Assembly (NCBI RefSeq): GCF_050320075.1
Contig: NZ_CP190021.1
DNA length: 64,000 nt
Direction: 5' to 3' (one strand)
DNA from: Escherichia coli
GTDB lineage: Bacteria > Pseudomonadota > Gammaproteobacteria > Enterobacterales > Enterobacteriaceae
Shown here: positions 1 through 64,000 of the stretch, piece by piece
How positions within the stretch are numbered: position 1 is the stretch's first letter
Layout: every line of letters starts with the position of its first letter
Notes under the pieces: generated by a model
Seen by the model: only the letters and a program-made list of their open reading frames with translations
The model's database searches: none
What the model was told of the DNA's origin: nothing
Translations under genes and position numbers: made by a program

Positions 1-98
1 TAACGAAGTGTGAACCAGAAACCACCCGCAAAGCAAGCCGTAAATCTGTAAAAACGCAGGAAACTGTCCTGTCTGCCCTGCTGGCGCAGACGGAGGAA

Positions 99-1952
99 GT
101 GAGCGTGCCGCTGGCCTCGCTGATTAAATCACCGCTGAATGTGCGCACGGTGCCGTATTCTGCGGAGTCCGTCAGCGAACTGGCGGAGTCCATTAAGGGC
201 GTCGGACTGCTGCAGAATCTGGTCGTGCATACCCTGCCTGGTGACCGTTACGGTGTCGCCGCAGGTGGTCGCCGACTGGCTGCACTCAACATGCTGGCAG
301 AGCGTGGCATCATTCCGGCTGACTGGCCTGTACGCGTGAAGGTTATTCCGCAGGAGCTGGCGACGGCTGCATCAATGACTGAAAACGGTCATCGTCGGGA
401 TATGCACCCTGCCGAACAGATTGCCGGATTCCGTGCGATGGCGCAGGAAGGCAAAACGCCTGCACAAATCGGTGATTTGCTGGGCTATTCGCCCCGCCAC
501 GTTCAGCGAATGCTGAAACTGGCAGACCTTGCGCCTGTCATCCTCGATGCGCTGGCAGAAGACCGCATCACCACAGAGCACTGTCAGGCGCTGGCGCTGG
601 AGAACGACACCGCGCGTCAGGTGCAGGTGTTTGAAGCCGCCTGCCAGTCGGGATGGGGCGGTAAACCGGAAGTACAGACCATTCGTCGTCTGGTGACCGA
701 AAGTGAAGTGGCGGTGGCAGGTAACAGTAAATTCCGCTTCGTGGGGGCTGATGCTTTCTCACCTGACGAACTGCGTACTGATTTGTTCAGCGATGACGGG
801 GACGGTTATGTCGACCGCGTGGCGCTCGATGCTGCCCTGCTGGAAAAACTCCAGGCTGTCGCTGAACACCTTCGGGAAGCCGAAGGCTGGGAATGGTGCG
901 CCGGACGCATGGAGCCTGTCGGTGAGTGCCGTGAGGATGCCGGAACATACCGCTGTCTGCCGGAGCCGGAAGCGGTGCTGACGGAGGCAGAAGAAGAACG
1001 CCTGAACGAACTGATGACGCGTTACGACGCGCTGGAAAACCAGTGTGAGGAATCCGACCTGCTGGAAGCAGAAATGAAGCTGATGCGCTGCATGGCGAAG
1101 GTCAGGGCGTGGACGCCGGAGATGCGTGCCGGAAGTGGCGTGGTGGTGTCCTGGCGTTATGGAAACGTATGTGTCCAGCGTGGTGTGCAGTTGCGCAGTG
1201 AAGATGACGCGACTGATGACGCTGACCGCACGGAACAGGTGCAGGAGAAAGCGTCAGTGGAGGAAATCAGTCTGCCGTTGCTGACGAAAATGTCTTCCGA
1301 ACGCACGCTGGCAGTCCAGGCAGCACTGATGCAGCAACCGGACAAATCTCTGGCACTGCTGGCATGGACGCTCTGCCTGAATGTGTTTGACAGCGGAGCG
1401 TACAGTAAACCAGCACAAATCAGCCTGGAATGTAAACATTATTCGCTGACCAGCGATGCGCCGTCAGGGAAGGAAGGTGCCGCATTCCTGGCGCTGATGG
1501 CAGAAAAAGCCCGTCTTGCGGCCCTGTTACCGGAGGGATGGTCACGGGACATGACGACGTTCCTGTCACTCAGTCAGGAGGTGCTGTTATCCCTGCTCAG
1601 TTTCTGCACCGCATGCAGCCTTAACGGTGTCCAGACCCGCGAGTGTGGTCGCACGTCACGCAGTCCGCTTGACTCACTGGAGAGCGCCATCGGTTTTCAC
1701 ATGCGCGACTGGTGGCAGCCGACGAAAGCAAACTTCTTCGGACACCTGAAAAAGCCGCAGATTATCGCAGCCCTGAATGATGCCGGACTGTCCGGTGCCG
1801 CACGGGACGCAGAGAAGATGAAGAAAGGCGATGCCGCTGAACATGCAGAGTTCCATATGAAAGACAACCGCTGGGTGCCTGGCTGGATGTGTTCACCACG
1901 TCCACAGACGGATGCCACTGAACGCGCCGATAACCTGGCTGATGCCGCCTGA
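99..1952 (+). CDS. ParB-like nuclease domain protein of the plasmid leading region; the frame is open to the window start, so the 5' end may lie outside the window
   Basis: 617-aa ORF with ParB N-terminal-like motif GGRRLAALNM and HTH-like segment; sits immediately upstream of psiB as in F/IncI leading regions; no stop codon upstream in frame back to position 3. Confidence 0.75.
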   Translation: MSVPLASLIKSPLNVRTVPYSAESVSELAESIKGVGLLQNLVVHTLPGDRYGVAAGGRRLAALNMLAERGIIPADWPVRVKVIPQELATAASMTENGHRRDMHPAEQIAGFRAMAQEGKTPAQIGDLLGYSPRHVQRMLKLADLAPVILDALAEDRITTEHCQALALENDTARQVQVFEAACQSGWGGKPEVQTIRRLVTESEVAVAGNSKFRFVGADAFSPDELRTDLFSDDGDGYVDRVALDAALLEKLQAVAEHLREAEGWEWCAGRMEPVGECREDAGTYRCLPEPEAVLTEAEEERLNELMTRYDALENQCEESDLLEAEMKLMRCMAKVRAWTPEMRAGSGVVVSWRYGNVCVQRGVQLRSEDDATDDADRTEQVQEKASVEEISLPLLTKMSSERTLAVQAALMQQPDKSLALLAWTLCLNVFDSGAYSKPAQISLECKHYSLTSDAPSGKEGAAFLALMAEKARLAALLPEGWSRDMTTFLSLSQEVLLSLLSFCTACSLNGVQTRECGRTSRSPLDSLESAIGFHMRDWWQPTKANFFGHLKKPQIIAALNDAGLSGAARDAEKMKKGDAAEHAEFHMKDNRWVPGWMCSPRPQTDATERADNLADAA

Positions 1953-2003
1953 TGAACAACCACACCGCCCCGCCGGAGACGGGGCGGCAGAGGGAGAAAT
2001 ACG

Positions 2004-2441
2004 ATGATGAATACCGAACTGACACTGAATGCCCTGCAGTCCATGAATGCCCAGGAATATGAAGAAATCCGTGCTGCGGGAAGCGATATGCGCCGTAATC
2101 TCACTCACGAGGTGATGCGTAAAGTGGACGCACCGGCTAACTGGATGATGAACGGAGAGTATGGCAGCGAGTTCGGGGGCTTTTTCCCCGTCCAGGTTCG
2201 TTTCACGCCAGCCCACGAACGTTTCCACCTGGCATTATGTTCGCCGGGAGACGTCTCTCAGCTCTGGATGCTGGTTCTGGTGAATGGTGGTGGACAGCCT
2301 TTCGCCGTCGTTCAGGTGCAACATATCTTCACGCCTGCCGCGATCAGTCACACGCTGGCGCTTGCCGCGACACTGGATGCGCAGGGATACAGTGTTAACG
2401 ACATCATCCATATCCTGATGGCAGAAGGAGGTCAGGCATGA
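2004..2441 (+). CDS. psiB: plasmid SOS inhibition protein PsiB
   Basis: 145-aa product closely matches recalled PsiB sequence ([40 protein letters not shown]); correct size and position. Confidence 0.9.
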
Positions 2442-3157
2442 GCGCACGTTCACGGGCACTGATCCCCCTCAGCGCAGAACAACAGGCCGCCATGCAGGCG
2501 GTGGCTGTCACAGAACAACGTCGTCGTCAGGGACGCACACTTTCAGCATGGCCTTATGCCACCGCTTTCTTTCGCTGCCTGAATGGCAGTCGCCGGATTT
2601 CGCTGACCGATCTCCGCTTTTTTGCCCCTGCGCTGACGAAGGAGGAATTTCATGGCAACCGTCTCCTGTGGCTGGCTGCCGTGGATAAACTGATTGAAAG
2701 TTTTGGGGAAGTCTGTGTTCTTCCCCTGCCATCCGATGCGGGGCACCGTCTGTTCCCGTCCGTGCCTTTTCGTGAAGGTGAGCGTCGTCGTCAGAAAACC
2801 ACGCTGACAGAGCAGAAATACAGCCGCCAGCGGGAACGTGAGGCAGAACGACGGGAACTGGAATACCAGACATGTTTTGCTCAGGCGCAGATTGACCTTG
2901 CGTTTCATACTCCCGCCACGGTCGGAAGCTGGTTGTCCCGCTGGTCTGGTGTTGTTGAGGAGCATGATCTGGAAACGATTTTCTGGGGGTGGTGCGGGCG
3001 TTTTCCATCACTGTCATCATTTGACCGGTTTTTCTGGCAGGAGGAACCACTCTGGCGGCTGATTTTTGAAGCCGGTGAGGCCGGTCGTGGTGCACCGGTA
3101 CAGGTACGTGCACTTGAGCAGTGGATGATCCCGAACAAGCTGGAGAACGTAATATGA
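2438..3157 (+). CDS. psiA: PsiA protein
   Basis: 239 aa, start overlaps psiB stop (coupled), typical psiB-psiA arrangement and size. Confidence 0.8.
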
Positions 3158-3750
3158 TGAAATCAGACGAAAAATACCAGGTTCCCGCGTGGATGCGACC
3201 TCTGTTGCCGTTGCTCTGCAACACCGGGGGGAACGATCCGGAAGAACTGCTGAATGATACAGAAACCACTGCCAGTGCGAATGTTGTCCGTTATGTACTG
3301 ATAGTTGCTGTGCGGTCGCAGGTTGATCTGCTGCAGCTTCTGTACAGGAAAGGGCTGTTGCGCACAGAGATACCAGGTGGCTTTTCACCGGAAGAAGCGC
3401 AGGCACTCCTGGATAATCTGGTGCGCAGCCATATCAGCAAGGCGCTGTCGGGCGAGCGAATGGCAGCCCGTGACAGAAATGCCGATCTGGCCTGGATTGG
3501 ACAGCAACTGGTCGATGACGCCTGGTTTGTCCGTGCCACACTGGAAGCGCATGGGATGAGCGTCGGAAATGAGAGTCCCCCTGCTCCGCCGGAGACAATG
3601 CCGGACATACAGACACGGGAACTGGTGATGTTGATCAAGCGACTGGCATCATCGCTGAAAGCGGTGAAACCGGACAGTTGTGTGGTGCGTGAAGCGCAGG
3701 ACTGGCTGCGCGACAGAAAACTTGTGGATATCACAGATATTCTCCGGTGA
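3154..3750 (+). CDS. hypothetical leading-region protein, translationally coupled to psiA
   Basis: ATGA overlap with psiA stop at 3154-3157; GGAG RBS upstream; 198 aa; no recognisable motif. Confidence 0.55.
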   Translation: MMKSDEKYQVPAWMRPLLPLLCNTGGNDPEELLNDTETTASANVVRYVLIVAVRSQVDLLQLLYRKGLLRTEIPGGFSPEEAQALLDNLVRSHISKALSGERMAARDRNADLAWIGQQLVDDAWFVRATLEAHGMSVGNESPPAPPETMPDIQTRELVMLIKRLASSLKAVKPDSCVVREAQDWLRDRKLVDITDILR

Positions 3751-4211
3751 ACCAGGCATGTATATTTTACGCAGGGACACGCCGATCATGATCGTTTCAT
3801 ATCAGGGGTGGTCTGGAGGTCATGCGGCGTGTCCTCTGCACTCGCCGGAATAAGGAAGTCGCCGGCGGCTCCGCTTTTACCCGGCCATGCGGGGCATGGC
3901 CTTGTGGGGTTTCAGCTCTGTGGCCTCAGCGTCGTGTGCGGGCTGTGCCGTGCCTCCATCTTAGCCGGGCTGGCAGGGATGCAAGGGTACGCTTCGCCGC
4001 TGCGGTCACCCGGTCCCTCCTTCCCGTCTGCCGTGATTTTCCGGTCGTTCGTCCGCTCAGGTTTCGCGGCCTCACCCTGCAACTCCCGTCAGCCGTGTGC
4101 GTCAGGCTGCGGCTTCCCTTGCGCCCCTGCATCCCCGCCTTATCGCCCGGCTTTTATGGAGGCACGGCACCGCCCGGTGTCGCAGAACATGTGACTATGG
4201 AGGATTCGGGA

Positions 4212-4712
4212 ATGTCTGTTGTTGCACCTGCTGTATACGTTGGAACCTGGCACAAATACAACTGTGGAAGCATCGCCGGACGCTGGTTTGACCTGACCAC
4301 GTTTGATGATGAGCGCGACTTTTTCGCCGCCTGCCGTGCTCTTCACCAGGATGAAGCCGATCCTGAACTGATGTTTCAGGATTATGAGGGATTCCCGGGG
4401 AATATGGCCTCTGAATGCCATATCAACTGGGCCTGGGTTGAAGGCTTCCGCCTGGCACGGGATGAAGGCTGCGAAGAGGCTTATCGTCTCTGGGTGGAGG
4501 ATACCGGTGAGACGGATTTTGACACCTTCCGCGATGCCTGGTGGGGCGAGGCTGACAGTGAGGAGGCTTTTGCGGTTGAGTTCGCCAGTGATACCGGCCT
4601 GCTGGCTGACGTGCCGGAGACGGTGGCGCTCTATTTTGACTATGAGGCGTATGCGCGGGATTTATTCCTGGACTCCTTCACCTTTATTGACGGTCATGTG
4701 TTCCGTCGGTGA
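4212..4712 (+). CDS. ardA: antirestriction protein ArdA (166 aa, acidic DNA-mimic family)
   Basis: Start at ATG 4212 after GGAGGA RBS; sequence [36 protein letters not shown] and acidic composition match ArdA; the longer track ORF 3822-4712 is an Arg/Pro-rich artefact of the GC-rich leader. Confidence 0.85.
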
Positions 4713-5078
4713 TTTACTCCCCCGCTCCGGCGGGGGTATGGCCTGCCAGGCCGCCGGAAAACCCTGGCAGGCTTACGCCTGCCTGAAATGCAGGAGGGCC
4801 GCGCCTGCGGCGCTGCCCTTCCTGCCCGTCATGGTGTGAGGCATTTTTCTGTTATGTCGTTTCTGTTGTTCTGATTTCCGGAGGCGGGGACACCTTCGGC
4901 TCCCGGCTGCCTGGCGGCATCCGGTCGTCAGGCCCGACTCCGACAGGCAGCTGCTGGCGCACCCGCCAGTCTCCGCCGAACCCGCTGGCGCGGTTTCGGG
5001 CTGCCGCTACGGTCCGATGTCTGAAAAACCAGGCTTGCAGCGACCGTTCCGGTCGCGCCGCCCCTGTCGCGCCGGAAA

Positions 5079-5395
5079 CGGCGCTCCCTGCACACCTGAC
5101 GGTGTGTAAGGCCACTGCGCCTGATGGCGCAGTCAACCCTTCCGCCGCCACCCCTGCGGCCTGTTTCCCGCTGTGGACTTTCCGGGGGCTGGAGTAACCA
5201 CATCCCGTTTCAGCAGTCCAGGGGAAGATATACCGTCCACAAAATTTTTAGCCATAAACCCGGCAAAAAATTTTGCGTCCGCCCCCGGACAGCTGCCCCG
5301 TGACGTGGTGACGGACGCCCCATCGGAAAGGTCCACTGCGGGGAGAAACCCCGAAGAAGTGGACGGCAGAAGGGGCTTTCGCCCCTCCGGGGAGC
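5079..5395 (-). promoter_or_regulatory. conserved structured non-coding element, copy 1 (candidate single-strand promoter / ssi-type element of the transferred strand)
   Basis: About 320 bp that align at roughly 80 percent identity with 7957-8275; frameshifting indels between copies argue against coding; lies directly upstream of ORF 5441. Confidence 0.5.
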
Positions 5396-5440
5396 AACCG
5401 GTCGGCCCGGCGACCTGATTCAGCAGAAGGAGACGTTTTC

Positions 5441-5875
5441 ATGACAGTCAGCAGCACGATTTCCGTTTTTTGCCGCGACGGGGTGTTCCGTACCGTTTAC
5501 TGCCACCTGCACGGGGAGCCGACCTGGAACGGTCGCATCCTGCATACCCACTATGCCACCGGTCAGCAGGCCGAAGCCCTGGTTGAACACGGTGATATCC
5601 GTTGCCTCGGTCCCCGTTGCGACAAACCCGCCGGGCATACGCTTCAGAACCCGGTGGACGGTGTGACGGCTTATTACGGACGTGACAGTGGTTTCCGGAT
5701 GGACAGTGAGGCGCGTGAGTACCGTTCTTTCAGGGAGGCTATTGCCACTGAAAGCACTGAAGAGGTGCGCTTCCATTATGTGTTCATCGACGGCTACTGG
5801 AAGGTGATGTACCGCACGCCGGAAGGCTGGAAGATGAAAGCGCTCGCGCTGGCACTGCGTCGCTGTCCGAAATGA
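5441..5875 (+). CDS. hypothetical protein (144 aa), first gene downstream of conserved element copy 1
   Basis: ORF with AGGAGA RBS (aagGAGAcgttttcATG); Cys/His-containing, no recognisable family. Confidence 0.6.
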   Translation: MTVSSTISVFCRDGVFRTVYCHLHGEPTWNGRILHTHYATGQQAEALVEHGDIRCLGPRCDKPAGHTLQNPVDGVTAYYGRDSGFRMDSEAREYRSFREAIATESTEEVRFHYVFIDGYWKVMYRTPEGWKMKALALALRRCPK

Positions 5876-5968
5876 AAAAAAGGCAGGGCGATAAACCCTG
5901 CCTCTCTCCGCCGGCGCTTCCCCGCCAGGAAGTCCGGCATCTCAATCACTATCTATGGAGATTATGCC

Positions 5969-6235
5969 ATGAGACCATCAATTATCTTCGCAACCGCCGA
6001 GTATGTAAAGCGTCTGCGTGAAGAGTGCCTGCGGGAGAATAAACCCCTGCACCGCCATACCCGCTTCAGACGTCAGGAGCTGGCACAGGATGAGATTAAC
6101 CCGGACGTCCTGGCGATGAGCGGCCATATCGCCAGACGCTGCAGTGAGCAGAAGCGGGTGCGTATCCCCGCTATGAAAGTCAGCGAATGGGGCCACCTGC
6201 TCCGCGCGCTTGAAATTGAGCGGGTCTGCCACTGA
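5969..6235 (+). CDS. hypothetical small basic protein (88 aa)
   Basis: ORF with GGAG RBS 9 nt upstream; Arg-rich; co-oriented directly after ORF 5441. Confidence 0.45.
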   Translation: MRPSIIFATAEYVKRLREECLRENKPLHRHTRFRRQELAQDEINPDVLAMSGHIARRCSEQKRVRIPAMKVSEWGHLLRALEIERVCH

Positions 6236-6299
6236 TTAACCCTTGCCGTCTGCCTGTGCAGGCGGCAGGATACGTTCAGACATCTCACCAGGAGGAACC

Positions 6300-7238
6300 G
6301 TGAGTCAGAAGAAAACCACCACGACGCCCACGCCGCATGATGCCGCGTTCCGGTCGTTCCTGGCGAATCCCGACGTCGCCAGAGATTTTCTGGAACTGCA
6401 TCTTCCGGCGGAGTACCGGCAGTTGTGCGACCTGTCCACGCTGAAGCTGGAACCCGCCACCTTTGTTGAGCCGGACCTGCATCAGTACGCCAGCGATATC
6501 CTCTGGAGTGTGAAAACCACCGGGGGTGAAGATGGCTATGTTTATACGCTCATCGAGCACCAGAGCACCGAAAATCTGTACATGCCTTTCCGCATGTTAC
6601 GTTACAGTGTGGCGGCGATGCAGAGACATCTGGAGCAGCACAAAACGTTGCCACTGGTGATTCCTGTACTGTTCTATCATGGTGAGCGCAGCCCGTACCC
6701 GTACAGCATGAACTGGCTGGACTGTTTTGAGAATCCGGCACTTGCGGCTAAAATATACACAAAGCCGTTTCCGCTGGTTGATATCACTGTCGTTGATGAC
6801 AATGAAATCATGAACCATCGCCGGATGGCCGCACTGACGCTGCTGATGAAGCATATCCGCCATCGTGACATGATGGAGCTGCTGGACAAACTCCCGCAGG
6901 TCATGGTGGAAATTTCAGACGAGCAGGTGCGTGTTCTGATTCATTACATCGTTAACGCAGGGGACTCTGTATCACCGGAATTTATGCGGGCGCTGGCTGA
7001 GCGTCTGCCGCAGCATGAGGATAAACTGATGACTATCGCAGAACGTCTTGAGCAAAAAGGTCGCCAGGAGGGCAGGATGGAAGGACGCATGGAAGGACGC
7101 ATGGAAGGACGCATGGAAGGAGCGCTTGAAAAAGCCCTGGCTATTGCGTGCCAGCTTCAGAAAATGGGGATGACGCCGGAGCAGATTAAGCAGGCTACCG
7201 GACTTTCCGATGACGAACTGAAGAAAATCACTCACTGA
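6300..7238 (+). CDS. Rpn-family (YhgA-like, PD-(D/E)XK) recombination-promoting nuclease / putative transposase
   Basis: GTG start after AGGAGG RBS; N-terminal HDAAFRSFL..ARDFL and core motifs typical of Rpn/YhgA proteins; C-terminal tail domain after a GRME tandem repeat. Confidence 0.8.
   Translation: MSQKKTTTTPTPHDAAFRSFLANPDVARDFLELHLPAEYRQLCDLSTLKLEPATFVEPDLHQYASDILWSVKTTGGEDGYVYTLIEHQSTENLYMPFRMLRYSVAAMQRHLEQHKTLPLVIPVLFYHGERSPYPYSMNWLDCFENPALAAKIYTKPFPLVDITVVDDNEIMNHRRMAALTLLMKHIRHRDMMELLDKLPQVMVEISDEQVRVLIHYIVNAGDSVSPEFMRALAERLPQHEDKLMTIAERLEQKGRQEGRMEGRMEGRMEGRMEGALEKALAIACQLQKMGMTPEQIKQATGLSDDELKKITH
7071..7118 (+). repeat. in-frame 12-bp tandem repeat x4 (ggacgcatggaa) encoding (GRME)4 in the Rpn linker
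   Basis: Three perfect units plus one imperfect unit read directly from sequence. Confidence 0.9.
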
Positions 7239-7249
7239 GTAAACATCAC

Positions 7250-7276
7250 AGCCCGGCAAAATGCCGGGCTTTTTTG
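7250..7276 (+). terminator. Rho-independent terminator after the Rpn gene
   Basis: Hairpin agcccggc-aaaat-gccgggct followed by a T-run. Confidence 0.7.
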
Positions 7277-7299
7277 TCAGCAGGAGCAGAGCAAATAGC

Positions 7300-7458
7300 A
7301 TGACGATTGCAGAACGTCTTATTCAAAAAGGCGCACTTGAAGTGGCGCGGGAAATAGCCTGCCGGCTGCGGGATATGGGCTGGACGCCGGAACGGATTCA
7401 GGAGGCAACCGGACTTTCCGGTGAAGAACTGAAAAAGCTGTTTCCTGATGAGCAGTAG
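7300..7458 (+). CDS. free-standing Rpn C-terminal tail-like small protein (52 aa)
   Basis: MTIAERLIQKG..GWTPERIQEATGLSGEELKKL parallels the Rpn tail MTIAERLEQKG..GMTPEQIKQATGLSDDELKKI; GGAG RBS upstream. Confidence 0.6.
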   Translation: MTIAERLIQKGALEVAREIACRLRDMGWTPERIQEATGLSGEELKKLFPDEQ

Positions 7459-7488
7459 CCTGGCATTCAGCCAGGCTGTGAATCACGC

Positions 7489-7740
7489 TCACACATCCTC
7501 TGCCGTTTCCCCCAGTTCATTTTCCAGTCGCCTGATGATATCTGCCTTACGCATCCCCTGCATGTGAGGCAGCAGGTCACGGACTGAAAGTGCCTGGGTG
7601 GTCCTCCAGACGGTGACGTCCACCTGTTCCGCATTTTCCCAGGCGTGCCATGTTCTCTGCGTCACGCCAAATTCTCTGGCCGCTTTTTCGCGTGACCAGA
7701 GCATGCTTTTTCGCCAGATTCGCAGTTCCCAGCCGGTCAT
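7489..7740 (-). CDS. small HTH DNA-binding regulator (83 aa)
   Basis: HTH-like segment REKAAREFGVTQRTWHAWE; promoter region carries twin palindromes. Confidence 0.6.
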   Translation of the reverse strand: MTGWELRIWRKSMLWSREKAAREFGVTQRTWHAWENAEQVDVTVWRTTQALSVRDLLPHMQGMRKADIIRRLENELGETAEDV

Positions 7741-7754
7741 AAAACACCTTTGAA

Positions 7755-7775
7755 AAAGTGAAAAAACTTCACTTT
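7755..7775. promoter_or_regulatory. palindromic operator-like site AAAGTGAA-N5-TTCACTTT (copy 1)
   Basis: Perfect 8-5-8 inverted repeat just upstream of the HTH gene start. Confidence 0.6.
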
Positions 7776-7821
7776 ATTTTATCATCACAATTGCCAAATC
7801 AGCGCGATAAATAAGTGTAAA

Positions 7822-7842
7822 AAAGTGAAGAAATTTCACTTT
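7822..7842. promoter_or_regulatory. palindromic operator-like site AAAGTGAA-N5-TTCACTTT (copy 2)
   Basis: Second identical 8-5-8 inverted repeat 67 bp from copy 1. Confidence 0.6.
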
Positions 7843-7956
7843 TTTTGCTTGTAAATGTCGTGCGGTTTTCTCTGTTTTCACCTGTGCGGGAGTGGTGTGC
7901 CAGTGACCACCACATGCCATTGTTGTGCCGTCGTTTTTCTTCAGTCGCGCCGTATG

Positions 7957-8275
7957 CGGCGCTCCCTGCACACCTTACGGTGTGTAAGGCCACTGCGCCT
8001 GATGGCGCAGCTGTCTCTGCCTGTCTGCCGCCGCACTGCGGCCTGTTCTCCGCAGACGGACTTTCCGGGGGTACATACATGACCACATCCCGTTTCAGTC
8101 GTCCAGGGGGGAGATGTACCAGCCACAAAACTTTTTGCCGCAGGCGTCAAAAACTTTTGCGTCTGCCCCCGGACAACTGCCCCGTGACGTGGTGAGCGTC
8201 CCCCGTCGGAAAGGTCCACTGCGGGGAAATCCCCGAAGACCCGGACGGCAGAAGGAGCTTCGCTCCTCCGGGAAA
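7957..8275 (-). promoter_or_regulatory. conserved structured non-coding element, copy 2
   Basis: Homologous to 5079-5395; directly upstream of ORF 8317. Confidence 0.5.
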
Positions 8276-8316
8276 TGACCTGGCTGTCCCGGCAGTCGTG
8301 ACGATGAGGAGACAAT

Positions 8317-9168
8317 GTGATGAATCAGACTTTACCCACTGCTGACCTGAATACTGCCGGCACGACAGATGTTATTCCGTCTGTGGCTATCGACCGCATC
8401 ATCGCGCAGCGTAACGAAGGTATTGCACTGTTCATGCAGGCGATGGAATGCCTGGCGACAGCGCGCAAGATTCTGCTCGATGCGTCAGGTGATATTTTTC
8501 TTTACGGGTTTGAAGACTGCGTGACTGATTCCGTTCGTCGCATAGATAAACCGGAAGAAGCGAAAAGGAATATCACCCGTCTTGCCGACCGGAAAATCTG
8601 GGACCGCCTGATGACAGATACGGGCATGTACACCTTCATGAGTTCATGCCAGCGTGATGAGTGGAACAGCCAGCTGATGAGCGACACCTGTCCTGAAATC
8701 ACCCTGGACAATGTACTGGCAACATTCCGCCATCTGAATGCCTGCAAGATGCAGACATTTGAACAGGGACTGATTGATGTCTACCGGAAATTGTCATGGG
8801 ATTACAGAACCAATAATCCCTGCCGTCTGGGTAAGAAAATCATTATTGAAAACCTGCTGTACCGCTGGAGTAACGGGCGTGTGACGCTGGACTGCAGCGG
8901 ACGGGAGGCACTGGATGACCTGGTACGTCCGTTTTATCTGCTGGAGGGGCGCAACGTTCCTGACTTCAGGAACAGTATCGGGGCGCAGTATGGTGAATTT
9001 CTCGGGAACGGCGACAATGTCGGTAAGCTGTTAGAAGGGGAATATTTTACGGTGCGTGGCTACCAGAAAGGGACCGTACACATTGTCTTTAAGCGTTCTG
9101 ACCTTGTTGAAAAACTGAATGATATTATTGCACGGCATTATCCAGGTGCATTGCCGCCACGAGTCTGA
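8317..9168 (+). CDS. hypothetical protein (283 aa), last + strand gene of the leading region before oriT
   Basis: ORF with AGGAGA RBS; adjacent GTG and ATG candidate starts at 8317 and 8320; no confidently recognised domain. Confidence 0.6.
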   Translation: MMNQTLPTADLNTAGTTDVIPSVAIDRIIAQRNEGIALFMQAMECLATARKILLDASGDIFLYGFEDCVTDSVRRIDKPEEAKRNITRLADRKIWDRLMTDTGMYTFMSSCQRDEWNSQLMSDTCPEITLDNVLATFRHLNACKMQTFEQGLIDVYRKLSWDYRTNNPCRLGKKIIIENLLYRWSNGRVTLDCSGREALDDLVRPFYLLEGRNVPDFRNSIGAQYGEFLGNGDNVGKLLEGEYFTVRGYQKGTVHIVFKRSDLVEKLNDIIARHYPGALPPRV

Positions 9169-9180
9169 TTAAACAGAAAA

Positions 9181-9210
9181 GCCCTGGTATTTATGCCGGG
9201 GCTTTTTTTT
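9181..9210 (+). terminator. Rho-independent terminator after ORF 8317
   Basis: Hairpin gccctgg-tatttat-gccggggc followed by T8. Confidence 0.7.
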
Positions 9211-9253
9211 CTGTAATCATCATAATCTCAGAACACGATGTGACATTGTCACA

Positions 9254-9595
9254 TCAATTGTTGTTCATATCGATGCCATCTTTCCTGCCTGAATCTGTCT
9301 TTTTAGGTGCTGTTTTAGAGGAAGAACGGCGGGATGGTTTTTTCGATTCTGCTTCCCGAATAATGTCACGAAGTGCCTTCTCTCCTACTTCATACCCTGC
9401 ATTTTTGAGCGTGTCACGAACATCTGCCAGTGTATAACCCTTTGTCCTTACCAGGACAATAATGTCATCACGAATGGCATCAAGAAAATCACGCAATGTT
9501 TTCCGTTGAGCGGTGAGATCTGGCAATTCCGATAAAGCAGCTTTTGCCAGCTGGATGTCATCATCTGAGTAAAATTTTTTAGAAGCCATTGGCAC
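9254..9595 (-). CDS. hypothetical protein with Lys/Arg/Ser-rich basic C-terminal tail (113 aa), possible DNA-binding protein, directly beside oriT
   Basis: ORF on the opposite strand to the other leading-region genes; basic tail ESKKPSRRSSSKTAPKKTDSGRK. Confidence 0.5.
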   Translation of the reverse strand: MPMASKKFYSDDDIQLAKAALSELPDLTAQRKTLRDFLDAIRDDIIVLVRTKGYTLADVRDTLKNAGYEVGEKALRDIIREAESKKPSRRSSSKTAPKKTDSGRKDGIDMNNN

Positions 9596-9647
9596 TTTCT
9601 CTCCGTTTCATGTTGAAGTCTGATTTTATCATCAAAAACTGACTCCT

Positions 9648-9776
9648 GGCAGGGCTGCGCCCTGCCTCTGCCGTCTGCATAAGACTATGATGCACAAAAA
9701 TAACAGGCTATAATGGCCTGAAAAACGGGACAGGATGTGCAATTGTATAACCGCGCACGCGCGATTATACAATTGC
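9648..9776. promoter_or_regulatory. oriT: origin of transfer (oriT) with predicted nick site on the - strand
   Basis: Inverted repeat ggcagggc-tgc-gccctgcc (9648-9666); 12-bp inverted-repeat arms gcaattgtataa/ttatacaattgc (9739-9776); minus-strand core CATCCTG/TCCCG resembling IncP/IncI nick regions, placing the nick near 9730/9731. Confidence 0.7.
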
Positions 9777-9821
9777 CTCCTGGTCAGGGCTTCGCCCCGA
9801 CACCCCAGTAAGGAGCTGACC

Positions 9822-10154
9822 GTGAGTGATAAACGTCAAAGAAGTGGTAGTGAAAGACGGCAAAAGACGATCCTGAGAGCGGTCCGGTTCTCACCGGATG
9901 AGGATGAAACTATCTGTAAGAATGCTGAAGATTCCGGACTTACTGTATCTGCTTACATCCGAAATGCAGCACTGAATAAGCGAATTAACTCCCGTACAGA
10001 TGATGCTTTTCTGAAGGAGTTAATGAGACTGGGAAGGATGCAGAAGCATCTGTTTGTTCAGGGAAAAAGAACCGGTGACAAGGAATACGCAGAAGTGCTT
10101 GTTGCCATAACCGAACTTACAAATACATTGCGTAAACAGTTAATGGAAGGTTGA
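9822..10154 (+). CDS. nikA: relaxosome accessory protein NikA (ribbon-helix-helix, 110 aa)
   Basis: GTG start after AAGGAG RBS, next to oriT and upstream of the relaxase; expected size. Confidence 0.8.
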   Translation: MSDKRQRSGSERRQKTILRAVRFSPDEDETICKNAEDSGLTVSAYIRNAALNKRINSRTDDAFLKELMRLGRMQKHLFVQGKRTGDKEYAEVLVAITELTNTLRKQLMEG

Positions 10155-10164
10155 GGATTCTCCG

Positions 10165-12864
10165 GTGAATGCAGTCATTCCGAAAAAGAGAAGGGACGGC
10201 AAGTCTTCGTTCGAAGACCTGGTATCCTACGTCTCTGTCCGGGATGACATGACCGATGAGGAACTGGATTTATCTTCTTCTTCGCAGGCTGAACAACCGC
10301 ACCGAAGCCGTTTCAGTCGCCTTGTTGATTATGCGACACGTCTTCGAAATGAGTCATTCGTGGCGCTGGTTGATGTCATGAAGGACGGCTGCGAATGGGT
10401 CAACTTTTATGGTGTCACCTGCTTTCATAACTGTACTTCTCTTGAAACTGCCGCTGCAGATATGGAGTACATTGCCCGGCAGGCACACTATGCAAAAGAT
10501 GACACTGACCCTGTTTTTCACTACATCCTTTCCTGGCAGTCACATGAAAGCCCGCGTCCGGAACAGATTTATGACAGTGTACGTCATACGCTGAAATCAC
10601 TCGGCCTTGCCGACCATCAGTATGTCTCTGCCGTGCATACTGATACAGATAATCTGCACGTCCATGTGGCTGTTAACCGGGTACACCCTGAAACGGGTTA
10701 TCTGAACCGGTTATCATGGAGTCAGGAAAAACTCAGTCGTGCCTGCCGTGAGCTTGAACTGAAGCATGGTTTTGCTCCGGATAACGGTTGCTGGGTCCAT
10801 GCGCCGGGAAATCGTATCGTTCGCAAAACTGCCGTTGAACGTGATCGCCAGAACGCCTGGACACGCGGAAAAAAACAAACTTTTCGTGAGTATGTTGCGC
10901 AGACAGCGGTCGCTGGTTTACGCAGTGAACCTGTACATGACTGGTTATCCCTGCATCGTCGTCTTGCGGAAGATGGTCTGTACCTGTCTCAGATGGACGG
11001 AAAATTTCTGGTGATGGATGGCTGGGATCGCAACAGGGAAGGTGTACAGCTTGACTCGTTTGGTCCCTCCTGGTGTGCAGAAAAACTCATGAAAAAAATG
11101 GGTGACTACACGCCAGTGCCAAAAGACATTTTCAGCCAGGTGGAAGCACCAGGACGCTATAATCCGGACTTCATTGCAGCTGATGTTCGCCCGGAAAAAA
11201 TCGCTGAAACAGAAAGTCTGCAGCAGTATGCCTGTCGTCATCTTGGAGAACGTCTGCCGGAAATGGCACGGGAAGGACGGCTGGAAAACTGCCTGGCTAT
11301 TCACCGCACACTGGCTGAAGCGGGATTATGGATGCGTGTTCAGCATGGTCACCTGGTTATCTGTGACGGTTATGATCATAACCAGACTCCCGTTCGTGCT
11401 GACAGCGTATGGTCACTGCTGACGCTCGACAATGTGAATCAACTCGATGGTGGCTGGCAGCCTGTACCAACAGATATTTTCCGCCAGGTTACGCCAACAG
11501 AACGCTTCCGTGGTCGTCGTATGGAGAGCTGTCCTGCGACCGATAAAGAATGGCACCGTATGCGTACAGGTACGGGGCCGCAGGGGGCTATCAAACGCGA
11601 ACTGTTTTCTGACAAAGAAAGTCTGTGGGGATACAGCATCAGCCATTGTAGCCCTCAGATTGAAGAAATGATCACACAGGGTGAGTTTACCTGGCAGCGT
11701 TGTCATGAGTTGTTTGCACAACAGGGACTGATGCTACAGAAACAACATCACGGGCTTGTTGTCGTTGATGCTTTTAATCATGAGCAAACGCCGGTGAAAG
11801 CCAGCAGCATTCATCCTGATCTGACACTGGGGCGTGCGGAGCCACAGGCCGGACCTTTTGTGAGTGCTCCAGCAGATTTGTTTGACAGGGTGCAACCTGA
11901 AAATCGCTATAACCCGGAGCTGGCTGTCAGTGACAGGTACGGGGTCAGCAGTAAACGTGACCCAATGCTGCGCCGGCAGCGACGTGAAGCCAGGGCTGAG
12001 GCCCGTGCTGACCTGCGTGCCCGCTATCTGGCATGGCGTGAACAATGGCGTAAACCGGATCTGCGTTATGGGGAACGTTGTCGGGAAATTCATCAGGCAT
12101 GCCGTCTGCGGAAGTCACACATTCGTGCGCAGTACGATGATCCGGCATTACGTAAGCTGCATTATCACATTGCAGAAGTTCAGCGAATGCAGGCATTGAT
12201 CAGGCTGAAAGAAGACATCAGGGATGAGCGACAGAAACTTATTGCTGACGGGAAATGGTATCCACCCTCTTACCGTCAGTGGGTCGAAATTCAGGCTGCT
12301 CAGGGAGACAGGGCTGCTGTATCGCAGTTGAGAGGCTGGGATTATCGCGATCGCCGTAAAGACAAGTCACGCACAACGACGACAGACCGCTGTGTCGTGC
12401 TTTGTGAACCGGGCGGAACGCCGGTATACGGTAATACCGGTGATCTCGAGGCCCGTCTGCAGAAGAACGGGAGTGTTCGTTTCCGTGACCGTCGGACGGG
12501 AGAGTTTGTCTGTACGGATTATGGTGACAGAGTTGTTTTCCGTAATCACCATGACCGCAATGCGCTGGCAGATAAACTGGATTTGATTGCACCGGTATTA
12601 TTCGGGCGTGATCCACGCATGGGGTTTGAACCAGAAGGAAACGACAAACAATTTAACCAGGTCTTTGCTGAAATGGTTGCCTGGCATAATGTGACAGGCC
12701 GTACCGGTCACGAAGACTACAGGATTACGCGACCGGACGTGGATCATCACCGTGAAGGAAGTGAACGCTACTACCGCGATTATATCGCGGCGAACAGCAA
12801 CGATGACGCATCACTGCCTCCGCCGGAGCAGGATAAACGCTGGGAACCGCCTTCTCCAGGTTAA
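10165..12864 (+). CDS. nikB: conjugative relaxase NikB (899 aa)
   Basis: Relaxase histidine triad HTDTDNLHVHVAVN; size and position match the IncI1 relaxase. Confidence 0.9.
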   Translation: MNAVIPKKRRDGKSSFEDLVSYVSVRDDMTDEELDLSSSSQAEQPHRSRFSRLVDYATRLRNESFVALVDVMKDGCEWVNFYGVTCFHNCTSLETAAADMEYIARQAHYAKDDTDPVFHYILSWQSHESPRPEQIYDSVRHTLKSLGLADHQYVSAVHTDTDNLHVHVAVNRVHPETGYLNRLSWSQEKLSRACRELELKHGFAPDNGCWVHAPGNRIVRKTAVERDRQNAWTRGKKQTFREYVAQTAVAGLRSEPVHDWLSLHRRLAEDGLYLSQMDGKFLVMDGWDRNREGVQLDSFGPSWCAEKLMKKMGDYTPVPKDIFSQVEAPGRYNPDFIAADVRPEKIAETESLQQYACRHLGERLPEMAREGRLENCLAIHRTLAEAGLWMRVQHGHLVICDGYDHNQTPVRADSVWSLLTLDNVNQLDGGWQPVPTDIFRQVTPTERFRGRRMESCPATDKEWHRMRTGTGPQGAIKRELFSDKESLWGYSISHCSPQIEEMITQGEFTWQRCHELFAQQGLMLQKQHHGLVVVDAFNHEQTPVKASSIHPDLTLGRAEPQAGPFVSAPADLFDRVQPENRYNPELAVSDRYGVSSKRDPMLRRQRREARAEARADLRARYLAWREQWRKPDLRYGERCREIHQACRLRKSHIRAQYDDPALRKLHYHIAEVQRMQALIRLKEDIRDERQKLIADGKWYPPSYRQWVEIQAAQGDRAAVSQLRGWDYRDRRKDKSRTTTTDRCVVLCEPGGTPVYGNTGDLEARLQKNGSVRFRDRRTGEFVCTDYGDRVVFRNHHDRNALADKLDLIAPVLFGRDPRMGFEPEGNDKQFNQVFAEMVAWHNVTGRTGHEDYRITRPDVDHHREGSERYYRDYIAANSNDDASLPPPEQDKRWEPPSPG

Positions 12865-12870
12865 AAAAAA

Positions 12871-12895
12871 GGCCGCGCCAGAATCCGGCGCGGCC
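12871..12895 (-). terminator. terminator hairpin between convergent nikB and trbC
   Basis: GC-rich hairpin ggccgcgcc-agaatc-cggcgcggcc preceded on the + strand by an A8 run (a T-run on the - strand). Confidence 0.65.
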
Positions 12896-12900
12896 ACTGT

Positions 12901-15192
12901 TCAGTACATTCCGTCCCAGTCCGGACGGTTGGTTTTTTTATGATGAAACCCGTTTACAGGACGCCCTGTCGGGTGGTTATTGTCCTGTGGAAGCGTTAAC
13001 AGGTTTATACCTGCTCTTTCTGCTCTCACTGATATCTGATTTTCCTCTTTTGTTTCAGGTAGTTCTGGTCTGTTCAGCGTGATATAGCGAATTCGTCGCT
13101 CTTCCCGTGTGGTCGTTTTAAGCGTATTCACCGCTGTTTCCCACAAGGCACTTTCACGTGCGTTGATATCTGTGTCGTACTCTTCCAGCATTGCCATAGC
13201 CGCCTGACGTCCTGCAATGCGTTGCTGAAATGTATCCACGATCGTGTGCGGCTCTGTGCGAATTTTTCGTCTTTTTCTGGAGGGTTTTGCAGTCAGGACG
13301 CCAATGATGGCACTGACATTTTCCGGTGACGGTATTCGACGTTGAGTAGTACGGGGAACAAGACGGCGGAGACGGTCCAGGCGTGGCGCATCCACGCTGA
13401 TATACCTGTTTATAACAACGGGATCGCTGCTGCAGCTTTTCTCATCGTCAGGGATGAAGAATGATGCTGATGGTACGGTTTCTCCCCGGAAAATAGAAAA
13501 GAACTCGCCAGGATGAAGTTCAATCAACTCCTGAACATTTATCTTGCTTTCCATCAGGATGCTGATTTGTGGGCTGTCAATCCATGATTCACCAAATATG
13601 CCGTCCTGACGCTGCAGGTTGTTCATTCTCGCCCTGGCTTCTTCACCGGCGGCGCTTTTCAGCGTTCTGGCCGTACTACCCTCGCTGACAATCCTGCCGG
13701 CAAATTTTGTCCCCGTGTTCTGCATCAGTGTTGCAGTATTCGTGGCTGTTGTCTGTCCTTCTATACGTTCCTGGTCCTGTGCCATCAAAATCAGAGCAAA
13801 ATCCAGTGAACGCACCTGAGTGGCTTCCACAGCAATACGGTCCGTATAGTATGCCCCTACTTCATCAAGGAAACACAGATAAGGGAAACGCCCCTTATAT
13901 TTTTTGACTTCCAGTGCATCGGAATCAGTTCCTTCGAGGCGGTAGCCCAAATCACGGGCGAGAATCATACTTTTCTGGGTGATAAACATTCGTCCAAGAG
14001 CAGACGTTGTATGCGCTGATGTATCCAGAGCGGGGATCATTACCATCAGAATCCTGTCGCTGTGAATGCTGTCACGGATATCGATATCACCGGAATCTTC
14101 AGCAAAAATATCCCCGAATGCTTCCGTGAATGTGCTGAAAGTTTCAGAAAACTGCCCGGAGAGATAAGCATGTTGTTTTCTGGGTTCTTCCGTCCAGGCT
14201 GATGGTGTCCTGACCAGCGACAGGTCGAAACCGGGAACGTCCTGAAGGTAGTTACGTAACGGTGCGATAGCTTCTTCCGGCCACTGATCATCGAGGCCAC
14301 GACAGTAAAGTTTGGCCATCCCTTCGAGAGTCATATGTTCACGGAGCATCTGCAGCGACATTGTTTTGCCTTCGCGCACACACCAGAATTTAGTACCAAA
14401 TACCAGTGCCTTATTCATGGCAATGGCCCGGGACTGCCACTCGCCCCCCTGGACGTTCTGGGGCAGCATTGACTGCATTGTCTCCGCTGTGAATGCCTCG
14501 GTGCTGTAACAGAAGGGATTCCAGGTATTTGACTGAGGACGCGTTTTTTCACCACTCAGAATGATTTCACTGCGGGATTTTCCTCCGTTCATGAAGTTAA
14601 TGACTTCCACATCGTCTTCACGTCCAAAGCGTCTGGCCAGATACCAGATCGTTCTTGCCGTATCATTCTGTGCCTTGCCATCGACAAGGGTGAATCCTCT
14701 TGCCCAGCAAAGTGGGTTAATCGCCCAGGCAAAGATGGTTTCCGTTTTACCGCCACCGGTGGTGGCGAAAAACATTATATGGCGGGTCAGATCGTCCATA
14801 CTCAGCCATAACTCCCTGCCAATATCCCTGACGCGTTGATAACCAACATAGAATATGCCGCTGGCCGGTGATTCCAGAATGACCTCATACTGGAACAGGG
14901 TTGGCCAGAAGCTGAAAAGACTTCTTTTAATCATTCTGTCCTGTGACGGGTCAGCACATTCCAGCGTCATGGGCATACGAAGAGGGCAGCGCCATCGCTG
15001 CAGACTAAATACCAGCATTGTTATCAGTGTGAACAACAGACATGCCGGTAATGCAAGTGGCCAGATAAAACTGGCCACAAGACTTGCCACCAGGCAAAAG
15101 CCATAGATATTGAGACTCTGGAGTGCATTCCAGACAGGATTTCCCCAGGCTGTACGATGTAAAAGCTCGGGGTTAACGCGATGTTCACTCAT
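12901..15192 (-). CDS. trbC: TrbC, coupling-protein-like ATPase (DotL/IcmO-like, 763 aa)
   Basis: Walker A FFATTGGGKTE; N-terminal transmembrane segments; size matches IncI1 TrbC. Confidence 0.85.
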   Translation of the reverse strand: MSEHRVNPELLHRTAWGNPVWNALQSLNIYGFCLVASLVASFIWPLALPACLLFTLITMLVFSLQRWRCPLRMPMTLECADPSQDRMIKRSLFSFWPTLFQYEVILESPASGIFYVGYQRVRDIGRELWLSMDDLTRHIMFFATTGGGKTETIFAWAINPLCWARGFTLVDGKAQNDTARTIWYLARRFGREDDVEVINFMNGGKSRSEIILSGEKTRPQSNTWNPFCYSTEAFTAETMQSMLPQNVQGGEWQSRAIAMNKALVFGTKFWCVREGKTMSLQMLREHMTLEGMAKLYCRGLDDQWPEEAIAPLRNYLQDVPGFDLSLVRTPSAWTEEPRKQHAYLSGQFSETFSTFTEAFGDIFAEDSGDIDIRDSIHSDRILMVMIPALDTSAHTTSALGRMFITQKSMILARDLGYRLEGTDSDALEVKKYKGRFPYLCFLDEVGAYYTDRIAVEATQVRSLDFALILMAQDQERIEGQTTATNTATLMQNTGTKFAGRIVSEGSTARTLKSAAGEEARARMNNLQRQDGIFGESWIDSPQISILMESKINVQELIELHPGEFFSIFRGETVPSASFFIPDDEKSCSSDPVVINRYISVDAPRLDRLRRLVPRTTQRRIPSPENVSAIIGVLTAKPSRKRRKIRTEPHTIVDTFQQRIAGRQAAMAMLEEYDTDINARESALWETAVNTLKTTTREERRIRYITLNRPELPETKEENQISVRAERAGINLLTLPQDNNHPTGRPVNGFHHKKTNRPDWDGMY

Positions 15193-16255
15193 GGCCAGAC
15201 TCGCTGTCGGTGGTTTTCAGGAATAAATTAAGCGTGCCAGTTTCCTGCAGAATTCCTGTAGGCAGATGCCAGCCGGTGTCGGACAGCACCCATGGGGTAC
15301 CGGCAAATCCGAACTTACGGAAGGCGACATTGTTAACATCAATCGCAGCTCTGGCTGCTTTCAGGCATGTTTCATCTGCAGGCGTTGTTTCTTCTGATGG
15401 CGTCATCATTCCGTTATCTGCGGAATACAGTCGGTGCCAGCCGGCAGCACGTTTCTGAGCATCTTTTTCACACAGCAGTGGTGCCACACGGTCGGTGGAT
15501 TCCTCTCCACCAATAACTGAAACCGGGTAGATAACGACATTGAAGTCGCTGGCCAGGCGTTTTAAGGCCGGCTCCAGAAGTCTGCAGTTAGGACAGGCAG
15601 GATCGAGAAATGCGAACAGGGTTCGTTCATGACCGGATGACAGGTTGATGGTAAACATGCCCCGATCGGCGTTCCGCTTCAGAACAGTAGCCAGATTATG
15701 TCGCGCAGCTGCGGCTTCCGGATTTTTGCTTGTGATTGTTTTCTCCGGTACCTGGACGTCTTTTTTCGGGGGAACCGGGAGTTGAATGCCTTCATTTAAT
15801 GGCACAGTGTGATTCAGGTGAGGGGGAAGCAGTCGTGGCTCACCTGCTGTCTGTACTGCTTCAGGCGTTGTATCATCCCAGAATACACGATCAACATAGC
15901 GGAACAGAGAGAAGCCAATCGTTGCCATTACGAACAGCACAACGCTGGCGATTATGCCACGGAACAAAGGTGTTCTGCTGAAGCGGCGTTCCATCAGATA
16001 TTCAAGGCGCAGGCAGGAATCAATAGCTGTAAGTATCTGGTCAGCGTTATGCTCCTGTTTATCAATCAGGACGGTTTCTCTGTTACGGGTGCCCATGGCG
16101 TCAAAGGCTATATGAATCAGTTGATTATTTCGTGTTACCAGCCCTGACAGGGCATCCCGTGGAAGGACGGCAATAATTTCTGTCCTGCCATCCGGCCAGA
16201 TTGCCTGCACGGAAATATGTTTTGCAATACGTGTTGCAAAGTACTCGATTGTCAT
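15185..16255 (-). CDS. trbB: TrbB, periplasmic thiol-disulfide oxidoreductase-like protein
   Basis: CPNC thioredoxin-type motif; position between trbC and trbA. Confidence 0.75.
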   Translation of the reverse strand: MTIEYFATRIAKHISVQAIWPDGRTEIIAVLPRDALSGLVTRNNQLIHIAFDAMGTRNRETVLIDKQEHNADQILTAIDSCLRLEYLMERRFSRTPLFRGIIASVVLFVMATIGFSLFRYVDRVFWDDTTPEAVQTAGEPRLLPPHLNHTVPLNEGIQLPVPPKKDVQVPEKTITSKNPEAAAARHNLATVLKRNADRGMFTINLSSGHERTLFAFLDPACPNCRLLEPALKRLASDFNVVIYPVSVIGGEESTDRVAPLLCEKDAQKRAAGWHRLYSADNGMMTPSEETTPADETCLKAARAAIDVNNVAFRKFGFAGTPWVLSDTGWHLPTGILQETGTLNLFLKTTDSESGHE

Positions 16256-16273
16256 TTTCAGTTCTCCGGATAA

Positions 16274-17482
16274 TCAGAATTCGTTGTCTGTAGCAGGTGT
16301 GCGGGGCAGGATGTCGTCGGTGAGGGACCAGTTGGTCAGGATGCGGCGTTTCCGGTCGCGATCTGGTTGTGGTTCATCCCAGATAAGACCGAGACTGAGC
16401 ATATCCCGCCGTAAGCCTTCCACCGCTTCATCAACACAGGGTTCAGGGCAGGGAAGGCCAAAACGCATGGCTTCGGCCTCTGCACGTGCAACGGCCACCA
16501 CGCCAGCGCCTTCAATAAATCCTTTCGTGGTATTGGCGCGGTGTAATGCATAAAACAGCGTCCTGTCCACGCCTTTCAGCCAAATCCAGTTGGGTGGCGT
16601 AAGCCGCAGGTCATGTGCATACAGCCAGACCAGCCCACTGCGGACGTAGCGATGTTGTTTCAGCCATTGCTGTGCTCCGTTGCTTTTAATCACTCTCTGG
16701 AAAGCTGATTTGGCCAGTGAATAAACAGGGGTACAGAATTTCCCACTGTCCCGTTTGCTTTTAATTCTGCATGAGAGGTTCAGTGTATCCATGAGCTTTA
16801 ATGCTGCCTTACGATCATCCAGGAAATACTGAAGACCAAATATGGCAAAGAGCGCTTTTTCATGTGGTGCCATGTCTTTCCAGGACGTTAAAGGTTTACC
16901 CAACTGGGCCATGAAACATCGTCTTGCAGCTGCAACATCGAGCTGCATATTGGTGATGAGAGTATGCTGCTCGACAAATGCTTCCGGGGTGAGAGCAACC
17001 CGCCGTTCAGGTCGTTTGCCACCATGAAAGAGTTTTTCCGGATCACCATCTGCCAGTACAGGGGCGATAGCAGGGGACAACGAAGCAAAGATGTATGGCA
17101 GGCGGGTAATATCTACTGGTCTGCGGGTGAAACGACTTTGTCCCGGATGTTGATACCACTCCCACAAACACCAGAGTGTCACAGGTAAGAGGTACATCCA
17201 CAGAATACCTATGGTCTGCTCCATGACGTTAACCCACTGGCTATAGCTTATGTTGGCGGCGTTGTTACCGGTCATGGCAAGCAGGTTGTATCGTGGTGCT
17301 GCATAGTTATGAAATGGTCCCCAGTCAACCAGTCCCCATAAGGTATGAAGAATCAGGCAGCTGGCGTAAACCACTTCCGGCAAGAATAACCATATAACGA
17401 ATAGCAGCAGGATAAGAAGGACACCAACAGCGCCCCATATCTGCATAGGATCTTCTGCGACAGGCTGTCGATTGTAAGACAT
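16274..17482 (-). CDS. trbA: TrbA inner-membrane protein (DotM/IcmP-like)
   Basis: 402 aa with N-terminal transmembrane helices; synteny. Confidence 0.75.
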   Translation of the reverse strand: MSYNRQPVAEDPMQIWGAVGVLLILLLFVIWLFLPEVVYASCLILHTLWGLVDWGPFHNYAAPRYNLLAMTGNNAANISYSQWVNVMEQTIGILWMYLLPVTLWCLWEWYQHPGQSRFTRRPVDITRLPYIFASLSPAIAPVLADGDPEKLFHGGKRPERRVALTPEAFVEQHTLITNMQLDVAAARRCFMAQLGKPLTSWKDMAPHEKALFAIFGLQYFLDDRKAALKLMDTLNLSCRIKSKRDSGKFCTPVYSLAKSAFQRVIKSNGAQQWLKQHRYVRSGLVWLYAHDLRLTPPNWIWLKGVDRTLFYALHRANTTKGFIEGAGVVAVARAEAEAMRFGLPCPEPCVDEAVEGLRRDMLSLGLIWDEPQPDRDRKRRILTNWSLTDDILPRTPATDNEF

Positions 17483-17770
17483 GACAAAGTCTCCATTTCT
17501 GGAATTTAAATCAAACGGAAAGGTTAAAAATTTATTTGCAGGCGATAAGAGCTAACCAGAGGAATTAGCCGTGTGATAAAAGGATTGTTGCAGATACGAA
17601 AGTCGTTAGAATAGCTGCGGGCGCTTGAGGCTGTATGCCGAAAGCGTTTTGTGGACGGTATACAGCAGAAAGCCCCTGGAGATTTTTTTATCAATCAACC
17701 AAGGGCTCTACTGTAATGCCTAGACAACATTATAGTAGCCCGATAACCGCCGTAAGGCAATGGAGGGGCT

Positions 17771-17926
17771 ATGATGCCACAGCGAACGTTTTTAATGATG
17801 TTAATCGTCATCTGTGTGACGATTCTGTGTTTTGTCTGGATGGTGAGGGATTCGCTTTGCGGACTCCGGCTCCAGCAGGGAAACACAGTGCTTGTGGCAA
17901 CGTTAGCCTACGAAGTTAAACGTTAA
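17771..17926 (+). CDS. pndA: Hok-family type I toxin PndA (51 aa), absent from the ORF track because it is under 60 aa
   Basis: Translation MMPQRTFLMMLIVICVTILCFVWMVRDSLCGLRLQQGNTVLVATLAYEVKR has the Hok/PndA architecture (transmembrane helix plus conserved Cys); GGAGG RBS; an overlapping upstream frame (17635-17919) fits a mok/pndC-like reading frame. Confidence 0.85.
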   Translation: MMPQRTFLMMLIVICVTILCFVWMVRDSLCGLRLQQGNTVLVATLAYEVKR

Positions 17927-17938
17927 CGGGCAACACGG

Positions 17939-17966
17939 CGGCAGGTTTTCTGCCGCCGCTTTGTTG
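17939..17966 (+). terminator. hairpin at the 3' end of the pnd transcript
   Basis: cggcggcag-gttttc-tgccgccg hairpin followed by cttt. Confidence 0.5.
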
Positions 17967-18402
17967 CGAAGGCTGACCTCATTGCGCCCTTTCTTCTTCA
18001 ATGAAGCGTATCCGGTATTGTTTCATTTCCCCTGAAGCCGATTAGCTCCAGCCGAATGCCTTTGCCATCCGGGGCCACGTTCTGCATTTCGCAGATACCA
18101 CGTCGGGTCATGAGTGTGAAGGCTGTCATTGCCAGCATGGCTAACGCATTTTCCTCGCTTCCGCTGCGTTTCTCGAGAGCATCGGCAATTTATTCTATGC
18201 TCCCCACCTGAAAGCAAGAGTCGAATTCTTTACTCCACTTTTCTGACATCGGATTTTCTCTCTGTATTTATGGGTAGTTATCGAACTGAATGTGCCAGTT
18301 TTTTCAGGAGACGGCAAAGTTGAGATGGTTGGTTCTGATTCAAAGCATGAGTTTCCCCGGTGTGACGGGCATGTCGGGCGGATTTTGAGAAACAACAGAT
18401 GT

Positions 18403-18433
18403 AAAAAAACCGACTGGTGAGGTCGGTTTTTTT
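18403..18433. terminator. bidirectional Rho-independent terminator
   Basis: A-run, hairpin aaccgac-tggtgag-gtcggtt, then T7. Confidence 0.7.
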
Positions 18434-18457
18434 ACTGTTCCGTTACAGAGTGGGTGG

Positions 18458-18489
18458 CTCTGGTCGGAAAAGAACTGTCTATAACTGAC
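18458..18489 (+). repeat. 32-bp direct repeat, copy 1 (ctctggtcggaaaagaactgtctataactgac)
   Basis: Matches 18646-18677 at 31 of 32 positions. Confidence 0.9.
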
Positions 18490-18548
18490 CTGTAGATAGT
18501 ACGTCTGGAATTATATTTCTGCAAGTACTGGATAAGTGTATACTCGGC

Positions 18549-18845
18549 ATGTCAGCTCTGAGGCATGTTCTGTCCGGCATATTGTTCAGCGGGAAGAACA
18601 GGTTACAAGTCCTGGCCAAAACATCAGGTGGTGCTGGTTTTGGTGCTCTGGTCGGAGAAGAACTGTCTATAACTGACACTATAGAAACCGTTGTGACAGG
18701 CAGTGTAAGAGCGAACAACGGGGTTCTTTCTCCAGTGATGGAGAAGCGGATGATTAATCTGTTAATCATCGTTCTCAGGGCAGTAGTTGCCGTTGCAAAC
18801 GCGCTGATTGCTGTTCTGGAACTGATCCGGGAACTTATCGACTGA
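18549..18845 (+). CDS. possible small protein with hydrophobic C-terminal helix (98 aa); uncertain
   Basis: ORF ending in a helix-like INLLIIVLRAVVAVANALIAVLELI; weak RBS; overlaps direct repeat copy 2. Confidence 0.3.
   Translation: MSALRHVLSGILFSGKNRLQVLAKTSGGAGFGALVGEELSITDTIETVVTGSVRANNGVLSPVMEKRMINLLIIVLRAVVAVANALIAVLELIRELID
18646..18677 (+). repeat. 32-bp direct repeat, copy 2
   Basis: Matches 18458-18489 at 31 of 32 positions; 188 bp spacing. Confidence 0.9.
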
Positions 18846-18909
18846 TAAGCCTGGAAACGTAACTAAGGGCAGGGAGTTACCGCTTCCTGCCCTTTAACAA
18901 AAAGAGATC

Positions 18910-19086
18910 TCACGTTAAAAATTTGTACCCTTCTTTAACTTCCAGTGCCTGCTCCTTTGACTCAAACATCAGTCTTGTTTTCCCGGGAACGCCCCATGAA
19001 ATGTATTCAACATCTATCCACCATTTTCCATATTCTTTATATGGCCCGGATATTACTTTTTTGACAAAGGCATCTACCAGATTCAT
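18910..19086 (-). CDS. hypothetical small protein (58 aa from the internal ATG)
   Basis: ORF MNLVDAFVKKVISGPYKEYGKWWIDVEY.. in an AT-rich segment; the long track version has an implausible N-terminus. Confidence 0.4.
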   Translation of the reverse strand: MNLVDAFVKKVISGPYKEYGKWWIDVEYISWGVPGKTRLMFESKEQALEVKEGYKFLT

Positions 19087-19471
19087 TGTTTTTTCCTTTT
19101 TGTGTTGAAAATAATTAATGCCAGAGCACAGCGAAAATAATGAATGCGCTGGCTGTGATAATTGCGATTTTCTCCCATATGATATTTTTCTCATGGGGGT
19201 TTCTACGGAGATTATTTCTTCGCATTGAGATACCGGTATTCATGTTTTATCTTGGACTTTTGTTTTGTTGTCTGTCTGGCAGGCTGTTCTGCGCCCGTTT
19301 GTGACAAGGTTAGCTTATGGGGTTAAATGGTCACGGACATCATGCGGACGGTTCCCTGTCACATGCCATCTGGTTTTTTCATTCAAATTGAGAGATATTG
19401 CTAAGTTGAGTCGCTTGCGATAGTGGACTCCTGTTTGTAAGTGAGTGCCATTGTTTATTTCATGAAGAGGA

Positions 19472-19687
19472 TTGATTATGAGCATGCCTCCTGCGATAGC
19501 TAATACTTTCTTGTTTGAAATGATGAAGAGTAAATCAAAAGACGTTACACTTGCTGCGATCTATGCATTAGGTGAAGGCCGGTGTCAGGCGGAGAACATT
19601 ACTCGTGAATTACATAGATTGAGTCAAAGTGATGATATGGAAATAAAAATTGCTGCGATTAAAGCACTTGGTCGAATTTATCGGTAA
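19472..19687 (+). CDS. small HEAT-repeat-like protein (71 aa)
   Basis: Two helix-pair motifs AAIYALGEG and IKIAAIKALGRI resembling HEAT/PBS-lyase repeats; GAGGA RBS. Confidence 0.4.
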   Translation: MIMSMPPAIANTFLFEMMKSKSKDVTLAAIYALGEGRCQAENITRELHRLSQSDDMEIKIAAIKALGRIYR

Positions 19688-19758
19688 CGGCATAAGTTAT
19701 CTGTTGTAATGAACAAAAGCCGGCTCATTTGAACCGGCTGTTATGGAGGGAGCTTATC

Positions 19759-20421
19759 TTAAAATACTTCGGCTACAGGCATGCCTGCAATCTGCTCCCA
19801 CTCCTTACGCTTCTCCTGAATCAGGCGAGGAAAGTCGACAGGGTAATCATATCCTCGACTTGCCATAGCGTGCATGGTGTTTGATGCGGTTTCTGGATGA
19901 GTACACCATGATGGAATAGGAACCATTGGCAGGTTGATGTATTTCGTATGAATTTCCAGTGTTTTGTCGTCTGTTACAGTACGAGTGAAATTATGAATGT
20001 CAAAACCGATAACATCCATAATGTTGCCTGGATAGATACGGACATACAACATTGTGCCATTTTTAAGGTCAATACCGAAATAAGCTCCCTGAGTTAAAGA
20101 TAATCCTTCATACCCCTTCTCTGGAGAGTAGAAGCCTGACTCTTTTATTGTTTGTACAACTTTTCTTATCTTTTCTCTCCTTGTTTTTGCACGTGAATAC
20201 ATCCATATACCTGGCGCAAGTAATAAGAACCAACTACCAAAAGTGACAACATAATCTTCAATGTTGTCACCATAATAACGAGAACTAAATAACATCAGTG
20301 TAGATGTCAGTGCGCAAAATAAAAAGAAAGGTATTCCTAAAAAGAAGTAAGCCTTCCTTAATACATAATATAACAACCACCAAGTTGGAAATCTGTCAGG
20401 TGTCTCTTTTTTATCTTTCAT
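19759..20421 (-). CDS. excA: entry-exclusion inner-membrane protein ExcA-like (220 aa)
   Basis: Membrane protein of expected size in an AT-rich segment between trbA and traY. Confidence 0.65.
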
Positions 20422-20485
20422 ACAATGCCTCCCCTCGTACTATCTATTATTTTAATGCCGATGGGGAGGTTGTGCAATATTTATA

Positions 20486-22717
20486 TTATCCTTTTATTCC
20501 GTCCTTGTCGTCACTTCCTTTATCTTTAAGACGATCTGTTTTCATTCCAGGAGTATGTCGGATATTGCGACTTCCTCCAATAAATATTTCTTTAACAGAA
20601 TTTGCCATGCTGCCAAGAGTGTTGGCTCCCTCACGCCCACCAAGGAAATTAATAACATGATCAGGTAGGTAGGCCTGAAGGGCAAATATGGCAGCTACAG
20701 AGGTTGTACAAATTCTGGCGTATATCAGCAAGAAACCAGCAAGACTGAAAATACCGGTCAGCGAATTGAACTGTACGTTAACCAGGGCAGCGCCAAATAA
20801 TGCATTCAGTATTGTGCCTACGGCGATGATGGCAACAGAAGCAAAGAAAAAACCAAAGACCATGATGGGCGGCCTTATCATACTATCAATTAAGTATATA
20901 TAACCGTAGGCTGCCCGACTTCCTCTATCTTCTGATGTTCCGAGATGTGTTGCAGCCCACAGAGGTCCGGCGGTACATCCTATTAATACACTGACTATCC
21001 AGTTCCCAATGCCTGTCATCCAGAAAATGAATGGTATAAATGGTAGGTAAATTGATAAGGAAAAACCCGCACAAAACAACAGGAACAACAAGAAATATAT
21101 TGGGGGAGCTGCAGCATCCAGCAGAGCAACTAATCCTTTAGGTAATCCAGAGAATAAATTGGCAACCTTTCCGAAAATAGAGTTATCACCTACTGTCGCG
21201 AGAACTCTAACTGTTGTATATCCACTCCAGAGAATCTCTGTTGTTCCTAATGTATAATCACCAATATTTTTCATCTTTATCAATGGATTGACCTGATCGC
21301 TTGTTGTTCCTGTGCCACTTATCTCTGTTGCTATCCAGTTGGTTCGATAGACAAAGAAGCTCATCATTTCAGATAAGGCAGACTTAGGATCTTGCGCATT
21401 GGCCATTCGTTGCTCATTGGCTGATGTAACAGTGCCCAGAGGTGGTGTATAGGTGGTGTTCTGTAATTGAGTCTTGTAGGCACTCATGACTGCACTGAAT
21501 AAGTCAGTATCACCAACTTCTCCCAGTGATGACATTGAAGTTACAGCTGGAGCTCTGTCAGCCAGCTCGGCCAGACGCTGGTTAGCAGTGGCAAAGGTCT
21601 GATACCATGCGCCAAGCGTTACCCACCCGTAGGTTGTGAGATAAGATTTAAGAGCCTCTTTTCTGGATTGCTCTCCGTTATCAGTGGGTAGCGATTTTTG
21701 TACAGCACGTTCATACTCGTCGGCTGCTCTCTGAATCCGTGTCTCGATATCCGGCAATGTTCCGTTGCCAGAATTTCTTTTTTCCAGAAATGTTGTCACA
21801 AACTCACTGGCAGCGTTGTCCATGTCGCTAATCATATTATCCATGGCTGCACGTTGTGCTGAGATAACACCGCTGTATTCGTTTTTACTGAAGGGATTAA
21901 AGAATTTTCCAATCGTCGATTGATCTGTTGTTCCGTTTCCTTCTACTGACAGGCTGGCTGAACCACAGATACCGCTGCCATTGGATACCGTGACAGTGTA
22001 ATTACCACTGGCGGTTTTAGCTGATTCTGTCATCAGTGAAGTCGAGGATTTGGCCGTCTGATTAAAATCATTTAGTCCTGCGTTAACCGCATACTTACAC
22101 AGTTCCATTTCAAAAATGCCACGCGCTGCTGTTTGTGTGGATGCCTGAACTGGCTGTACAGTCATTGAATAACCATTTGCGATATTATCAGCGGCAAGTT
22201 GCACCATCACATTGGCGGACCCAACCCCCATTATCGATGCGCCCCATAACATAATGAGCTGAGCGATACTCCAGCCATTTCCGGTTGGAACGATCATCAG
22301 AAAACCTGCAACGACACTCAGTGTGCCGACGATATCGCGTCCGGTGCTGAATACCTGTCCCTGATGCCCCGAACGCACAACATGACGGATACCAATGAAC
22401 ATAAACCAGACAACGGCAAGTACGGCGATGATACTGTTGAACGCCCCGAACATGCTTCCGATCAGAGTGGGGGCGCTGGTTGACAGTGGATTGGTGACTA
22501 CATCACCGAATATCGTGACCAGCGCCTGGCGAGACAGATCGTCAGGATTGGTTGCGGCAGACACAATATCCTGATAGGTCACTGAAGCCATTGCCGGCAG
22601 TGAGGATATAGCAAGGCCTGCACAGAGTGCGCGAAGTAAAATTTTCACAGTAACTCCGGAATAGAATTGCGTATGGGCAAAGGCCACACAGGATTTAATT
22701 AAGGGGGATGGCGACAT
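20486..22717 (-). CDS. traY: TraY polytopic inner-membrane protein (DotA-like) of the type IVB secretion system
   Basis: 743 aa with many transmembrane segments; synteny and size. Confidence 0.8.
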   Translation of the reverse strand: MSPSPLIKSCVAFAHTQFYSGVTVKILLRALCAGLAISSLPAMASVTYQDIVSAATNPDDLSRQALVTIFGDVVTNPLSTSAPTLIGSMFGAFNSIIAVLAVVWFMFIGIRHVVRSGHQGQVFSTGRDIVGTLSVVAGFLMIVPTGNGWSIAQLIMLWGASIMGVGSANVMVQLAADNIANGYSMTVQPVQASTQTAARGIFEMELCKYAVNAGLNDFNQTAKSSTSLMTESAKTASGNYTVTVSNGSGICGSASLSVEGNGTTDQSTIGKFFNPFSKNEYSGVISAQRAAMDNMISDMDNAASEFVTTFLEKRNSGNGTLPDIETRIQRAADEYERAVQKSLPTDNGEQSRKEALKSYLTTYGWVTLGAWYQTFATANQRLAELADRAPAVTSMSSLGEVGDTDLFSAVMSAYKTQLQNTTYTPPLGTVTSANEQRMANAQDPKSALSEMMSFFVYRTNWIATEISGTGTTSDQVNPLIKMKNIGDYTLGTTEILWSGYTTVRVLATVGDNSIFGKVANLFSGLPKGLVALLDAAAPPIYFLLFLLFCAGFSLSIYLPFIPFIFWMTGIGNWIVSVLIGCTAGPLWAATHLGTSEDRGSRAAYGYIYLIDSMIRPPIMVFGFFFASVAIIAVGTILNALFGAALVNVQFNSLTGIFSLAGFLLIYARICTTSVAAIFALQAYLPDHVINFLGGREGANTLGSMANSVKEIFIGGSRNIRHTPGMKTDRLKDKGSDDKDGIKG

Positions 22718-22744
22718 GCCAGTGGTACTGGCATCTGGACGTGA

Positions 22745-23329
22745 TCAGTATTGTTTACTGGTTACGGCAATTAACGTGGCATTGCGCCAGCCATTGCGGT
22801 CGTTCAGAAAATCACGGAAAGTCCCCTGCTCGGGTTCGCTGACTTTTCGTTCATGCAACTGCCAGAGGCGGTATGTAACAATCAGTGCTCTGGAAGCACA
22901 AAGAGCGACGCCTGACAGTATCAGCACAAGAGTGCTGATGGCGCGTACCAGAGTCGTAAGAGGTAATGAAGAGGCGGCAAAGAGCATACCACTGAGAAAC
23001 AAAGCGATGGCCAGCAGACTCCAGCAACAGAATCGCCATACTGTTCTGCGCCGGCGGAAACGACGATCCAGATCGTCTACTGACATATGGCTGGCCTGCA
23101 GAGCTTCTTCCCACGTGAGGTGGAGTTGCGCCTTTTTATTATTTACCTGACGAAATCTGTCCAGTCTGCGTTTTTGTTGTTCCAGCATATGCTGTACAGA
23201 ATTCGTTATCAGGCGAGTCTCCATCAGAGGAACAAAAATGTTAATAATCCCCCGGGTGGCTATGCGGGTTATGGATGGTGATTTTTTGACGTTTTTCGTC
23301 TGGTCTGAATTTTCCGGTAACTTATTCAT
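22745..23329 (-). CDS. traX: TraX membrane protein
   Basis: 194 aa, transmembrane segments, synteny. Confidence 0.65.
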   Translation of the reverse strand: MNKLPENSDQTKNVKKSPSITRIATRGIINIFVPLMETRLITNSVQHMLEQQKRRLDRFRQVNNKKAQLHLTWEEALQASHMSVDDLDRRFRRRRTVWRFCCWSLLAIALFLSGMLFAASSLPLTTLVRAISTLVLILSGVALCASRALIVTYRLWQLHERKVSEPEQGTFRDFLNDRNGWRNATLIAVTSKQY

Positions 23330-23357
23330 TTTTTCAGTCCTGTTCTGACGTCAGCTT

Positions 23358-24560
23358 TCAACGTGCGTTTGCCTGATTGATTGTTTTCTCAAGGCTACCG
23401 AGTTGTTTTTCATAATACTGGCGGGCGGTCAGAGCCAGTTGCTGTCCAGAGATGACATTACCCTGGCGGATCTGTTCTTTCAGGTCGTTCAGTTGCCAGT
23501 TCATTTGCGCAGTGATTCTTACCAGTTCACGGAGCAGGTTATCTCCCTGCATTTCCTGTAAATCCACCAGGTATGCTGTGTTGGCGTAGCGCCGGCCAGC
23601 CTCAAAAGCTTCAAACTCACGGGTACTCATATATCCCCGTGCTTTTGCTTCTGGTGAAGCCACCTGGTCGAAGTAAGCGGCCGCTGAGTCTGACTGCAGT
23701 GTTTCAGCCAGTGCTTTACGTGTGCTTTCATTAGGCGTGCTGTCAGCAATCAGCGTCAGTTGGGGATTCGACGCAGAATCAATGATGCCGTTGTATTCGT
23801 TCTGGAGTCCGACGTAGGTTCGCCCACTCTGGGTATTCACTTCTCCTTTACCCAGAGCACGACCGGCAGAGGGGCGGGAAGTGTTTTTCATGTAAGCCGT
23901 CGCTGCATCTATTTGCTTCTGATCCCATGTCAGTGCTGCAGGTGTGTCCGCTGTACCTGCGCCGTGGTAAATCGAGCGTACCTGACTGTCTCCACCTGGT
24001 ATTTCGCCCACAGAAGGACAAACGGCGGTTCCTCCAAAACGTGCATATTCTGCTTCTGTACAGTAACTGGCGTGTATGGCCGCGCCATCATAAGCTTCCC
24101 GCACGGGAGAGTTTGCTGCGCTGGCCAGACGGTCGCGGATGCTACGGTTGCTCACACCGCCACCTTTACTGAGTTTTGAGGCTGCGGATGCTGAGGCACT
24201 TTTGCTTTCTGTTGCAATCCCTGATGCGGATTCACTGCAGATGGAGTCTGGCACGGTGAAGCTTTTCCGTGCCTCCTCGAGGCGCTGAGTTTCATTACTG
24301 AAAATCATCTGCTGACGTGTCGCCTGTCCGTTCTGGGCAATGACACTTGCCAGCTTTTCAGAGTTCTGATTGATAGCGGTACCCGTGGCTGTCTGGGTAC
24401 TCAGTATGTTGCCAAGGACATCTTTGATGGCTTCCATTCTGGGGATGACCTGCTCTTCAACAGGCCGGCTGGCGACGACGGTGACTGAATAAGCATGAGC
24501 CTGGCATGCCGTTCCACTCAGGGTGGCTATAAGGGCTGCGAGTAATGTTTTTCTTTGCAT
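23358..24560 (-). CDS. traW: TraW lipoprotein
   Basis: 400 aa with signal peptide and lipobox-like LSGTAC; synteny. Confidence 0.75.
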   Translation of the reverse strand: MQRKTLLAALIATLSGTACQAHAYSVTVVASRPVEEQVIPRMEAIKDVLGNILSTQTATGTAINQNSEKLASVIAQNGQATRQQMIFSNETQRLEEARKSFTVPDSICSESASGIATESKSASASAASKLSKGGGVSNRSIRDRLASAANSPVREAYDGAAIHASYCTEAEYARFGGTAVCPSVGEIPGGDSQVRSIYHGAGTADTPAALTWDQKQIDAATAYMKNTSRPSAGRALGKGEVNTQSGRTYVGLQNEYNGIIDSASNPQLTLIADSTPNESTRKALAETLQSDSAAAYFDQVASPEAKARGYMSTREFEAFEAGRRYANTAYLVDLQEMQGDNLLRELVRITAQMNWQLNDLKEQIRQGNVISGQQLALTARQYYEKQLGSLEKTINQANAR

Positions 24561-25141
24561 TTTATTGTCTCCTGCTCGGGATGGAGCACAAGGTCAGGAA
24601 GGCTGTCGTATTTTCTGTTTTCAGGTAGTGGGGCCAGTGGGAAACACTGAAATCGCCTGGTGATATAACCTTTCCTGTTCCGGTTATCGATGATGCTGAA
24701 AGAACGACGTCTGACGCGCCGTAAGGTGGAAGGGTCAGTATCCATAACAGGCCAGTCACCGGCACTCAGTGCCGGCGTTCCGGGAACGGATGGCCATAAC
24801 CAGGTATCATCGGACATCAGCGAAGCCAGCGGTGAAGGGAGTATCCACTGGATGACATGCTGAACGTCGAATGGTGCTTCATCCGGGACAGAAACCTGCC
24901 ATATTGCCGTTGTTATCAGCTCATCTGTGCTGGACGGCAACAACAACCGCATGCCTGTAACCTTTCCCTGTGTTCTGGCATCCGAGGCGTATATCACTCT
25001 GGGATTGGGGGCCGGATGTAACCTGAAGACACGTGACGGCAGAGTGAATGAGAAACTGTCACCTTTTACCTCAAGTTTTTTAAGAAATACCTGCCCTCTG
25101 GCAGGTCTCCGGCAGCGTGGGGTGATATGAATTGTACACAT
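24527..25141 (-). CDS. traV: TraV
   Basis: 204 aa, overlapping coupling with traW and traU. Confidence 0.65.
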   Translation of the reverse strand: MCTIHITPRCRRPARGQVFLKKLEVKGDSFSFTLPSRVFRLHPAPNPRVIYASDARTQGKVTGMRLLLPSSTDELITTAIWQVSVPDEAPFDVQHVIQWILPSPLASLMSDDTWLWPSVPGTPALSAGDWPVMDTDPSTLRRVRRRSFSIIDNRNRKGYITRRFQCFPLAPLPENRKYDSLPDLVLHPEQETIKCKEKHYSQPL

Positions 25142-28100
25142 CAGAGATTGTATCCCTGTTTTCGGATGAGCTCCGAGGCCAGTTCTTCAATAACATTGTC
25201 ACTGTTATGTTGGCCCGCCCGGTGCTCAATTAATGACGTTGCAGAACCTCTGGGGAAGTTTTCGGCCAGAATCTTACGTGCCCGAACTGAACCTAACTTA
25301 TTTGTCAGTGTTTTACGCAGGGCACTGTCTTTTGGCGATGAGTTCAGCGCCCATAGCTCCAGTGGACCGACGGTAAATTTGAGTATTCTCGCAAGCGTGC
25401 CACTTTTTACCCTGAATACTCCCAGAACAGGAACACCACTACCATCTGGTGCCGGGCCTTCCGGCATTTTCAGGAAGCGTTTCAGCATAAATTCAGGAAC
25501 GTTGAAGTTATCCCTCAGTACGGGGATATCTTCGGGTTTGTAGCGCAGTAACCAGAGAGTATTTGCTGACTTAAGAACGCTTTCCGGGTAGTCCCTCAGA
25601 TACTGCGTACTCAGAACCGTGCGGATAGCAAACTTGCGTTGCTCACGCTCCTGGGTATCCAGATTTTCCCAGATGAAGTCAATGCCCCGGGCGTTATGCA
25701 GTTCATCATAAACTTTTGTCTTAACCTCCTGATCAAGTTGGTTAATACGTTTAAGAGCGATTTCATGGTATTCCCGTGGAAGCTGCTTTAACACTTCATC
25801 CCTGTATTGTGGCAGGGTGAAGTCACCACCGGCGATCTGACCTGCAAGCAGGTACATGATGCCGGTTTTAAGCCTGCCTGCAGGCGTTTTGTCACCGGCA
25901 ACATTATTCAGATCGACAGCGATGACCCGGGTTTCCGGGTTGATCATAAACCGGGTATACCCGGATATCATGGGGTAGTCGTTATGTCCCTGCTCCAGGG
26001 CGCGGCGGATGTAGTCCAGCAGAAGCTCGTTTGAACCATCACGCTGAACAGTACCGAAAACATCCCTGAGACTGGTATGGCCCAGCATCGAGGACACTTC
26101 GGGAAGCTGGGGCATTGCCTGATAATGTGCCCGCTGAGCCGCCATGATATACCCGGCATTGTGGAGCATATCCCGGACTTCGAACCAGGTTGATCTGGCC
26201 CACCAGGTTGCATCATGTTTTTCATACAGTCCCGAGTCCTGCAGTGCTGAATCCACCAGTTCTTCCGTTGAGGCGCGATAAAGTCGCGGATTATTTTCAC
26301 CGTACTCTTTAAAAGCCAGCTCGATAAGCTGGTTGATAATTTGTCGGGTGTCTCCGGGGTTACAGGGTTGACCGGTACCGGTATCGACACAGAGAGCACA
26401 CAGCACCGATGACATGAAATTCTTTTCCGGCGTAATAGGCTTTTTAGCGCCGTACATCACGTCAAAAAGGTTACGGGTGTATTCCGGATCATTGCTCAGA
26501 ATAATACCGACAGCTTCGTCTTTTCTTTCCGGAGGAAGACTGTCGCGAATAAGCTGAACCAGTCCCTGAGCACTGTATCCCTTATCGATATAGGCAATGA
26601 AGGGCAGGTTTTTCTGAGCAGATGATATCTGTATTTCCGACAATGTATTAATCAGAACTGATTTACCCAGTCCCGGATCGCCTGGTGCGAGTTCTGTATG
26701 TTTATTTTGTTGGGATGACGCCAGACCAACCTCAATTGCGGAACCGTCTTCTGTATGTAACATCAGATTCCCTTTGCCTCGCCAGACAGAGCCTGCCCTG
26801 TTAAGCGGGAAAAGCGAGATGGCATGTGACAACGGGGGATACAGGGGAACCGGGCCGGAGCCTCCGGATGCCGCGAGAATGGTATTCACCCAGGCGCGTC
26901 GGGGATCGCCAAATGTTGTCGTGGTGCCACATACGCCCCAGCCTTCAATGGCTGATTTCAGAATGGCCTGGTTTCGTGTGCATATTTCACGTGTTTTTCC
27001 CCACGTGGAGGCCATGATGGTCATTATGCAGACAGGTTCTTTTTCATCCGTTGCCGCCAGGGCCATAACGGATTCATACATTGGACGAACGGCAGAAATG
27101 AAACTGCTGTAAGTCAGAAGCGTTTTCTTCAGATTAAGAGCCTTCATCCCGCCGGGCATCAGATCCATTCTGATGCGCCAGGGGACTGCGCGTGGGACGG
27201 CACGGACCAGTTCGTTAAACGTCTGCAGATTTTGCGGAGGTAAAGTAATCGATACCATTCCGTGCCAGAGTCCGCCCGCCTGAACCAGGTTGCCCTGTGT
27301 GGTCACCTGAGTGTTGAATAACTGCAAATGCAATGAAGGAGCATGTAGTACGGATTCATCGTCAGTCCAGCGATATCCCGCTGGCTGGGCATCTTCAGGC
27401 AGGTGGGGTTGCCAGTTACGCGGTGTGCTGTGCCGTTCTGTCTGACGACGTATTTCACGCCCGACCTCGTGTATATCCAGTAGCCGGAGAATCAGGCCAT
27501 CAGATGAATGTCTCAGTGCCTGTTCCACATTATCAAGAAAAGCTTCGTGGCGGATTTTCAGTGCAGATAAGGTCCACTGCCAGGGGGACTGGGCAAAGCG
27601 TGCTTTCGGTACCCGTTCAGCCAGTCTTCTGACAAGCTCATCATGGGCGGTACGATCGCTGTTGCTGATAAGGTCGGGTCCACTCCAGATCGCCAGCCAG
27701 CAACGCTCCCGGACCAGCCATGGGGACAGTGTTGTGACTTTCTCATCGACCACATCCTGTAACTGGATACCTGTATTAGCCAGTGAGCGCTTTTGTGGGG
27801 CGACCATGTCTTCGATTTCTTCTTTCCCCATGTCAGGATCACGCTCAAAAACGAAGCTGATTTTATGACCGCTGTTTTTATATGCCGTATTCAGGCTGTC
27901 ACTCATGCTGGTGATCAGCGATTCCAGTGAACCTGGGCCAGTCTGGTCGGATGCTTCATCCATTTCCCTGAAAGCACCGCTGACTTCAAAGACAGAGAGA
28001 TATTCTCCACGCTTTGTGGCTGCAATATAGGGCGAATTCAGCCATGGGCGACGTTCACGATCCTGTCTGTCCAGACCTATTACAGTACGTAAATCGCAAT

Positions 28101-28185
28101 ACTCAACAAAACTGCTTGCGACAGAGAAACGGGATAGCGTGTTCAGACAGTCTTCGATAGTGAAGATTAAACGGTTTATGTTCAT
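25141..28185 (-). CDS. traU: TraU, VirB4/DotO-like conjugative ATPase (1014 aa from the internal ATG at 28185)
   Basis: Walker A GDPGLGKS; length from the MNINRL start equals the recalled 1014 aa of IncI1 TraU. Confidence 0.9.
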   Translation of the reverse strand: MNINRLIFTIEDCLNTLSRFSVASSFVEYCDLRTVIGLDRQDRERRPWLNSPYIAATKRGEYLSVFEVSGAFREMDEASDQTGPGSLESLITSMSDSLNTAYKNSGHKISFVFERDPDMGKEEIEDMVAPQKRSLANTGIQLQDVVDEKVTTLSPWLVRERCWLAIWSGPDLISNSDRTAHDELVRRLAERVPKARFAQSPWQWTLSALKIRHEAFLDNVEQALRHSSDGLILRLLDIHEVGREIRRQTERHSTPRNWQPHLPEDAQPAGYRWTDDESVLHAPSLHLQLFNTQVTTQGNLVQAGGLWHGMVSITLPPQNLQTFNELVRAVPRAVPWRIRMDLMPGGMKALNLKKTLLTYSSFISAVRPMYESVMALAATDEKEPVCIMTIMASTWGKTREICTRNQAILKSAIEGWGVCGTTTTFGDPRRAWVNTILAASGGSGPVPLYPPLSHAISLFPLNRAGSVWRGKGNLMLHTEDGSAIEVGLASSQQNKHTELAPGDPGLGKSVLINTLSEIQISSAQKNLPFIAYIDKGYSAQGLVQLIRDSLPPERKDEAVGIILSNDPEYTRNLFDVMYGAKKPITPEKNFMSSVLCALCVDTGTGQPCNPGDTRQIINQLIELAFKEYGENNPRLYRASTEELVDSALQDSGLYEKHDATWWARSTWFEVRDMLHNAGYIMAAQRAHYQAMPQLPEVSSMLGHTSLRDVFGTVQRDGSNELLLDYIRRALEQGHNDYPMISGYTRFMINPETRVIAVDLNNVAGDKTPAGRLKTGIMYLLAGQIAGGDFTLPQYRDEVLKQLPREYHEIALKRINQLDQEVKTKVYDELHNARGIDFIWENLDTQEREQRKFAIRTVLSTQYLRDYPESVLKSANTLWLLRYKPEDIPVLRDNFNVPEFMLKRFLKMPEGPAPDGSGVPVLGVFRVKSGTLARILKFTVGPLELWALNSSPKDSALRKTLTNKLGSVRARKILAENFPRGSATSLIEHRAGQHNSDNVIEELASELIRKQGYNL

Positions 28186-28274
28186 AGGTGAGGGAACTCC
28201 GGACTTACAGGAGGGAGGTTTGTGCAGTTTGATTTTTTTAATGCCACCCCGCGCTGGAGTGGCATGAAGAAAAA

Positions 28275-29075
28275 TCAATCAACGTATTCTTTTTTGATGA
28301 ATGAATCTGGTGTCAGAATCAGGGCAATCCCGTTCATTTTTTCACGCAGGGGCGAACGACCGGAAGGTGGATAGCGACGAAAAACGTCAGCGAAATCGGC
28401 CGGGCGGAAACTGCGGAATTTATCCTCAACCGCCAGTCTGTTTTGCATCAGTGCAGAGAGCGCTTCCCGTCCCCGCCGGACCCGGAACTTATCATTACTG
28501 AAAACTTCCTGTAATGAACGACGGTTAAGGGCCACGACCGTGGATGGATGAAGGTCGGGTAGCCACACCATAACGCCCTGTGCTGCGGCATAACCATTCA
28601 GTGAATGCCAGGCGTGGCAGAAAGCACATAAGCTGTAAGGCGGGCCGTCTTCATGAAACAGTTCCTGCTCTTTCTCTGACAACGACTCTGTACTGGTGAT
28701 TTCAGCTTTCTGTACATGGCGGAGTGAAAGACGTCTGGCAGACAGACGGGCCTGCTCAAGCGCCCGTTCAGCGGCTTTTACTGCCGTGTTGTACTTTTCC
28801 TTTTCGCCGGTTGCGACTGGTTCACCACGCTTTTTTAACTTATCCAGATGTTCTGTGGCCTTATTAAGACGAACTCGTGTGTCACTGATTGTGTCGGTAA
28901 GCTGTCTGAGTGGCCATGAGTCATCCAGTCTGAAACGGTGCCTGACGTTTTGCCGGCAGCAGATACATCGACCGGGCGTTGTTAATTCCGGTTCCGGTAA
29001 CAGTGGCTCCTGTGTATGAACCACATCAATTTCTGGAAAGGGATACAACCACAAGTCTTTAATGCTGTGTTGCAT
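28275..29075 (-). CDS. traT: TraT
   Basis: 266 aa, synteny. Confidence 0.65.
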   Translation of the reverse strand: MQHSIKDLWLYPFPEIDVVHTQEPLLPEPELTTPGRCICCRQNVRHRFRLDDSWPLRQLTDTISDTRVRLNKATEHLDKLKKRGEPVATGEKEKYNTAVKAAERALEQARLSARRLSLRHVQKAEITSTESLSEKEQELFHEDGPPYSLCAFCHAWHSLNGYAAAQGVMVWLPDLHPSTVVALNRRSLQEVFSNDKFRVRRGREALSALMQNRLAVEDKFRSFRPADFADVFRRYPPSGRSPLREKMNGIALILTPDSFIKKEYVD

Positions 29076-29247
29076 GAGCAGGCTCCGTACTGGTGTAACG
29101 TTTCACGGCTTCCAGAATGATGTTTGCGATTTCATCGGAACAGCATTCTGCAAAAATGAATTCCTGATCGTCCCGACTGTCGTGGGCAATCACATTGCCG
29201 TTTTCTGTTCGTCGTAACGTTATGTGCTCCGGGCTCCAGGCAGACAT
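29059..29247 (-). CDS. traS: TraS small protein
   Basis: 62 aa, coupled to traT. Confidence 0.5.
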   Translation of the reverse strand: MSAWSPEHITLRRTENGNVIAHDSRDDQEFIFAECCSDEIANIILEAVKRYTSTEPAHATQH

Positions 29248-29310
29248 ATGTGCCTCCTTGTATTGCCGAACAGGAAGGGCACCGGATAAATGCCAGTGCC
29301 CTGGACAGGA

Positions 29311-29715
29311 TTAGCCAATGGAAATTGAGGAAATCCCCAACTGTTTCTGGCTGCGACTCATCATTTCAGGTCCGGCGGCAAGTAGCGCCCCAATGACGAT
29401 AGATAGAATGCAACCAGCCAGTCCCATCCCCCCTTGTTTCCCAACTTTTTTCAGCCCAATCAGGCCCCCGAGAAACGCAATTACGCCGATGAACTGCGCA
29501 ATAGTCAGTGATGATGACTGTGCTGTTTTGGCACCTTGTTCGACATTGCGAACCATATCGGCAAGATCTCCATCGGCAAGAACGGCTTTGGGCAGCAACA
29601 TCATGGGAATGAGCAGCAGGAACTTAGTCAGTTTGCTCCGGCATGACATTACAAACAGTTGTGCGTGGATAAATGCGGCGTACAGACGGGCCGCTACGAC
29701 ACGAATACGTGACAT
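29311..29715 (-). CDS. traR: TraR membrane protein
   Basis: 134 aa, transmembrane helices. Confidence 0.65.
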   Translation of the reverse strand: MSRIRVVAARLYAAFIHAQLFVMSCRSKLTKFLLLIPMMLLPKAVLADGDLADMVRNVEQGAKTAQSSSLTIAQFIGVIAFLGGLIGLKKVGKQGGMGLAGCILSIVIGALLAAGPEMMSRSQKQLGISSISIG

Positions 29716-29765
29716 AGTTTCTCCTTAAATGGATATATCAGTGGTTTATATGAAGGTGAAAAAAA

Positions 29766-30293
29766 TCAGAAGACGATTCCAATGCTTGCCAGCAGGGCAT
29801 TGAGGACACGATCGATAAAGACCAGCAGGACGCCGGCAATAAATTTGACGTTTCCCTTACTGACGGATTCACTGGCACTCAGTGCGGTATGTCCATCGAG
29901 TCCGGCCTTGCGCCAGATGGATATCCCGTTCATTACAAATCCAACACCGGCCAGCTTGGCCAGCGACAGAACTGCATTTGCTGCGCCAGCAGCAGCGCCA
30001 AACGTCTGAGGTTGTACATATGCAATCGGGCCAAATGAGTCAGCCCTGAATCCCATTTGTACGCCTCCGGCGTTAATCATTGCCGGGAGTGATACGAGCA
30101 TGCAGCTGGTTAACATCCCCGCAATAAATTTTCCGGGAGACATTTTTACCGGACCGGCTGAACGGGCGCGGGCAAACAGGGTAATCATGCTGATCACCCC
30201 GATGAATTCTCCCCAGGTAAACAGGAAATCCATTCCGGCACTGAAAATACTGCTGGCAAAGTTCTCAATGGCGGTCAGGGCATCCATGTTCAT
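29766..30293 (-). CDS. traQ: TraQ membrane protein
   Basis: 175 aa, hydrophobic. Confidence 0.7.
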   Translation of the reverse strand: MNMDALTAIENFASSIFSAGMDFLFTWGEFIGVISMITLFARARSAGPVKMSPGKFIAGMLTSCMLVSLPAMINAGGVQMGFRADSFGPIAYVQPQTFGAAAGAANAVLSLAKLAGVGFVMNGISIWRKAGLDGHTALSASESVSKGNVKFIAGVLLVFIDRVLNALLASIGIVF

Positions 30294-30997
30294 CAGCGTA
30301 ACGTCCCTGCACTGGTGATGATGGTCCGGGTAGTCGGATCAATCCGCTGGATCACCACATTGCCCAGCGTCTGACCTTCTCTGACAGCCCAGGTACTACC
30401 CTGCCAGCGAATCCAGGCCATACCAGTTTCCATCGACATGATTTTCATTCCGTTAAGTACAGACGACGTTTTTTTCTTTGCTGGATGCGGTGTGGAAGAG
30501 GATTCAGTGACGCTTTTCTGTGTCATTATTCCGTTCAGGCGGCTCCGGATATCATCCAGCTGACGGCGTGTTTCCTGTGCGTATTCTTCATCCTTTTTTA
30601 TAGCTTCGCCCAGCTTGTTAATGCTGTCGTGAAGCATATTCAGTGTTGCCTGAATTTTTTCATCGCGGTTATCCAGCTCTGTTTTTACATCCCGGGCAAG
30701 CTGGCTCATATCTTCTCCTGTCCGGACAGTCATAGTCTCAGTGGACTGAACGGAAGGTGATGATTCTTGTGTGGTTTGCCAGGTCTGTACGCCAGCATCC
30801 GCATCATTAAACGGAGGCATGCCTGTTTCCGATGGCGCTCTCAGGAACAGATACCATATGGCTGCGAGCAACACGACTGCACATAGCCCCCATGTTGCTA
30901 CAGATATCCCCCAGACGGAACGTTTCCAGAAGGGGGCGGGTTTCTCTTCGGGTTCACCGAAGCTGCCGGTTTCATCTATTTCTGTTTCAGGTTTCAT
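30293..30997 (-). CDS. traP: TraP
   Basis: 234 aa, one transmembrane helix plus coiled-coil region. Confidence 0.7.
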   Translation of the reverse strand: MKPETEIDETGSFGEPEEKPAPFWKRSVWGISVATWGLCAVVLLAAIWYLFLRAPSETGMPPFNDADAGVQTWQTTQESSPSVQSTETMTVRTGEDMSQLARDVKTELDNRDEKIQATLNMLHDSINKLGEAIKKDEEYAQETRRQLDDIRSRLNGIMTQKSVTESSSTPHPAKKKTSSVLNGMKIMSMETGMAWIRWQGSTWAVREGQTLGNVVIQRIDPTTRTIITSAGTLR

Positions 30998-32286
30998 TAT
31001 GGTGTCTCCGGTTGTTCATCATACCGACGTTGCATCACAGCTTTTCTTTGCTCCATGGCTGTCTGCATTCGTGCCTGCGAGCGTTGTTCCGCCTGTGATG
31101 TACGATTAACTGAAGGGGAAATGCCACTGGAAAGGGAAGATGACCTGGCGTCGTTTGTCATTACCGGGTCAACAAACAGAATTGATACGACTTCATGCTG
31201 ATACACTTCTACCTGTTTATAGGGCTCACTTTCTGCCTGGCGGGTTAATATCTGACTTCCTCTTTCCGCCATACCACCGGCAATAACGCCCGCAACAGCT
31301 TCACCACTGGGCATTCCCACGCGTCCGGTAACCGTGCCATAGTTACCCTGAATAACCTGCGTGTTGGCATCTTTATAAAGTGTGCCAATACTGCCCACAC
31401 CTCCTAACACTGACGGCAGAATGATATGTTTAAACCAGCGTGTATTCACATTGCTGGCCACGGATGACATCAGGTTGTCTTCCCGTTGAGCATATGCATT
31501 GACCTTAAGGTCCATGCCGTTCCAGCTCATCCGGTCGAAATGGATCTCCACGCCGTTACCCACCAGTTTGACTCCCGGACTGAACAGCGTTGCCCCTGCC
31601 CAGGGGCCAGCGGGAATGGTTGCGATAACCTTGGATGACGGGTTATCAGAATCCACTGCAGTATCAATATATGCCGGTATACGGGTCAGGGCAGGTATCA
31701 GTTGTATCCCTTTTTCTGCTACAGGCGTGGACAGGCTGGCATTCTGTAATGCGAATTGCTGCGTACCATTCTGCCCTGTTGTTTCTGCCGGAGATTTATT
31801 CCACATAGTCGTTGCTATGGTTGGTGTACTACCGGCAGGATGCTGATCTTTTATTCTTACAATCAGCTTTTGCAGCCGTTCCATACGCTTTTCACTGGCT
31901 GCTCGATCCTCCTGTGGTGTGCCGGAAGCCTGGCGATAAGCATAGTTTTCCGGTTTTGCTGCAGGCTGTTGTTGCTTTTCCGGAGTGTCCGGAATATCAA
32001 GCCCCTGCGGAAGACTGGCAATGAACGTCTGATTATTGCGGGCTGCCGCCGCAGCCCCTCGTTCATTATCCGCTCTTAACAGTTCACGATAGTGAGGCGT
32101 TTCGGTAACGCTGCGCGTACCGCCACTTGCAGCACTGTTTATGTTCACGGCTGACTGCATATCGCTGTTACTCCCTGATACTTTGGAAAACGCGATATAG
32201 CTGCCGCCAAATAAGATGATGCTGCTCAGCCCAAGCAGGGCAGCCAGTTTCTTTCCGGATTTACCGGCATCCTGTTCAGCACTCAT
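30997..32286 (-). CDS. traO: TraO (DotG-like core component)
   Basis: 429 aa, synteny and size. Confidence 0.75.
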   Translation of the reverse strand: MSAEQDAGKSGKKLAALLGLSSIILFGGSYIAFSKVSGSNSDMQSAVNINSAASGGTRSVTETPHYRELLRADNERGAAAAARNNQTFIASLPQGLDIPDTPEKQQQPAAKPENYAYRQASGTPQEDRAASEKRMERLQKLIVRIKDQHPAGSTPTIATTMWNKSPAETTGQNGTQQFALQNASLSTPVAEKGIQLIPALTRIPAYIDTAVDSDNPSSKVIATIPAGPWAGATLFSPGVKLVGNGVEIHFDRMSWNGMDLKVNAYAQREDNLMSSVASNVNTRWFKHIILPSVLGGVGSIGTLYKDANTQVIQGNYGTVTGRVGMPSGEAVAGVIAGGMAERGSQILTRQAESEPYKQVEVYQHEVVSILFVDPVMTNDARSSSLSSGISPSVNRTSQAEQRSQARMQTAMEQRKAVMQRRYDEQPETP

Positions 32287-32288
32287 GA

Positions 32289-33272
32289 TTACTCCAGTTC
32301 TGGTGTCACGTGAACGGACTGGCCATTCACAGAGAAAGTCAGTAGTGGGGTGACGGGAAGCTTCCAGAGATGAGTTCCGTCGGCAGAGGACAAGGTCTGT
32401 TCAAATTCATCGCGCAATATCGCCCGGGAACGAACCAGAAGGTCATCGCCGTGTTGCCAGATCGTTGTATCCGGGACATTACCTGTGAATTTCAGCCTCT
32501 TAACTGAAGGGTCCCGGGGAGGAATACCATCCAGAAATGCCTGTAATGTTGCATCATGCAGGGCGATTTTATCCGTCGGGATGGAGACAACCGGGCTGGT
32601 TGGTCCCTGCCGTGGTATTCGCAGATCCAGACGACTGTCCATTTCCTGACTGGATGACGGCGTATCTGTTTCGCCACTGGTTACGTTCAGGATGACCGGT
32701 ACCGACAGACCTTTCAGGTAGACAGAAATGTTTCCGGATGCCCATGGCCGCAATGGTGTGATTGTCACCATGTTCTCGTTGTACTGCACATCAAAGAGTT
32801 TTGGTGCCGCGTTATAAGGAGGATCGGATTGTGGCCATGGTGAACCGTTGATATCGGTAAATGTCACTACGCTCAGGTTGTTCATGGCTGTGCGAACAAG
32901 AGGAAGGCTGGCACCGGGGGACAGATTAACTGTCAGAGAGCTGATACGGGGTACAACACTGGTGATGGGCGCATTGATGGCCCGCTCGTTATCCGCCATG
33001 AGACTGCGTAGTGAGCGAATCTCATCGGCGGAGAGCTCAGAATCAAGTCTTGCCGCATCCTGTACCAGCGGGCTGGCCTGCCCGGGGGCAGGCAGCTCAC
33101 CTTTTACCAGTGTTGCCGGAACACCTCCGGTGTTTTGGGAGGCGTTCTGAACGTGATCGCTGGCAGAATTTGTCGTTTGTGGTGTGCGTGCGTTCTGCCA
33201 TCCTGCGTTATCGGCAGACGTGGCGGCGCTGCACACCAGGAGCAGTGTGCTCAGTAAATAACGTGATTGCAT
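32289..33272 (-). CDS. traN: TraN periplasmic/outer-membrane component
   Basis: 327 aa with signal peptide. Confidence 0.75.
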   Translation of the reverse strand: MQSRYLLSTLLLVCSAATSADNAGWQNARTPQTTNSASDHVQNASQNTGGVPATLVKGELPAPGQASPLVQDAARLDSELSADEIRSLRSLMADNERAINAPITSVVPRISSLTVNLSPGASLPLVRTAMNNLSVVTFTDINGSPWPQSDPPYNAAPKLFDVQYNENMVTITPLRPWASGNISVYLKGLSVPVILNVTSGETDTPSSSQEMDSRLDLRIPRQGPTSPVVSIPTDKIALHDATLQAFLDGIPPRDPSVKRLKFTGNVPDTTIWQHGDDLLVRSRAILRDEFEQTLSSADGTHLWKLPVTPLLTFSVNGQSVHVTPELE

Positions 33273-33282
33273 ATTACTTATC

Positions 33283-33975
33283 TCAGGAGTTCGGTCCGGC
33301 GTTACGGGAGATCATCTGCCGGATTTCCATACCGGATGGTTTCAGTCTGGGGTCAACACGCTGGATGGTGATTTCGAAAACAAAAGACTGTTCTGGCTTG
33401 CTGGTTGTCTGGCCGACCAGACGCATACGGACAGGATACTGAAATGTCCAGAACCATACGCCGTCGGACATTTGTCCCTGTCGTACCAGAACGCCAGCGC
33501 CTGTCGTGGCGGTCAGATTCATCTTCTCTTTCTTGATCGTCTCCAGAATGTTAGATGCCTGTAATGCATTCACATATCCGGCAAAACCTTCGTCAGAAAA
33601 ACGCGGAGACAGGGAGGAAATCTGTGAACGATAGTGCACAAAATCCAGGTTGAATGCGGTCGCCAGTGCCTGGCTGCCAAAGGCCATTGCGTCATTCTGA
33701 CTCCATGCTGGCTGATTTGTTGGTGCCAGCCTGACCAGACGACCATTGTCTGTAGCGAAATATTCGCGCTCCACATTCGTTGAGTGCCAGTACTGAATGG
33801 CGTTGCCAGTAATACTGATAAGAAGACATGTGCCCGTACATAAAAGCGCTTTTATCAGCGCAGGGACATTATTTGCCCGCTGTTCTGACTGCTTCATAGC
33901 CCTGATTGTGCTCTTCAGTATTTCCGGGTCAGGTGCCGGATGTGATGGCGAGGATAGCTCGGTATTTTCGGTCAT
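33283..33975 (-). CDS. traM: TraM
   Basis: 230 aa, transmembrane helix, synteny. Confidence 0.7.
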   Translation of the reverse strand: MTENTELSSPSHPAPDPEILKSTIRAMKQSEQRANNVPALIKALLCTGTCLLISITGNAIQYWHSTNVEREYFATDNGRLVRLAPTNQPAWSQNDAMAFGSQALATAFNLDFVHYRSQISSLSPRFSDEGFAGYVNALQASNILETIKKEKMNLTATTGAGVLVRQGQMSDGVWFWTFQYPVRMRLVGQTTSKPEQSFVFEITIQRVDPRLKPSGMEIRQMISRNAGPNS

Positions 33976-34319
33976 AGGTTGTAGTCCTTCCAGGGATCAA
34001 TATTCCCCGGCAGCTTTTCATTCACCTTGTCCACGACCGCGTCGCAGACCTGGTTTTCCAGCTGCGACAGAATGTCGTCAAGGCTGGGGAACTGGGGGAG
34101 GTTTATGCTGATTTTTTTGATTCGTGACAGACAGGACTGCAGGGATGAGGAAACATCGTTTTCACGTTGTGACCATGCATCCGCAGCTGCACGTGCTCGC
34201 TCATATCCTGTATTACTACCGGCCTGTGCCGCGCTACCCGCACGACAGGTTGCAGCACTTGCCGTGGATGAAATCAGGATAAGGCCGAGCACGGCAACCA
34301 GAGACTTATGCATGTTCAT
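33972..34319 (-). CDS. traL: TraL periplasmic protein
   Basis: 115 aa with signal peptide, coupled to traM. Confidence 0.65.
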   Translation of the reverse strand: MNMHKSLVAVLGLILISSTASAATCRAGSAAQAGSNTGYERARAAADAWSQRENDVSSSLQSCLSRIKKISINLPQFPSLDDILSQLENQVCDAVVDKVNEKLPGNIDPWKDYNL

Positions 34320-34336
34320 ATGGCTTCCTTACCGGC

Positions 34337-37300
34337 TCATCGGCCGGGGCTGTGGGAGAGATCCTGATGCAGAGTTTTTTCCTGCCTGTCCTCCGGCTTT
34401 TGGCTGTTGGACCACTGCTGCCATGACTGCTCGAAGCCCAGGTTCCGGTACAACGCATCAGGTTGTTTTTCCGGCGTGTAGACAGCAGCAAAAAGCGGTT
34501 CTTCCCGGGTTTTCAGATGAAACTGCATAAGCTCCGGTGCGGGGCGATTCGTGCTGTCAGCATCGTGGTTTACCGCTTCACCATAACCTGCAAAGCGTAA
34601 ACCTTTGTCGGTCAGCGCATTGATAACCAACTGACTGTTGTCGGCCGATGGGGTGGCCAGTGCCGGATACAATGTGCCGTTCAGCCGGACCACACCCTGC
34701 AGATGTTCATCGGCACTCTGGACAAGTAGCAGGTTGAGTTCACGCGTATCCTTATCCACTGATCCCAGAACAGGTGTCAGCTTGTCAGGGGCTGCGCTGG
34801 TTATTTCTGTTACCTGATTTGCGTTCTGTGGCGCGGAGACCGGATGTCGGTCTTCACCGATAAACAGATGTGAGCCGACGTTTTCTGGCATACGTAACGC
34901 TTTCATCTCTTCGGGCCACCCCTGGCTGATTTGCGCAGCCACTTTCATAAAGGTTTCGACCGGAATCGCCTGAATACGCTGACCTTTATCCGGATTATCA
35001 TGTGATACCGAGATCCCGTTGGTAACTGACTCCATGGACCACTTATTCCGGAAACGTGCTTTTTGCTCACCAGGGAGAATGAATTGTTCGCGGTTCTGAA
35101 GTGTCAGTGTCACCACGTCACCTTTCTGATGGTTTTTGACCAGACTTTCCAGTTGTTCCCCCCAGTAGAGTTTGCTGCCACTGCGGTTTTTAAGCTCAAC
35201 AAAGAAACTCTCTCCTTTGCCGGGTGCATATTCAGCACGACCAAAATTGTGCAGTACGGCAGTCACGCTCTCTCCCGGGCGAAGTTTTCCTGGTGGTTCT
35301 TCACCTTGTGCCGCATCTGCCGTTTTGCCAGGTTCAGCCGGTGATGATGCAGGGACGGTGCTGACGGTTGATGCTTCAGGGGCAACTGGGGACGCCGGGG
35401 ATTGTGTGGCTTCTTTTTCCTGAACGGGGTCAGGGACAACCGGTTGTTCAGGGGTATTCCGGTTAAGTTCCGGCGTTGGCTGATGGGTGACAACAGCATC
35501 CTTACCGACAGCCATTTCCTTACGTAATGTATCGAGCTCCAGACGCTGATCAGCGTGTTTCATGCGCACATTGATGTTGTGCTCGATAATCAACCGCATC
35601 GCTTTTTGCTTAAAGGCATCACTGCCTGTCAGCTCAATGACGCCACCATAGAAATTAGTGGCCACAGCAAGTGCGGCCAGAACACTGCGATCGTCATTGC
35701 TGGCACCGTCGACCATTTCCAGCCGGTTTACCCGGTCAATGAAGGCTGGTTTGCCATCCAGCTTGTACAGGACGGTTCTGTCTGCTCGTTTTTCACCCTT
35801 CAGTGATTTTATGATTTCGTCCAGATTAAGCGATATCGGTGCATCAGGACGTTCCGGGGCGTAGACAATACTGTCAGGTGTCGGTGTGGTCGTCGTGGTT
35901 TCCGGTGAGGGCGTGGGATCACTGTTCTCATGTGCCTGTGAATCCGTTTTTTTACGCGTAAAAAAGCCACGCGCTTTGTCGAGAAACGATGAAGTATTAT
36001 CAGAAGGTGATGTGCTCTGAACAGGTTGCTGTGGATTGGGTTCATCCCGGACAGCCGGTTCTGCAGTATCTGTTGTGGCCTGAAGTTCTGACTCATCTGC
36101 CTGAACGTGGTCTGTGTCCGGTTGCGACGGCATATCACTGTTTTCCTGCAGATGCTCAGGATTTTCATTGTTCATCAGCTCCTGATATGCGCTGTAGTTT
36201 TCGTATTCTTCGGGGCCATCTGACTCAGGAAGGAACGGCTCTGGCTGAAGGGGAATGTCTTCAGTTACATGGCTGACCGCCTCTTCCCGGGGAGTATCCG
36301 GGGATATTCCGGTGCTTTGTTTGTCATCAGGCTCCGTCATCACGGTCATTTCCTCTTTGACTGCATCAGGGGAAGGTGATGGCTCGGCTGATTCATTCAT
36401 GGTTTCAGATGAGGGACTGTCTTCAGGGGATGCGGGGGCGGCAGCAGGGGCCGGTATTTCAGGTGAAGTGCCGGATTCCTGTTGTGACTCGTTTTTTTCC
36501 GGTTGTGACAGTTCGGCTTCAAATTCACGCCAGTCTTTATCTGTGGCCACCGAGACAACTTTTTCCGGAGGTTCCGCCGGATGAGCGGGTTCATCAGGGG
36601 CAGATGCCGTTGTACTTTCCGGGGACGCCGGTGATTCTGCAGGGGAGTCCTGAACTACAGAGCTTTCCGTTTGCGCCTGAACGTTATCAGCGTGCCGCTC
36701 ATCTTTGCCGTTATTTTCAGTGGCGTGACTGGTAAATGACTGTGTTTCGTCAGCAATGTTACTGCTGGAAGCAGCTGGTTGTTCCTGCTGCGTGGCGGAC
36801 GGCAGAGAAGGTCCCTGGTCATGGCTGTGCCCTGTATCGGGTGATGTTTCAGGATATTCTGTCGGAGTCATGGTTTTTTCCTCAGTGTGGACCGGTGTAA
36901 AAACGAGGTTGCCGATCACCAGTGCCTCGCGGATTTCCGGGGTGTTACTGTTGGGGGTGGAAACCCCGATGTGTTCTAACTGGGCGTTGATGACATGCTG
37001 AAAAGCGGCCCGTCCCCGGCTTGCGTCCAGGTCATTGAAATCGGTCAGCCCCTGCGCTTTTTCGGCATCGGTGAACGCAGGAAAGATGACCGTTCCTCCT
37101 GTCAGTTCTGCGGCTTTTGTTGCACTGACGATACCTTTGTTAACCCGGATTGCATGATCGTTGTCGGCACAGAAGATAAAGGGGCTTTGCGTCCACTTTT
37201 GCCGGGCATTTTCGGCAACGGCAATCATGTTGCCTCCATCCACCGTCATCAGTACCGGAAGGCCCGTGGCTTCGTGCAGGGAGGCCGCAGTGGCATAGCC

Positions 37301-38140
37301 CTCGGCAAACAGTACCGGCTGACCGTTGCGCGGTGTGCCCAGCGCAAACCAGTTACCGGTTTTCTCTGAATCTTTCAGGATGCGGGCATCCTTCCCCCCG
37401 GTGACCGGAATACGCTGGTAAGAGCGTATCGCGCCGTTACGGTTACTGAAGGGAATAACCAGTTCATTTTTGTTGTTTACCCGCACCCCCGGTGCAGCCT
37501 GAATGCCTTTCCGGGTCAGGTATTCATGTGCTGTGGCCTGCGGCCATTTGTTGACATAGCGGCGGGCATACGCGGCCTGTCGGTTGTACTGTGCTTTCAG
37601 TTCCCGCTCCGCGTCCTCCCTGCGTTGCATTGAATGCGCTTTCAGGTGGAGTCTTGCGCGGGGATCTGTCTGTTCTCCGCCGGAGAAGGTCCAGGTGATC
37701 GGCGAATCATCCGCGCTGCGATAATCCCTGTACCAGCCGGCAGGTCTGCCGTCCAGGAATCCGCGATATGCGCCACTTTTTTGTCCTTTTTTGTCATCGG
37801 CAGTCGGGACACGGTGGATTTTCCCGTCCATGACCGGCAGTTCTTTCAGAACCAGTCCGGCATTCTCCAGAACCTGGGCAAACTCGGTGACCGGATCACT
37901 GCCGTTCATGGAGACGTCCTGTGGCCGGGGCAGCCAGCGGTCCAGCCTGGACAGGTCCGCCCCCGGGCGGGCGAACCAGAGTTTGTGCTCCTTGTCCCAG
38001 ATGACGGGCGTGTGCCCGTTCATCGGGGGATGTGCTTTTTTGAGATCTTCTATTTCATCTGCAGGCACGGCAAGCCAGGTGCGGTAGCGGGATACAGACG
38101 GCATGAGTGCTTCTCCTGAAAAAAGACGGAAAAAAACCAC
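34337..38140 (-). CDS. sog: Sog DNA primase (SogL, 1267 aa) with Toprim primase domain and long acidic Pro/Ser/Thr/Glu-rich linker
   Basis: Primase motifs (LFAEGYATAASL, DGGNM, CADNDHA); about 450 aa of low-complexity acidic sequence; position between traL and traK. Confidence 0.9.
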   Translation of the reverse strand: MVFFRLFSGEALMPSVSRYRTWLAVPADEIEDLKKAHPPMNGHTPVIWDKEHKLWFARPGADLSRLDRWLPRPQDVSMNGSDPVTEFAQVLENAGLVLKELPVMDGKIHRVPTADDKKGQKSGAYRGFLDGRPAGWYRDYRSADDSPITWTFSGGEQTDPRARLHLKAHSMQRREDAERELKAQYNRQAAYARRYVNKWPQATAHEYLTRKGIQAAPGVRVNNKNELVIPFSNRNGAIRSYQRIPVTGGKDARILKDSEKTGNWFALGTPRNGQPVLFAEGYATAASLHEATGLPVLMTVDGGNMIAVAENARQKWTQSPFIFCADNDHAIRVNKGIVSATKAAELTGGTVIFPAFTDAEKAQGLTDFNDLDASRGRAAFQHVINAQLEHIGVSTPNSNTPEIREALVIGNLVFTPVHTEEKTMTPTEYPETSPDTGHSHDQGPSLPSATQQEQPAASSSNIADETQSFTSHATENNGKDERHADNVQAQTESSVVQDSPAESPASPESTTASAPDEPAHPAEPPEKVVSVATDKDWREFEAELSQPEKNESQQESGTSPEIPAPAAAPASPEDSPSSETMNESAEPSPSPDAVKEEMTVMTEPDDKQSTGISPDTPREEAVSHVTEDIPLQPEPFLPESDGPEEYENYSAYQELMNNENPEHLQENSDMPSQPDTDHVQADESELQATTDTAEPAVRDEPNPQQPVQSTSPSDNTSSFLDKARGFFTRKKTDSQAHENSDPTPSPETTTTTPTPDSIVYAPERPDAPISLNLDEIIKSLKGEKRADRTVLYKLDGKPAFIDRVNRLEMVDGASNDDRSVLAALAVATNFYGGVIELTGSDAFKQKAMRLIIEHNINVRMKHADQRLELDTLRKEMAVGKDAVVTHQPTPELNRNTPEQPVVPDPVQEKEATQSPASPVAPEASTVSTVPASSPAEPGKTADAAQGEEPPGKLRPGESVTAVLHNFGRAEYAPGKGESFFVELKNRSGSKLYWGEQLESLVKNHQKGDVVTLTLQNREQFILPGEQKARFRNKWSMESVTNGISVSHDNPDKGQRIQAIPVETFMKVAAQISQGWPEEMKALRMPENVGSHLFIGEDRHPVSAPQNANQVTEITSAAPDKLTPVLGSVDKDTRELNLLLVQSADEHLQGVVRLNGTLYPALATPSADNSQLVINALTDKGLRFAGYGEAVNHDADSTNRPAPELMQFHLKTREEPLFAAVYTPEKQPDALYRNLGFEQSWQQWSNSQKPEDRQEKTLHQDLSHSPGR

Positions 38141-38193
38141 CGCCGGAAGCCGGGGGTGGCTGGGGGGATAGAAAATCGGGGGAGAAATGTTTG

Positions 38194-38745
38194 TCAGGGT
38201 TTCCAGTCTGTACCCTTATTCCAGCGATCCTGCCAGTGTTCAAGATATTGTGCGGCTACATCCGGCATATTCTTGAGCACAACGACATTCTCTGAATTCT
38301 TGCGTGCAGCAGCACGAGAGAAGTTATAGGAGCCAGTTTCAACCGTGTTTCCGTCAACAATGATGACTTTGTCGTGATGGATGGGGAAGGCATCTACAGT
38401 CCGGAGAGGAATGTCCAGCAGGTTGATATATTTCATCGCTTCCTGACTTGCCCGGTTCGTATTCCCCTTGTCATCAACAACAATACGGACGTCCACTCCG
38501 CGTTTTTTCGCTTTTGCCAGCGCATGCATTACATCCGGGTCGGTGAAGGAATATGCCATCATCCTGATGGAGCTTTCCGCACTGTTGATTGTGTCAAGCA
38601 CCAGAGCGGATGCGCTTCCTTCAGGAGAAAAGCCGACCTTCACGGATGGCGTGTCGATCATTGCAAACGATGGTGTCGTGAACAGTAACGGGCATGCCAG
38701 TAGCGATACCCGGAGCAGAGTAACGATAGTTTTTTTACCTGACAT
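38194..38745 (-). CDS. nuc: phospholipase-D-family endonuclease (Nuc-like), secreted
   Basis: Start at internal ATG 38745 giving signal peptide MSGKKTIVTLLRVSLLACPLLFTTPSFA; HKD motif HHDKVIIVDG..GSYNFS. Confidence 0.8.
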   Translation of the reverse strand: MSGKKTIVTLLRVSLLACPLLFTTPSFAMIDTPSVKVGFSPEGSASALVLDTINSAESSIRMMAYSFTDPDVMHALAKAKKRGVDVRIVVDDKGNTNRASQEAMKYINLLDIPLRTVDAFPIHHDKVIIVDGNTVETGSYNFSRAAARKNSENVVVLKNMPDVAAQYLEHWQDRWNKGTDWKP

Positions 38746-38759
38746 AAAGACTCCAGAAT

Positions 38760-39050
38760 TTAATCGAGGCCAGTCCAGTCTCGTGGTGATTCCGTATGGT
38801 GGCGATACCACCATGGACGACCGGAGGCGATGGCCCCTCTCAGAATGCTGAAAATGCGTGTACAGATAGTCCTGACAGTCCAGCCTGAACGGTCGAGAAT
38901 AACGAAAAATAAAATGATGCCGGTGCAAATCCAGAAGGTTGTTTTGGAGGGAAAGGGGCATATAAACAGATAAATCATGGTGAACGGCAGAGGTACGCCC
39001 TGGATGTTGACTGGCGGTGTTGCATATCGCCAGAAACCTTCTCTTTTCAT
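38760..39050 (-). CDS. traK: TraK small membrane protein (IcmT-like, 96 aa)
   Basis: 96 aa with transmembrane helix, ATGA-type overlap with traJ stop; alternate frame to the spurious N-extension of nuc. Confidence 0.6.
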   Translation of the reverse strand: MKREGFWRYATPPVNIQGVPLPFTMIYLFICPFPSKTTFWICTGIILFFVILDRSGWTVRTICTRIFSILRGAIASGRPWWYRHHTESPRDWTGLD

Positions 39051-40195
39051 GACCGTAACTCCCCTGGCGGGATAAAAAGAATCGCTTCTCTTCGGTCAAC
39101 TTCATTCCGGATATACATTTCCAGAATCTGGTCCCGGATACGGCGCTTCTCCTGCCGGATTATGGCATCAATGTGATGCCCCCACTCTGCATGCGGCATT
39201 CCGGAAAGATTGTCGCGAAGCTCATCGTTAATGACGATATATTCCCGGACGGCTTTACGACCACCGTCATTTGTTCTGACCAGAACCTGAACCAGAATGA
39301 ACTGCAACAGTGACAGGACAGCCCAGGCCATCGAATCCCTGATGACAGGGGGAAACAGCCCAAGAAGACGTGCCAGCGTTTCACCAGGAGATTTCGTATG
39401 CATGGTGCTCAGGCAGTAATGCCCGGTGTTGCCTGCCTGTACCGCTGCGTCGGCGGTTTCGTTATCCCTGATCTCACCAACACCGATAATTTCGGGATTA
39501 CGTCGTACAGCAGAACGCAGTCCGGCAGCAAAACTGACCACATCACGCCCGATTTCTGCCTGATGCGGTGGGAGCAGATCGTTTTCATTTCCCAGGATAT
39601 ATTCCACCGGGTCTTCATATGTCACGATTTTGGCGTCGGGGAAATTGTCCATAATGTAACGGTACAGTGCTGAACACAGCGTTGATTTTCCTGACCCGGT
39701 TTCACCACATACAAATCCCAGACCGCTTTTGCAGACCATTGCTTCAAGCAGGTCTGGTTCAATGTTCATGGAGAGAATGTCCGGTATTTCTGTCGGGATG
39801 ACACGCATGGTTATTGAGATTGCTTTCTCCTCCGCACCAGATGTGCCCTGAATGAGGTGAGAGCGTAACCGGATGCGTTCTCCGCGTTTAAGACCATAGC
39901 GCCCGGATGCATCCCCGTTAATCTGTATCGTCCTGTCAACCGGATTGCCTGCCAGAACGCGGGGAATGACTTCCCGACCGAACAGTTCATCAATCAGGGA
40001 GGACATGAGTGTGGTTGGTAACGTTGCACTGGAACAACGCACCCGTCGGCCAAAGCGACTGACAGATACAGGTGACCCGCCGGTCAGATCCACATCACTG
40101 ACTTTATGTGCGGCACACCAGACAAAGAAATGCCGTAGTTCATCTGCAGTGAAACGCTGAAACGGAAAAAGACCAAACTCATCAGGAATATTCAT
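39047..40195 (-). CDS. traJ: TraJ, VirB11/DotB-like secretion ATPase (382 aa)
   Basis: Walker A GETGSGKST; size matches. Confidence 0.9.
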   Translation of the reverse strand: MNIPDEFGLFPFQRFTADELRHFFVWCAAHKVSDVDLTGGSPVSVSRFGRRVRCSSATLPTTLMSSLIDELFGREVIPRVLAGNPVDRTIQINGDASGRYGLKRGERIRLRSHLIQGTSGAEEKAISITMRVIPTEIPDILSMNIEPDLLEAMVCKSGLGFVCGETGSGKSTLCSALYRYIMDNFPDAKIVTYEDPVEYILGNENDLLPPHQAEIGRDVVSFAAGLRSAVRRNPEIIGVGEIRDNETADAAVQAGNTGHYCLSTMHTKSPGETLARLLGLFPPVIRDSMAWAVLSLLQFILVQVLVRTNDGGRKAVREYIVINDELRDNLSGMPHAEWGHHIDAIIRQEKRRIRDQILEMYIRNEVDRREAILFIPPGELRS

Positions 40196-41010
40196 CGGGA
40201 GCCTCCTTCAGTGCCTATAAGCGGACGCCAGTGAGATTTCTGAAGATTGAATTCCGCATGATTTTTAAGGCGACGAACACGATCTCCAGTGACCAGTTTT
40301 TTCCCGTCACCTGTAACGGTTTGCATTTGATCAGAAACATCCGGACGGGTGATCATGCCCTGACGCCAGAGAAGTGAGTACAGCATCATGCCCCGGTAAT
40401 CACGGGTGAGGGTTTTCTGGTTGGCTTCAAGCGTCAGGTCGGCGTTTTGTCTTCCTTCCTGCCATCCCTGCCGTAATGCGGTTTCCCACACTTTTCGTTG
40501 CACGCTGTCTTCTGGAACGACGCTGCCTTCTGTACCCGGAGTGGCTGTTGTTGAAAGCCCCCGGAGAAGCCAGTCACGCCAGCCCGGTGGATTGCTGACA
40601 AAGCGTTCAGGGCGAATGATGGTCCAGACCCGGGAAGAGGTCCGGATTTGATCTGGCGTGATATGAGCTACGTCCTGTGCTTCATCAATAACCGGTGGTA
40701 GCCAGCCTTCCGGGCTAATCAGTGGCCGGAAATCGTATAAGGCATTAAGTGTGCTTTCCCGGGCGTTGAGCGCCTGAATCAGCTCCCATGAACGCTGAGC
40801 CTTGCCACCACGAAATCCAAGCGTTTTACCTGCGTCTGTCAGCATTTTCCAGCGTGTTTCTGACAGACTATCCGGCTTTTCACTTCGTGGTTTAAGCCAT
40901 GCATTAATGTCAGGTGGTGGCGTATTGACACCACCTGGCGAGATGGTAGGGGAAGAAGAACAACCAGTAAGCAGTATTACTGGCAAAAGGAGAGAGGTGA
41001 GTGCTTTCAT
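40192..41010 (-). CDS. traI: TraI lipoprotein (DotC-like)
   Basis: Lipoprotein signal LLTGCSS; 272 aa. Confidence 0.8.
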   Translation of the reverse strand: MKALTSLLLPVILLTGCSSSPTISPGGVNTPPPDINAWLKPRSEKPDSLSETRWKMLTDAGKTLGFRGGKAQRSWELIQALNARESTLNALYDFRPLISPEGWLPPVIDEAQDVAHITPDQIRTSSRVWTIIRPERFVSNPPGWRDWLLRGLSTTATPGTEGSVVPEDSVQRKVWETALRQGWQEGRQNADLTLEANQKTLTRDYRGMMLYSLLWRQGMITRPDVSDQMQTVTGDGKKLVTGDRVRRLKNHAEFNLQKSHWRPLIGTEGGSR

Positions 41011-41465
41011 TTTTTCCGGTTCTCCGGCTGCATGAAGCTGACCTGTAACAAGCCCGGATATTGATGGATTGTTGCTCTCCAGGCTGTCTGGGCTTCAATA
41101 AGTCTCAACGTATTGGAAAACGTCATATCCCGGACGTGAAGGTTGACTGGTAACGGCAGGCGGACACCATTGTAGTTAAACTGCATCCCCCTGACTCTGG
41201 CCAGTTCGTTCAGTAATTCAATTGCATCACCTTCCCAGTCAAAGGAAAGGCGATCGCTGTTAGCTGTCAGAAGATGAGACCCCGTTGAAACCGGAAGTTG
41301 GCCGGAAAATACACCTTTGTCCCATAATGTGTACTGAGTGTGCCGGGTAACCGCCACATCAGAGGCAGCACCGTAGTTACGCGGAACAGGAGTATGCTGA
41401 GAAGGGGAGTTGCAGCCAGCCAGAAAAAGGGCGGCAAGACACCCCGCAGGTATAATACGGTTCAT
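41007..41465 (-). CDS. traH: TraH lipoprotein (DotD-like)
   Basis: Lipoprotein signal FLAGCNS; 152 aa. Confidence 0.8.
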   Translation of the reverse strand: MNRIIPAGCLAALFLAGCNSPSQHTPVPRNYGAASDVAVTRHTQYTLWDKGVFSGQLPVSTGSHLLTANSDRLSFDWEGDAIELLNELARVRGMQFNYNGVRLPLPVNLHVRDMTFSNTLRLIEAQTAWRATIHQYPGLLQVSFMQPENRKK

Positions 41466-41671
41466 AATAATTCCTGAGCAGTTAAATCAGAATGGGATAT
41501 ACCGGTGCTCCGGTACAGACAGGATGATGTTTGTTTCCGGCTATACTTGCGTTACCGGAAATAAATGCCAGTGTGGCCAGGTAAATAGCCTCATAGTTTA
41601 CTGAAGGTGATTATTCCTGATACTGGCTGGTTGATGTGTCGTCAGACATAAAACGAATATGAGCGTAATCT

Positions 41672-41798
41672 TTAACGCTCCGCGCCGAATCGATCCATGA
41701 TGGATGACTCGACGATTTATGAATCGAACGTACCGGCGCTTGTCCCTGAAACAGTTCCCGGCCCTCGTCCGGATAACCTGCAATTCAGACAGGCACAT
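41672..41798 (-). promoter_or_regulatory. bipartite conserved leader element, copy A, upstream of traH
   Basis: Box 1 ttaacgctccgcgccgaatcgatccatgatgg and box 2 ctgcaattcagacaggcacat recur at 62169-62292 and 63231-63361. Confidence 0.5.
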
Positions 41799-41859
41799 GT
41801 GCCCGTACACTCTTGTATCTTACTGAGTATATCAGAATTTATGTAAATTCAAATATCCT

Positions 41860-42444
41860 CTATGCCTCTTTGTTGTATTTTCCGTCAAGTATGAGCCGGG
41901 TACCATCGTAATGCATGATCAGGGCATCAAGGTACGCCGGTTTGAATTTCTTGCCGAGCCTATCTCTGGCCAGAAATGATAAACAATGATTATGTGTCAT
42001 TATTACTATGTTCCTTTTATGAGATTCTCTTGCGATTGATTCAAGCGTCTTATAAAGATCATTATTGCAGTCTGATAAACTGTCCATAACGACGGGTTCT
42101 TTACCGGAGAAGAATTTTGCAGTTTGTATGGTTCTTACCGCATTGCTGGAGTAAATATCATATTCACTGAAGATTGTTGCGAACTTAATACCTTCCTGCT
42201 GTGCTTTCTCTGTACCGGTAATAGTGATTCCGCTTTTATCCGAATAGCATGGCATATCTGAACGGTCGCAACGTTCTCCATGGCGGAAAAGGAAAATAAC
42301 GGTGTTATCAGCATTAATTTCTTTTGCCTGTTCCAGGGTGATATCGGGAAGCGAGCTTTTTGCTTTTGTCACTGCCGCTACCAGGAAAACAGAAAATAAA
42401 AGAATGAATGCTGTTTTTGAATAAGAAGAACGTGGTTTCATCAT
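41860..42444 (-). CDS. traG: histidine phosphatase (phosphoglycerate-mutase-like) family protein with signal peptide, at the traG position
   Basis: RHGER catalytic motif (LFRHGERCD); N-terminal signal peptide; symbol is positional only. Confidence 0.55.
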   Translation of the reverse strand: MMKPRSSYSKTAFILLFSVFLVAAVTKAKSSLPDITLEQAKEINADNTVIFLFRHGERCDRSDMPCYSDKSGITITGTEKAQQEGIKFATIFSEYDIYSSNAVRTIQTAKFFSGKEPVVMDSLSDCNNDLYKTLESIARESHKRNIVIMTHNHCLSFLARDRLGKKFKPAYLDALIMHYDGTRLILDGKYNKEA

Positions 42445-42503
42445 GTTATTTAAACTGAATATAAAAATACCCCCGGGTTTAGTGCCGGGGGCGGGGACAG
42501 TAA

Positions 42504-43706
42504 TCAGAAAGTGAACTGAAGTTGTGCCATTGCACCGTAATCGTGGTCAGTTCCTACCAGGCCGGAAACATCGATATGTACGACGTCAAATGGAGAGATA
42601 CCAACGCCAGCGGTGAAGGCGCTTCCGGAGTTTGATGCCATGTTCTGACGATAACCGGCACGCAATTGCGCCCATTTCCATGCGTTAAATTCAGCACCAA
42701 CACTTGCAAACTGACGTTTGCTGTCAGAAGTGAAGCCACTGGCAGGAGTCAGATCAATGTCAAGAGCAGTGGTAAACAGGTCATTATGCCAGGATACACC
42801 GGCGGTTGCCTGCGGACGAACTTTGAAGGTTTCTTTAAAGCCATTGACGACTTTAGTATCAATACTGCGTGGAATGATGTTCTGGGCAACAAGACCGACA
42901 GTCCAGTTGTCATTCAGGTCTGTATAAGCACCAATATCGGCGTTGAATCCGTTTTTCGTGTTGTGGTACTTGTCACCGTCAAAATCGTCTTTGTCGTAAT
43001 CACGAACCGTTACGTTGTAGTTAAACAGGTCCACACGCTGATATTTTGGTGTGACGCCAAGAGACCATTTTTGTCCGGCCGTTTCCAGTTCTTTGGCAAA
43101 TGAAATTCCGACGTCGGTAATTACAGCTGCACGCCCGAATGCGCGTGAGGTCAGGGCATTCTTATCGACGTCGGTAATTGTTCCATTGGCAACTTTGTCC
43201 AGATAATCCAGGTCTGCATCGTTTACTTTTCCGTTTACGCTGACAGTTCCGTAAGACTTGACCATAAGGGCAAACGGCAGAGTGTCATTTGCCATGGCTG
43301 CTACAGCTGATACACCTACCTGAGCATCTGCATTGATATTGCGGAATTCCTGCAGACGATGTTTAAGATTTGCCGCTGCCTGTTGTACGCCATGCTGGTT
43401 ATCTACAGCACTGTCAAACAAATCCCAGTCATCTTTAACATCATCAGCTTTATTTGATACATCATCAGGATCAGCAACTTGTGCCCCAACAGACGGCAGA
43501 AGAAGGCTGAAATCATCATTGCTGTTGTGCTTTGTCAGTAAAGCCGGGTTTGCCAGAGGTGCCACACCATAATGGGAAGATGCTACCCCGGTACCACCCA
43601 TTGCATCGTTACGCGCTTCAAAATATGACGTCGCTGCTGCAGCGTTAAAGGAAAATAATACAGCAGATGCAATGATGGTGCGGGTAATATGATTTTTCTT
43701 CATCAT
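42504..43706 (-). CDS. traF: TraF outer-membrane beta-barrel-like protein
   Basis: Signal peptide, alternating beta-strand pattern, C-terminal aromatic LQFTF; 400 aa. Confidence 0.7.
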   Translation of the reverse strand: MMKKNHITRTIIASAVLFSFNAAAATSYFEARNDAMGGTGVASSHYGVAPLANPALLTKHNSNDDFSLLLPSVGAQVADPDDVSNKADDVKDDWDLFDSAVDNQHGVQQAAANLKHRLQEFRNINADAQVGVSAVAAMANDTLPFALMVKSYGTVSVNGKVNDADLDYLDKVANGTITDVDKNALTSRAFGRAAVITDVGISFAKELETAGQKWSLGVTPKYQRVDLFNYNVTVRDYDKDDFDGDKYHNTKNGFNADIGAYTDLNDNWTVGLVAQNIIPRSIDTKVVNGFKETFKVRPQATAGVSWHNDLFTTALDIDLTPASGFTSDSKRQFASVGAEFNAWKWAQLRAGYRQNMASNSGSAFTAGVGISPFDVVHIDVSGLVGTDHDYGAMAQLQFTF

Positions 43707-43790
43707 TTAATTTCCTGTTTATCAGAATTTAGACAAAACAACGCTATGACACGGATGTGCCGTAATTTTTACTTTGGTACTATCTGGTAT

Positions 43791-44615
43791 TTACCAGGGT
43801 AATAAAGACGTATTAAATAAGCTAACAGGTAGTATTTGCCCTGTAATAAGGTTCCCGGCAAGGCCAGGTCTCAACGTGACGCGTCGCAAAGACATTGTTG
43901 TATTCTGCCTGGTTGTATATTCAGTTAACCATTTTCTTTTTTCATCGTTCAGAAGTGTTGGTGATAATGATAGTGCCGGATATATTACAGAGCCATTTAT
44001 TTCTTTTTTCTGTCTCAATATTACCCCGCAATATTCTCTTTTCGTATTTCCTGCGAAGGGGAAACTATGCCAGAAAATAACTTCAGTGTTGCTGCTATCA
44101 CTAATAAGCATTCTGAAATTATCAGCAGTATCTGGCCATTCACCGGACAACGCTATCGGATAGTTTTCATGGCCATTCAGCCAGTCCGGATTGAGATTAA
44201 AACATTCAGCAAGATGTTCGAGAGCGTCAGCTGAAAGATAGTCTGCAAGTCTGGCCGGGTCCTGTATAACCGTGGAGCGGATATTCCATGGCGACAGCAA
44301 TGTTGCCAGTAATGGCGCATTTATATCATGCGACAGCATGATGTATTCAATTCTGCTTATTATGTTTCCTGTGGTGTTATCCGCAGGCATAAACATATTA
44401 TGAAGAGCATCCTCAAGCAGGATTCGGGTTAAATCAGCGGTGGATATGGCTAATTGTTCGCTCATTATCCCCAGAACTTCTCTTACCCCTTGGGGGTAAC
44501 GGACCTGCAGAGGTGTCGGGTTTATCTGACGACCGTTGATGAGTTTTTCGCCGATTGCTTTTTTGTCCAGCGAGAGCATCATTCGGGCCGCAATACCGGT
44601 CGTATTCAGTCTCAT
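43791..44615 (-). CDS. traE: TraE
   Basis: 274 aa; last tra gene before rci; synteny only. Confidence 0.6.
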   Translation of the reverse strand: MRLNTTGIAARMMLSLDKKAIGEKLINGRQINPTPLQVRYPQGVREVLGIMSEQLAISTADLTRILLEDALHNMFMPADNTTGNIISRIEYIMLSHDINAPLLATLLSPWNIRSTVIQDPARLADYLSADALEHLAECFNLNPDWLNGHENYPIALSGEWPDTADNFRMLISDSSNTEVIFWHSFPFAGNTKREYCGVILRQKKEINGSVIYPALSLSPTLLNDEKRKWLTEYTTRQNTTMSLRRVTLRPGLAGNLITGQILPVSLFNTSLLPW

Positions 44616-44765
44616 TGTTCCTCCGACTGAAAAAGTCTTTTCAGCTCATGTGGTTATTGTATCTTCGGTGTTTTTTCTGGTGAAACGAATAATTTCGATC
44701 ATGCAGATCGAATGTGTTTGGCGAGTTGTTGCAACTCGCCTTTCTGTATGTGTTTTGAATGATGT

Positions 44766-45920
44766 TTACAGCGGGGTGCTGCCCGGGTTCAGAGGGCAAA
44801 TCATAATGTAGTCAGGGTCGTTAACAGGTAACGCTCCGGGAGATGGGACACGTTCGCCTTTCTGTGCTGCAATGGCCAGTGTACGCAACAAAACCTCACT
44901 GGCGCGGTGAACTGCTTCCTCTTTCGTTGTGGCAGTGACGTGAAGGTTATCAAAATCACCGATCTCAATACGATGCGCTTTCTGCCCATTTTCTTCATCG
45001 ATGGTCGTGATATGGGCAGGATACGGCACAAACCATGCTGCTACTTTTTGTGTCTGCCGCCGGCGGGCATCAAGCTTACTGACCAGTTGCCATGCACGAA
45101 GATGAGTATACCGTTTCAGCATATTCATGGAACGATGTCCTGATATTGCAGCAATCTCCATTACATTCAGGCTACCCAGTTCGAAGAAGCGGCTTATTGC
45201 TTCATGCCGTAGATCGTGAAAATGCAGGTCCTCGATGCGAAGTCGTTGTGTGGCTATTCTCCAGGCATTTTTAAAGCCGGATGCGGTGTAATCAAAAACA
45301 TTGCCGTGGAGATTAACGGGCATCATCTGAAGAAAGTTACGGGCACGTCTGGACAGAGGAACATCCCGTGAGTGACCGTTTTTGGTTTCAGGTAAATGAG
45401 CCACACCGTGGCGCAAATCAATGTGCTCCCAACGTAAGGCCAGTATTTCGCCCTGCCGCATGGCTGTCTCAAGGGCAAGATGGAAAATGACATACAACAT
45501 CAGATTTTTTTCGCGGAAATAGCGAGAAAGGCGACGTTCTTCTGAAGACGTTAGCCGGCGATCTCGTCCCGAGGATACTTTCGGCTTGCGAACCAGTTCA
45601 ACCGGGTTAGTACGACAGGTTCCCCATTCAACACGAGCAATATTGAACAGAGATGACAGAAGGGCGAGTTCAAGACGTACAGTATTACCTGTAATGGGTT
45701 TACCCGTTCGGGGGTTGATTTCTGCTAAACGAACGTCTCTGTATGTAGCAATATCAACGGTTGTTATTTCGTCCATATTCCGAAGGGCAATGGGATATCG
45801 CTTGATAACATTGCTCCGGTAAAACTCCTGTTGATGCCCTTTCTTGTGAACAGAAACTGTTTTCAGGTACTTATCCAGTGCGCGTGACAGGGACATTTTA
45901 CGGATGCGTGGAGACGGCAT
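44766..45920 (-). CDS. rci: shufflon-specific tyrosine recombinase Rci (384 aa)
   Basis: Start [19 protein letters not shown]; tyrosine recombinase motifs (R..HDLRH..Y); directly adjacent to the 19-bp shufflon repeats. Confidence 0.92.
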
Positions 45921-45971
45921 GCTAACCTCAAAAGAGGCAAAAAATAATGCCAACAATCATTCTCTGCAAGC

Positions 45972-45990
45972 GTGCCAATCCGGTACCTGG
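45972..45990 (+). repeat. shufflon sfx repeat 1
   Basis: gtgccaatccggtacctgg. Confidence 0.9.
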
Positions 45991-46446
45991 GGCGCTCCTA
46001 AAATTCAATTCACAACGCAGACCTACAACATAGCTAAAAACACTCGTAATTTAAGGCTCGGGGTCCATGCATATTGCTCATGGACTTACCTGAATGGCTC
46101 ACCCTTTGGTGGTTTTCAACAGGTATATTCCGACCAAAACAACGTTTGGTATGTGAGTAATTATGCTTGGGGAAATTATGAGTCTGGTGGGACCATATCA
46201 GTCACATGCCTCAATCTTCCTGGTGCTGGAGCTTAATTAAAGGGGCAACAGTAGGCATCGACATGTTCCTCATCAACACCATCACCAATACCGTACATGC
46301 GTGTTCCAGTCATAATGTATCCAGTCGGACATTGAATCGGCTTGTAATAGATCGAACCACCACTCTTACCGCCGATAAAGTGATTCATTGCTACGGATGA
46401 TTTGTACCAATTACATGCTGAGTAATTAATTTTATTACCCCCTGAC

Positions 46447-46465
46447 CACCGACCGGATTGGCACG
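46447..46465 (-). repeat. shufflon sfx repeat 2
   Basis: reverse complement gtgccaatccggtcggtgg. Confidence 0.9.
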
Positions 46466-46472
46466 TAGGCCA

Positions 46473-46491
46473 GTGCCAATCCGGTACTTGG
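46473..46491 (+). repeat. shufflon sfx repeat 3
   Basis: gtgccaatccggtacttgg. Confidence 0.9.
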
Positions 46492-46801
46492 CGTAAAAGC
46501 AATTCTGGTAGTACGGTGATAACTGGTCGTATAGCAAATGGTCAGCAAATACCGCTGCCAACAGGATTTTCTGCCAGTCAGTGCTCATGGAGTGTGAGCA
46601 ATGCAGAAAACCCTCAAGGTTGGAAGCCGAATTACTTTGCAGGATCAGTTGCAACTTATGATGCAAATCGAATTGTTAAATGTGGTTTTTATGATGAATA
46701 CAATTTCCATAAAGGGACATTTAGAGCTGATTTAACCGGAAAATGTAGTTATGTCGTCGCGTGTCAGAACTGAGATTAAATTGCTGGCGCTGCTGGCCTA
46801 C

Positions 46802-46820
46802 GTGCCAATCCGGTACCTGG
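46802..46820 (+). repeat. shufflon sfx repeat 4
   Basis: gtgccaatccggtacctgg. Confidence 0.9.
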
Positions 46821-47307
46821 AGAAAGGTAGGATCTGGTGAGCTTCAAATTGCTACAGCACAGGCCACAGGTTGGCGCTTTCCTGGAGCAACAGCTACTTG
46901 TCCAACTGGAAAACGTGTTACAGGTGGCGGCGGAATATGCACCTCACGAACTGGTTACATATGGCTTACCAGGTCATTCCCATCAGCCAATAACTCATGG
47001 TCGGCTGCGTGCGATACAACCGAAGATCAGAATGGTTCAATAACTGTATATGCCATTTGCCAATAAGCTATTTCAAGCAAGTAATCTTCATAAAGTAGGA
47101 CGAATACTGTGTGTAGTTTTTGGCTTGCCAAGTCATCTCGCCGTTAGAGTCAGGCATGTCAATAGGAACGACTTCTGTTTCTGCCATTTCACGCCCGTCA
47201 ATACGATAGGTGTTAATACACAGTTTAAACCTCCCTAAGACCTGTGTGTTTTTGGGATATAACGTAAATGTTTTTATATTCGTCCATATCGACGCTGATG
47301 ATGATTT

Positions 47308-47326
47308 CCAGGTACCGGATTGGCAC
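47308..47326 (-). repeat. shufflon sfx repeat 5
   Basis: reverse complement gtgccaatccggtacctgg. Confidence 0.9.
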
Positions 47327-47334
47327 GTAGGCCA

Positions 47335-47353
47335 GTGCCAATCCGGTACGTGG
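47335..47353 (+). repeat. shufflon sfx repeat 6
   Basis: gtgccaatccggtacgtgg. Confidence 0.9.
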
Positions 47354-47685
47354 AAGACTTCTGGTTCGCTCAATGGTTCTTACACAAACTTAGGTTCACA
47401 TAGAGGTTCATTCTCAGGGCGGAATTCAGGGGGCAGTACATTGTTTATTTATGCATCTGGAGGTAATGGAGGATCTGCCGGAGGTGCATGTGCAAATACA
47501 TCCCGACTGCAGGGATATGTTGGTGGGACGCTAATTAGCGTGAATGCCAGCAATAACCCTGCATATGGAAAAACAGCCTTTATCAGCTTTGCTGTACCTG
47601 CAGGTACTTCCTATCAGATAACATCCTATCCAACAGAAAATACATCATGTGGTGCCGGGGTATTTTCAGTATTTGGATATCAAAC

Positions 47686-48990
47686 TTAATTGAGCGTTAC
47701 ACACGACGCAATACAACCTGTCTTATGCTCGTATTTGTACCATTTGCGTGAACCTGCTGGGCTCTCAACTACCTGGCAGTAGTGGGCATCCTCTGCGTTG
47801 CCCATTCTGGCAATGGCACAGAAGTCGAATTGCCCCAGATAACCTGTGGTGGAAAGCTGAGTAACTTTGAGTTTTCCACCTATTGTCCCCCACGTACCGG
47901 ATTGGCACGAAAGTATTGCCCCTGTATTATCGCGGCCTACAAGGCCGTTAGGCGAACATGATGCGCCAGCAACGGCAGTTCTTTCCAGTTGTAAGTATTC
48001 ACCAGTATAAAGGCGACCATCAGCCCGAACAGTACCGCCTTTCACCTGACCGCCGGTATAGATGCCCTTGTTGTTTACACTTCGAACCCATGATCCATCG
48101 GACATATAAAATCCGCCACCGTGAGTTTCATTGAGCCAGCCTTTACTGTTACGAGTAATTAACCAACCATTATTACTTCTGATATCACCGCCAGCGGTGA
48201 CATTTACGTCAAAGTTTCCGCTATTGCCTTTTACCTGACCGCTGAAAGTGCCATTTACACCATTCACATTGCCGCTGAAATTACCTGTCTGGGCATTTAC
48301 TGCCCCAACGTTATTCAGGTTATTTGATCCCATATCAATGGCCGTGTGCATTTTGTTTAAGTCAGGGCGACCATTGACCTGGAATCTGTAAAGACGATCA
48401 GTGTCCTCAGCTGCACCACTAAGTTCATCTGTCGATAACAATACGGCAATATGCCCGTTACCGCTTTTGGCACCATAATTACTTAAAGCTACTGACCAGG
48501 AACGTAATGCACCTGTGGCTGTTTTGCCGTCCTGGATATATCCACCAAGACCAGTGGTAATATCCTTAGCCATCTGGATAAGTGCTTTCACTGGATAAGG
48601 TGTGCCACCACTGGATACAACCATTGCCTGTAGTAATTCCGGGTTTTGGGCGTTTCGAACCACATATGCCTGTAACCGCTGCCCCTCGCTGTTTGTCTCA
48701 GTAAACCCGCTGGACAAAAAGCCGGTATTTTTCAGCATGGTTGTCGTGATAACGGCAGGAGTTGTTGTGGTACTACTGCCCTGGAGAGTCGTGTAGTTTT
48801 TCCCTATATAAGAGCGGGCCGCACTGGTCCAGTTGCTGACAAGACGTGCTTCAGTTTGCCATCCTTTTGTTTGAATATAGTCCTGCCATATGCCCGCTCC
48901 CCAGGCAATCAGGAGCATAACAATCAGTAAAGCCGCGCCAGTTTCCAGCGATGCCCAGCCTCGGTCATATTTTTTCATCAGATTACCCAT
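47686..48990 (-). CDS. pilV: PilV thin-pilus adhesin / minor pilin with shufflon-selected C-terminus
   Basis: Type IV pilin-like N-terminus; CQSGTW junction encoded by sfx repeat 7. Confidence 0.9.
47889..47907 (-). repeat. shufflon sfx repeat 7, inside pilV at the constant/variable junction
   Basis: reverse complement gtgccaatccggtacgtgg. Confidence 0.9.
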
Positions 48991-49661
48991 AGTGGTTGAT
49001 AAAGATTATCCAGCAGCAAAAGGACATGGCCAAAACATAGCCATGGACCCAGAGGGCCTTCTTTATGCCCTTTTATGCACCATGTTGAATGCCATAAGAC
49101 AAATCCTCCTGTGCCCAGCAACACACACCATATGGCGTTATATAACCCTGACCATGCGGTAATACCTGCAATAAGCCACAGGTCTCCAGTGCCAATATTA
49201 AGACGATGGCGGTTAACTAATTTATGAAGGCAGAATAAGACAATTGCAGCAGTGGCAAATTCTGTTGTACGGAACCACCATATATCAGTCGTGATTTGTG
49301 ATAGCATTCCTGCAATTAAAAAACGTCGGGTGAATGTTCCTGGTAATAAACCTGTCAGTGCATCCGTTACCGCCATTTGCAGTATGAACGAAAGAATAAG
49401 GACAGCATGAATACGGTAGAGCAGTGGTGATGATGATAAAATAATTAACGCCACAGCTATACTGTATAGCCATATTCCTGACAGAACAGCAGGGTGTGTC
49501 TTATACCAGAGATGTCCCGTATCAGATAAAAAATAACGAACTCTGAATAGCAGAGTTCGTCCAATAATGGAAAATGTGAACATCAATGGCAGTATATAAA
49601 CAGGGGATAGACTTATGCCTACGATTGTCTGCATTGCCTGCCTCCCTGTCCGGGAAGACAT
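48978..49661 (-). CDS. pilU: PilU prepilin peptidase (A24 family)
   Basis: Polytopic membrane protein with prepilin-peptidase-like core; synteny. Confidence 0.8.
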
Positions 49662-50179
49662 ATCCCTTTCATGTCACGATAAATTCTCCATATTTTATTG
49701 GCATATTGCTCTCTTGTTTCATGTCTGTCCTTACGGAATCCGGCATTGTATGACCCAAGGCAATTCCAGCTGACGCCACATATCTGAAAATGTCTTGCCA
49801 GTATCCAGCTTCCTATATGGATATTAAGGCATGGTTTGGTAATTAAATCCTCAGACTTTTTTATTACGCCCATATTTATCAGCTTTGGAATATGGGTTGA
49901 GTTTATTTGCATCAACCCATAATCCGTGCTACTGGCTTTACCTGTTTTTTTGTCCTTATTTATATTAATTGCGCCCGGCCTCAACGAAGATTCCCCGGCA
50001 GAAATAGCCTTCAATAATAATGGTTCAATTTGATAGCGCGCGCCGGCAGCGGCAAAGCAATTGTCCCACTTGTTGGTCCAGATCTGTTTGGGAGCTACGT
50101 ATGAAGCTCGGGCGGGTGGAATAAGAGAAAAAAGCAGGATTAATGAAATAAGTCTGAGGGGTACTGTACCCCCTGACAT
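49619..50179 (-). CDS. pilT: PilT lytic transglycosylase
   Basis: SLT-domain motifs AGESSL and GLMQIN; signal peptide. Confidence 0.8.
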   Translation of the reverse strand: MSGGTVPLRLISLILLFSLIPPARASYVAPKQIWTNKWDNCFAAAGARYQIEPLLLKAISAGESSLRPGAININKDKKTGKASSTDYGLMQINSTHIPKLINMGVIKKSEDLITKPCLNIHIGSWILARHFQICGVSWNCLGSYNAGFRKDRHETREQYANKIWRIYRDMKGICLPGQGGRQCRQS

Positions 50180-50188
50180 TAAAACTCC

Positions 50189-50803
50189 TTAACCATTGAT
50201 GGTGAAGATAAGTTTGTTTGTACCAGTGCTGCCATTATCTGCCTTGCATTGCGTACTGGCTTCTTCAGTAGTGACTTTTCCATCACTGTGAGCAGTACTG
50301 TTCAGGGTAATGCCGTTAGTTAAACCAGTTTTACTGATTCGTGTGGCAATCTGGATACAGGCATCCTGTGGGACTTTATCATAGGTAACGGTAAAACCGT
50401 TGTTGAACCCTGATGTTGAAGCCGGGGCAACAGTTACAGCACCGCCCCATGCGTTATAGAGCGTTGCTGTACCAGATGTTTTGTCGCCCTGTACGGTCAT
50501 CCCAGAGGGAATGACACCCATCTGAATGAGGGCACCTGTCATTTTGGCACTGCTGGTAAATGTATATCCATCGCTACCTTTTAGCAGGCTCTGGGCACTT
50601 GTGATAATTGTTTGTATATTTGCGGTTTCAGTTGCCACATTGGCTCTTGTACGCAACGCATACAAACTACCCAGAACAACGACTATAACAAAAAGAACAA
50701 CGAGCGCTATTGTTCCCTGCTCCAAAATTGCCCATCCTTTATCATGAGGCTCATTCTTCTTATTATTTCCAGTTAAAGTGGTATTAATATTTTCTACTAA
50801 CAT
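50189..50803 (-). CDS. pilS: PilS type IV prepilin (major thin-pilus subunit)
   Basis: Long leader followed by hydrophobic pilin helix GWAILEQGTIALVVLFVIVVVLG. Confidence 0.8.
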   Translation of the reverse strand: MLVENINTTLTGNNKKNEPHDKGWAILEQGTIALVVLFVIVVVLGSLYALRTRANVATETANIQTIITSAQSLLKGSDGYTFTSSAKMTGALIQMGVIPSGMTVQGDKTSGTATLYNAWGGAVTVAPASTSGFNNGFTVTYDKVPQDACIQIATRISKTGLTNGITLNSTAHSDGKVTTEEASTQCKADNGSTGTNKLIFTING

Positions 50804-50820
50804 AAATATCCTCGTTTTGT

Positions 50821-51918
50821 TTAAAAGTTACCCATGCTGTTGTCACTAATAGACTGAATATCCATAATGGCAAAAACCAGTAACATGAGAGACATGACAA
50901 GAAATATCAGCATAATTAAACGAATCACGTTTGCCCGTTTCTTTACACGTTGAAGTGTTTGACTAAGCCATCGTTGACCATAATTGCTGATTAGCTCTGT
51001 TGCGCCATCTCCCTGTAATAAAGACAGGAAGTTGGCTGCTTCCCTGGATGGGAACTGATAACCGCACTGACGCAAAGCCAGTCCAAGATGATCCCCCTGG
51101 CGGACGCGGTAAATAATGCTGTCAAGACGTGTGCTTAACCATGGTGATGCAAACTCCTGAAGAATGTTTAGCGAGTTGAGCGTCGTCATTTTGGCTTTCA
51201 GAAGTGCAGCCATATTCAGGAGAAATGTTGCTCCCTGTATATCCTGATAAATACTCCATGGCATTATCTTGTCGGCAAAAGTACGAACACTGTCAGGGCT
51301 TTTCCAGTTTGGAAGAGACCATGATATTAAACCTGTGATCACTGCAAAAAGAACGGCACATATAGCGCCGTAATTATCGACAAAAACAGATAATCCATAA
51401 AGAAAACCAAGAGCACCACTCCATGAATCGGGGGAGCTTATTTTGCTCAGTTCAGGTATTAGCTCTGTATTCAGAACATATAATGTCCCCGTCATCATGA
51501 TTAACAATCCCACCGGATAAATAGCCATTTGCCATATAGCCTGATGGATTTGTTCTTTTGCATCTGTAAGAGTGGTGGCGAATTGCAGTGCATCCACAAT
51601 TGAACCACTTCTTATCCCGGCGCTGATTACTGCGGCCTCTTCCTGAGGAACCCATAAACTAAGAGTATATTCCAGAGAGTTTTCGCCACTGTTTTCACGA
51701 AGAGACTCAATGCAGTCTGTGGCCAGTTCAGCAAAGGGATGCCATTTTCGTCCAAAGTCTGTCCAGGCATCCCGCATCTGTTCCAGTGCGGTCTTTAATG
51801 GCTGTTTATTTTCCAGCAGAAAACGCAGGGCTTCGTAAAACTGCACCCTGTAGGGGGCGCTGAACGTTTTTCTGACAATGAAACGCCTCAGCCGTTGACT
51901 GAAATTCATTTCACGCAT
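50821..51918 (-). CDS. pilR: PilR inner-membrane platform protein (GspF/PilC-like)
   Basis: 365 aa polytopic membrane protein; synteny. Confidence 0.8.
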   Translation of the reverse strand: MREMNFSQRLRRFIVRKTFSAPYRVQFYEALRFLLENKQPLKTALEQMRDAWTDFGRKWHPFAELATDCIESLRENSGENSLEYTLSLWVPQEEAAVISAGIRSGSIVDALQFATTLTDAKEQIHQAIWQMAIYPVGLLIMMTGTLYVLNTELIPELSKISSPDSWSGALGFLYGLSVFVDNYGAICAVLFAVITGLISWSLPNWKSPDSVRTFADKIMPWSIYQDIQGATFLLNMAALLKAKMTTLNSLNILQEFASPWLSTRLDSIIYRVRQGDHLGLALRQCGYQFPSREAANFLSLLQGDGATELISNYGQRWLSQTLQRVKKRANVIRLIMLIFLVMSLMLLVFAIMDIQSISDNSMGNF

Positions 51919-51930
51919 GTTGTTCTCCTG

Positions 51931-53484
51931 TTAGACATCATCGATGCTGAGGCGCTCGTCTTCGTCCAGAGGGATGATTCTGTCGGCTTCAAGAGGGTCT
52001 ACCAGACCTTCATTGATACGGCGAAGAAGATGCTCTACACGACTGATGCCTTTCATGTTTTCCAGCCAGTATTTACGTGCTGCAACTTTGCCGCGTGTTT
52101 TCAGAATCTGAAATAAGCGGTTATCAGGTTCTATCACCTCAGCAATTACAGTCCTGCCGGTGAGGCCTTTACCTATTTCACCGCGCTTTCTGCCGTTAAT
52201 GATTACGTCGTGATTACATTCAGAGCATCCGTGATGATTTCGGAACCAGATATTATCTGTACTGCAGAGTGAATCTTTATTGCAGTGCCGCTCAAGGTAA
52301 TCACGCTCGTCGTCGCTAAGTTCAGGTGCTCGCTTTTCCCATGGAATACGGCAGGAGGGACACAGAGTTGGTACAAGGCGCTGGCTGATCATCCCAATCA
52401 GTAATTGCGCATCGCAAATAAGATCGGCATTCATACCCATCGTAATCATTCGCTCCGGTATACCCAGAGCTGAGTTTGTATGTAATGTCGTCAGAACTAT
52501 GTGCCCGGTCTGTGCCGCGTAGGTGGTTGACATCATCGAGATAAGATCGCGCATTTCCCCTTCCATGATGGCATCAGGGTCAAGTCGCATTGCCGATGAA
52601 ATAGCCCGACTCCATGCCAGTTTGACGGCATCTTCGTCGGATTTGTCGCAGATAATCGGAGTCTGTGTTGCTCCCAGTATCTGTCCTTCCAGCGGATCTT
52701 CGATTGTTAGCAGGTGTCGCCCCTGATTATCGTCAAGATATACACGGCAGGCGCTGCGTAACGTTGTCGATTTACCGGAACCGGTTGGACCTGACAGGAC
52801 TATTTTTCCTTCCGGGCGGCGCAGCATTATGTTCAGCAACCGGATTTGTTCCGGGATAAAGCCCAGTTGTTTAAACGTGGGAACTTTATCTCCGTCATCG
52901 GGTATCAGGCGCATAACTGCAATCAGACCGTCTCCCGTAGGTCTGTGACTGTAGCGTGCACCAAATATTCCTATTTTTCGCATTAATTGTGGGGACAGGC
53001 GCGCATCCTGCTCCCTTTGAGGGAAGAAACTGGTTTCAGTGACATCAGCCATTGACAGAATGGCTGTTGCGCAAAGTGAATAGCCCAGTGCTGGTTGATC
53101 TTCATCTACAGTCTGCAGTTCACCGAATATTCTCATGCGAACTTTGAAAATAGACTCTGAAATTAAGAAATGAATATCTGAAGCACCAAGTTTTCTGGCA
53201 GTTTCAAAATAAGATAGAACTTTCTTCTCACTTTCACTGACATCAGCAAGGTCTTTCAGATGAATAATTCGTTCTTTCGGGCCTCTGTTTTTCTCATCCT
53301 GACCTGCCTCCTGTAACTCCGACAACGAGACTACTTTTGGGTTGATATCCGGATATAATTTTAGCAGCTCCTGGAGATTACTTTGTACGTCAGGCCTTGT
53401 CCGCTGGTTTGTTTCTATAAGAATTTCATGGGTGTCTCCCCTGGATATAAAAAGGAGAGCATCCTTCAGATTATATTTATCCAT
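51931..53484 (-). CDS. pilQ: PilQ secretion NTPase (GspE/PilB-like)
   Basis: Walker A GPTGSGKSTT; C-terminal Cys-rich region; 517 aa. Confidence 0.9.
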   Translation of the reverse strand: MDKYNLKDALLFISRGDTHEILIETNQRTRPDVQSNLQELLKLYPDINPKVVSLSELQEAGQDEKNRGPKERIIHLKDLADVSESEKKVLSYFETARKLGASDIHFLISESIFKVRMRIFGELQTVDEDQPALGYSLCATAILSMADVTETSFFPQREQDARLSPQLMRKIGIFGARYSHRPTGDGLIAVMRLIPDDGDKVPTFKQLGFIPEQIRLLNIMLRRPEGKIVLSGPTGSGKSTTLRSACRVYLDDNQGRHLLTIEDPLEGQILGATQTPIICDKSDEDAVKLAWSRAISSAMRLDPDAIMEGEMRDLISMMSTTYAAQTGHIVLTTLHTNSALGIPERMITMGMNADLICDAQLLIGMISQRLVPTLCPSCRIPWEKRAPELSDDERDYLERHCNKDSLCSTDNIWFRNHHGCSECNHDVIINGRKRGEIGKGLTGRTVIAEVIEPDNRLFQILKTRGKVAARKYWLENMKGISRVEHLLRRINEGLVDPLEADRIIPLDEDERLSIDDV

Positions 53485-53494
53485 ATCACGTTAC

Positions 53495-53947
53495 TCAGAA
53501 AGTAAGGGTGGTGCCATCACTTAACGTGACGCCAGACAATGAGATCGACTTCACTGTGACGGATGTGCCTGGAAGCTGGCTGCCAGTGGTGACGCTTGTC
53601 TGACGTCCATCAGCCATGCGAAGAACGGCATTAAGACGTTTATCTTTGCCGTTTATTTCCATAATAACGGGCAATTCCTTTCTGTTTTTAGATGTCGGCT
53701 GCTCTGAAACTGATGGCAAAGAGGCAGTCACACCAGAGAAACCTGAAACAGTTTCAGATGATGAAGTAACATCTGATTCTTCGAGTTGTTTCTGTAGCTG
53801 TGCGCCCTGAACTTTTGCCTGTAAAAGAATATTCCGGTTTTGTTGTGCTTCAAGTTCTCCTATTGTGACAAGAGGTTGTGTTGTTGCAAATGAAAAACCG
53901 GAGAAGAAAAATATGGATGGAATAATGAGTAATTTACCTGGACGCAT
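53495..53947 (-). CDS. pilP: PilP
   Basis: 150 aa with signal peptide, synteny. Confidence 0.65.
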   Translation of the reverse strand: MRPGKLLIIPSIFFFSGFSFATTQPLVTIGELEAQQNRNILLQAKVQGAQLQKQLEESDVTSSSETVSGFSGVTASLPSVSEQPTSKNRKELPVIMEINGKDKRLNAVLRMADGRQTSVTTGSQLPGTSVTVKSISLSGVTLSDGTTLTF

Positions 53948-55229
53948 AAATATGACCTTCTGAGGAATAACTGAAAGTACCGCCGTTTAATTCAAAATGG
54001 ATATTGCTCAGACGAACGCCGGTATCCTGAAATAAAGGGAACAACTCATCAGGATTTACAGGCGTTGATAAACTGAACTGATATTCTTTCCATTTCTGAA
54101 CAGGGGCTGGTTCACCATCGTTACCTGGTAATGGTTCCGGTATGGCTATTTCATTAATGGCCGGCGTTAACTGTTTTTTCTGAAACCACGTGAACACCCG
54201 CATCAGTTGTTCTGAGGGGGTAGGGACTGCCTCATCCCTGCGGGGCAGGGAAGGCAGTGGCCGGGTTACAGAAGCCAGGCGTGCACCATCTTTAAGGTTA
54301 AAGTCAGGAATAACATTAAAGATTTCTTTGCTTCTTGCCAGAAAGCCTTCAATAGTTCCTCCTGGCTGTCGTTCGTAAATCAGTGTGAATGTCTCGGGAG
54401 TACATGTTCCACCGGTAAGTTTCCAGCCTTCTAGCGCGACCGGTGATGGTTTTCGAAGGTCCGCGCAGGCTTTCAGAAAATCACTGATTACAGGTTGTGA
54501 TGCCCATGGATGCGGGAGTTCTGGCGGTGGATCGGGCTTTTTAAACTGCAATCTTGCCCGTGCAGCTATCTCCTCGGGCGTCGGTACGACATCCGGCTCT
54601 GGCTGAGTCATCCAGAATACAGTGCCTGCGCTGGCTGCTACTAAAAAAAGTACGGCAGGCAGTGTGAATTTGCTGCGATTGCCGACAGTAAGTTTGCAAC
54701 GGCGGAGATCTGCTGATGATAACCGGGTAATAATACTTTCCCAGTTATCAGGATGTTCCAGAGGAGATACGACCTGCCATTTTTCGGGGGGCTCTTCGTT
54801 CATCGTCAGAAAAAGACTGACCTTTTGAGCAACATCAGCATCATTTCCTGACAGATCAGCCATAACGGCAGGCTGGCCATTAATGGAGGCAAGGAATAAA
54901 AGCTCCTTATCGCTGTACCGGAAGACGCCGTATCCATTTCTCACCCATGAGCAGAAAGCCAGAGCAAGGGAAAAATAATGATTGCGCTCCGGCCTGGCCA
55001 GTATTCCTGTGCCGGTAATGCGGCTGATCTTCCCACGGGAACTTCTGCTGCCTACAGTCACTTTCAGAGAGGTAAGCCGTCTGGATTTTACATGGGGCTT
55101 GTGTTTCTGATGAGAAGGGACTCGCTGTTTTTTTACGACAGGACTCCATTTAAGACAGGCTGCCCACACGCGATGATTTACTTTAGGATCTGCGAGAAGT
55201 ACAACCGGGTTGATATCTTCATCAGCCAT
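53934..55229 (-). CDS. pilO: PilO
   Basis: 431 aa, synteny. Confidence 0.7.
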   Translation of the reverse strand: MADEDINPVVLLADPKVNHRVWAACLKWSPVVKKQRVPSHQKHKPHVKSRRLTSLKVTVGSRSSRGKISRITGTGILARPERNHYFSLALAFCSWVRNGYGVFRYSDKELLFLASINGQPAVMADLSGNDADVAQKVSLFLTMNEEPPEKWQVVSPLEHPDNWESIITRLSSADLRRCKLTVGNRSKFTLPAVLFLVAASAGTVFWMTQPEPDVVPTPEEIAARARLQFKKPDPPPELPHPWASQPVISDFLKACADLRKPSPVALEGWKLTGGTCTPETFTLIYERQPGGTIEGFLARSKEIFNVIPDFNLKDGARLASVTRPLPSLPRRDEAVPTPSEQLMRVFTWFQKKQLTPAINEIAIPEPLPGNDGEPAPVQKWKEYQFSLSTPVNPDELFPLFQDTGVRLSNIHFELNGGTFSYSSEGHIYASR

Positions 55230-56904
55230 TGTTGCCTCCTGACGGGAAAGTCGGGGTAATGATGATTACAAGCGTGCTGCGTTCATTTTTCCCGGTTTGT
55301 GAACCACCAAATAATGGATTTGCTGGCGTAAACGTACCGGCTTTACTTGTCGTCGTATTGTTCTGATCGAAACCAGTAACGACAAGTGATTGCCCTTCTT
55401 TCAGATTGACCTTCTGGCTCAGTGAACGCAGTTTGGTATACGGCATTTCGATGTAACTGTTTCCGTCTTTTGACGTAAAGCTACGGATTGTTGGGGGATC
55501 TGACAGATTAAAATTCATCTGCAACTGGAGATTGCCCGTTTTCTGAATTAAAGGCAGCAGGGTCATATTGAATCCGGTGGTGATCATGCCCGGCGTTAAT
55601 GTTGTTGTTGCTCCTACATCCGTAGTCGTTGTTGTTGCTGACTGGGCGACGTAAACCGTCTGATCTGCCATCTGGATAGGTACCGGCGTCAGGTTTGTGA
55701 CAGTGCTTTCTTGTGAAGTCACAACACTGACATCGCCCTGTTCACTCAGCGCTTTAATCAGAAGACTGGAACCGCTGAATTTGGCGGCATTCCCTGTTGC
55801 CGTATCCAGAATTGATACGCCTGCAGATGTAGCGCCTGTAAAATCTCCGCTTGCATTGTTCAACGTTGCTCCGGCGGAATGTAGCGATTTATAAACAAGG
55901 TTCCAGTCCAGACCGAACTGTTCGTTTCTGGTATTGCTGACGCTCAGAACCTGTACGTTCAGGGCTACCTGGCGGTTCATAATACTGTTTTGTTCGTCCA
56001 CATATCGTGCGACGGCTTCCTGGACAGCTGGAGTATCAGTGACAGTCAGCGTTGAGCTCGATGCAGATAACCAGTAACGGCCTTTTTCTGGTGTCAGCAT
56101 TGCTTCAATAGTTTTCCGGATGTCTTCATACAGATCGTATTCCTGACCAACGGTTGTGCTCTGAGAGGACGTTGCATCACCGGATGCTGAGTTATCCTGG
56201 CCTCCTGTTGCCCCCATTGTGCTTGTTGAGCCAGAGCTGACACTGGAACTGCTGCTGGTTTTGGTGTTCAGCATATGAAGTGGATACGTTCTGGTTTCAG
56301 TCAGATAGAATACAATCCGACCATTATCCATGCGCCAGTACAGACCACTCCGGCTGGCCATCAGATCCAGAAGACCATTGATATCTCCCTGCCACATGAG
56401 GTTATTCAGCGTTAATGGCTGAGTGGAGGTAGTCATTGTTGTGCTGCCCAGGCTGCTTAACGGTAGACGCCCATTTTCATCTGGTGCTGGTAGTGTTCCT
56501 GTCATCTGGCGGGTAGCGCCTCCTTCAAGAGTTGAATTGGCTGCGTCAGGCGTGATGATCACAGGGATGCCGCATACGGCAGTAATACGTTGCCCCAGTT
56601 CCTGCAGAGTGATCTCTCCTTTTCTTGCCTGCGTGATGTAGCAGGCCGGAGCTGTTTGTTTTTTCTCTCTTGATACCTGAGCGACCGGAACAGGGTTTAT
56701 CCATTGATTATCGAGCCAGGTAAGAGCCTGCGATTTACGGGCCGAAAGGGCTGATACCTTTTCCCGTGCATGTGCTGAGTCTTCCTGTGCTTTTTTCTGC
56801 ATTTTGTTGATTTCGCTGAAAGTACATCCGGAGATGGAAAGAGCGACGGCGATCATGCAGGGGAGCACCGCCAGCTTCATTGAACGCTGGTGTGATTTTT
56901 TCAT
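55222..56904 (-). CDS. pilN: PilN secretin-family outer-membrane lipoprotein
   Basis: Lipoprotein signal SISGCT; secretin-like C-terminal domain; 560 aa. Confidence 0.85.
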   Translation of the reverse strand: MKKSHQRSMKLAVLPCMIAVALSISGCTFSEINKMQKKAQEDSAHAREKVSALSARKSQALTWLDNQWINPVPVAQVSREKKQTAPACYITQARKGEITLQELGQRITAVCGIPVIITPDAANSTLEGGATRQMTGTLPAPDENGRLPLSSLGSTTMTTSTQPLTLNNLMWQGDINGLLDLMASRSGLYWRMDNGRIVFYLTETRTYPLHMLNTKTSSSSSVSSGSTSTMGATGGQDNSASGDATSSQSTTVGQEYDLYEDIRKTIEAMLTPEKGRYWLSASSSTLTVTDTPAVQEAVARYVDEQNSIMNRQVALNVQVLSVSNTRNEQFGLDWNLVYKSLHSAGATLNNASGDFTGATSAGVSILDTATGNAAKFSGSSLLIKALSEQGDVSVVTSQESTVTNLTPVPIQMADQTVYVAQSATTTTTDVGATTTLTPGMITTGFNMTLLPLIQKTGNLQLQMNFNLSDPPTIRSFTSKDGNSYIEMPYTKLRSLSQKVNLKEGQSLVVTGFDQNNTTTSKAGTFTPANPLFGGSQTGKNERSTLVIIITPTFPSGGNNG

Positions 56905-56917
56905 GAATATATCCAGA

Positions 56918-57355
56918 TTAGTTAACGTAGACGACAGAACCAGCAGTAATGCCTGCCGGGGGTGTCAGACCGGTTGCAGTTCCTGATAGCCAGGTGAGTT
57001 GCCCGTTTTGGAAGATCCCTATTAGTGCAGAACCACGACTTTTTGAACGCAAAGTTTCAACAAGACCTGGTTGTTCAGGCATCCATACCCACAGACGCCC
57101 CTGTTGTAACTGATGTTTAATTCGGGAGTCCGGAGTGACAGGGAGAGCCAGTTTATCTGAGGAAATTACTCCGTCCTGCTGGCCTGATACGTATCTGATA
57201 TCATTGATTCTGTTAGCAATCATCAGTATCTGACTTGCCCATACAGACGCACTTGCATATTGCTGGGCGTTTGTGGTTTCAGACATCTTCTGATTCTGGT
57301 AGCTACCAGTGATAATCAGAATGGTCAGGCCGACGGCCATGACCAGCCATCCCAT
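56918..57355 (-). CDS. pilM: PilM
   Basis: 145 aa with N-terminal transmembrane helix; synteny. Confidence 0.65.
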   Translation of the reverse strand: MGWLVMAVGLTILIITGSYQNQKMSETTNAQQYASASVWASQILMIANRINDIRYVSGQQDGVISSDKLALPVTPDSRIKHQLQQGRLWVWMPEQPGLVETLRSKSRGSALIGIFQNGQLTWLSGTATGLTPPAGITAGSVVYVN

Positions 57356-58422
57356 TAGCGACCATCCCTTGTATCAGAAACTGTAATGATGCACTGCATG
57401 CGAGAAGCCTGTGCGTATAAAGGTTTTTGCGCAGTCCGATATAACTCAAATACCTGCTCCATGGCTGATTCAAATGATCCCCGGAACATTAAAGGCGCAT
57501 CCAGACGGTAATCGGTTACAGAAAGTGGCCATATGACCATCCAGTGCGTTGATGCCATGCTTTCGCATTTTGTTTCTTCTGCCCACTTGATAATGTTCTC
57601 TCTTAATGTGGTGCCTGCCGGCGCACGCCACTCTTTACCCTGAGATACCGGTTTAACAGGCGTTCCGGTCATGAGCGGGATAGACTTGACTGTGGAGCCG
57701 GTTGGAGTCGGGGTGGCGGCGGGGGTTGACGAAGATACGCTGTTTCCTCTGAATGGATTTCGTGGTTTGTTCTGGCTATTTGCTGTTGTTGGAGATTCAG
57801 GGGAAGTGGATGTGGTTACCATGGCTGCTGGCGAGATAGTGGTTGCCGTGTCCTGTGCCGGTGCAGCAGCTGATGTTGTGACGGTCAACGTTTTATTATC
57901 CCAGTCCAGATGGCCCCATAGGTGTTGTTCTTCCAGCAACCGATTCAGAGAACGGGTCCACTGATCATTGGCAGACCATGAAACCAGTTTGGTATTCAGC
58001 TTGGGCGTGGCTGCATTCTCTTGTCTGAATTTCCATCCTTCCGGTAGTAATGTTTTTATCCACTGACTGACGGTCCGGTTACGGGCCGTCGGCGATAGTG
58101 TTACAGGGGCGCTACCAGGCTTGCCTGTAATGATTAACCGGGAGAAATTCTGACTTATTGTTGGTGAAGGTAACGGTCGGGATTCGCTGACTGGATGTGC
58201 TGTTTTTACTGTCTCTGGCACGCTGACTCTCGGGGGGGGAGTTATTTTAGGTGGAGAAAGACGTTGTTGCGTAAGTGCCAGAACGCCAGCACTCTCACTG
58301 ATTTGTCCGTCAACAAAAACCAGAGCAGGCGTATCTGATGGTGCCACGTTATTGCTGCCGGAAATTCCGGCACAGCCGGACAATAATGACGGCAGTATAA
58401 GTGTCAGATAGTTTTTTTTCAT
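57355..58422 (-). CDS. pilL: PilL lipoprotein
   Basis: Lipoprotein signal LLSGCAG; 355 aa. Confidence 0.8.
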   Translation of the reverse strand: MKKNYLTLILPSLLSGCAGISGSNNVAPSDTPALVFVDGQISESAGVLALTQQRLSPPKITPPPRVSVPETVKTAHPVSESRPLPSPTISQNFSRLIITGKPGSAPVTLSPTARNRTVSQWIKTLLPEGWKFRQENAATPKLNTKLVSWSANDQWTRSLNRLLEEQHLWGHLDWDNKTLTVTTSAAAPAQDTATTISPAAMVTTSTSPESPTTANSQNKPRNPFRGNSVSSSTPAATPTPTGSTVKSIPLMTGTPVKPVSQGKEWRAPAGTTLRENIIKWAEETKCESMASTHWMVIWPLSVTDYRLDAPLMFRGSFESAMEQVFELYRTAQKPLYAQASRMQCIITVSDTRDGR

Positions 58423-58455
58423 AACGGAGACTCCGTGTTCGTATATACGTGTTTG

Positions 58456-59046
58456 TTAATTGGTGTGAGGCGGCTGGAGAGGACGAATGACGACTGTCAT
58501 TCCGTCCGAATGCAAATGCGGGAGAGACCACTGAAATAAGAGATATACAAAAGGAATTGATAATCTTTCATACAGACTTGTTTTCCGTGGGCATGTAATA
58601 ACAGAGAAATTCAAACCATAAGATTCCAGTCTCTTTATAAGTTTATTTATTCTTGCAGGAGTAAAGAGATGTGAATGCATAACAATGGTTTCATCATTAT
58701 TAATTGCTTTTGATATCAGAGAAAGTAACACATCCCAGTGTTTCCTCATTGACTCCGGGCAACGTGTATCGGCATAGGGGCTAAGATGTATGCTTGATTC
58801 TTTACTGCCATTTTTTTTCGCAAAGAATGTGAAGTTGTATTTAGATACAGACCTTACGATAAGAAGCACGCATCTGAAAAGTAGTGGGGAAAAGCAGATA
58901 ATAACCACTATACAGAAATATAATATATAAGATAGTGATATGTGGTCAGTGTATAGATAACGGAAGTATTGCCACGGGGTAGTGATGTACAGGCAAAACG
59001 TACACCAAAGTAACCATAGATATAATGGTACGTTATTATTTTTCAT
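58456..59046 (-). CDS. pilK: PilK-like membrane protein; paralogous to the product of 60113-60739
   Basis: N-terminal transmembrane helices; C-terminal region similar to ORF 60113-60739; AT-rich; symbol positional. Confidence 0.55.
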   Translation of the reverse strand: MKNNNVPLYLWLLWCTFCLYITTPWQYFRYLYTDHISLSYILYFCIVVIICFSPLLFRCVLLIVRSVSKYNFTFFAKKNGSKESSIHLSPYADTRCPESMRKHWDVLLSLISKAINNDETIVMHSHLFTPARINKLIKRLESYGLNFSVITCPRKTSLYERLSIPFVYLLFQWSLPHLHSDGMTVVIRPLQPPHTN

Positions 59047-59095
59047 GTTAGTTGATGCCGGCGACTAAGATAACAGAGTAAGGGGGATTAACTGT

Positions 59096-59548
59096 TTAAT
59101 TCTTTGGAACGAAAAAATGCAGTTCCTGAACATCACACACCATTATTTCCACAGGCTTACCATTTTTATCCAGTAAATTTGAATTGGTTTCAAAAGATTT
59201 GCAGTTGTTTTTACTTTTAAATGAATCAAGGTACAGGGTGTTAATGTCAGATTCGTCATCTGTTGTTTCTCTTGAAATAATACTGTTTTTTATCACCACA
59301 TTTTCATGTATCTCATTTGGCATTTTGTACTGTTGCAAATATTGTTGGCGGCGGATGCGTGCCTGTTCACTGCTTTCTATGAACACCACCGTGATGATTG
59401 CCCCGTACATGATAATCAGGAAAACCCAGAAATCTTTTGGTATCTTCCAAAAAAGTGCGGACAGTTTGTTATCTGATGAAATTAAAATCGGAAAAAGGAT
59501 TGCAAAGACAATCAAAATCGCGATGGTTAATTTAAATAAAAACGACAT
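59096..59548 (-). CDS. pilJ: PilJ-like small membrane protein
   Basis: 150 aa, two transmembrane helices, AT-rich; symbol positional. Confidence 0.5.
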   Translation of the reverse strand: MSFLFKLTIAILIVFAILFPILISSDNKLSALFWKIPKDFWVFLIIMYGAIITVVFIESSEQARIRRQQYLQQYKMPNEIHENVVIKNSIISRETTDDESDINTLYLDSFKSKNNCKSFETNSNLLDKNGKPVEIMVCDVQELHFFVPKN

Positions 59549-59590
59549 GGTCCCCTCCTGTTTTGACGAGGTCTTTTGTTTTTGTTGTTT

Positions 59591-59845
59591 TTACGACAGC
59601 CAGTCCTGCAGGTGCTGATGGCGGGAGCGGCTACCCTTGCGCCAGCGGCAGTGGCTACCGGGTGCACGTTCCAGGCGGAACAGAAATCGGTTGTTGCATA
59701 GTACCACCACAAGGCAGTTATCCGGCGTGCAGAAGCGTCGGGCAAGCTCATCGGGATCTGTCTGTGTTTTCGTTGAAAACAGCTTGCGTTTGCAGTGCGT
59801 GTCGACGACCAGTACCTGTAGTCGTCCGGGATGTTGCTGTGGCAT
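59591..59845 (-). CDS. pilI: PilI-like small protein (84 aa from ATG 59845)
   Basis: ORF of expected size at the head of the pil operon; symbol positional. Confidence 0.45.
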   Translation of the reverse strand: MPQQHPGRLQVLVVDTHCKRKLFSTKTQTDPDELARRFCTPDNCLVVVLCNNRFLFRLERAPGSHCRWRKGSRSRHQHLQDWLS

Positions 59846-60112
59846 CAAAGACTCCTTTCGGAACGGGAAAAGAAGCAGCTGTACCGTCGTAACTGCACGT
59901 ACCGGTTGCGAAAAAACGGCACAAGCGAGTAGTGACAGAAAGAATCCCGGGAACGGCAGAAAGGGTGGTACAGGCTGCGAAGACGGGTCACGGGGTGTGT
60001 CGGGAATTAACGCACGTGAGGCGTAATGAGAGCGAAGCTCTTTTTGCCAGGGTCATCTACGTTGATTTTCATGTATGTTTTCCTGTCGGAAATCGTGGTG
60101 CTCTTATAACTG

Positions 60113-60739
60113 TTATTCCCTGTTTCCAGAATCGTTTTTCAGGGTCAGAATGACAATACCACAGCGGGGATTTATGTGAGGCACTTTCCACTGAGATAAG
60201 ATTCTGCTGACGATGAGGATGCGGAACATGACGCTATTCATGGCGGATTCCCTTCGTTCCGCTGTTACATCCAGCCCTTTTCGGCGCAGAGAGCAAATCA
60301 GCTTTTGTGTCCTGGCTTCAGTCAGAAGATGGGATTTCATGTAGATACGTTTCTTCTGGCGTAATAAGGGGGGCAGCTTTTCGAGTAATTGCTTGAAGTG
60401 TTTTTTTATCGCCTTCTTTGAGGAAGTATCTGCGAGTGCGCTCAGGAAAACACATACTGTGTGATTGTCAGACATGTCTTTGGTTTTAAAACTATTTTTC
60501 CTAAATATTATTCTAAGCAGAATGAAAAACGGACGGACTAACAGCGGGAGAGCTATCATCCCCAATATCTCTACTAGCGTCCATATGTTCATCTGGTACA
60601 AGCCATCCTTGCAGAGCAAAATCGCTATAATGCACCAGACGCTATATATAGCTAATGGAATACGATATTGGAGTTTCATGTATTGCTCTTCCTCAGTGTA
60701 ATGTGATAGTCGTCTGCTCCTGTGTTGCACCCCAGACAT
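60113..60739 (-). CDS. traD: TraD-like membrane protein, paralog of PilK
   Basis: Transmembrane N-terminus; C-terminal similarity to the 58456-59046 product; start may be the internal Met; symbol positional. Confidence 0.5.
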   Translation of the reverse strand: MSGVQHRSRRLSHYTEEEQYMKLQYRIPLAIYSVWCIIAILLCKDGLYQMNIWTLVEILGMIALPLLVRPFFILLRIIFRKNSFKTKDMSDNHTVCVFLSALADTSSKKAIKKHFKQLLEKLPPLLRQKKRIYMKSHLLTEARTQKLICSLRRKGLDVTAERRESAMNSVMFRILIVSRILSQWKVPHINPRCGIVILTLKNDSGNRE

Positions 60740-61376
60740 CTTCTGGCAGGCTGGGCAGCCCGATAAATAAGGTGTGAAAGAGGGTTTCTCTGCGTTCGAT
60801 CCCGAATTGATGTTCGTATCCTCTCACCACCTGAAATCCTTCGTCGGAGAATATTAACTCTGCCGCTTCCAGAAGCTGCATAGTTTTGCGGTGTAGTGGA
60901 GTGATCAGCTGCAACGTAACTGGTGCCCTCATATCGCCTGTCGGTAGAAAACACTCTTCGGTGCGACTTAGTTGTAGCAGATGACGTTTCCCGGAACAGG
61001 CCCGTTCAATGGATTCATTGAACACCCTCTCAGGCCATGGGCAGACATATGTGCGCCAGCCTGCTTTCTGTAATTTACCCAGTGCAGCCCGAAAACGAAA
61101 CAACGGACATTCCCCGACAGTGGCAGAGCTGAGAAAGAGCGTATTCAGCGTTCCGATGATGGGAATATTGCGATCTTTTTCGGTCAATGCTTTTAACGCC
61201 ATGATTTCGCCAGGGAGACTACGGAACTCAGGATGTCTGCTGGCACCAGAAAGCCATTCAAGCAGGTAATGCCGTAATCCGGTTTCACTGGTTATATTGT
61301 GGTTTTCCTGTGCCGTTTTCAGGGCATTCAGTGCACACCAGAGCAACTGGCGCACGGGATGTTCTGTCGTGGTCAT
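60693..61376 (-). CDS. traC: TraC-like putative transfer regulator
   Basis: 227-aa ORF between the NusG-like gene and traD; symbol positional. Confidence 0.55.
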   Translation of the reverse strand: MTTTEHPVRQLLWCALNALKTAQENHNITSETGLRHYLLEWLSGASRHPEFRSLPGEIMALKALTEKDRNIPIIGTLNTLFLSSATVGECPLFRFRAALGKLQKAGWRTYVCPWPERVFNESIERACSGKRHLLQLSRTEECFLPTGDMRAPVTLQLITPLHRKTMQLLEAAELIFSDEGFQVVRGYEHQFGIERRETLFHTLFIGLPSLPEDVWGATQEQTTITLH

Positions 61377-61629
61377 GCGAATGTCCTACTGTGAGATGAA
61401 AAGAAGACCGGTATCCGTTCTCTCCGCCACACGTGATGGCACGGGCCGGCCTTTGATAAAACGAATCAATACTCTGGGGTGAAGCCTTTTATTTCTTTCG
61501 CCATTAAGAAATACACGGTTCCATCAAAAGACAGGGGGAGTCCATGGTGGGGATGGCTTCGTGCAGGCTTCACTCCGGAATATTCTCTTGAATTGAAAAA
61601 AGCCCGGCCCGAAGGCCGGGAAATACTGG

Positions 61630-62184
61630 CTATGGGATGTTTACAAGGCGCTCCATAAAGCCGTGATGTTCGGCATTTGATACCAGTTCCAGGAGCAGGG
61701 ATATCCTCGACTCAGGCTGGAGAGTATTTTCCATTCTGAGGAGATACTGATATTGTGCTTTTGTCAGCCATATGCTGGAAGCCGCATTCAGCTCTTCCCT
61801 GGCTCCCGGATTTAGCACAGGGTCCGGGTAAATCTTCATTAATCCATCAACAATATCTTTATTGACGGGTTTTATTTCACCGCCAAACTTCACGAAATCA
61901 ATGAAGGCGCTATGTCGACGTAATGCTGATACTGGGTGAATGTCAAAATTAGCCAGAATAAAAAAGTACCCTGGAAAAATAGCGAATATTCTTTCACGGT
62001 AACAGCACCTGGAGTCTGCCCGTCTTATCTTTCTTGTTATTAATGGAGTCCATGGTACGACGTTTTGCTCATTCAGCCATGAGAATAAAGATTCTCTGTT
62101 TTTGCCGGCTGTATTATATTGCGCAAGATACCAGTTCCGGTTATTCAGGTGTTCTATATTCACGAAGTTCAACGCTCCGCGCAA
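61630..62184 (-). CDS. traB: NusG/RfaH-family specialised transcription antiterminator (TraB/ActX-like)
   Basis: NusG N-terminal-like NWYLAQYN..PGYFFILANFD..FVKFGGE; the track start is a TTG, and a GTG at 62163 with a GGAG RBS is a more likely start. Confidence 0.75.
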   Translation of the reverse strand: MRGALNFVNIEHLNNRNWYLAQYNTAGKNRESLFSWLNEQNVVPWTPLITRKIRRADSRCCYRERIFAIFPGYFFILANFDIHPVSALRRHSAFIDFVKFGGEIKPVNKDIVDGLMKIYPDPVLNPGAREELNAASSIWLTKAQYQYLLRMENTLQPESRISLLLELVSNAEHHGFMERLVNIP

Positions 62185-62292
62185 AACCGATCCATGATGG
62201 ACGATTTTGCGATGTCAGGCGAATATGCTAAATCATATGTCTGAAGCAGTGTCCAGCCCATATCTGGATAAACTGCAGTTCTGACAGGCATA
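62169..62292 (-). promoter_or_regulatory. bipartite conserved leader element, copy B, at the traB start
   Basis: Box 1 tcaacgctccgcgcaaaaccgatccatgatgg, box 2 ctgcagttctgacaggcatat. Confidence 0.5.
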
Positions 62293-62604
62293 TAACCAGC
62301 AGACTCTAGTACGTTCTGTATCGGTGATTTGGCGAACTCACAGATAAAGAACGGCTAAGCACTAATATCAGCAATACAGTGGCACAGTATTGTGATACGC
62401 GAAATAAAACATCAGCACGTCAGTTCAGAGTAAGGTCGCCATATATCGGGCATGAGCCAGATACAAATAACTGGGACACCGTCTGAAGTGATTTGCTTTA
62501 TTAAAGTAACTTGTGCTTGGTGTTTATGTTTATCAATTTGGGATCGCCTGTAAAGTGCAAAATGCAATTTCCATGAAAGTGTCCCCTTTAATGGGGACAC
62601 CTGT

Positions 62605-62892
62605 TCACATTTTTTCGTTTTCTTTAGCTGTATTGCTAATCATGAAAACGAAAGTTCGCATCAGCACAGCAGAGCGAAGTGCATCATATCCTTCCAGATT
62701 TAAATTCTTCAGGCTTCGCTTCAGGTAGGTTCGTACCGTTTCGGGAGAAAGCCGACAGTTCTGAGCAATGGCGTCGTAAGGAACACCCATTGCGTAAAAA
62801 ACGCAGACTTTAAGCTGGTTTGTTGATAGCTCGGGAAACATGCCTTCCAACAGAGTGATGGCCGGGAGTTTCTGTATCAGTTGAGGTGACAT
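62605..62892 (-). CDS. traA: LuxR/FixJ-type HTH transcriptional regulator (TraA-like)
   Basis: C-terminal HTH pattern LSTNQLKVCVFYAMGVPYDAIAQNCRLSPETVRTYLKRSLKNL; ATG 62892 with GGAG RBS preferred over the TTG at 62913. Confidence 0.6.
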   Translation of the reverse strand: MSPQLIQKLPAITLLEGMFPELSTNQLKVCVFYAMGVPYDAIAQNCRLSPETVRTYLKRSLKNLNLEGYDALRSAVLMRTFVFMISNTAKENEKM

Positions 62893-63230
62893 AGCAAAGG
62901 TCTCCGATGACAACTAAAAACGCTATCACCGAGTTCCTACGCTCATTGGTGATAGCCCAGACGGGGGTAGGAATACCGGCGTCATCGGAAACCGGCCAGG
63001 CTAATGCCTGCCCCGCCTGAGCTACCATAGATGACGACAAGAAATACAAGTTCCTGTCTTTATGGTATGGCAAAAAACGACGCCAAATGAAGAAATTAAC
63101 TTCTGCGCCGACGATGACTACGCGGGTTCCTACGCCCGATCACAGTTTTGCCTGTGACCAGTAAAGGGTACTTAGTATAACGCACCGAGTCAACTAACAG
63201 CTTAAAAAACATACAAAAAAGCGTCAAAAC

Positions 63231-63361
63231 TTAACGCTCCGCGCCGAAGCGATCCAGGCATGATGCTTCTGCTTTGTGGCGTTCGAACATGCTGGTCCAT
63301 ATGCACGAAACGGTGTCTGACCCTCGTCCAGACAATCCGCAGTTCTGACGAACATATGAAC
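63231..63361 (-). promoter_or_regulatory. bipartite conserved leader element, copy C, upstream of traA
   Basis: Box 1 ttaacgctccgcgccgaagcgatcca, box 2 ccgcagttctgacgaacatat. Confidence 0.5.
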
Positions 63362-63884
63362 AAATATGCTCTTGTAGAGGCTGTTGTTACACAATTGGCG
63401 GGTTGTGTAACAAATGGTTTTATCATCTAAGAATCATTCTATTTACGATCGAATGATCTACAAAATGATTTTTTAAAGGTTATTTAGATCGTTTAATTGC
63501 ATTAAAACAGAATATTATTCTGTTAGGTAGATCGGTTGTAAGATAAATGATCGTGAGTAGGATAAAAGTCGATCTTTTAATCCAAAAGAAAGATCTAAAG
63601 CAGAAAAATCTGCTTTTAAAAATAGATTTTATTTTTTTGACGCAGGTCAAGATTAACTTATTAGAGGTATCAGTGAGGAGGCACTGGAAGAGAAGAGATC
63701 GTTGTAATGCTTTTCAAATTAACGTAAAGCGGGTATATTTCGGCTGTTATTAGCTGTGCAGAGGGTGGCACTCTGTGGAGCAAAGCGGCGAAAGCCGGAC
63801 GGCAGAATGCGCCATAAGGCATTCAGGAGAGATGGCATGTACGGGCAGTAAGTCAGAAGACTGAAGATGTTCCGGAAGCCATAA

Positions 63885-63950
63885 AAGGAAAACCCCCACT
63901 ATCTTTCTTACGAACTTGGCGGAACGACGAAAGATAGTGGGGGCCTCACA
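63885..63950 (-). ncRNA. candidate antisense Inc RNA of an IncI/IncB-type replicon, complementary to the repZ-leader stem-loop I; rep genes would lie beyond the window end
   Basis: + strand stem cccccactatcttt / aaagatagtggggg (63893-63943) with a 23-nt loop containing TTGGCG, the recalled target-loop motif of ColIb-P9-type copy control. Confidence 0.4.
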
Positions 63951-64000
63951 GAATACGGGTAAAGTATAATGAAACCGTACCAGAGATTCAACCCTGTGCA

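What the first reader, a model, noticed from the sequence alone, without database searches (positions are those of the whole stretch)
41672..41798. Bipartite conserved element repeated three times in tra leader regions, with an ops-like motif, on a plasmid that encodes a NusG/RfaH paralog
The same two-box element occurs upstream of traH (41672-41798), at the start of traB (62169-62292) and upstream of traA (63231-63361). On the coding (-) strand, box 1 reads ...GGCGCGGAGCGTTAA, which resembles the RfaH recruitment element ops (GGCGGTAGCGTG) with one inserted base. The window also encodes a NusG/RfaH-like protein (61630-62184). These repeats may be recruitment sites that let a plasmid-specific antiterminator drive the long tra and pil operons.
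Basis: partly seen in the sequence, partly recalled or inferred. Interest (0 to 1): 0.6.

Follow-up and report, generated by a model that had tools for sequence, protein, structure and literature searches.

The report
Structured tra leaders with ops-like box
An IncI1 resistance plasmid has three copies of a ~140-base folded leader ending in a 12-base motif one base short of the RfaH recruitment signal, and this motif is the likely, still untested, loading site for the plasmid's own RfaH-like factor TraB.

Summary
Three copies of a ~140-nt element lie on the tra-coding (-) strand at 41674-41816, 62171-62310 and 63233-63375. All three end in the identical 12-mer GCGCGGAGCGTT.

It has an 88-nt rod (P1), a 30-nt hairpin (P2) whose 3' arm runs into the 12-mer, and then the box. 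Both helices are supported by compensatory changes, and the tra strand is the one that folds.

The box equals ops G2-T11 with T6 deleted (GCGG-AGCGT). It sits just 5' of every TraB-family gene I examined: IncK/Z, Pectobacterium, Enterobacter, Citrobacter, Leclercia, Lelliottia, Klebsiella and Serratia plasmids. It is conserved regardless of reading frame. A diverged Salmonella plasmid keeps the same three-copy layout.

For the traH copy, a conserved extended -10 promoter places the element at the start of the transcript.

My best reading is a composite pause-hairpin plus non-template-DNA recruitment site for the RfaH-like TraB. It resembles IncX PrfaH sites and Bacteroides opsX. In IncI1 it was triplicated to link the traA, traB-pil and traH-tra operons.

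This is inferred, not shown. No Rfam family matches the element, and the papers I could search do not describe it. The role of the rod and of TraC is unknown.

The parts
41674..41816 (-). Copy 1 (traH/tra-operon leader): ACAAGAG, P1 rod, linker, P2 hairpin, box
   Evidence: CM hit at 147.9 bits. Alignments A1, A2 and A4. An ortholog sits in the same position in L018 at 20484-20618.
41826..41852 (-). Predicted sigma-70 promoter of copy 1: TTGAAT (41852-41847), 15-nt spacer, extended -10 TGaTATACT (41834-41826). The TSS is expected at about 41820-41817, just 5' of ACAAGAG.
   Evidence: Read from the sequence. The same layout, TTGAAT-15-TGaTATAAT, is conserved in the ~76%-identical plasmid L018. 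The consensus scanner missed it because the spacer is 15 nt. No TSS data were available.
41726..41812 (-). P1 rod of copy 1: long irregular hairpin from GAG to UUC with apical loop ACGAGGG
   Evidence: RNAalifold on the MAFFT-only alignment A4. Pair counts: 90% paired against 28-41% when slid, and 19 pairs with changes on both sides.
41683..41714 (-). P2 hairpin of copy 1 (candidate pause hairpin). Its 3' arm includes G1-G3 of the box.
   Evidence: At one pair the three window copies read U-A, C-G and G-C (read).
41674..41685 (-). Box GCGCGGAGCGTT of copy 1 (ops-like: ops G2-T11 minus T6)
   Evidence: Exact 12-mer. DNA hairpin CGC-GGA-GCG, -1.9 kcal/mol.
41661..41680 (-). Weak terminator-like hairpin GAGCGT..ACGCTC just after the copy 1 box (lineage-specific, doubtful)
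   Evidence: and the MFE fold. Not conserved in L018.
62171..62310 (-). Copy 2 (traB leader): P1 62221-62306, P2 62181-62210, box 62171-62182. The box ends 7 nt before the GTG start of traB.
   Evidence: CM hit at 135.6 bits. Same position relative to the TraB start in 13 other plasmid lineages.
63233..63375 (-). Copy 3 (upstream of the Hft/C4-like RNA and traA): P1 63285-63371, P2 63243-63272, box 63233-63244
   Evidence: CM hit at 140.7 bits. At least 95% identical in about 1440 IncI1 plasmids. Ortholog in L018 at 38894-39028.
63218..63240 (-). Terminator-like hairpin plus T-run immediately after the copy 3 box
   Evidence: and the fold. Not recognisably conserved in L018.
61630..62163 (-). 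traB, RfaH-family NusG paralog (the presumed trans factor)
   Evidence: Pfam NusG. NCBIfam RfaH model aligned over positions 1-151 of 159, but below its cutoff. Best PDB match is 9ik0, named 'RfaH', E 6e-12, and E. coli RfaH aligns over the full length only weakly. TraB is a positive regulator of pil transcription and is essential for transfer (PMC5013300, PMC4288162).
60693..61376 (-). traC (DUF2913-like), always next to traB and essential for transfer; role unknown
   Evidence: No Pfam hit. AF2 model pLDDT 86. Only generic alpha/beta fold matches or DUF2913 relatives.
62605..62892 (-). traA, small sigma-70 region 4 / LuxR-type HTH regulator that boosts traB expression
   Evidence: Pfam Sigma70_r4_2 and GerE. 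Function from PMC5801416.
41007..41465 (-). traH, first gene of the long tra operon downstream of copy 1
   Evidence: ORF list. Orthologs in L001 and L018 are annotated DotD/TraH lipoprotein.

Best explanation
Each copy is a transcribed 5' leader module that loads the plasmid's RfaH-like factor TraB onto RNA polymerase.

Proposed steps:
1. The nascent RNA folds into a long 5' rod (P1) and then a hairpin (P2).
2. The foot of P2 lies 10-12 nt upstream of the second U of GCGCGGAGCGUU. RNA polymerase is proposed to pause there, as in a hairpin-assisted (type-1) pause; G at -10 and a pyrimidine at -1 fit the elemental pause consensus.
3. In the paused complex the non-template DNA copy of the box, an ops core lacking T6, forms a small CGC-GGA-GCG hairpin. 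TraB recognises this hairpin and host RfaH does not.
4. TraB-modified polymerase then reads through pause and termination signals in the long downstream operons. It may also help translate traB, which lacks a good Shine-Dalgarno sequence.

The ancestral arrangement is one site in traB's own leader, giving autoregulation as for IncX PrfaH. The IncI1 lineage copied the module to the head of the traH-tra operon and upstream of the traA regulatory region, which ties three transcription units to TraB.

Shown here: the repeats, their structure and covariation, their linkage to TraB genes, and the promoter position for copy 1. Inferred: transcription start sites for copies 2 and 3, pausing, TraB binding and antitermination.
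For: - Repeat significance.
- The box is conserved 5' of TraB genes whose products are 65%, 53%, 52%, 50% and 27% identical to the window's TraB. The surrounding leader diverges in these plasmids.
- The box is read in three different frames, or none, so selection acts on nucleotides.
- Serratia has GGCGGAGCCTG, which is the ops consensus GGCGGTAGnnTG minus T6.
- No canonical ops occurs in the window.
- The box forms a predicted DNA mini-hairpin comparable to ops and to the PrfaH site.
- P1 and P2 covariation. MAFFT-only alignments give 90% and 96% paired against 26-41% when slid, with 19 and 11 pairs changed on both sides against 0-7. The CM-based alignment gives 85.7% against ~36%.
- G-U pairs number 47 against 17 A-C, so the tra-sense strand is the one that folds.
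- The three-copy layout is conserved in a ~76%-identical plasmid.
- The copy 1 promoter is conserved.
- Precedents. PrfaH binds a non-template hairpin in its own 5' UTR (PMC11880322). UpxY opsX sites combine pause hairpins with non-template DNA hairpins (PMC11685472).
- TraB is needed for pil transcription and for transfer (PMC5013300).
Against: - I found no TSS, pause, binding or read-through data for these sites.
- RfaH residues that contact ops (K10, H20, R23, R73) align to T, W, E and S in TraB. The alignment is weak.
- The box may act as RNA rather than DNA. In the Enterobacter clade it lies inside a covarying helix that abuts the traB start codon.
- P2-to-pause spacing is about 14 nt in that clade, longer than the canonical spacing.
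- The 88-nt rod and its conserved loops have no role in this model.
- The terminator-like hairpins after copies 1 and 3 are not conserved in L018.
- Most relatives have only the traB copy, so extra sites are not required for a working I-type transfer system.
Confidence: 0.55

Rival explanations
1. The whole element, including the box, acts as RNA. It would be a cis-regulatory leader bound by a protein (TraC, the TraB C-terminal domain, or an Hfq/ProQ-type chaperone with an sRNA). It would control mRNA stability, translation initiation of traB, or antitermination in the manner of LoaP leader hairpins or put/EAR RNAs, with no need for recognition of non-template DNA.
For: - Strong covariation for P1 and P2.
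- Conserved, clade-specific apical loops ACGAGGG and CUUAAGUG.
- In the Enterobacter clade, a helix UUGAAC/GUUCAA with two covarying pairs encloses P2 and the box and abuts the traB AUG.
- Poidevin et al. mention hfq effects on traA and traBC expression as data not shown.
- TraC is an essential co-factor of unknown function.
Against: - The box itself shows no covarying partner. The linker:box helix has 0 compensatory pairs and one pair is broken in 8 of 14 sequences.
- Its similarity to ops, especially in Serratia, and its fixed association with an RfaH-family gene point to the known DNA-reading mode of this protein family.
- TraC has no recognisable RNA-binding fold.
Confidence: 0.22
2. Copies 1 and 3 are inert relics of segmental duplications of the traB promoter-leader region, kept only because they supply a promoter. 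Only the traB copy matters.
For: Most related plasmid lineages have a single copy at traB. The duplicated copies still carry the remnant mini-ORF MDRFGAER from the traB 5' region.
Against: All three copies are retained at the same positions in a plasmid ~76% identical. The box is nearly invariant there (one substitution, T12 to C, in the traH copy) and helices are kept through compensatory changes, for example GAAGC/GCUUC against GAGG/CCUC in P2 of copy 3. Copy 3 is at least 95% identical in about 1440 plasmids.
Confidence: 0.08
3. The conserved 3' part encodes a leader peptide (MDRF[G/C]AER). Its translation would regulate downstream expression, either by coupling to the traB start (the stop TGA overlaps TTG in copy 2) or by ribosome-mediated attenuation at the terminator-like hairpins.
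For: The ORF has an ATG in 5 of 6 IncI-type copies. The stop codon falls right after the box in 5 of 6 IncI-type copies (not the L018 traH copy). Variation is concentrated at third codon positions.
Against: - The start codon is CTG in window copy 3 and absent in L017.
- The frame is shifted in IncK and different in Klebsiella L004.
- In the Enterobacter clade the ORF runs in frame into TraB.
- GCG GAG CGT show no synonymous variation across lineages whose TraB is only 50% identical.
- The 'synonymous' changes covary with the 5' arm of P2.
- The ATG has no Shine-Dalgarno sequence and sits in the P2 apex.
Confidence: 0.05
4. The box or the helices are double-stranded DNA operators for TraA or another regulator, or single-stranded DNA structures used during conjugative DNA processing.
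For: TraA is an HTH protein that activates traB through sequences upstream of traB. CGCGGAGCG is partly palindromic. G-T wobbles are also tolerated in ssDNA.
Against: - Helix arms differ among the three copies in one plasmid, so they cannot be a common operator.
- Covariation with a G-U excess on the sense strand indicates single-strand folding.
- The box lies about 135 nt downstream of the predicted start of copy 1.
- The element tracks traB, not oriT or the leading region.
- IncK/Z plasmids keep the element yet no traA is annotated in the IncK2/Z example.
Confidence: 0.05

Closest known systems
RfaH and its ops element (JUMPStart leaders of LPS, capsule, hemolysin and F tra operons)
   Same: The factor is from the same protein family. 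A 12-nt G/C-rich element lies on the non-template strand in the 5' leader of very long operons. The core GCGG-AGCGT matches ops G2-T11. The predicted mini-hairpin has a GC stem and a GG-initiated loop that ends 3 nt before the putative pause.
   Different: T6, a base-specific contact of RfaH (established knowledge, Zuber 2018, cited in PMC11880322), is missing. G1 and G12 differ. There is no Rfam JUMPstart hit. ops is a hairpin-less type-2 pause, whereas here a conserved RNA hairpin abuts the box. RfaH's ops-contact residues are not kept in TraB.
PrfaH (ActX family) and its ops-like site in IncX plasmids (PMC11880322)
   Same: A plasmid-encoded RfaH paralog essential for conjugation. Its site is a non-template-strand stem-loop (CGG-GGTCAT-CCG) in the paralog's own 5' UTR, a few tens of nt before the start codon, at the head of the T4SS operon. 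PDB entry 9ik0, most likely the PrfaH structure, is TraB's best PDB match.
   Different: The sequence is unrelated: TCGGGGTYATCCGAG. No large structured leader was reported for IncX. IncX has one site, whereas IncI1 has three. That site is experimentally proven and this one is not.
Bacteroides UpxY and opsX sites (PMC11685472)
   Same: Recruitment sites in operon leaders directly upstream of the NusG-paralog gene. They combine a nascent-RNA pause hairpin with a non-template DNA hairpin that has a GC stem. Several cognate sites occur per genome.
   Different: Different phylum and a different paralog clade. Each opsX is specific to its own UpxY, whereas here three identical boxes serve one factor. 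No UpxZ-like inhibitor is evident. The additional 88-nt 5' rod has no counterpart.
LoaP leader hairpins and the factor-independent antiterminator RNAs put (HK022) and EAR
   Same: Structured leader RNA with two stem-loops upstream of long operons. LoaP is a NusG paralog that needs leader RNA elements and promotes read-through of intrinsic terminators.
   Different: There is no sequence or Rfam similarity. These comparisons rest on my own knowledge and on abstracts and were not tested here.

Membership tests
RfaH ops / JUMPStart | 12-nt consensus GGCGGTAGnnTG on the non-template strand | tested here: not met
   No exact match in the window or in five related loci. The box is GCGCGGAGCGTT, 9 of 10 to ops G2-T11 with T6 deleted. 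No Rfam JUMPstart hit even at E<=10.
RfaH ops / JUMPStart | Lies in the transcribed 5' leader of a long operon | tested here: inconclusive
   Copy 1: a conserved TTGAAT-15-TGnTATAMT promoter places the TSS about 5 nt before the element. Copies 2 and 3: only weak promoter-like sequences. No experimental TSS was found.
RfaH ops / JUMPStart | Pauses RNA polymerase and recruits the factor through a non-template DNA hairpin | not testable with these tools
   Only compatibility could be checked. G at -10 and U at -1 hold if the pause is at U12. The predicted DNA hairpin CGC-GGA-GCG has -1.9 kcal/mol.
Recruitment site of a specialised NusG paralog (PrfaH or opsX type) | Conserved site immediately upstream of, and co-inherited with, the paralog gene | tested here: met
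   The box lies 5-7 nt (54 nt in Serratia) before the TraB start in the window, L001-L005, L008 and L011-L019. IncX1 has the PrfaH-type sequence in the same place.
Recruitment site of a specialised NusG paralog (opsX type) | Nascent-RNA pause hairpin ending about 11 nt before the pause | tested here: inconclusive
   P2 is supported by covariation. It ends at -10 to -12 relative to U12 in IncI copies and about -14 in the Enterobacter clade. The pause itself was not observed.
Intrinsic-terminator attenuator or riboswitch | Conserved terminator with a mutually exclusive antiterminator helix | tested here: not met
   Terminator-like hairpins follow copies 1 and 3 in the window but not in L018, and not copy 2. 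The candidate antiterminator (linker:box) has no compensatory pairs and is often broken.
Leader peptide | Start codon, frame and stop conserved among homologs | tested here: not met
   CTG in copy 3, no ATG in L017, frame shifted in IncK, a different frame in L004, and read-through into TraB in the Enterobacter clade.
Any Rfam 15 family | Score at or above the gathering threshold | tested here: not met
   No family hits the element.

The most novel reading that the evidence does not exclude
The ~140-nt leader may be a two-part guide for a TraB/TraC antitermination system. The RNA rod and hairpin, with their clade-specific loops, would be bound by TraC (DUF2913) or by the TraB C-terminal domain. 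The T6-less ops box would be read as non-template DNA. Conjugation in I-complex plasmids would then be switched on by an RNA-plus-DNA-guided NusG paralog. The three IncI1 copies, together with the C4-like antisense RNA in Hft, would form the feedback circuit behind 'superspreader' mutants.
Probability: 0.2. Interest if true: 0.75.

Novelty: new member of a known kind. Interest (0 to 1): 0.58.

Why it matters
IncI1 and related I-complex plasmids are major carriers of ESBL and AmpC genes. It has been known since 1993 that TraB and TraC are needed to express their transfer genes, but I found no cis target described.

A defined 12-nt box with an adjoining hairpin, present at three operon heads, makes the question directly testable by point mutants, EMSA, in vitro pausing and ChIP. 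It would add a proteobacterial, hairpin-assisted example to the short list of known NusG-paralog recruitment signals. The single-base deletion relative to ops also suggests how a plasmid factor could be kept insulated from host RfaH.

It further places the unexplained Hft 'high-frequency transfer' region in a concrete circuit: leader, then C4-like RNA, then traA, then traB.

Tried and rejected
- **Attenuator model.** I considered a terminator/antiterminator switch in which linker AYGUUC pairs with GAGCGU. The helix has no covariation and the terminators are not conserved in L018, so I rejected it.
- **Leader peptide MDRFGAER.** Start, frame and stop are not conserved among homologs.
- **Box as the traB Shine-Dalgarno sequence.** GGAG lies 11-13 nt from the start codon, and copies 1 and 3 have no start codon behind the box.
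- **Rfam.** Gathering and E-value scans find nothing on the element.
- **Genome contigs pattern scan.** It returned only 7 loci, two of them chance hits in unrelated phyla. The element is confined to Enterobacterales plasmids.
- **TSS evidence in the literature.** Kim 1993 is not held. The supplements of the Salmonella transcriptome paper list pSLT, not pCol1B9, tra genes. Two literature searches were uninformative.
- **C4-like RNA targeting the element.** By eye I saw only a 6/7 match in one copy, and it is not conserved.
- **Extra copies in relatives.** The CM and a box search with up to 2 mismatches find none upstream of traH in L001-L004.

Full report
**What the window is.** The segment is an IncI1 plasmid backbone. 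The traA-traB region and both flanking element regions are 100% identical to many IncI1 plasmids, including ColIb-P9, NC_002122. The shufflon repeats and the repZ pseudoknot are also present. All tra and pil genes lie on the - strand.

**Observation.**
- The repeat finder groups 41671-41716, 62168-62213 and 63230-63275 into one family.
- The aligned copies have 75-80% mean column identity.
- A covariance model built from them finds exactly three matches in the window, at E 1e-32 to 1e-35. With filters off, nothing else scores above 11 bits.
- The 12-mer GCGCGGAGCGTT occurs three times exactly, against 0.21 expected with one mismatch allowed.
- Conservation continues 5' to a shared ACAAGAG/ACTAGAG. 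The units are therefore 41674-41816, 62171-62310 and 63233-63375.

**Anatomy.** I made sequence-only (MAFFT) alignments of the IncI-type copies (A4) and of an Enterobacter/Citrobacter/Leclercia/Lelliottia/Pectobacterium clade (A6). RNAalifold gives the same architecture for both.
- P1 is a long irregular rod. It runs from the GAG of ACAAGAG to the UUC of a conserved GUUCGA, about 88 nt.
- The P1 apical loop is conserved within each clade: ACGAGGG in IncI and IncK, CUUAAGUG in the other clade.
- A short linker follows.
- P2 is a hairpin of about 30 nt with the apex AUCCA-UCA-UGGAU.
- The box follows P2 directly. In the IncI copies the 3' arm of P2 pairs through G1-G3 of the box.

Pair counts support the structure.

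| Alignment | Cells paired | Paired when 3' partners slid | Pairs changed on both sides | Same when slid |
|---|---|---|---|---|
| A4 (MAFFT only) | 90% | 28-41% | 19 | 3-7 |
| A6 (MAFFT only) | 96% | 26-37% | 11 | 0-4 |
| A3 (CM-fitted, 14 distinct sequences) | 85.7% | ~36% | 20 | 4-10 |

In each case the structure was derived from the same alignment, which inflates the paired fraction, so the compensatory counts carry more weight. G-U pairs outnumber A-C by 47 to 17. The tra-sense strand is therefore the one that folds.

**Is it in a leader?** For copy 1, TTGAAT-15-TGaTATACT (41852-41826) ends 9 nt before ACAAGAG. The ~76%-identical Salmonella plasmid pSA20083530.1 has TTGAAT-15-TGaTATAAT at the same distance. 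This is a good extended -10 promoter, and it puts the element at the very 5' end of the traH transcript. For copies 2 and 3 I see only weak promoter-like hexamers inside a variable inverted repeat with a conserved CCGCCAA centre. That fits published evidence that traB expression needs upstream sequences and is boosted by TraA. I found no TSS data.

**Distribution.** TraB homologs occur on thousands of plasmids. The element, or at least P2 plus the box, lies directly 5' of the TraB start in every lineage I opened:
- IncK2/Z, L001 (tCGCGGAGCGTT)
- Pectobacterium, L002
- Enterobacter, L003 (GCGCGaAGCGTT)
- nine further Enterobacter, Citrobacter, Leclercia and Lelliottia plasmids
- Klebsiella sp., L004 (exact box, although the CM missed it)
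- a Serratia MPF_I plasmid whose TraB is only 27% identical. It keeps CATCCAGCATGGGATCGATTTTG-GCGGAGCCTG.

Those lineages have a single copy. The window and the diverged Salmonella plasmid L018 both have three, at the traA, traB and traH positions. The triplication is therefore old and has been maintained. A genome-wide pattern scan found the motif only in Enterobacterales.

**The box.** It aligns to ops G2-T11 (GCGGTAGCGT) as GCGG-AGCGT. The Serratia version GGCGGAGCCTG is the ops consensus GGCGGTAGnnTG minus T6.

As DNA it can form CGC-GGA-GCG (-1.9 kcal/mol). That is comparable with ops (GC-GGTA-GC) and with the proven PrfaH site (CGG-GGTCAT-CCG). The box has no covarying partner in the RNA.

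It is conserved although it is read as A-E-R-stop in IncI copies, as R-G-A-F in Klebsiella, out of frame in IncK, and as part of an N-terminal extension of TraB in the Enterobacter clade. Selection is therefore on the nucleotides, in one orientation. There is no canonical ops in the window, and no Rfam family hits the element.

**The protein.** TraB has an NGN domain. It aligns over its full length to RfaH models but below the family cutoffs. Its best solved relative is 9ik0, a plasmid 'RfaH' that is most likely the IncX3 PrfaH structure. The residues RfaH uses to read ops are not conserved in the (weak) alignment, as expected if the target differs. TraB is required for pil transcription and for transfer. 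TraB and TraC are the essential regulators in pESBL and in IncB/O/K/Z plasmids.

**Mechanism proposed.** I read the element as a composite recruitment site. The 3' foot of P2 lies 10-12 nt from U12 of the box, which is the geometry of hairpin-assisted pauses. With U12 at -1, G3 falls at -10, matching the elemental pause consensus. The mini-hairpin would occupy -11 to -3, as in ops.

This mirrors the Bacteroides opsX sites, where pause hairpins and non-template hairpins together recruit UpxY. It also mirrors PrfaH, whose site lies in its own 5' UTR. The missing T6 would insulate the plasmid regulon from host RfaH; this is an inference from the published RfaH-ops structure.

In IncI1 the three sites would couple traA, traB-traC-pil and traH-tra to TraB, with positive feedback through copies 2 and 3. 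In the window, terminator-like hairpins follow copies 1 and 3. They are not conserved in L018, so I do not rely on them.

**What this does not explain.** The 88-nt rod and its conserved loops have no role in this model. In the Enterobacter clade an extra covarying helix encloses P2 and the box next to the traB start codon. An RNA-level function, such as protein binding, translation control or stability, is therefore a serious rival or an additional layer. TraC, the obvious candidate partner, is a DUF2913-like protein with no informative fold match.

**Comparison and novelty.** The element works like known NusG-paralog recruitment sites but fails the sequence definition of ops. It is closest in logic to PrfaH sites and in architecture to opsX. 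In the literature I could search, TraB is only presumed to be an antiterminator and no target site is given. I rate it a new member of a known kind, with an unexplained structured RNA component.

Noticed in passing
window 62893-63184 (-): C4 RNA 62945-63032, a1b1 63119-63171, a2/b2 about 62893-62940: The traA leader contains a P1/P7-type C4 antisense-RNA module. Rfam C4 scores 77.5 bits, and c4-a1b1 scores 32.9 bits (below its gathering score). By eye, the repeats GCGTAGGAAC and GTCATCG occur again just 5' of the traA ATG, overlapping its GGAG. They are complementary to UUCCUAC and CGAUGAC in the C4 loops. By my mapping of the published pESBL coordinates, this interval corresponds to the 'Hft' region, where transposon insertions raise traA about 50-fold and transfer about 20-fold (PMC4288162, PMC5801416). 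Loss of C4-like repression of traA translation would explain that phenotype. The papers I could search do not make this link.
   Followed up: partly
window 63384-63413 and about 62316-62340 (-); L001, L002, L005, L013-L016, L018: An inverted repeat with variable arms but a conserved centre (C)CGCCAA(T/A) lies 8-25 nt upstream of ACAAGAG in the traA and traB copies and in most relatives. In copy 1 the same position is the spacer of a sigma-70 promoter. It could be an RNA hairpin, an operator for the LuxR/sigma-r4-like TraA, or a matter of promoter geometry. I did not resolve this.
   Followed up: partly
window 5066-5351 and 7944-8234: Two copies, about 290 nt each and 87-94% identical, of a G+C-rich element with internal palindromes lie in the leading region (repeat finder D3, D5, D6, D7, D19). 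They are probably Frpo/ssi-type single-strand promoter elements.
   Followed up: no
window 63400-63700: An AT-rich tract dense in GATC sites and short 'aaagatc' repeats lies between the repZ control region (PK-repZ at 63885-64000, + strand) and the traA leader.
   Followed up: no
window 62570-62600 (-): A strong hairpin GGTGTCCCC-ATTAAA-GGGGACAC followed by TTT lies just after the traA stop codon. It may terminate traA transcripts, which would imply that traB needs its own promoter.
   Followed up: no
window 17619-17776 (+) and 18401-18488 (-): Rfam finds a sok antitoxin RNA (134 bits) and an AgrB-like antisense RNA (53.7 bits). These are hok/sok- or pnd-type post-segregational killing loci in the leading region.
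   Followed up: no
window 7029-7436: A pair of direct repeats of about 109 nt with a 211-271 nt offset (D1, D18) begins with ATGACNATYGCAGAACGTCTT. They may be tandem paralogous small ORFs.
   Followed up: no
L019 250-440 (Serratia proteamaculans plasmid): A plasmid whose TraB is only 27% identical keeps a long rod, a P2-like hairpin and GGCGGAGCCTG 54 nt before its NusG paralog. The module therefore appears to be ancient in MPF_I plasmids.
   Followed up: partly

Follow-up and report, generated by a model that had tools for sequence, protein, structure and literature searches.

The IncI1 plasmid gene traG is an accessory insert encoding a predicted exported homologue of Ais/PmrG lipopolysaccharide-core phosphatases

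The window analysed here, a stretch of 64,000 nucleotides of Escherichia coli DNA, belongs to an R64-type IncI1 plasmid. The DNA of traG within it was 100% identical to that of plasmid R64 (NC_005014.1, positions 99096-99680), and the gene order rci-traE-traF-traG-traH-traI-traJ, with all genes on the minus strand, agreed with that of R64, bearing out the placement of this gene at the traG position in an initial annotation made from the sequence. RefSeq lists the R64 product as a 'histidine phosphatase family protein' (WP_000977522.1). Earlier records (RefSeq, PMC4288162, PMC6112013) already covered the gene and its superfamily, the Ais-type annotation and the finding that transfer does not need it. 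The present analysis adds modestly to them, with a confirmation of the fold, the pattern of catalytic residues and cysteines across the family, and evidence that traG is an insert specific to IncI1 that has undergone recombination of its own. The features of the locus are as follows.

44766-45956, minus strand: rci.
43791-44615, minus strand: traE (274 aa).
42504-43706, minus strand: traF, encoding a TraF_2/PorV-like outer-membrane beta-barrel (Pfam PF13729, 4.5e-73); the 5' neighbour of traG and left border of the insert.
42469-42492, minus strand: G+C-rich, terminator-like hairpin just 3' of the traF stop codon, with 8 pairs (7 of them GC) and then a U-run (tail ATTTTTATAT).
41860-42444, minus strand: traG coding sequence from the list of open reading frames, including the signal peptide (194 aa; stop codon at 41860-41862).
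41650-41859, minus strand: structured non-coding stretch of about 210 nt, 3' of traG (RNA fold of -72.7 kcal/mol, z -4.57).
41007-41465, minus strand: traH, encoding a DotD-like lipoprotein (Pfam DotD, 1.2e-17); it opens the traH-trbC block, which is essential for transfer, and bounds the insert on the right.
40192-41010, minus strand: traI.
39047-40195, minus strand: traJ, encoding a DotB-like ATPase.

Alignment against IncK2/Z plasmids showed that IncI1 carries traG plus approximately 390 nt of non-coding DNA between the post-traF hairpin and traH. In the conjugative MPF_I plasmid pINF161.3 (IncK2/Z), the order is pilV, rci, traE, traF, 103 nt and then traH, with traG absent. A 401-nt probe spanning this traF-traH junction without traG matched 281 IncK/Z-type plasmids, 276 of which were typed as conjugative. 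The hairpin itself (-19.2 kcal/mol, z -1.8) is kept in IncK2/Z and in an IncI-type contig, L007, with the U-run found in the window version only; because of this conservation, the hairpin predates the insertion of traG, and it marks the left edge of the inserted DNA. The base composition also changes across the region, with a GC content of 40.3% in traG, 47.0% in traF and 51-52.6% from traH to traJ. The structured element on the other side of traG belongs to the same IncI1-specific insert, is absent from IncK2/Z and is 78-84% conserved in L007. Within it lies a perfect 12-nt palindrome (GGCACATGTGCC), and at its end a terminator-like hairpin (41661-41680) is followed by a U-run; RefSeq has no annotation here. 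An Rfam scan of positions 41300-42700 found no family, the sole match reaching 15.8 bits where the gathering score is 50; the element may represent a small RNA or a structured 3'UTR.

The genetic literature likewise separates traG from transfer. In PMC6112013, which cites Komano 2000, traEFG are given as not required for R64 transfer, and the same article describes IncM plasmids as lacking traEFG. In a transposon-insertion sequencing screen of the IncI1 plasmid pESBL, run on solid medium only, TraG scored 0.79 for non-essential, 0.21 for maintenance and 0.00 for required for transfer, and the general conjugation cluster was delimited as traH-trbC (PMC4288162). We note that traE, which like traF and traG is reported to be dispensable for transfer, stays with traF in IncK2/Z, unlike traG. 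A component of the IncI1/Dot-Icm type IVB machinery would be expected to be required for transfer and conserved across MPF_I systems, whereas traG is absent from both IncK2/Z and IncM. Collectively, traG is dispensable for conjugation and separable from it, and it is an accessory insert between traF and traH, outside the type IVB transfer machine.

The insert has a recombination history distinct from that of its flanks. Between L007 and the window, traE, traF, traH, traI and traJ are 95.4-99.8% identical (traF 99.8% at the nucleotide level), whereas the traG allele (L007, 7001-7579) reaches 75.9% nucleotide and 71.6% amino-acid identity, with the break exactly at the traF stop codon. Given a dS of about 1 within conserved flanks, we attribute this divergence to a localised replacement of the allele by recombination and not to drift in place. 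A further allele, intact and 87% identical, was found on a plasmid contig that carries virulence-type genes (dispersin, Aat-transporter-like and T2SS-fragment genes; L011). We considered this copy as an independent mobile cassette and rejected the idea, since blastn showed that homology to the window (L011, 6817-7587) begins in the last ~125 nt of traF and runs through the traG stop codon. The presence of this piece of traF identifies the copy as a remnant of an IncI-type tra region, so that on this contig traG has outlived the remainder of a tra region.

Turning to the protein, the sole significant Pfam match of the 194-aa TraG was His_Phos_1 (PF00300; E=1.4e-8, 35.1 bits against a cut-off of 21.7), which aligned over residues 50-123 only. 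The NCBIfam model NF011945, 'LPS core heptose(II)-phosphate phosphatase', matched far more extensively (E=2.2e-88, 295.1 bits against a cut-off of 142), aligning residues 1-192 with profile positions 4-200 of 201, and the next-best NCBIfam family reached only E=3e-4. TraG fell short of the PmrG equivalog NF052369 (123.7 bits against a cut-off of 170), a shortfall carrying little information because K-12 Ais (145.8 bits) and every other homologue tried failed it as well. By sequence profile, then, TraG is a homologue of the Ais/PmrG family of LPS-core phosphatases. A homologue search of 1.84 billion representative proteins returned 131 relatives; 71 were taken into the alignment, of which 54 also matched PF00300. 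Six positions were invariant across the 71 homologues (H55, R104, C59, C66, C126 and G72) and seven more were at least 90% conserved (R54, E57, R58, D60, T150, H151 and C154). The predicted catalytic positions lie in three segments.

42259-42285, minus strand: RHGERCDRS motif, residues 54-62 (RHGER, 54-58), containing R54, H55 (the predicted phospho-acceptor), R58, C59 and D60, from conservation in the 71 homologues.
42118-42150, minus strand: SSNAVRTIQTA, residues 99-109, containing R104, the predicted second phosphate-binding arginine, from conservation and alignment.
41983-41997, minus strand: THNHC, residues 150-154, containing H151, the predicted second catalytic histidine, and C154, from conservation and alignment.

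Searching the PDB directly with TraG alone gave no match, and a profile of the homologue alignment was used to align the family to fructose-2,6-bisphosphatase. The RH(G/A)E of the TraG family aligned to CRHGES of that enzyme, the S..RT.QTA around R104 to TSHMKRTIQTA, and the THx around H151 to ICHQ, segments that in this enzyme carry the histidine that is phosphorylated, an arginine that binds the phosphate and a second histidine. The alignment thereby points to a predicted catalytic core (the RHG histidine, two further arginines and a second histidine) at R54-H55, R58, R104 and H151. The AF2 model (pLDDT 95, pTM 0.85) predicts that the whole domain adopts the alpha/beta fold of branch 1 of the histidine phosphatase superfamily. 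The nearest solved structures share 9-21% identity with TraG and belong to enzymes acting on FMN analogues, phosphoserine, phosphohistidine and sugar bisphosphates. The superfamily assignment that the initial annotation had drawn from the RHGER motif is therefore upheld by both the sequence profiles and the predicted fold. Four family-conserved cysteines (C59, C66, C126 and C154) probably stabilise the protein through disulfides.

The same annotation had assigned a signal peptide to this tra-operon protein, and our calculations of charge, hydrophobicity and the -3/-1 rule agreed.

42361-42444, minus strand: predicted Sec signal peptide, residues 1-28 (MMKPRSSYSKTAFILLFSVFLVAAVTKA).

The n-region MMKPRSSYSK, encoded by an open reading frame that begins with ATGATG, carries a charge of 3+ and is followed by a 15-residue hydrophobic core (Kyte-Doolittle values up to 3.06). 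A putative cleavage site, TKA|KS, lies after residue 28 and is consistent with the -3/-1 rule. In the AF2 model, residues 10-27 form a lone helix, and no lipobox cysteine was found in the signal region. These features would place mature TraG in the periplasm.

We compared TraG with known systems. Ais of E. coli (b2252) and PmrG of Salmonella are described as PmrA-regulated periplasmic LPS core heptose(II)-phosphate phosphatases, the K-12 ais gene adjoining arnB. TraG is 43% identical to K-12 Ais over 164 aa, the whole mature domain (E=2e-51). Both proteins belong to the NF011945 subfamily (295 bits for TraG, 392 bits for K-12 Ais), are about 194-200 aa long with an N-terminal signal sequence, and share the R-H-x-E-R-C-D-R-S, SSN.VRTIQ.A and THNHC motifs together with the four cysteines. 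They differ in that the motif reads RHAER in Ais and RHGER in TraG, in that traG is plasmid-borne between traF and traH whereas ais lies beside the arn operon, and in that traG, with its GC content of 40%, has no detectable PmrA box. A search for YTTAAK-N5-YTTAAK found none upstream of traG; across the 64-kb window there were four one-mismatch matches, compared with a chance expectation of 2.9. SixA/PhoE-type minimal branch-1 histidine phosphatases (PDB 1ujc, 1h2e and 3r7a) are only 13-21% identical to TraG and, unlike it, are cytoplasmic, without a signal peptide or conserved cysteines, and act on other substrates. With the TraG/VirD4 coupling proteins of IncP and Ti plasmids and the mating-pair stabilisation protein TraG of the F plasmid, the IncI1 protein has only the name in common. 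To our knowledge, 'TraG' is a positional name in IncI1, unrelated in sequence, size and domain to the coupling and mating-pair proteins of IncP and IncF.

Further relatives of TraG were encountered on other mobile DNA. Ais-family paralogues lie on E. coli plasmid-like contigs at 8001-8582 of L003-L006 and at 732-1307 of L009 (44% and 60% identical to TraG). One of them adjoins an EAL-domain gene, two hydrolases and a 1284-aa SPATE autotransporter, and the other adjoins AraC-type and GrlA/CaiF-type regulators. Such plasmid- or island-borne paralogues (P0033 beside the SPATE autotransporter and P0020 beside the AraC-type regulators) score 201-212 bits with NF011945 and resemble TraG in identity (44-60%) and in being carried on mobile DNA; they differ from it in having neighbourhoods unrelated to conjugation and in being more distant from canonical Ais. 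In view of these occurrences, the LPS-core phosphatase family appears to be a recurrent mobile or plasmid cargo. In L011 and L004, open reading frames of 194-195 aa close to the paralogues were considered as extra Ais copies and discarded, as BLASTP found zero similarity.

Taken as a whole, our preferred reading, to which we assign a probability of roughly 0.6, is that TraG is an accessory protein outside the transfer machine, an exported phosphatase of the Ais/PmrG type whose target is heptose II in the host LPS core. Salmonella PmrG dephosphorylates heptose II of the LPS core, as stated in PMC8129183, citing Nishino 2006. Because the two proteins share family-specific motifs, catalysis of the same reaction by TraG is our best guess, held with about the same confidence as the reading as a whole. 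In this mechanism, H55 would attack a phosphomonoester gripped by R54, R58 and R104, with H151 assisting, and a phospho-histidine intermediate would form and then be hydrolysed. By homology to the Salmonella enzyme, the substrate would be the heptose II phosphate in the inner LPS core of the cell that carries the plasmid, and its loss would leave less negative charge on the core. Since no PmrA box is recognisable, TraG may act independently of the PmrA/PmrB signal. The heptose(II)-phosphate substrate, as well as any benefit to host or plasmid, is a deduction from this homology; the literature searched contained no functional study of IncI1 TraG and no biochemical or genetic test of its substrate. 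Some points count against the preferred reading: with an identity of only 43%, TraG could differ from Ais in substrate specificity; RefSeq calls K-12 Ais itself 'putative'; no residue of TraG could be assigned as the proton donor; and hosts already have a chromosomal ais/pmrG, making TraG a second copy. A further point, concerning expression, is taken up below.

IncI1 plasmids have a major part in carrying ESBL and CMY genes in E. coli and Salmonella, and almost all of them have an intact TraG (1374 of about 1375 traH-positive PLSDB records). If TraG strips the heptose II phosphate without PmrA, the LPS core would be slightly remodelled in every IncI1 host, with possible effects on tolerance of Fe3+/Al3+ and cationic peptides, on phage and colicin receptors and on PilV-mediated mating.

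Among the alternatives, the one that survives best, while still unlikely, is that TraG is an exported phosphatase with another substrate, such as lipid A phosphates, a phosphoprotein of the periplasm or pilus, or small metabolites or nucleotides that bear phosphate. The histidine-phosphatase fold is promiscuous, as reflected in the varied substrates of the nearest structures at 9-21% identity; the identity to Ais is only 43%, and one source labels TraG 'broad specificity phosphatase PhoE'. Against such a substrate stand the full-length match to NF011945 far above its cut-off (295 vs 142 bits), with the next family at E=3e-4, and the Ais-specific features present in TraG, namely the RxERCDRS motif, the four cysteines, THNHC and a YLD motif.

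We rate it as a slightly smaller chance that TraG tunes conjugation itself, a dephosphorylated LPS core on the donor or new transconjugant altering how the PilV thin-pilus adhesin engages it. TraG might, for example, lessen donor-donor binding or help mating aggregates to form in liquid or in the gut, effects that plate matings would miss; the pESBL screen was on solid medium only. The gene lies about 2 kb from rci and shufflon/pilV, and the PilV variants of R64 and TP114 recognise LPS core structures, which for one variant is an inner-core motif, Hep-Hep-4-phosphate (PMC10654706). Moreover, traG is the sole divergent, swapped gene in a block that is 95-100% identical, as a gene for surface interactions might be. 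However, the phosphate that WaaY adds to HepII was irrelevant to recognition by TP114 PilVA', the one inner-core-binding adhesin tested (PMC10654706), and R64 traG mutants are reported as transfer-proficient in PMC6112013. IncK2/Z plasmids hold pilV, the shufflon, rci, traE and traF without traG, which uncouples traG from the pilus system, and the low dN/dS of traG (see below) gives no sign of diversifying selection. A broader and more speculative form of this idea, in our estimate a long shot, makes TraG a conjugation-linked surface editor: PmrA-independent dephosphorylation of the host core would change how the PilV tip, or core-dependent phages and colicins, see donors and transconjugants, amounting to self/non-self marking or receptor-level exclusion. 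Were this so, the swapped, 76%-identical allele would represent adaptation to different host core types.

Next, we considered whether traG might be silent or decaying cargo, a pseudo-enzyme or unexpressed remnant. The start codon lies 25 nt past the terminator-like post-traF hairpin, and neither a Shine-Dalgarno sequence ahead of traG nor a promoter-like site just upstream was found. These features leave expression uncertain and also count against our preferred reading of an exported Ais/PmrG-type phosphatase; expression by read-through transcription with weak translation is plausible. Rare variants of the product of 41860-42444 (proteins P0001, P0002 and P0003) point in the same direction: R54H, which turns RHG into HHG, occurs on 13 contigs; an in-frame deletion of six residues (MPCYSD) between SD repeats, which loses the invariant C66, occurs on 10; and C-terminal truncations also occur. 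Cluster representatives had suggested that such damaged alleles were common, an impression that exact look-ups overturned, as the window protein itself was present on at least 1000 contigs compared with 10-13 for R54H and the deletion, and truncations were likewise far rarer than the intact allele. The dN/dS of traG against divergent alleles was 0.15 for L007 (dS ~1.05) and 0.17 for L011, all catalytic and cysteine positions are intact in TraG, and PLSDB lists traG in 1374 records and traH in 1375. All this shows a genuine, conserved gene on which purifying selection acts, and silent cargo is accordingly a very improbable account. The dN/dS of about 0.15 and the conserved catalytic residues together indicate that TraG is, by prediction, an active enzyme.

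The least probable alternative is that TraG is a structural or enzymatic part required by the IncI1 type IVB secretion/conjugation apparatus. In its favour are the position of the gene among the transfer genes, with traF and traH on either side, and the historical 'tra' name; against it stand the dispensability of the gene in R64 (PMC6112013) and pESBL (PMC4288162), its absence from IncM and from the 281 plasmids of IncK/Z type (276 of them conjugative by typing), its foreign-looking GC content and its survival intact where tra genes are gone (L011). The initial annotation had regarded the protein as a secretion-system component with an unexpected activity, a view that the R64 and pESBL results and the 281 plasmids without traG contradict. 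The observation it had itself named as contrary, transfer without the catalytic residues, has in effect been made for the whole gene in the R64 and pESBL literature, and traG should not be counted among secretion-system components.

Two observations concern neighbouring genes. TraE gave zero matches in Pfam, NCBIfam, PHROGs and PADLOC; as TraE, TraF and TraG all gave zero matches in PADLOC and PHROGs, an annotation as anti-phage defence is without support. Further along the operon, a long open reading frame of 303 aa at 38194-39105 on the minus strand takes in nuc, a phospholipase-D-family nuclease of 183 aa in R64; this frame is nuc over-extended upstream, where traK (96 aa, 38760-39050) overlaps it in a different frame.

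Follow-up and report, generated by a model that had tools for sequence, protein, structure and literature searches.

The multiple-inversion shufflon of plasmid R64 was reportedly described by Komano et al. in 1986-87. Site-specific inversion likewise exchanges the C-terminal portions of surface or host-range proteins in the Hin, Gin, Cin and Min (p15B) systems, which are driven by serine recombinases together with an enhancer and Fis. The R64 switch is operated by Rci, a tyrosine recombinase that needs no cofactors in E. coli (PMC11852207), on 31-bp sfx sites that comprise a variable left arm of 12 bp, a 7-bp core and a conserved right arm of 12 bp (PMC11852207; PMC5430464). The asymmetry of these sites and the extra C-terminal domain of Rci restrict the R64 reaction to inversion, and the segments invert singly or in groups to generate seven PilV adhesins (PMC11852207; PMC5430464), which bind lipopolysaccharide core structures of the recipient from the tip of the thin pilus in liquid matings (PMC5430464). 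Related switches are known from other plasmids. In ColIb-P9 (IncI1), pilV is subject to an Rci/sfx switch of this kind, but three segments are reported, A, B and C, and the published description thereby sets it apart from the locus analyzed here, which has a fourth, D (PMC5430464). The IncI2 plasmids R721 and TP114 resemble the present locus in having sfx repeats, a recombinase of the Rci type and alternative C-termini of PilV, which are reported to bind lipopolysaccharide cores and would do so here as well. The segments of R721 are, however, described as A, BD and C (PMC5430464), and TP114 has eight variants, one of them a PilVD not present in the window, with variable regions that differ from those of R64 by 5-36 residues (PMC10654706).

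The locus analyzed here is contained in a 64-kb stretch of DNA from Escherichia coli, the whole of which is referred to as the window, and with a probability of about 0.97 it is an R64-type shufflon of an IncI1-complex conjugative plasmid. A pattern search of the window allowing up to one mismatch identified seven copies of the 19-bp repeat GTGCCAATCCGGTNNNTGG, all of them with zero mismatches at the 16 specified bases, four on the + strand and three on the - strand, in an array spanning 45972-47908 (Table 1). The seven repeats in both orientations that a preliminary description had read from the sequence were all found, and the same direct and inverted families were recovered independently by a repeat finder. 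The core, GTGCCAA, and the right arm are conserved, with variation at three right-arm bases (repeat positions 14-16) that read ACC in three sites, ACG in two, ACT in one and TCG in one. Five distinct left arms are present, among which TTCTCTGCAAGC, GCACGTAGGCCA, CTGCTGGCCTAC and GGCAATACTTTC correspond to the published R64 sites sfx109, sfx106, sfx102 and sfx101, respectively (PMC4176322), the remaining one being GCACTGGCCTAC. Two pairs of sites are arranged back to back, each pair with the 8-bp spacer GTAGGCCA in between. In contrast to the serine invertases, the window combines a tyrosine recombinase (Pfam Phage_integrase) with asymmetric sites.

Table 1. Positions of the shufflon sites, segments and adjoining genes, numbered from the first base of the window.
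Feature	Position	Strand	Remarks
rci, shufflon-specific tyrosine recombinase, 384 aa	44766-45920	-	intact; protein identical to R64 Rci WP_001139957.1
sfx, exon C	45972-45990	+	adjoins rci; right arm opens exon C; left arm TTCTCTGCAAGC, fixed flank towards rci
segment C core, 455 bp	45991-46445	.	exon C on +, stop 46234-46236; exon C' on -, stop 46233-46235
sfx, exon C'	46446-46464	-	site reads GGTCGGTGG; right arm TCCGGTCGGTGG, encodes CQSGRW
spacer GTAGGCCA, 8 bp	46465-46472	.	part of both adjoining left arms; spacer common to R64
sfx, exon D'	46473-46491	+	right arm TCCGGTACTTGG
segment D core, 310 bp	46492-46801	+	single exon D', stop 46771-46773; 3' end CTGGCCTAC
sfx, exon B'	46802-46820	+	direct orientation relative to the D' sfx
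segment B core, 487 bp	46821-47307	.	exon B' on +, stop 47064-47066; exon B on -, stop 47068-47070
sfx, exon B	47308-47326	-	pattern search
second spacer GTAGGCCA, 8 bp	47327-47334	.	same sequence as first spacer
sfx, exon A	47335-47353	+	right arm TCCGGTACGTGG
segment A core, 536 bp	47354-47889	.	exon A on +, stop 47687-47689; exon A' on -, stop 47686-47688
sfx, pilV constant/variable junction	47890-47908	-	left arm GGCAATACTTTC is the constant-region end; equals published sfx101 (PMC4176322)
pilV as assembled, PilVA', 430 aa	47686-48978	-	exon A' joined to the constant region and extending from 47908 to the stop at 47686-47688
type IVb thin-pilus operon followed by traD and traC, upstream of pilV	48978-63000 (end approximate)	-	annotation of pCMY-136 and R64

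The preliminary description had proposed a comparison with the A, B, C and D segments of R64. When this was performed base by base against NC_005014, the four cores were 100% identical: segments C (455 of 455 positions), B (487 of 487) and A (536 of 536) lie inverted relative to the R64 record, and segment D (310 of 310) has the same orientation. The identity extends to both flanking stretches (51 bp towards rci, 52 bp towards pilV), to the constant region of PilV (356/356 aa) and to Rci (384/384 aa), whose gene matches at 1153 of 1155 nucleotides; both differences are synonymous, and these two positions are the only ones at which the bases compared depart from R64. The set of sfx variants in the window is also that of R64, which likewise has seven sites, and the right-arm variant of a given exon is the same in both plasmids, as expected if crossover takes place in the GTGCCAA core. 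R64 presents the order traE, rci, shufflon, pilV and pilU onward, and the window has the same order around the array, together with the same spacers and segments; in both plasmids the shufflon closes the pil operon. The agreement in segments, sfx set, flanks, Rci and PilV constant region bears out the earlier identification of the locus as an R64-type multiple-inversion switch; the shufflon is of an already known kind and adds nothing new to the biology. What differs is the arrangement. From rci to pilV, the R64 record has the order B, C, D, A, and its pilV is joined to exon A (474 aa); the window has the order C, D, B, A, in which all segments but D are inverted relative to R64, and its pilV is joined to exon A' (430 aa). 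In a sequence-level simulation in which any inverted pair of sfx sites recombines at the GTGCCAA core, 1152 states were reachable, and inversions alone sufficed to convert the R64 arrangement into that of the window, with a minimum of four.

The recombinase gene had been noted as adjacent to the array, with its disruption named as an observation that would speak against a working switch; rci proved to be full length. A Pfam Phage_integrase domain covers Rci residues 122-275 (E 5.9e-24) and is followed by a C-terminal extension of approximately 109 aa, and searches of Rci against NCBIfam returned Xer-type matches only, all of them sub-threshold. Scanning 44600-49100 for promoters and terminators gave no excess of promoter-like sites (five, against a shuffle mean of 7.6), and the scan is uninformative on rci expression. 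By the working model, Rci would bind the conserved 12-bp right arm and exchange strands in the GTGCCAA core, and the lack of conservation among the left arms would confine recombination to sites in inverted orientation. The thin-pilus operon ends with pilV, and each inversion would place a different 3' exon after the 356 constant codons of this gene; the PilV C-terminus, located at the type IVb pilus tip, would bind a particular lipopolysaccharide core and so determine the recipients with which liquid mating is efficient. Catalysis, the bias towards inversion and the recognition of lipopolysaccharide are all carried over here from the published, identical R64 system, and should be read as predictions for this plasmid; the recipient specificity named in the preliminary description is likewise based on published studies of R64 and TP114. 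For TP114, the receptor of PilVA' was inferred to be Hep-alpha(1-3)-Hep-4-phosphate, a structure conserved across all five E. coli core types, and homologous R64 adhesins are considered by the same authors to share receptors with those of TP114 (PMC10654706). The A' variant of the window may thus have the same receptor, an assignment that comes from the TP114 homologue and not from the window sequence.

The sfx sites delimit four segment cores of 455, 310, 487 and 536 bp. Joining the constant region of pilV (from 48978 down to 47909, ending in GGCAATACTTTC) in silico to each of the seven post-sfx sequences produced seven open frames of 430-474 aa, and the four segments and seven alternative PilV C-termini of the preliminary description were thereby recovered. 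All seven predicted full-length fusions have exact matches in public assemblies, at 193 to at least 1000 contigs per protein. Five of them carry SwissProt-derived names in UniRef: Shufflon protein A (474 aa, SHU1_ECOLX), A' (430 aa, SHU2_ECOLX), B' (444 aa, RKVGSGEL..., SHU4_ECOLX), C' (433 aa, SHU6_ECOLX) and D' (456 aa, SHU7_ECOLX). For the other two, the names have a less direct basis: that of exon C (444 aa, GAPKIQ...) follows the annotation of CP034252, which labels the exons of segment C as shufflon protein C and C', and that of exon B (442 aa) was reached by elimination. Naming differs between databases, and the RKVGSGEL exon that is B' in UniRef is called "shufflon protein B" in CP034252. 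Two details of the preliminary description required amendment. Each exon had been said to begin with CQSGTW; this holds for six of the seven, and the exon at 46464(-), C', starts with CQSGRW because the right arm of its sfx is TCCGGTCGGTGG. Likewise, the four segments described as invertible are present, but segment D has no independent inversion in the present arrangement: it is flanked by an intact pair of direct sites (46473+ and 46802+), contains one exon and has a core that ends 28 bp past the stop codon, and on account of its direct flanking sites and single exon it moves only when grouped with its neighbors.

In the window, where segments C, D, B and A follow one another from rci to pilV, the exon fused to pilV is A'. 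The suggestion that the expressed variant could be predicted from the sequence was thus sound, the predicted product being PilVA' (430 aa, UniRef SHU2_ECOLX). A Pfam Shufflon_N domain (PF04917) spans residues 33-361 of this protein (E 6.4e-187), no family-level match was obtained for it in NCBIfam, and the RefSeq protein WP_001417545.1 is annotated at the same coordinates in pCMY-136. From this state, a single inversion between the pilV-proximal sfx (47890-47908, -) and any + site would fuse exon A (47335), B' (46802), D' (46473) or C (45972), and exons B and C' would require two inversion steps to reach fusion. Since shufflons are known to be mis-assembled, or to be represented by one molecule from a mixed population (PMC5430464), the PilVA' state may describe only part of the population, and it is unlikely that the assembled order represents the whole of it.

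Related plasmids, in which the arrangement varies, provide indirect evidence of switching, as do the matches of all seven fusions in public assemblies. As BLAST merges only same-strand pieces, which biases the top matches towards the orientations of the window, the 13 distinct shufflon structures found among 17 near-identical loci, and the seven that segment classification resolved among eight records from the near-identical matches to 44700-49000 plus R64 and the window, are counts of structures and not frequencies. Six plasmids have a backbone approximately 100% identical to positions 1-25000 of the window, and their shufflons differ both from one another and from that of the window, with two of the six devoid of some segments. 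Degraded shufflons among sibling plasmids include that of CP082715, which retains segments B and A only, with four sfx sites; that of CP028168, without segment D; and that of CP034252, in which a 14-bp deletion removes the core of the D' sfx. In several sibling records the shufflon lacks 1-6 bp and is 98.5-99.7% identical, a pattern suggestive of assembly noise in the region.

Such noise bears on the question of whether the arrangement in the window is itself an assembly consensus or a chimera of a mixed population, in which case the expressed variant would not be a property of the culture. The shortened siblings are compatible with this possibility, as are the within-clone heterogeneity and shufflon mis-assembly reported for these elements (PMC5430464). 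The arrangement is, however, reachable by inversions only, with junctions and spacers intact, and among the matches listed at least eight plasmid records align across the whole of 44700-49000 without interruption. A single uninterrupted alignment implies the same arrangement as in the window, and the state seen here is therefore a recurrent and legal one. On balance, a consensus or chimera appears rather unlikely. Far less credible still is the view of the array as a frozen relic, in which no switching takes place in this plasmid or host and PilVA' is fixed. The degraded shufflons of CP082715, CP028168 and CP034252 indicate that degradation does occur in siblings, but in the window the seven sfx sites are exact and the four segments complete, rci is full length and encodes a protein identical to the experimentally active Rci of R64, and Rci has no need of a cofactor in E. 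coli (PMC11852207). As judged from its sequence, the R64-type shufflon is thus intact and very probably active, and because its parts are intact switching in the present host is very likely. Finally, that the repeats are a chance or non-functional family with no tie to recombination is already refuted, given seven exact matches against a mean expectation of 0.01 sites for GTGCCAATCCGGTNNNTGG (none of 100 dinucleotide-preserving shuffles reached seven), exon joins that are all in frame with pilV, and an array identical to the characterized R64 system.

The surroundings of the array are those of a conjugative plasmid. The array forms the distal end of the pil operon, upstream of traE/traF and IncI1-type tra genes. 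According to the annotation of pCMY-136 and R64, pilV is preceded by pilU (prepilin peptidase), pilT, pilS (major pilin), pilR, pilQ, pilP, pilO, pilN, pilM, pilL and further genes up to pilI, beyond which lie traD and then traC, and the operon includes a lytic transglycosylase gene; a Pfam Peptidase_A24 domain was identified in the product of 48981-49634. Colinear annotated records contain IncI1-type tra, trb and nik genes, and an IncI repZ pseudoknot is located at 63885-64000, the end of the window. On these sequence features, the window is assigned to an IncI1-complex conjugative plasmid. Positions 1-25000 match, at approximately 100% identity, several Salmonella and E. coli plasmids associated with poultry, which MOB-suite types as IncI-gamma/K1. 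The window was first assumed to be pCMY-136 on the basis of 100% identity over 44700-49000; this was ruled out by the full comparison, in which identity to pCMY-136 amounted to 99.6% over 21443-64000 (colinear), approximately 98% over 1-18462 and 86-91% over 18607-21313.

The MOB-suite type of R64 is IncI1/B/O, and that of the plasmids matching the window most closely is IncI-gamma/K1. Since a module identical to that of R64 at all bases compared, except for two synonymous rci positions, resides on backbones of the latter type, the pil-shufflon-rci unit might conceivably be exchanged between IncI lineages, and since siblings that share one backbone differ in the segments or sfx sites that they lack, it might then be trimmed within host niches such as poultry Salmonella. 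This combined scenario is very improbable; if true, shufflon content would be a marker of host-range narrowing. For the R64-type shufflon identified here, the consequences are of a practical as well as a biological nature. Four coding sequences annotated as "hypothetical protein" at the array coordinates in pCMY-136 are unfused PilV exons, and the order of segments seen in an assembly is to be taken as one state among many. Shufflons are a classic case of programmed DNA rearrangement and govern the range of recipients open to IncI plasmids, through which ESBL and AmpC resistance genes are spread.

Segment D of the shufflon does not stop at its single exon, since 28 bp separate the D' stop codon from the segment end (window 46774-46801). 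The segment closes with CTGGCCTAC, which on the opposite strand reads as the 8-bp spacer GTAGGCCA between sfx sites. Judged from its sequence, the end of segment D looks like what is left of a partner sfx and exon that have been lost. A PilVD adhesin is present in the IncI2 plasmid TP114 but absent from R64.

Degraded shufflons were identified in three other plasmids that have backbone or shufflon sequence in common with the window. The CP082715 locus (L015) retains only segments B and A, with four sfx, while in the NZ_CP028168 locus (L014) segment D is missing and the fused exon belongs to an A-like segment that has diverged (73% identity). In the CP034252 locus (L012), a 14-bp deletion (within L012 2590-2640) has removed the sfx core of D'.

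The names of exons B and B' differ between databases (window 46802-47066, + strand; L012 1726-2037): UniRef lists the exon encoding RKVGSGEL as Shufflon protein B' (SHU4_ECOLX), whereas the CP034252 annotation has it as shufflon protein B. In PMC10654706, a receptor was likewise moved from PilVB' to PilVB. In the RefSeq annotation of pCMY-136, three of four matching stretches are separate CDSs labeled 'hypothetical protein', and the fourth is 'prepilin, shufflon protein A'. Each of these CDSs is a shufflon exon in its unfused state, lengthened to an arbitrary start codon. For pilV and rci, the assigned start codons differ between sources. The mechanical ORF list begins pilV at an ATG at 48990 (434 aa) and rci at a TTG at 45956 (396 aa), whereas RefSeq and R64 place them at 48978 (430 aa) and 45920 (384 aa), respectively. 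With its start at 48978, pilV shares one base with the prepilin peptidase gene, the final base of the latter.

Unfused shufflon exons and Rfam RNA matches in the window
Feature	Window position	Strand	Evidence
Exon C, unfused	45919-46236		separate CDS in pCMY-136
Exon C', unfused	46233-46388		separate CDS in pCMY-136
Exon D', unfused	46516-46773		separate CDS in pCMY-136
Exon A, unfused	47246-47689		separate CDS in pCMY-136
sok antitoxin RNA	17619-17776	+	Rfam, 134 bits
AgrB antisense RNA	18401-18488	-	Rfam, 53.7 bits
C4 antisense RNA (RF01695)	62945-63032	-	Rfam, 77.5 bits (gathering score 45)
PK-repZ pseudoknot	63885-64000	+	Rfam, 144.9 bits; interrupted by window end

Elsewhere in the window, the sok and AgrB matches adjoin annotated type I toxin genes (Hok/Gef and DinQ-like DqlB), and the C4 match lies close to the traA-traC end. 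The excA/3'-traY region (18607-21313) presents just 86-91% identity to pCMY-136, against 98-99.6% for the remainder of the window; the entry-exclusion locus here carries a mosaic patch. The PK-repZ pseudoknot marks the IncI replication-control region.

Follow-up and report, generated by a model that had tools for sequence, protein, structure and literature searches.

In the immunity system of satellite phage P4, which controls phage replication genes, the CI RNA and its targets seqA and seqC bring about premature transcription termination and a translational block (PMC4825925); the promoter is followed by an upstream target, the RNA, a downstream target hairpin and a second target over the first ribosome-binding site. 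The immI region of phages P1 and P7 encodes the C4 RNA (Rfam family RF01695) with its a1/b1 and a2/b2 targets and icd-ant, two-site (a, b) recognition being duplicated on both sides of the RNA. RNase P and other nucleases trim primary transcripts of this family to a stable RNA of about 77-80 nt. Citron and Schuster are said to have found in 1990 that the downstream C4 target of P1 overlaps the ribosome-binding site of the first gene. The Salmonella Gifsy-1 RNA IsrK (STnc1160), an activating small RNA that acts on its own long isoform, is a structural homologue of P4 SeqA (PMC4825925). Among NusG paralogs, RfaH has the ops site (GCGGTAGC), and PrfaH (ActX), which IncX plasmids carry and need for transfer, acts at a small hairpin of the non-template strand, within the 5' untranslated region of its own gene (PMC11880322). 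The 64-kb window examined here, by which we mean the whole stretch of DNA analysed, corresponds to the transfer region of an IncI1 plasmid. Two distinct regulatory devices lie between its replication region and traB; one brings a known RNA family into a new role, and the other is a previously undescribed leader. An antisense-RNA module and a TraB-loading leader are, in our judgement, rather probable as the best explanation of the locus.

The features considered here are meaningful on the minus strand, which is the sense strand for traA and traB, and all coordinates below refer to it. The first device lies upstream of traA (62605..62892), which encodes a 95-aa helix-turn-helix regulator of the sigma-70 region 4/LuxR type (Pfam and RefSeq; Sigma70_r4_2 E = 7e-6, GerE E = 2e-4). 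The RNA gene (62945..63032) belongs to the C4/CI family: the RF01695 covariance model scored 77.5 bits, the gathering score being 45, and aligned over model positions 1-87 of 87, and the terminal stem and two inner hairpins of the family are present. The predicted fold (-48.6 kcal/mol) comprises a long, tRNA-like terminal stem, an a' loop (UUUCCGAUGACG; a' segment CCGAUGAC), a b' segment left single-stranded (UUCCUAC) and CACCA at the 3' end. With its downstream hairpin, the RNA is 82% identical to phage P4 cI over 116 nt. It lies on the same strand as traA, 53 nt upstream of the ATG and downstream of a conserved TTGACT-17-TAnnCT; here the putative module promoter, read from the sequence, is TTGACT, 17 nt, TACCCT (63165..63193), with equivalents in two diverged plasmid lineages (TTGACT-17-TAGTCT in L003 and TTGACT-17-TAGCCT in L004), and a consensus promoter scan did not call it. 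In an Rfam scan of seven sources (the window and L002-L007), C4 was found in all four that have traA and in none of the three that lack it.

The module runs in the order promoter, b1/a1, terminator-like hairpin, RNA, b2/a2 and traA. The upstream, seqA-like target pair (63112..63171) consists of a hairpin with a b1 loop (GUAGGAA, 63127-63133) followed by a1 (GUCAUCG, 63112-63118, read from the sequence); it scored 32.9 bits with c4-a1b1 (RF03163) and 31.6 bits with isrK (RF01394), both under the gathering scores, and in L003 the isrK model reached the gathering threshold at the equivalent position. A terminator-like hairpin with U6 (63072..63111) separates a1 from the RNA gene and, apart from an insertion of 21 nt, aligns to the terminator of isrK. 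L003 and L004 have clean intrinsic terminators at the matching position, and RNAfold gave no clean stem at 63072..63111, which indicates a weak terminator in this plasmid. Downstream of the RNA, target a2 (UGUCAUCGGAGACC, 62901..62914) includes the traA Shine-Dalgarno sequence GGAG (62902-62905), 9 nt before the ATG at 62892, so that the downstream target overlaps the ribosome-binding site.

The a' loop pairs with a2 over 14 consecutive positions, G-U wobbles counted, compared with 9 pairs at the equivalent place in both P4 and L003; the duplex energy is -28.8 kcal/mol against -15.6 +/- 2.7 for shuffled RNA, and none of 500 shuffles equalled it. In addition, a' pairs with a1 over 7 nt, and b' pairs with b1 and with b2 over 7 nt each. 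Loop and target covary: b'/b2 complementarity is perfect in four lineages (IncI1, P4, L003 and L004) that carry three sequence variants, the b'/b2 duplex energy by itself being no better than that of shuffles. The target search for a' and b' was restricted to loops, as whole-sequence duplex prediction unfolds the RNA and is uninformative, and b'/b2 was the only pairing readable directly on the MAFFT alignment, in which gap placement spoiled the pair counts for a'/a2 and for the hairpin. We have high confidence, as far as sequence can tell, in a P4/P1-type antisense-RNA module upstream of traA.

The hairpin on which the original prediction rested is a component of this module. Its 9-bp arms are real (GCUAUCACC and GGUGAUAGC), and the element extends over 62922..62956 with a 17-nt loop rather than ending at 62955. 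The window contains 71 inverted repeats with arms of at least 9 bp and a spacing of at most 25 nt, and the hairpin alone is thus not beyond chance; its significance comes from its conservation with compensatory changes in phage P4 and three diverged plasmid lineages. In the alignment, P4, L003 and L004 keep a hairpin of this type with arms changed compensatorily, A-U being replaced by G-C in P4. Its 5' arm doubles as the 3' strand of the terminal stem of the C4 RNA, and the loop contains the seqC-like target b2 (GUAGGAA, 62934-62940).

As in P4, a promoter, an upstream target, the RNA, a downstream target hairpin and a second target over the first ribosome-binding site follow one another, and the RNA lies upstream of the controlled gene on the same strand and ends in CACCA (CGCCA in the other system). 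Unlike in P4, the controlled gene is the conjugation regulator traA, b' reads UUCCUAC rather than UUCUCAC, a2 pairing is longer (14 versus 9), and the module is flanked by two plasmid leader copies; processing and termination would follow the P4 pattern only by analogy. The RF01695 match and the two-site recognition duplicated on both sides are shared with P1/P7 immI, whereas similarity to phages of the P1 type is lower (72% over about 90 nt to phage RCS47, which we take to be P1-like) and no icd/ant homologue lies downstream. The upstream part, with two hairpins and a terminator, fits the isrK model, yet we saw no sign in IncI1 of an activating RNA of the IsrK kind. In a search of the freely accessible literature, we found no paper linking a C4/CI RNA to IncI1 or to traA.

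The module coincides with a region known from genetics. The Hft region of the IncI1 plasmid pESBL (pESBL-EA11, 35394-35663) corresponds to window positions 62915-63184, and this 270-bp region upstream of traA makes 'superspreaders' when struck by a transposon or a single base change. Transposon insertions in Hft raise transfer about 20-fold (PMC4288162) and traA::lacZ about 50-fold (PMC5801416), and one point change does the same as the insertions (traA::lacZ about 50-fold, transfer about 20-fold; PMC5801416, PMC4288162). Deletion of Hft abolishes traA::lacZ expression (PMC5801416), which supports the putative module promoter. TraA regulates traB and transfer positively: its overexpression raises transfer and traB::lacZ (PMC5801416). 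The published work left the mechanism of Hft open ('small RNA ... future investigations') and did not name a C4/CI-type RNA (PMC4288162, PMC5801416); the antisense-RNA immunity reading offers a concrete mechanism. This reading also explains where two classical changes of the derepressed plasmid R64drd-11 fall within Hft, namely in the RNA stem and in the hairpin. In the comparison with R64 (NC_005014), three changes are specific to R64drd-11 (63021, 62931 and 62718), and the window has the wild-type base at all three. The change at 63021 lies in the RNA stem and shifts the minimum free energy from -48.6 to -41.8; the substitution at 62931 lies in the hairpin loop, in the extended b2 pairing; and that at 62718 creates a traA stop. 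We infer which of 63021 and 62931 is the published 'X2' mutation.

The genetics of Hft are not fully accounted for by an antisense-RNA module. The middle zone of Hft is not enriched for insertions, and the pESBL X1X2X3 triple mutant is not derepressed (PMC4288162, PMC5801416). Deletion of traA in pESI, a relative of pESBL, increased conjugation 2.5-fold (PMC5013300), in contrast to the positive role of traA in pESBL.

By analogy with P4 CI and P1 C4, we propose that the promoter at about 63165-63193 starts a minus-strand transcript that would carry b1, a1, the weak terminator, the RNA of about 88 nt, b2/a2 and traA, and that the small RNA would be cut out of this leader. Its a' loop and single-stranded b' may then pair with the targets on later transcripts, and this pairing would block traA translation and promote premature termination, keeping TraA low and transfer repressed. 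Hft insertions or the R64drd-11 changes would damage the RNA or its targets and release TraA, and the released TraA would raise traB expression and transfer. That the RNA is processed, that it pairs with its targets in the cell and that its effect is repressive are presumed here from the phage systems.

The second device is a direct repeat of about 145 nt. The original prediction concerned two copies, B and C, and both are real, as is a third, copy A. The 12-mer AACGCTCCGCGC occurs three times in the 64-kb window (41674, 62171 and 63233), once per copy, and an nhmmer profile of the element found exactly these three sites in the window, in the same orientation, with E = 1e-50 to 6e-53. Copies B and C are alignable over about 165 nt with about 68-77% identity. 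Copy A (41674..41817, with GCGGAGC at 41677-41683) lies upstream of the lipoprotein gene traH (41007-41465), the first of a long minus-strand run of tra genes that we read as one operon, and has a terminator-like hairpin at 41661-41680. Copy B (62171..62311, GCGGAGC at 62174-62180) had been described as overlapping the traB translation start, which is not the case: its conserved end at 62171 is 7 nt upstream of the GTG at 62163. This GTG is the RefSeq start, in agreement with the conserved N-terminus M-N-I-E of the homologues, and the repeat contains only a mechanical TTG start (62184) of the traB open reading frame. Copy C (63233..63376, 5' box TACAAGAG, GCGGAGC at 63236-63242) lies upstream of the module promoter, and its 3' end is 340 nt upstream of the traA ATG, slightly further than the 320 bp or so first given. 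A terminator-like hairpin (AGCGU..ACGCU with a U-rich tract, 63218..63240), whose z-score is not significant, overlaps the 3' motif of copy C. Because a separate putative promoter sits between copy C and traA, this copy is not simply a traA leader.

Each leader consists of a 5' box, (T/G)ACAAGA(G/A), which is nearly invariant, a stem-loop of about 90 nt with about 19 covarying basal pairs, a second hairpin, and GCG(G/A)AGC, a core that is invariant in 12 of 12 leaders with variable flanks. In an alignment of these 12 sequences, 90.9% of cells pair, against 33-45% when the partners are slid, with 14 two-sided pair changes against 4-7; such pairing values were reached in 0 of 500 shuffles. The covariation of the basal stem indicates that the element is present in single-stranded form, and about 15% of paired cells are G-U; since these would read A-C on the opposite strand, the sense strand is favoured. 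One copy is found immediately upstream of traB in every relative, down to about 52-54% TraB identity, and no element was detectable at the Cedecea TraB relative (43% identity) or the Spirochaetaceae match. The IncK/Z plasmids and the 53% relatives have this copy only and none before traH, and so the leader is not needed at every long operon. Rfam gave no match at any leader copy when the whole window was scanned at gathering score, including JUMPstart (RF01707), and no leader-family match at copy C with E up to 1. A consensus scan found nothing convincing as a promoter upstream of the leader copies, and candidates read by hand differ among them. With moderate confidence, we regard the element as a structured 5' leader that is presumably transcribed.

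The gene beside copy B, traB (61630..62163), encodes a NusG/RfaH paralog of 177 aa, as judged by Pfam, PDB match and RefSeq product name: the Pfam NusG match (E = 5e-4, 21 bits) is just under the 22.2-bit cut-off, and the best PDB match is 9ik0_A, 'transcription antitermination protein RfaH' (E = 6e-12). TraB is required for transfer (PMC5013300, PMC4288162) and for pil transcription (PMC5013300). The 3' end of the leader (GGCG-CGG-AGCGT) has partial likeness to ops (GGCG-GT-AGCGT), and the candidate TraB site, given as the non-template-strand sequence around GCGGAGC, is TTCGGCGCGGAGCGTTAA. None of the leader copies matched the ops consensus tested (GGCGGTAGnnTG), even when one mismatch was allowed, and the 64-kb window contains no canonical ops, for which reason host RfaH is unlikely to serve here. 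The hairpin formed by d(GCGAAGC) is exceptionally stable. Modelling suggests that GCG(G/A)AGC on the non-template DNA strand can form an ops-like mini-hairpin of three bases closed by C-G; the predicted single-stranded DNA fold is ((((...)))) for the leader motif and (((....))) for ops, with energies no better than those of shuffles. In several relatives, GGAG within the motif could simply be the traB Shine-Dalgarno sequence.

The strand and position of the motif fit a non-template leader site upstream of long gene runs, in three copies. As with ops/RfaH and IncX PrfaH, a short G+C-rich motif, predicted to form a mini-hairpin, lies in the sense orientation in what would be the leader of a long gene run acquired horizontally; it also adjoins the gene of a plasmid-borne NusG paralog needed for transfer, and PrfaH likewise has its site ahead of its own gene. 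Unlike the ops and IncX sites, from which it differs in sequence, the motif sits inside a covarying element of about 145 nt that occurs in three paralogous copies, two of them overlapping a terminator-like hairpin; it is unusual for a covarying structure of the RNA type to be combined with a DNA motif that resembles ops. We suggest that TraB would load at GCG(G/A)AGC of the leader copies, and that polymerase modified by TraB would pass the terminator-like hairpins that follow copies A and C and continue along the long pil/tra runs. If true, the leader would be the first recruitment site to be proposed for NusG paralogs of the IncI TraB family. The layered transcriptional control of the regulatory genes themselves that had been foreseen is partly supported, as post-initiation layering by another mechanism than the one envisaged. 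Antitermination is plausible for the repeats, given the ops-like 3' motif and the neighbouring NusG/RfaH paralog gene, and attenuation was right in spirit, since P4-type RNAs cause premature termination and a translational block (PMC4825925).

Other explanations are less probable. The hairpin before traA might be an intrinsic terminator or attenuator relieved by an antiterminator conformation or factor: its 9-bp stem is followed by GUUUUUAG, and in one predicted fold its 3' arm pairs alternatively with the a2/Shine-Dalgarno region, which would permit mutually exclusive structures. The loop of 17 nt is long for this role, the consensus terminator scan did not call the hairpin, and the U-run is absent in P4, L003 and L004 while the hairpin stays; a G+C-rich stem, a short loop and a U-tract, all conserved, are thus not found together. 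The 5' arm belongs to the C4 RNA and the loop carries a covarying antisense target, and we consider a stand-alone attenuator, as originally proposed, very unlikely. Coding interpretations fare worse still. Open reading frames ending in ..DRF(G/C)AER* occur in 3 of 3 IncI1 copies, with variation among copies that seemed synonymous, and Pfam Phage_ASH matches 62810-63073 (E = 8e-10), the Hp1/'Ash family' protein over the hairpin. An ATG is present in only about half of the 12 leaders, however, one-base indels put IncK/Z and the L006 group in another frame, and hairpin 2 accounts for the conserved GGATC, which forms its 3' arm; on these grounds, and with no conserved start among the 12 sequences, a leader peptide ..DRFGAER* was rejected. 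Overexpression of Hp1, whose open reading frame overlaps Hft, has no effect (PMC5801416), and the matching P4 reading frame (the putative ash gene or cI gene product of GenBank) overlies the CI RNA (PMC4825925). If the region is read as a P4/P1-type antisense-RNA module, the 'Ash/Hp1' annotation probably does not mark a real gene, and peptide products as the basis of either device are extremely improbable.

For the repeats, we think it rather unlikely that they are DNA promoter or operator regions for TraA (or TraC), with the 5' box and the inverted symmetry as protein sites. Control of traB has been attributed to TraA acting on a 54-bp upstream region (PMC5801416), possibly within or close to copy B. 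Supplied in trans, TraA increases traB::lacZ expression only if 54 bp ahead of a predicted promoter are included, and the effects of TraA overexpression are broader than those of TraBC overexpression (PMC5801416). The near-invariant 5' box would suit such a site; yet leader and box are equally conserved where traA is absent (IncK/Z, L006, L013, L014 and L007), and the stem covaries rather than keeping its sequence, with strand-specific G-U pairs that point to a folded single strand. The operator and TraB-loading ideas are compatible, as a promoter could sit at the 5' edge of the leader. An RNA element unlinked to TraB, such as a 5' stabilizer, an RNase III site, a put-type antiterminator RNA or, at copy C, a small RNA or decoy, would suit the strong RNA-type covariation, the terminator-like hairpin that ends copy C ahead of the next promoter and a preliminary effect of hfq on traA and traBC expression (PMC5801416). 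It remains an unlikely candidate, accounting neither for the invariant GCG(G/A)AGC, always equally spaced from the preceding hairpin 2, nor for the constant place directly before the NusG-paralog gene in all lineages, and no Rfam family matches. Single-stranded DNA hairpins used after transfer, as Frpo-type promoters or priming signals, were considered in view of the long imperfect one-strand hairpins and the use of such promoters by IncI1 plasmids (PMC12672017). The six mapped pESBL single-stranded promoters drive leading-region genes, and transfer genes are not induced early (PMC12672017); the leader copies lie in the tra/pil region, with the element fixed beside the traB start in all relatives, and, from the sense of the tra genes as given by gene orientation, the folded leader strand could not template them. 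We rejected this candidate on its location and on published mapping (PMC12672017), and it is scarcely credible.

Returning to the preferred combination of an antisense-RNA module and a TraB-loading leader, one may speculate further that IncI1 fertility is a two-state switch built from two borrowed devices, a P4-type RNA that holds traA off and TraB feedback, although we regard this extension as fairly improbable. The RNA would then underlie the repressed state, and it would explain both the drd-11 mutation and the 'superspreader' insertions in Hft. After TraA had escaped repression and switched on traB, TraB would load at the ops-like ends of the three leader copies. At copy C, TraB-modified polymerase would pass the leader terminator, the seqA terminator and RNA-imposed termination, and positive feedback on traA and traB could lock a minority of cells in the transfer-proficient state. 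IncI1 plasmids are major vehicles for the spread of ESBL and AmpC resistance, and a search of a plasmid collection returned the matching region in more than 1,400 plasmid records.

The region upstream of traA encodes a member of a known antisense RNA family in a new setting. In an Rfam scan, the C4 antisense RNA family gave a full-length match at 62945-63032 on the minus strand, the sense strand of the tra genes (77.5 bits; threshold, 45), and a permissive scan placed sub-threshold matches to the model 'a1, b1 targets of C4' and to isrK just upstream of this RNA, at 63073-63171. The 3' strand of the terminal stem of the RNA is at the same time the 5' arm (GCUAUCACC) of the inverted repeat before traA, and the loop of that hairpin contains GUAGGAA, which is complementary to the single-stranded UUCCUAC of the RNA (b'); the heptamer is present again upstream, in a small hairpin loop (b1). 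Moreover, the loop of the RNA's second hairpin (a', GGUUUCCGAUGACG) could pair over 14 consecutive positions with UGUCAUCGGAGACC (a2), a target that includes the traA Shine-Dalgarno sequence, 9 nt before the ATG. The predicted a'/a2 duplex has an energy of -28.8 kcal/mol compared with -15.6 ± 2.7 kcal/mol for shuffled sequences, none of 500 being as good.

The best phage-genome match in a DNA search was satellite phage P4 (82% identity over 116 nt), at a locus annotated 'cI' or 'putative ash gene', followed by the linear plasmid-prophages PY54 and phiKO2 and by phage RCS47, which we take to be P1-like. Four features are shared between P4 and the aligned IncI1 sequence: the RNA itself, the hairpin downstream of it (whose stem shows a compensatory A-U to G-C change), the target in the hairpin loop and another target that covers the first ribosome-binding site. 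Because the P4 CI RNA, once processed from an untranslated leader, base-pairs with seqA and seqC and so causes premature termination (PMC4825925), the hairpin before traA is best interpreted, from its sequence, as the seqC/b2 target stem-loop of a P4-type module and not as a free-standing attenuator. The original prediction of layered, post-initiation control thus stands, but the attenuator role that it gave to this hairpin does not. The hairpin is real, although it spans 62922-62956 (9 + 17 + 9 nt) rather than ending at 62955, and on its own it is unremarkable, as the window contains 71 inverted repeats of its size class. Against a free-standing attenuator, the U-run is missing in P4 and in two diverged plasmid relatives (L003 and L004). 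The hairpin and the RNA's own terminal stem are mutually exclusive.

The 3' arm of the hairpin also has an alternative pairing with the a2/Shine-Dalgarno region. At 62901-62930 (minus strand), this arm (GGUGAUAGC) can pair with GUUGUCAUCGG instead, which hides a2 together with some of the traA Shine-Dalgarno sequence and is the minimum-energy fold when the 5' half of the RNA is absent. In addition, CGUCAUC at 63030-63036 (minus strand), the exact complement of GAUGACG in the a' loop, lies across the 5' boundary of the RNA match, which begins with the final three bases of this heptamer, and may be a third a-type site.

The module is also present upstream of the traA homologue in L003, L004 and L005, plasmid lineages in which TraB is only ~53% identical. 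Between lineages, b' and b2 have changed together (UUCCUAC/GUAGGAA, UUCUCAC/GUGAGAA and UUUCCAC/GUGGAAA), as have the a' loop and its targets. Relatives without traA (IncK/Z, L006 and L007) gave no C4 match, which indicates that the RNA and traA travel as one cassette. In L003 (48400-48360) and L004 (24920-24740, minus strand), the ribosome-binding site that a2 overlaps belongs to a short ORF (MLKNLSKNSQSPLSK in L003, MAATALFL... in L004) and not to traA, whose start lies ~190 nt beyond; the MAAT start in L004 resembles the MATT of the ORF after the RNA in P4.

The RNA module offers a mechanism for a published, unexplained hotspot. In the IncI1 plasmid pESBL-EA11, 95% of post-mating transposon reads fell within 270 bp between traA and repY, termed Hft (pESBL-EA11 coordinates 35394-35663); insertions there raised transfer ~20-fold, and deletion lowered it ~10-fold (Yamaichi et al., PMC4288162). 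With traA as the anchor (pESBL 35084-35371, window 62605-62892), Hft corresponds to 62915-63184, from the hairpin through the -10 region of the putative promoter of the module. Poidevin et al. found that an Hft insertion raised traA::lacZ ~50-fold and that Hft deletion abolished it, that TraA overexpression raised both transfer and traB::lacZ, and that a single R64drd-11-specific base change, X2, suffices for the superspreader phenotype; small RNAs were mentioned only as future work (PMC5801416). We compared the window with pESBL and with the R64 record in GenBank (drd-11 according to PMC5801416) and counted exactly seven differences in ~600 bp, three of them within Hft, in agreement with that report. 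Only at 63021, 62931 and 62718 in traA-Hft (62605-63184) does R64 (drd-11) differ from both other sequences, and the window carries the wild-type (repressed) base at each. The change at 63021, in the 5' strand of the RNA terminal stem, weakens the predicted fold from -48.6 to -41.8 kcal/mol; that at 62931, the last loop base of the hairpin, removes an extension of the b'/b2 pairing; and that at 62718 turns a traA CGA codon into TGA. Judging from the numbering order, we infer that X2 is 63021 or 62931, either of which lies inside the module. Some published results fit the module poorly: the middle zone of Hft lacks insertion enrichment and the pESBL X1X2X3 triple mutant is not derepressed (PMC4288162, PMC5801416), and in pESI traA deletion slightly raised conjugation (PMC5013300).

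Protein and single-stranded DNA explanations were also considered. An 87-aa ORF at 62810-63073 (minus strand) overlaps the C4/CI-type RNA, matches Pfam Phage_ASH (E = 8e-10) and appears as 'ash family protein' in many records and as Hp1 in pESBL. Ash gives the Pfam family its name, and in GenBank the P4 ORF at the cI locus is annotated as a putative ash gene or cI product. As this matching P4 ORF overlies the sequence now recognised as the CI RNA, and as overexpression of Hp1, the ORF overlapping Hft, had no effect (PMC5801416), the ash/Hp1 coding sequence is probably spurious, and an Ash/Hp1 protein was rejected as the effector. Single-stranded DNA promoters were set aside as lying in the wrong region and not being induced early (PMC12672017), and a leader peptide ending DRFGAER* was discarded for want of a conserved start and a stable frame.

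The direct repeats reported around traA, copies B (62171-62311) and C (63233-63376), proved genuine, aligning over ~165 nt, and a third copy, A, lies at 41674-41817 (all read on the minus strand, with bounds from the conserved ends). Copy B does not overlap the traB start as had been claimed, but ends 7 nt short of the real GTG at 62163. The window contains the 12-mer AACGCTCCGCGC exactly three times, and a profile built from the copies found only these sites in it. Among TraB homologues gathered from the plasmid collection and species-representative genomes, all relatives with a TraB identity of at least ~52-54% have one copy directly upstream of traB; two further copies, A ahead of traH and C ahead of the RNA module, are confined to IncI1 proper. 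IncK/Z plasmids lack both traA and the RNA module, and the one leader they have borders on the replication region, the position that copy C takes in IncI1, an arrangement that would fit cassette loss or gain through recombination between direct repeats.

A 12-sequence alignment of the leader showed conservation of a 5' box, (T/G)ACAAGA(G/A), of both strands of a long stem and of GGATC, the 3' arm of the second hairpin, with GCG(G/A)AGC invariant. In the 19-pair basal stem predicted by RNAalifold, 90.9% of cells pair, compared with 33-45% after sliding the partners by 1-3 columns, and 14 pairs show two-sided changes, compared with 4-7 after sliding; none of 500 shuffles reached the observed values. 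The stem top varies between lineages. G-U pairs make up ~15% of paired cells and would be A-C on the opposite strand, which argues that the sense strand is the one that folds. Rfam scans of the window matched no family to the leader, and we regard it as a previously undescribed structured element whose end resembles ops. Neither this reading nor that of the RNA module was found in the searchable literature, most subscription journals lying outside its scope.

We propose that the leader motif is a loading site for TraB, a protein annotated as NusG-family and needed for pil transcription and transfer (PMC5013300, PMC4288162). Among solved structures, the best relative of TraB was deposited under the name RfaH (9ik0_A, E = 6e-12); the value for E. 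coli RfaH itself was about 0.05-0.06. The IncI motif, GGCG-CGG-AGCGT, compares with GGCG-GT-AGCGT in ops, of which no canonical example occurs in the window, and its sequence permits a mini-hairpin closed by C-G around a G-N-A loop, although the energy is not distinctive. The ~53% relatives carry the variant GCGAAGC, a famously stable DNA mini-hairpin. The motif is placed relative to traB as the site of the IncX paralog PrfaH is relative to its gene, in whose 5' UTR another small hairpin is the site of PrfaH action (PMC11880322). A terminator-like hairpin (AGCGU..ACGCU) with a U-rich tract after it overlaps the motif in copies A and C and would give TraB something to read through, and the distance of about 12 nt from the end of hairpin 2 to the GUU after the motif might reflect the geometry of a hairpin-stabilised pause. 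However, relatives manage with a single leader copy, the GGAG within the motif may also serve some lineages as the ribosome-binding site of traB, and TraA-dependent activation via a 54-bp region may map to the leader element (PMC5801416). A scan of the upstream sequence found no convincing promoter for the leader copies. GCGAAGC also lies inside traA (62713-62719, minus strand), where the drd-11 stop mutation at 62718 hits it; this is probably coincidence, because the window contains 17 such heptamers.

More than 1,300 IncI1/IncI-gamma plasmids from E. coli, Salmonella and Shigella share 99-100% identity with the region 61400-63450, and ColIb-P9 matches 62580-63420 at 100% identity. On the minus strand, traA (62605-62892), which encodes a small HTH protein, is followed by traB (61630-62163) and, further down, by traC, traD and the pil genes. 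RefSeq uses the GTG at 62163, and the M-N-I-E N-terminus conserved among homologues starting with ATG, GTG or TTG supports it. In the IncK2/Z plasmid pL2-87, the RefSeq NusG-family coding sequence (46349-46990, 213 aa) extends across the leader element, and comparison with homologues suggests a true start at the TTG at about 46852. A hairpin (GUGUCCCC/GGGGACAC) directly follows the traA stop codon at 62580-62602; because L003 and L004 have clean intrinsic terminators at the equivalent position, traB probably needs its own promoter between there and copy B. Between copy C and the replication control region lie an 11-bp perfect inverted repeat (TTGTTACACAA/TTGTGTAACAA, 63384-63413) and a GATC-rich stretch (~63440-63640), similar to one before the single leader of pL2-87 (about 47100-47340). 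Above the Rfam threshold, the window also contains a repZ pseudoknot cut by the window end (63885-64000, plus strand), the sok antitoxin RNA (17619-17776, plus strand) and the AgrB antisense RNA (18401-18488, minus strand).
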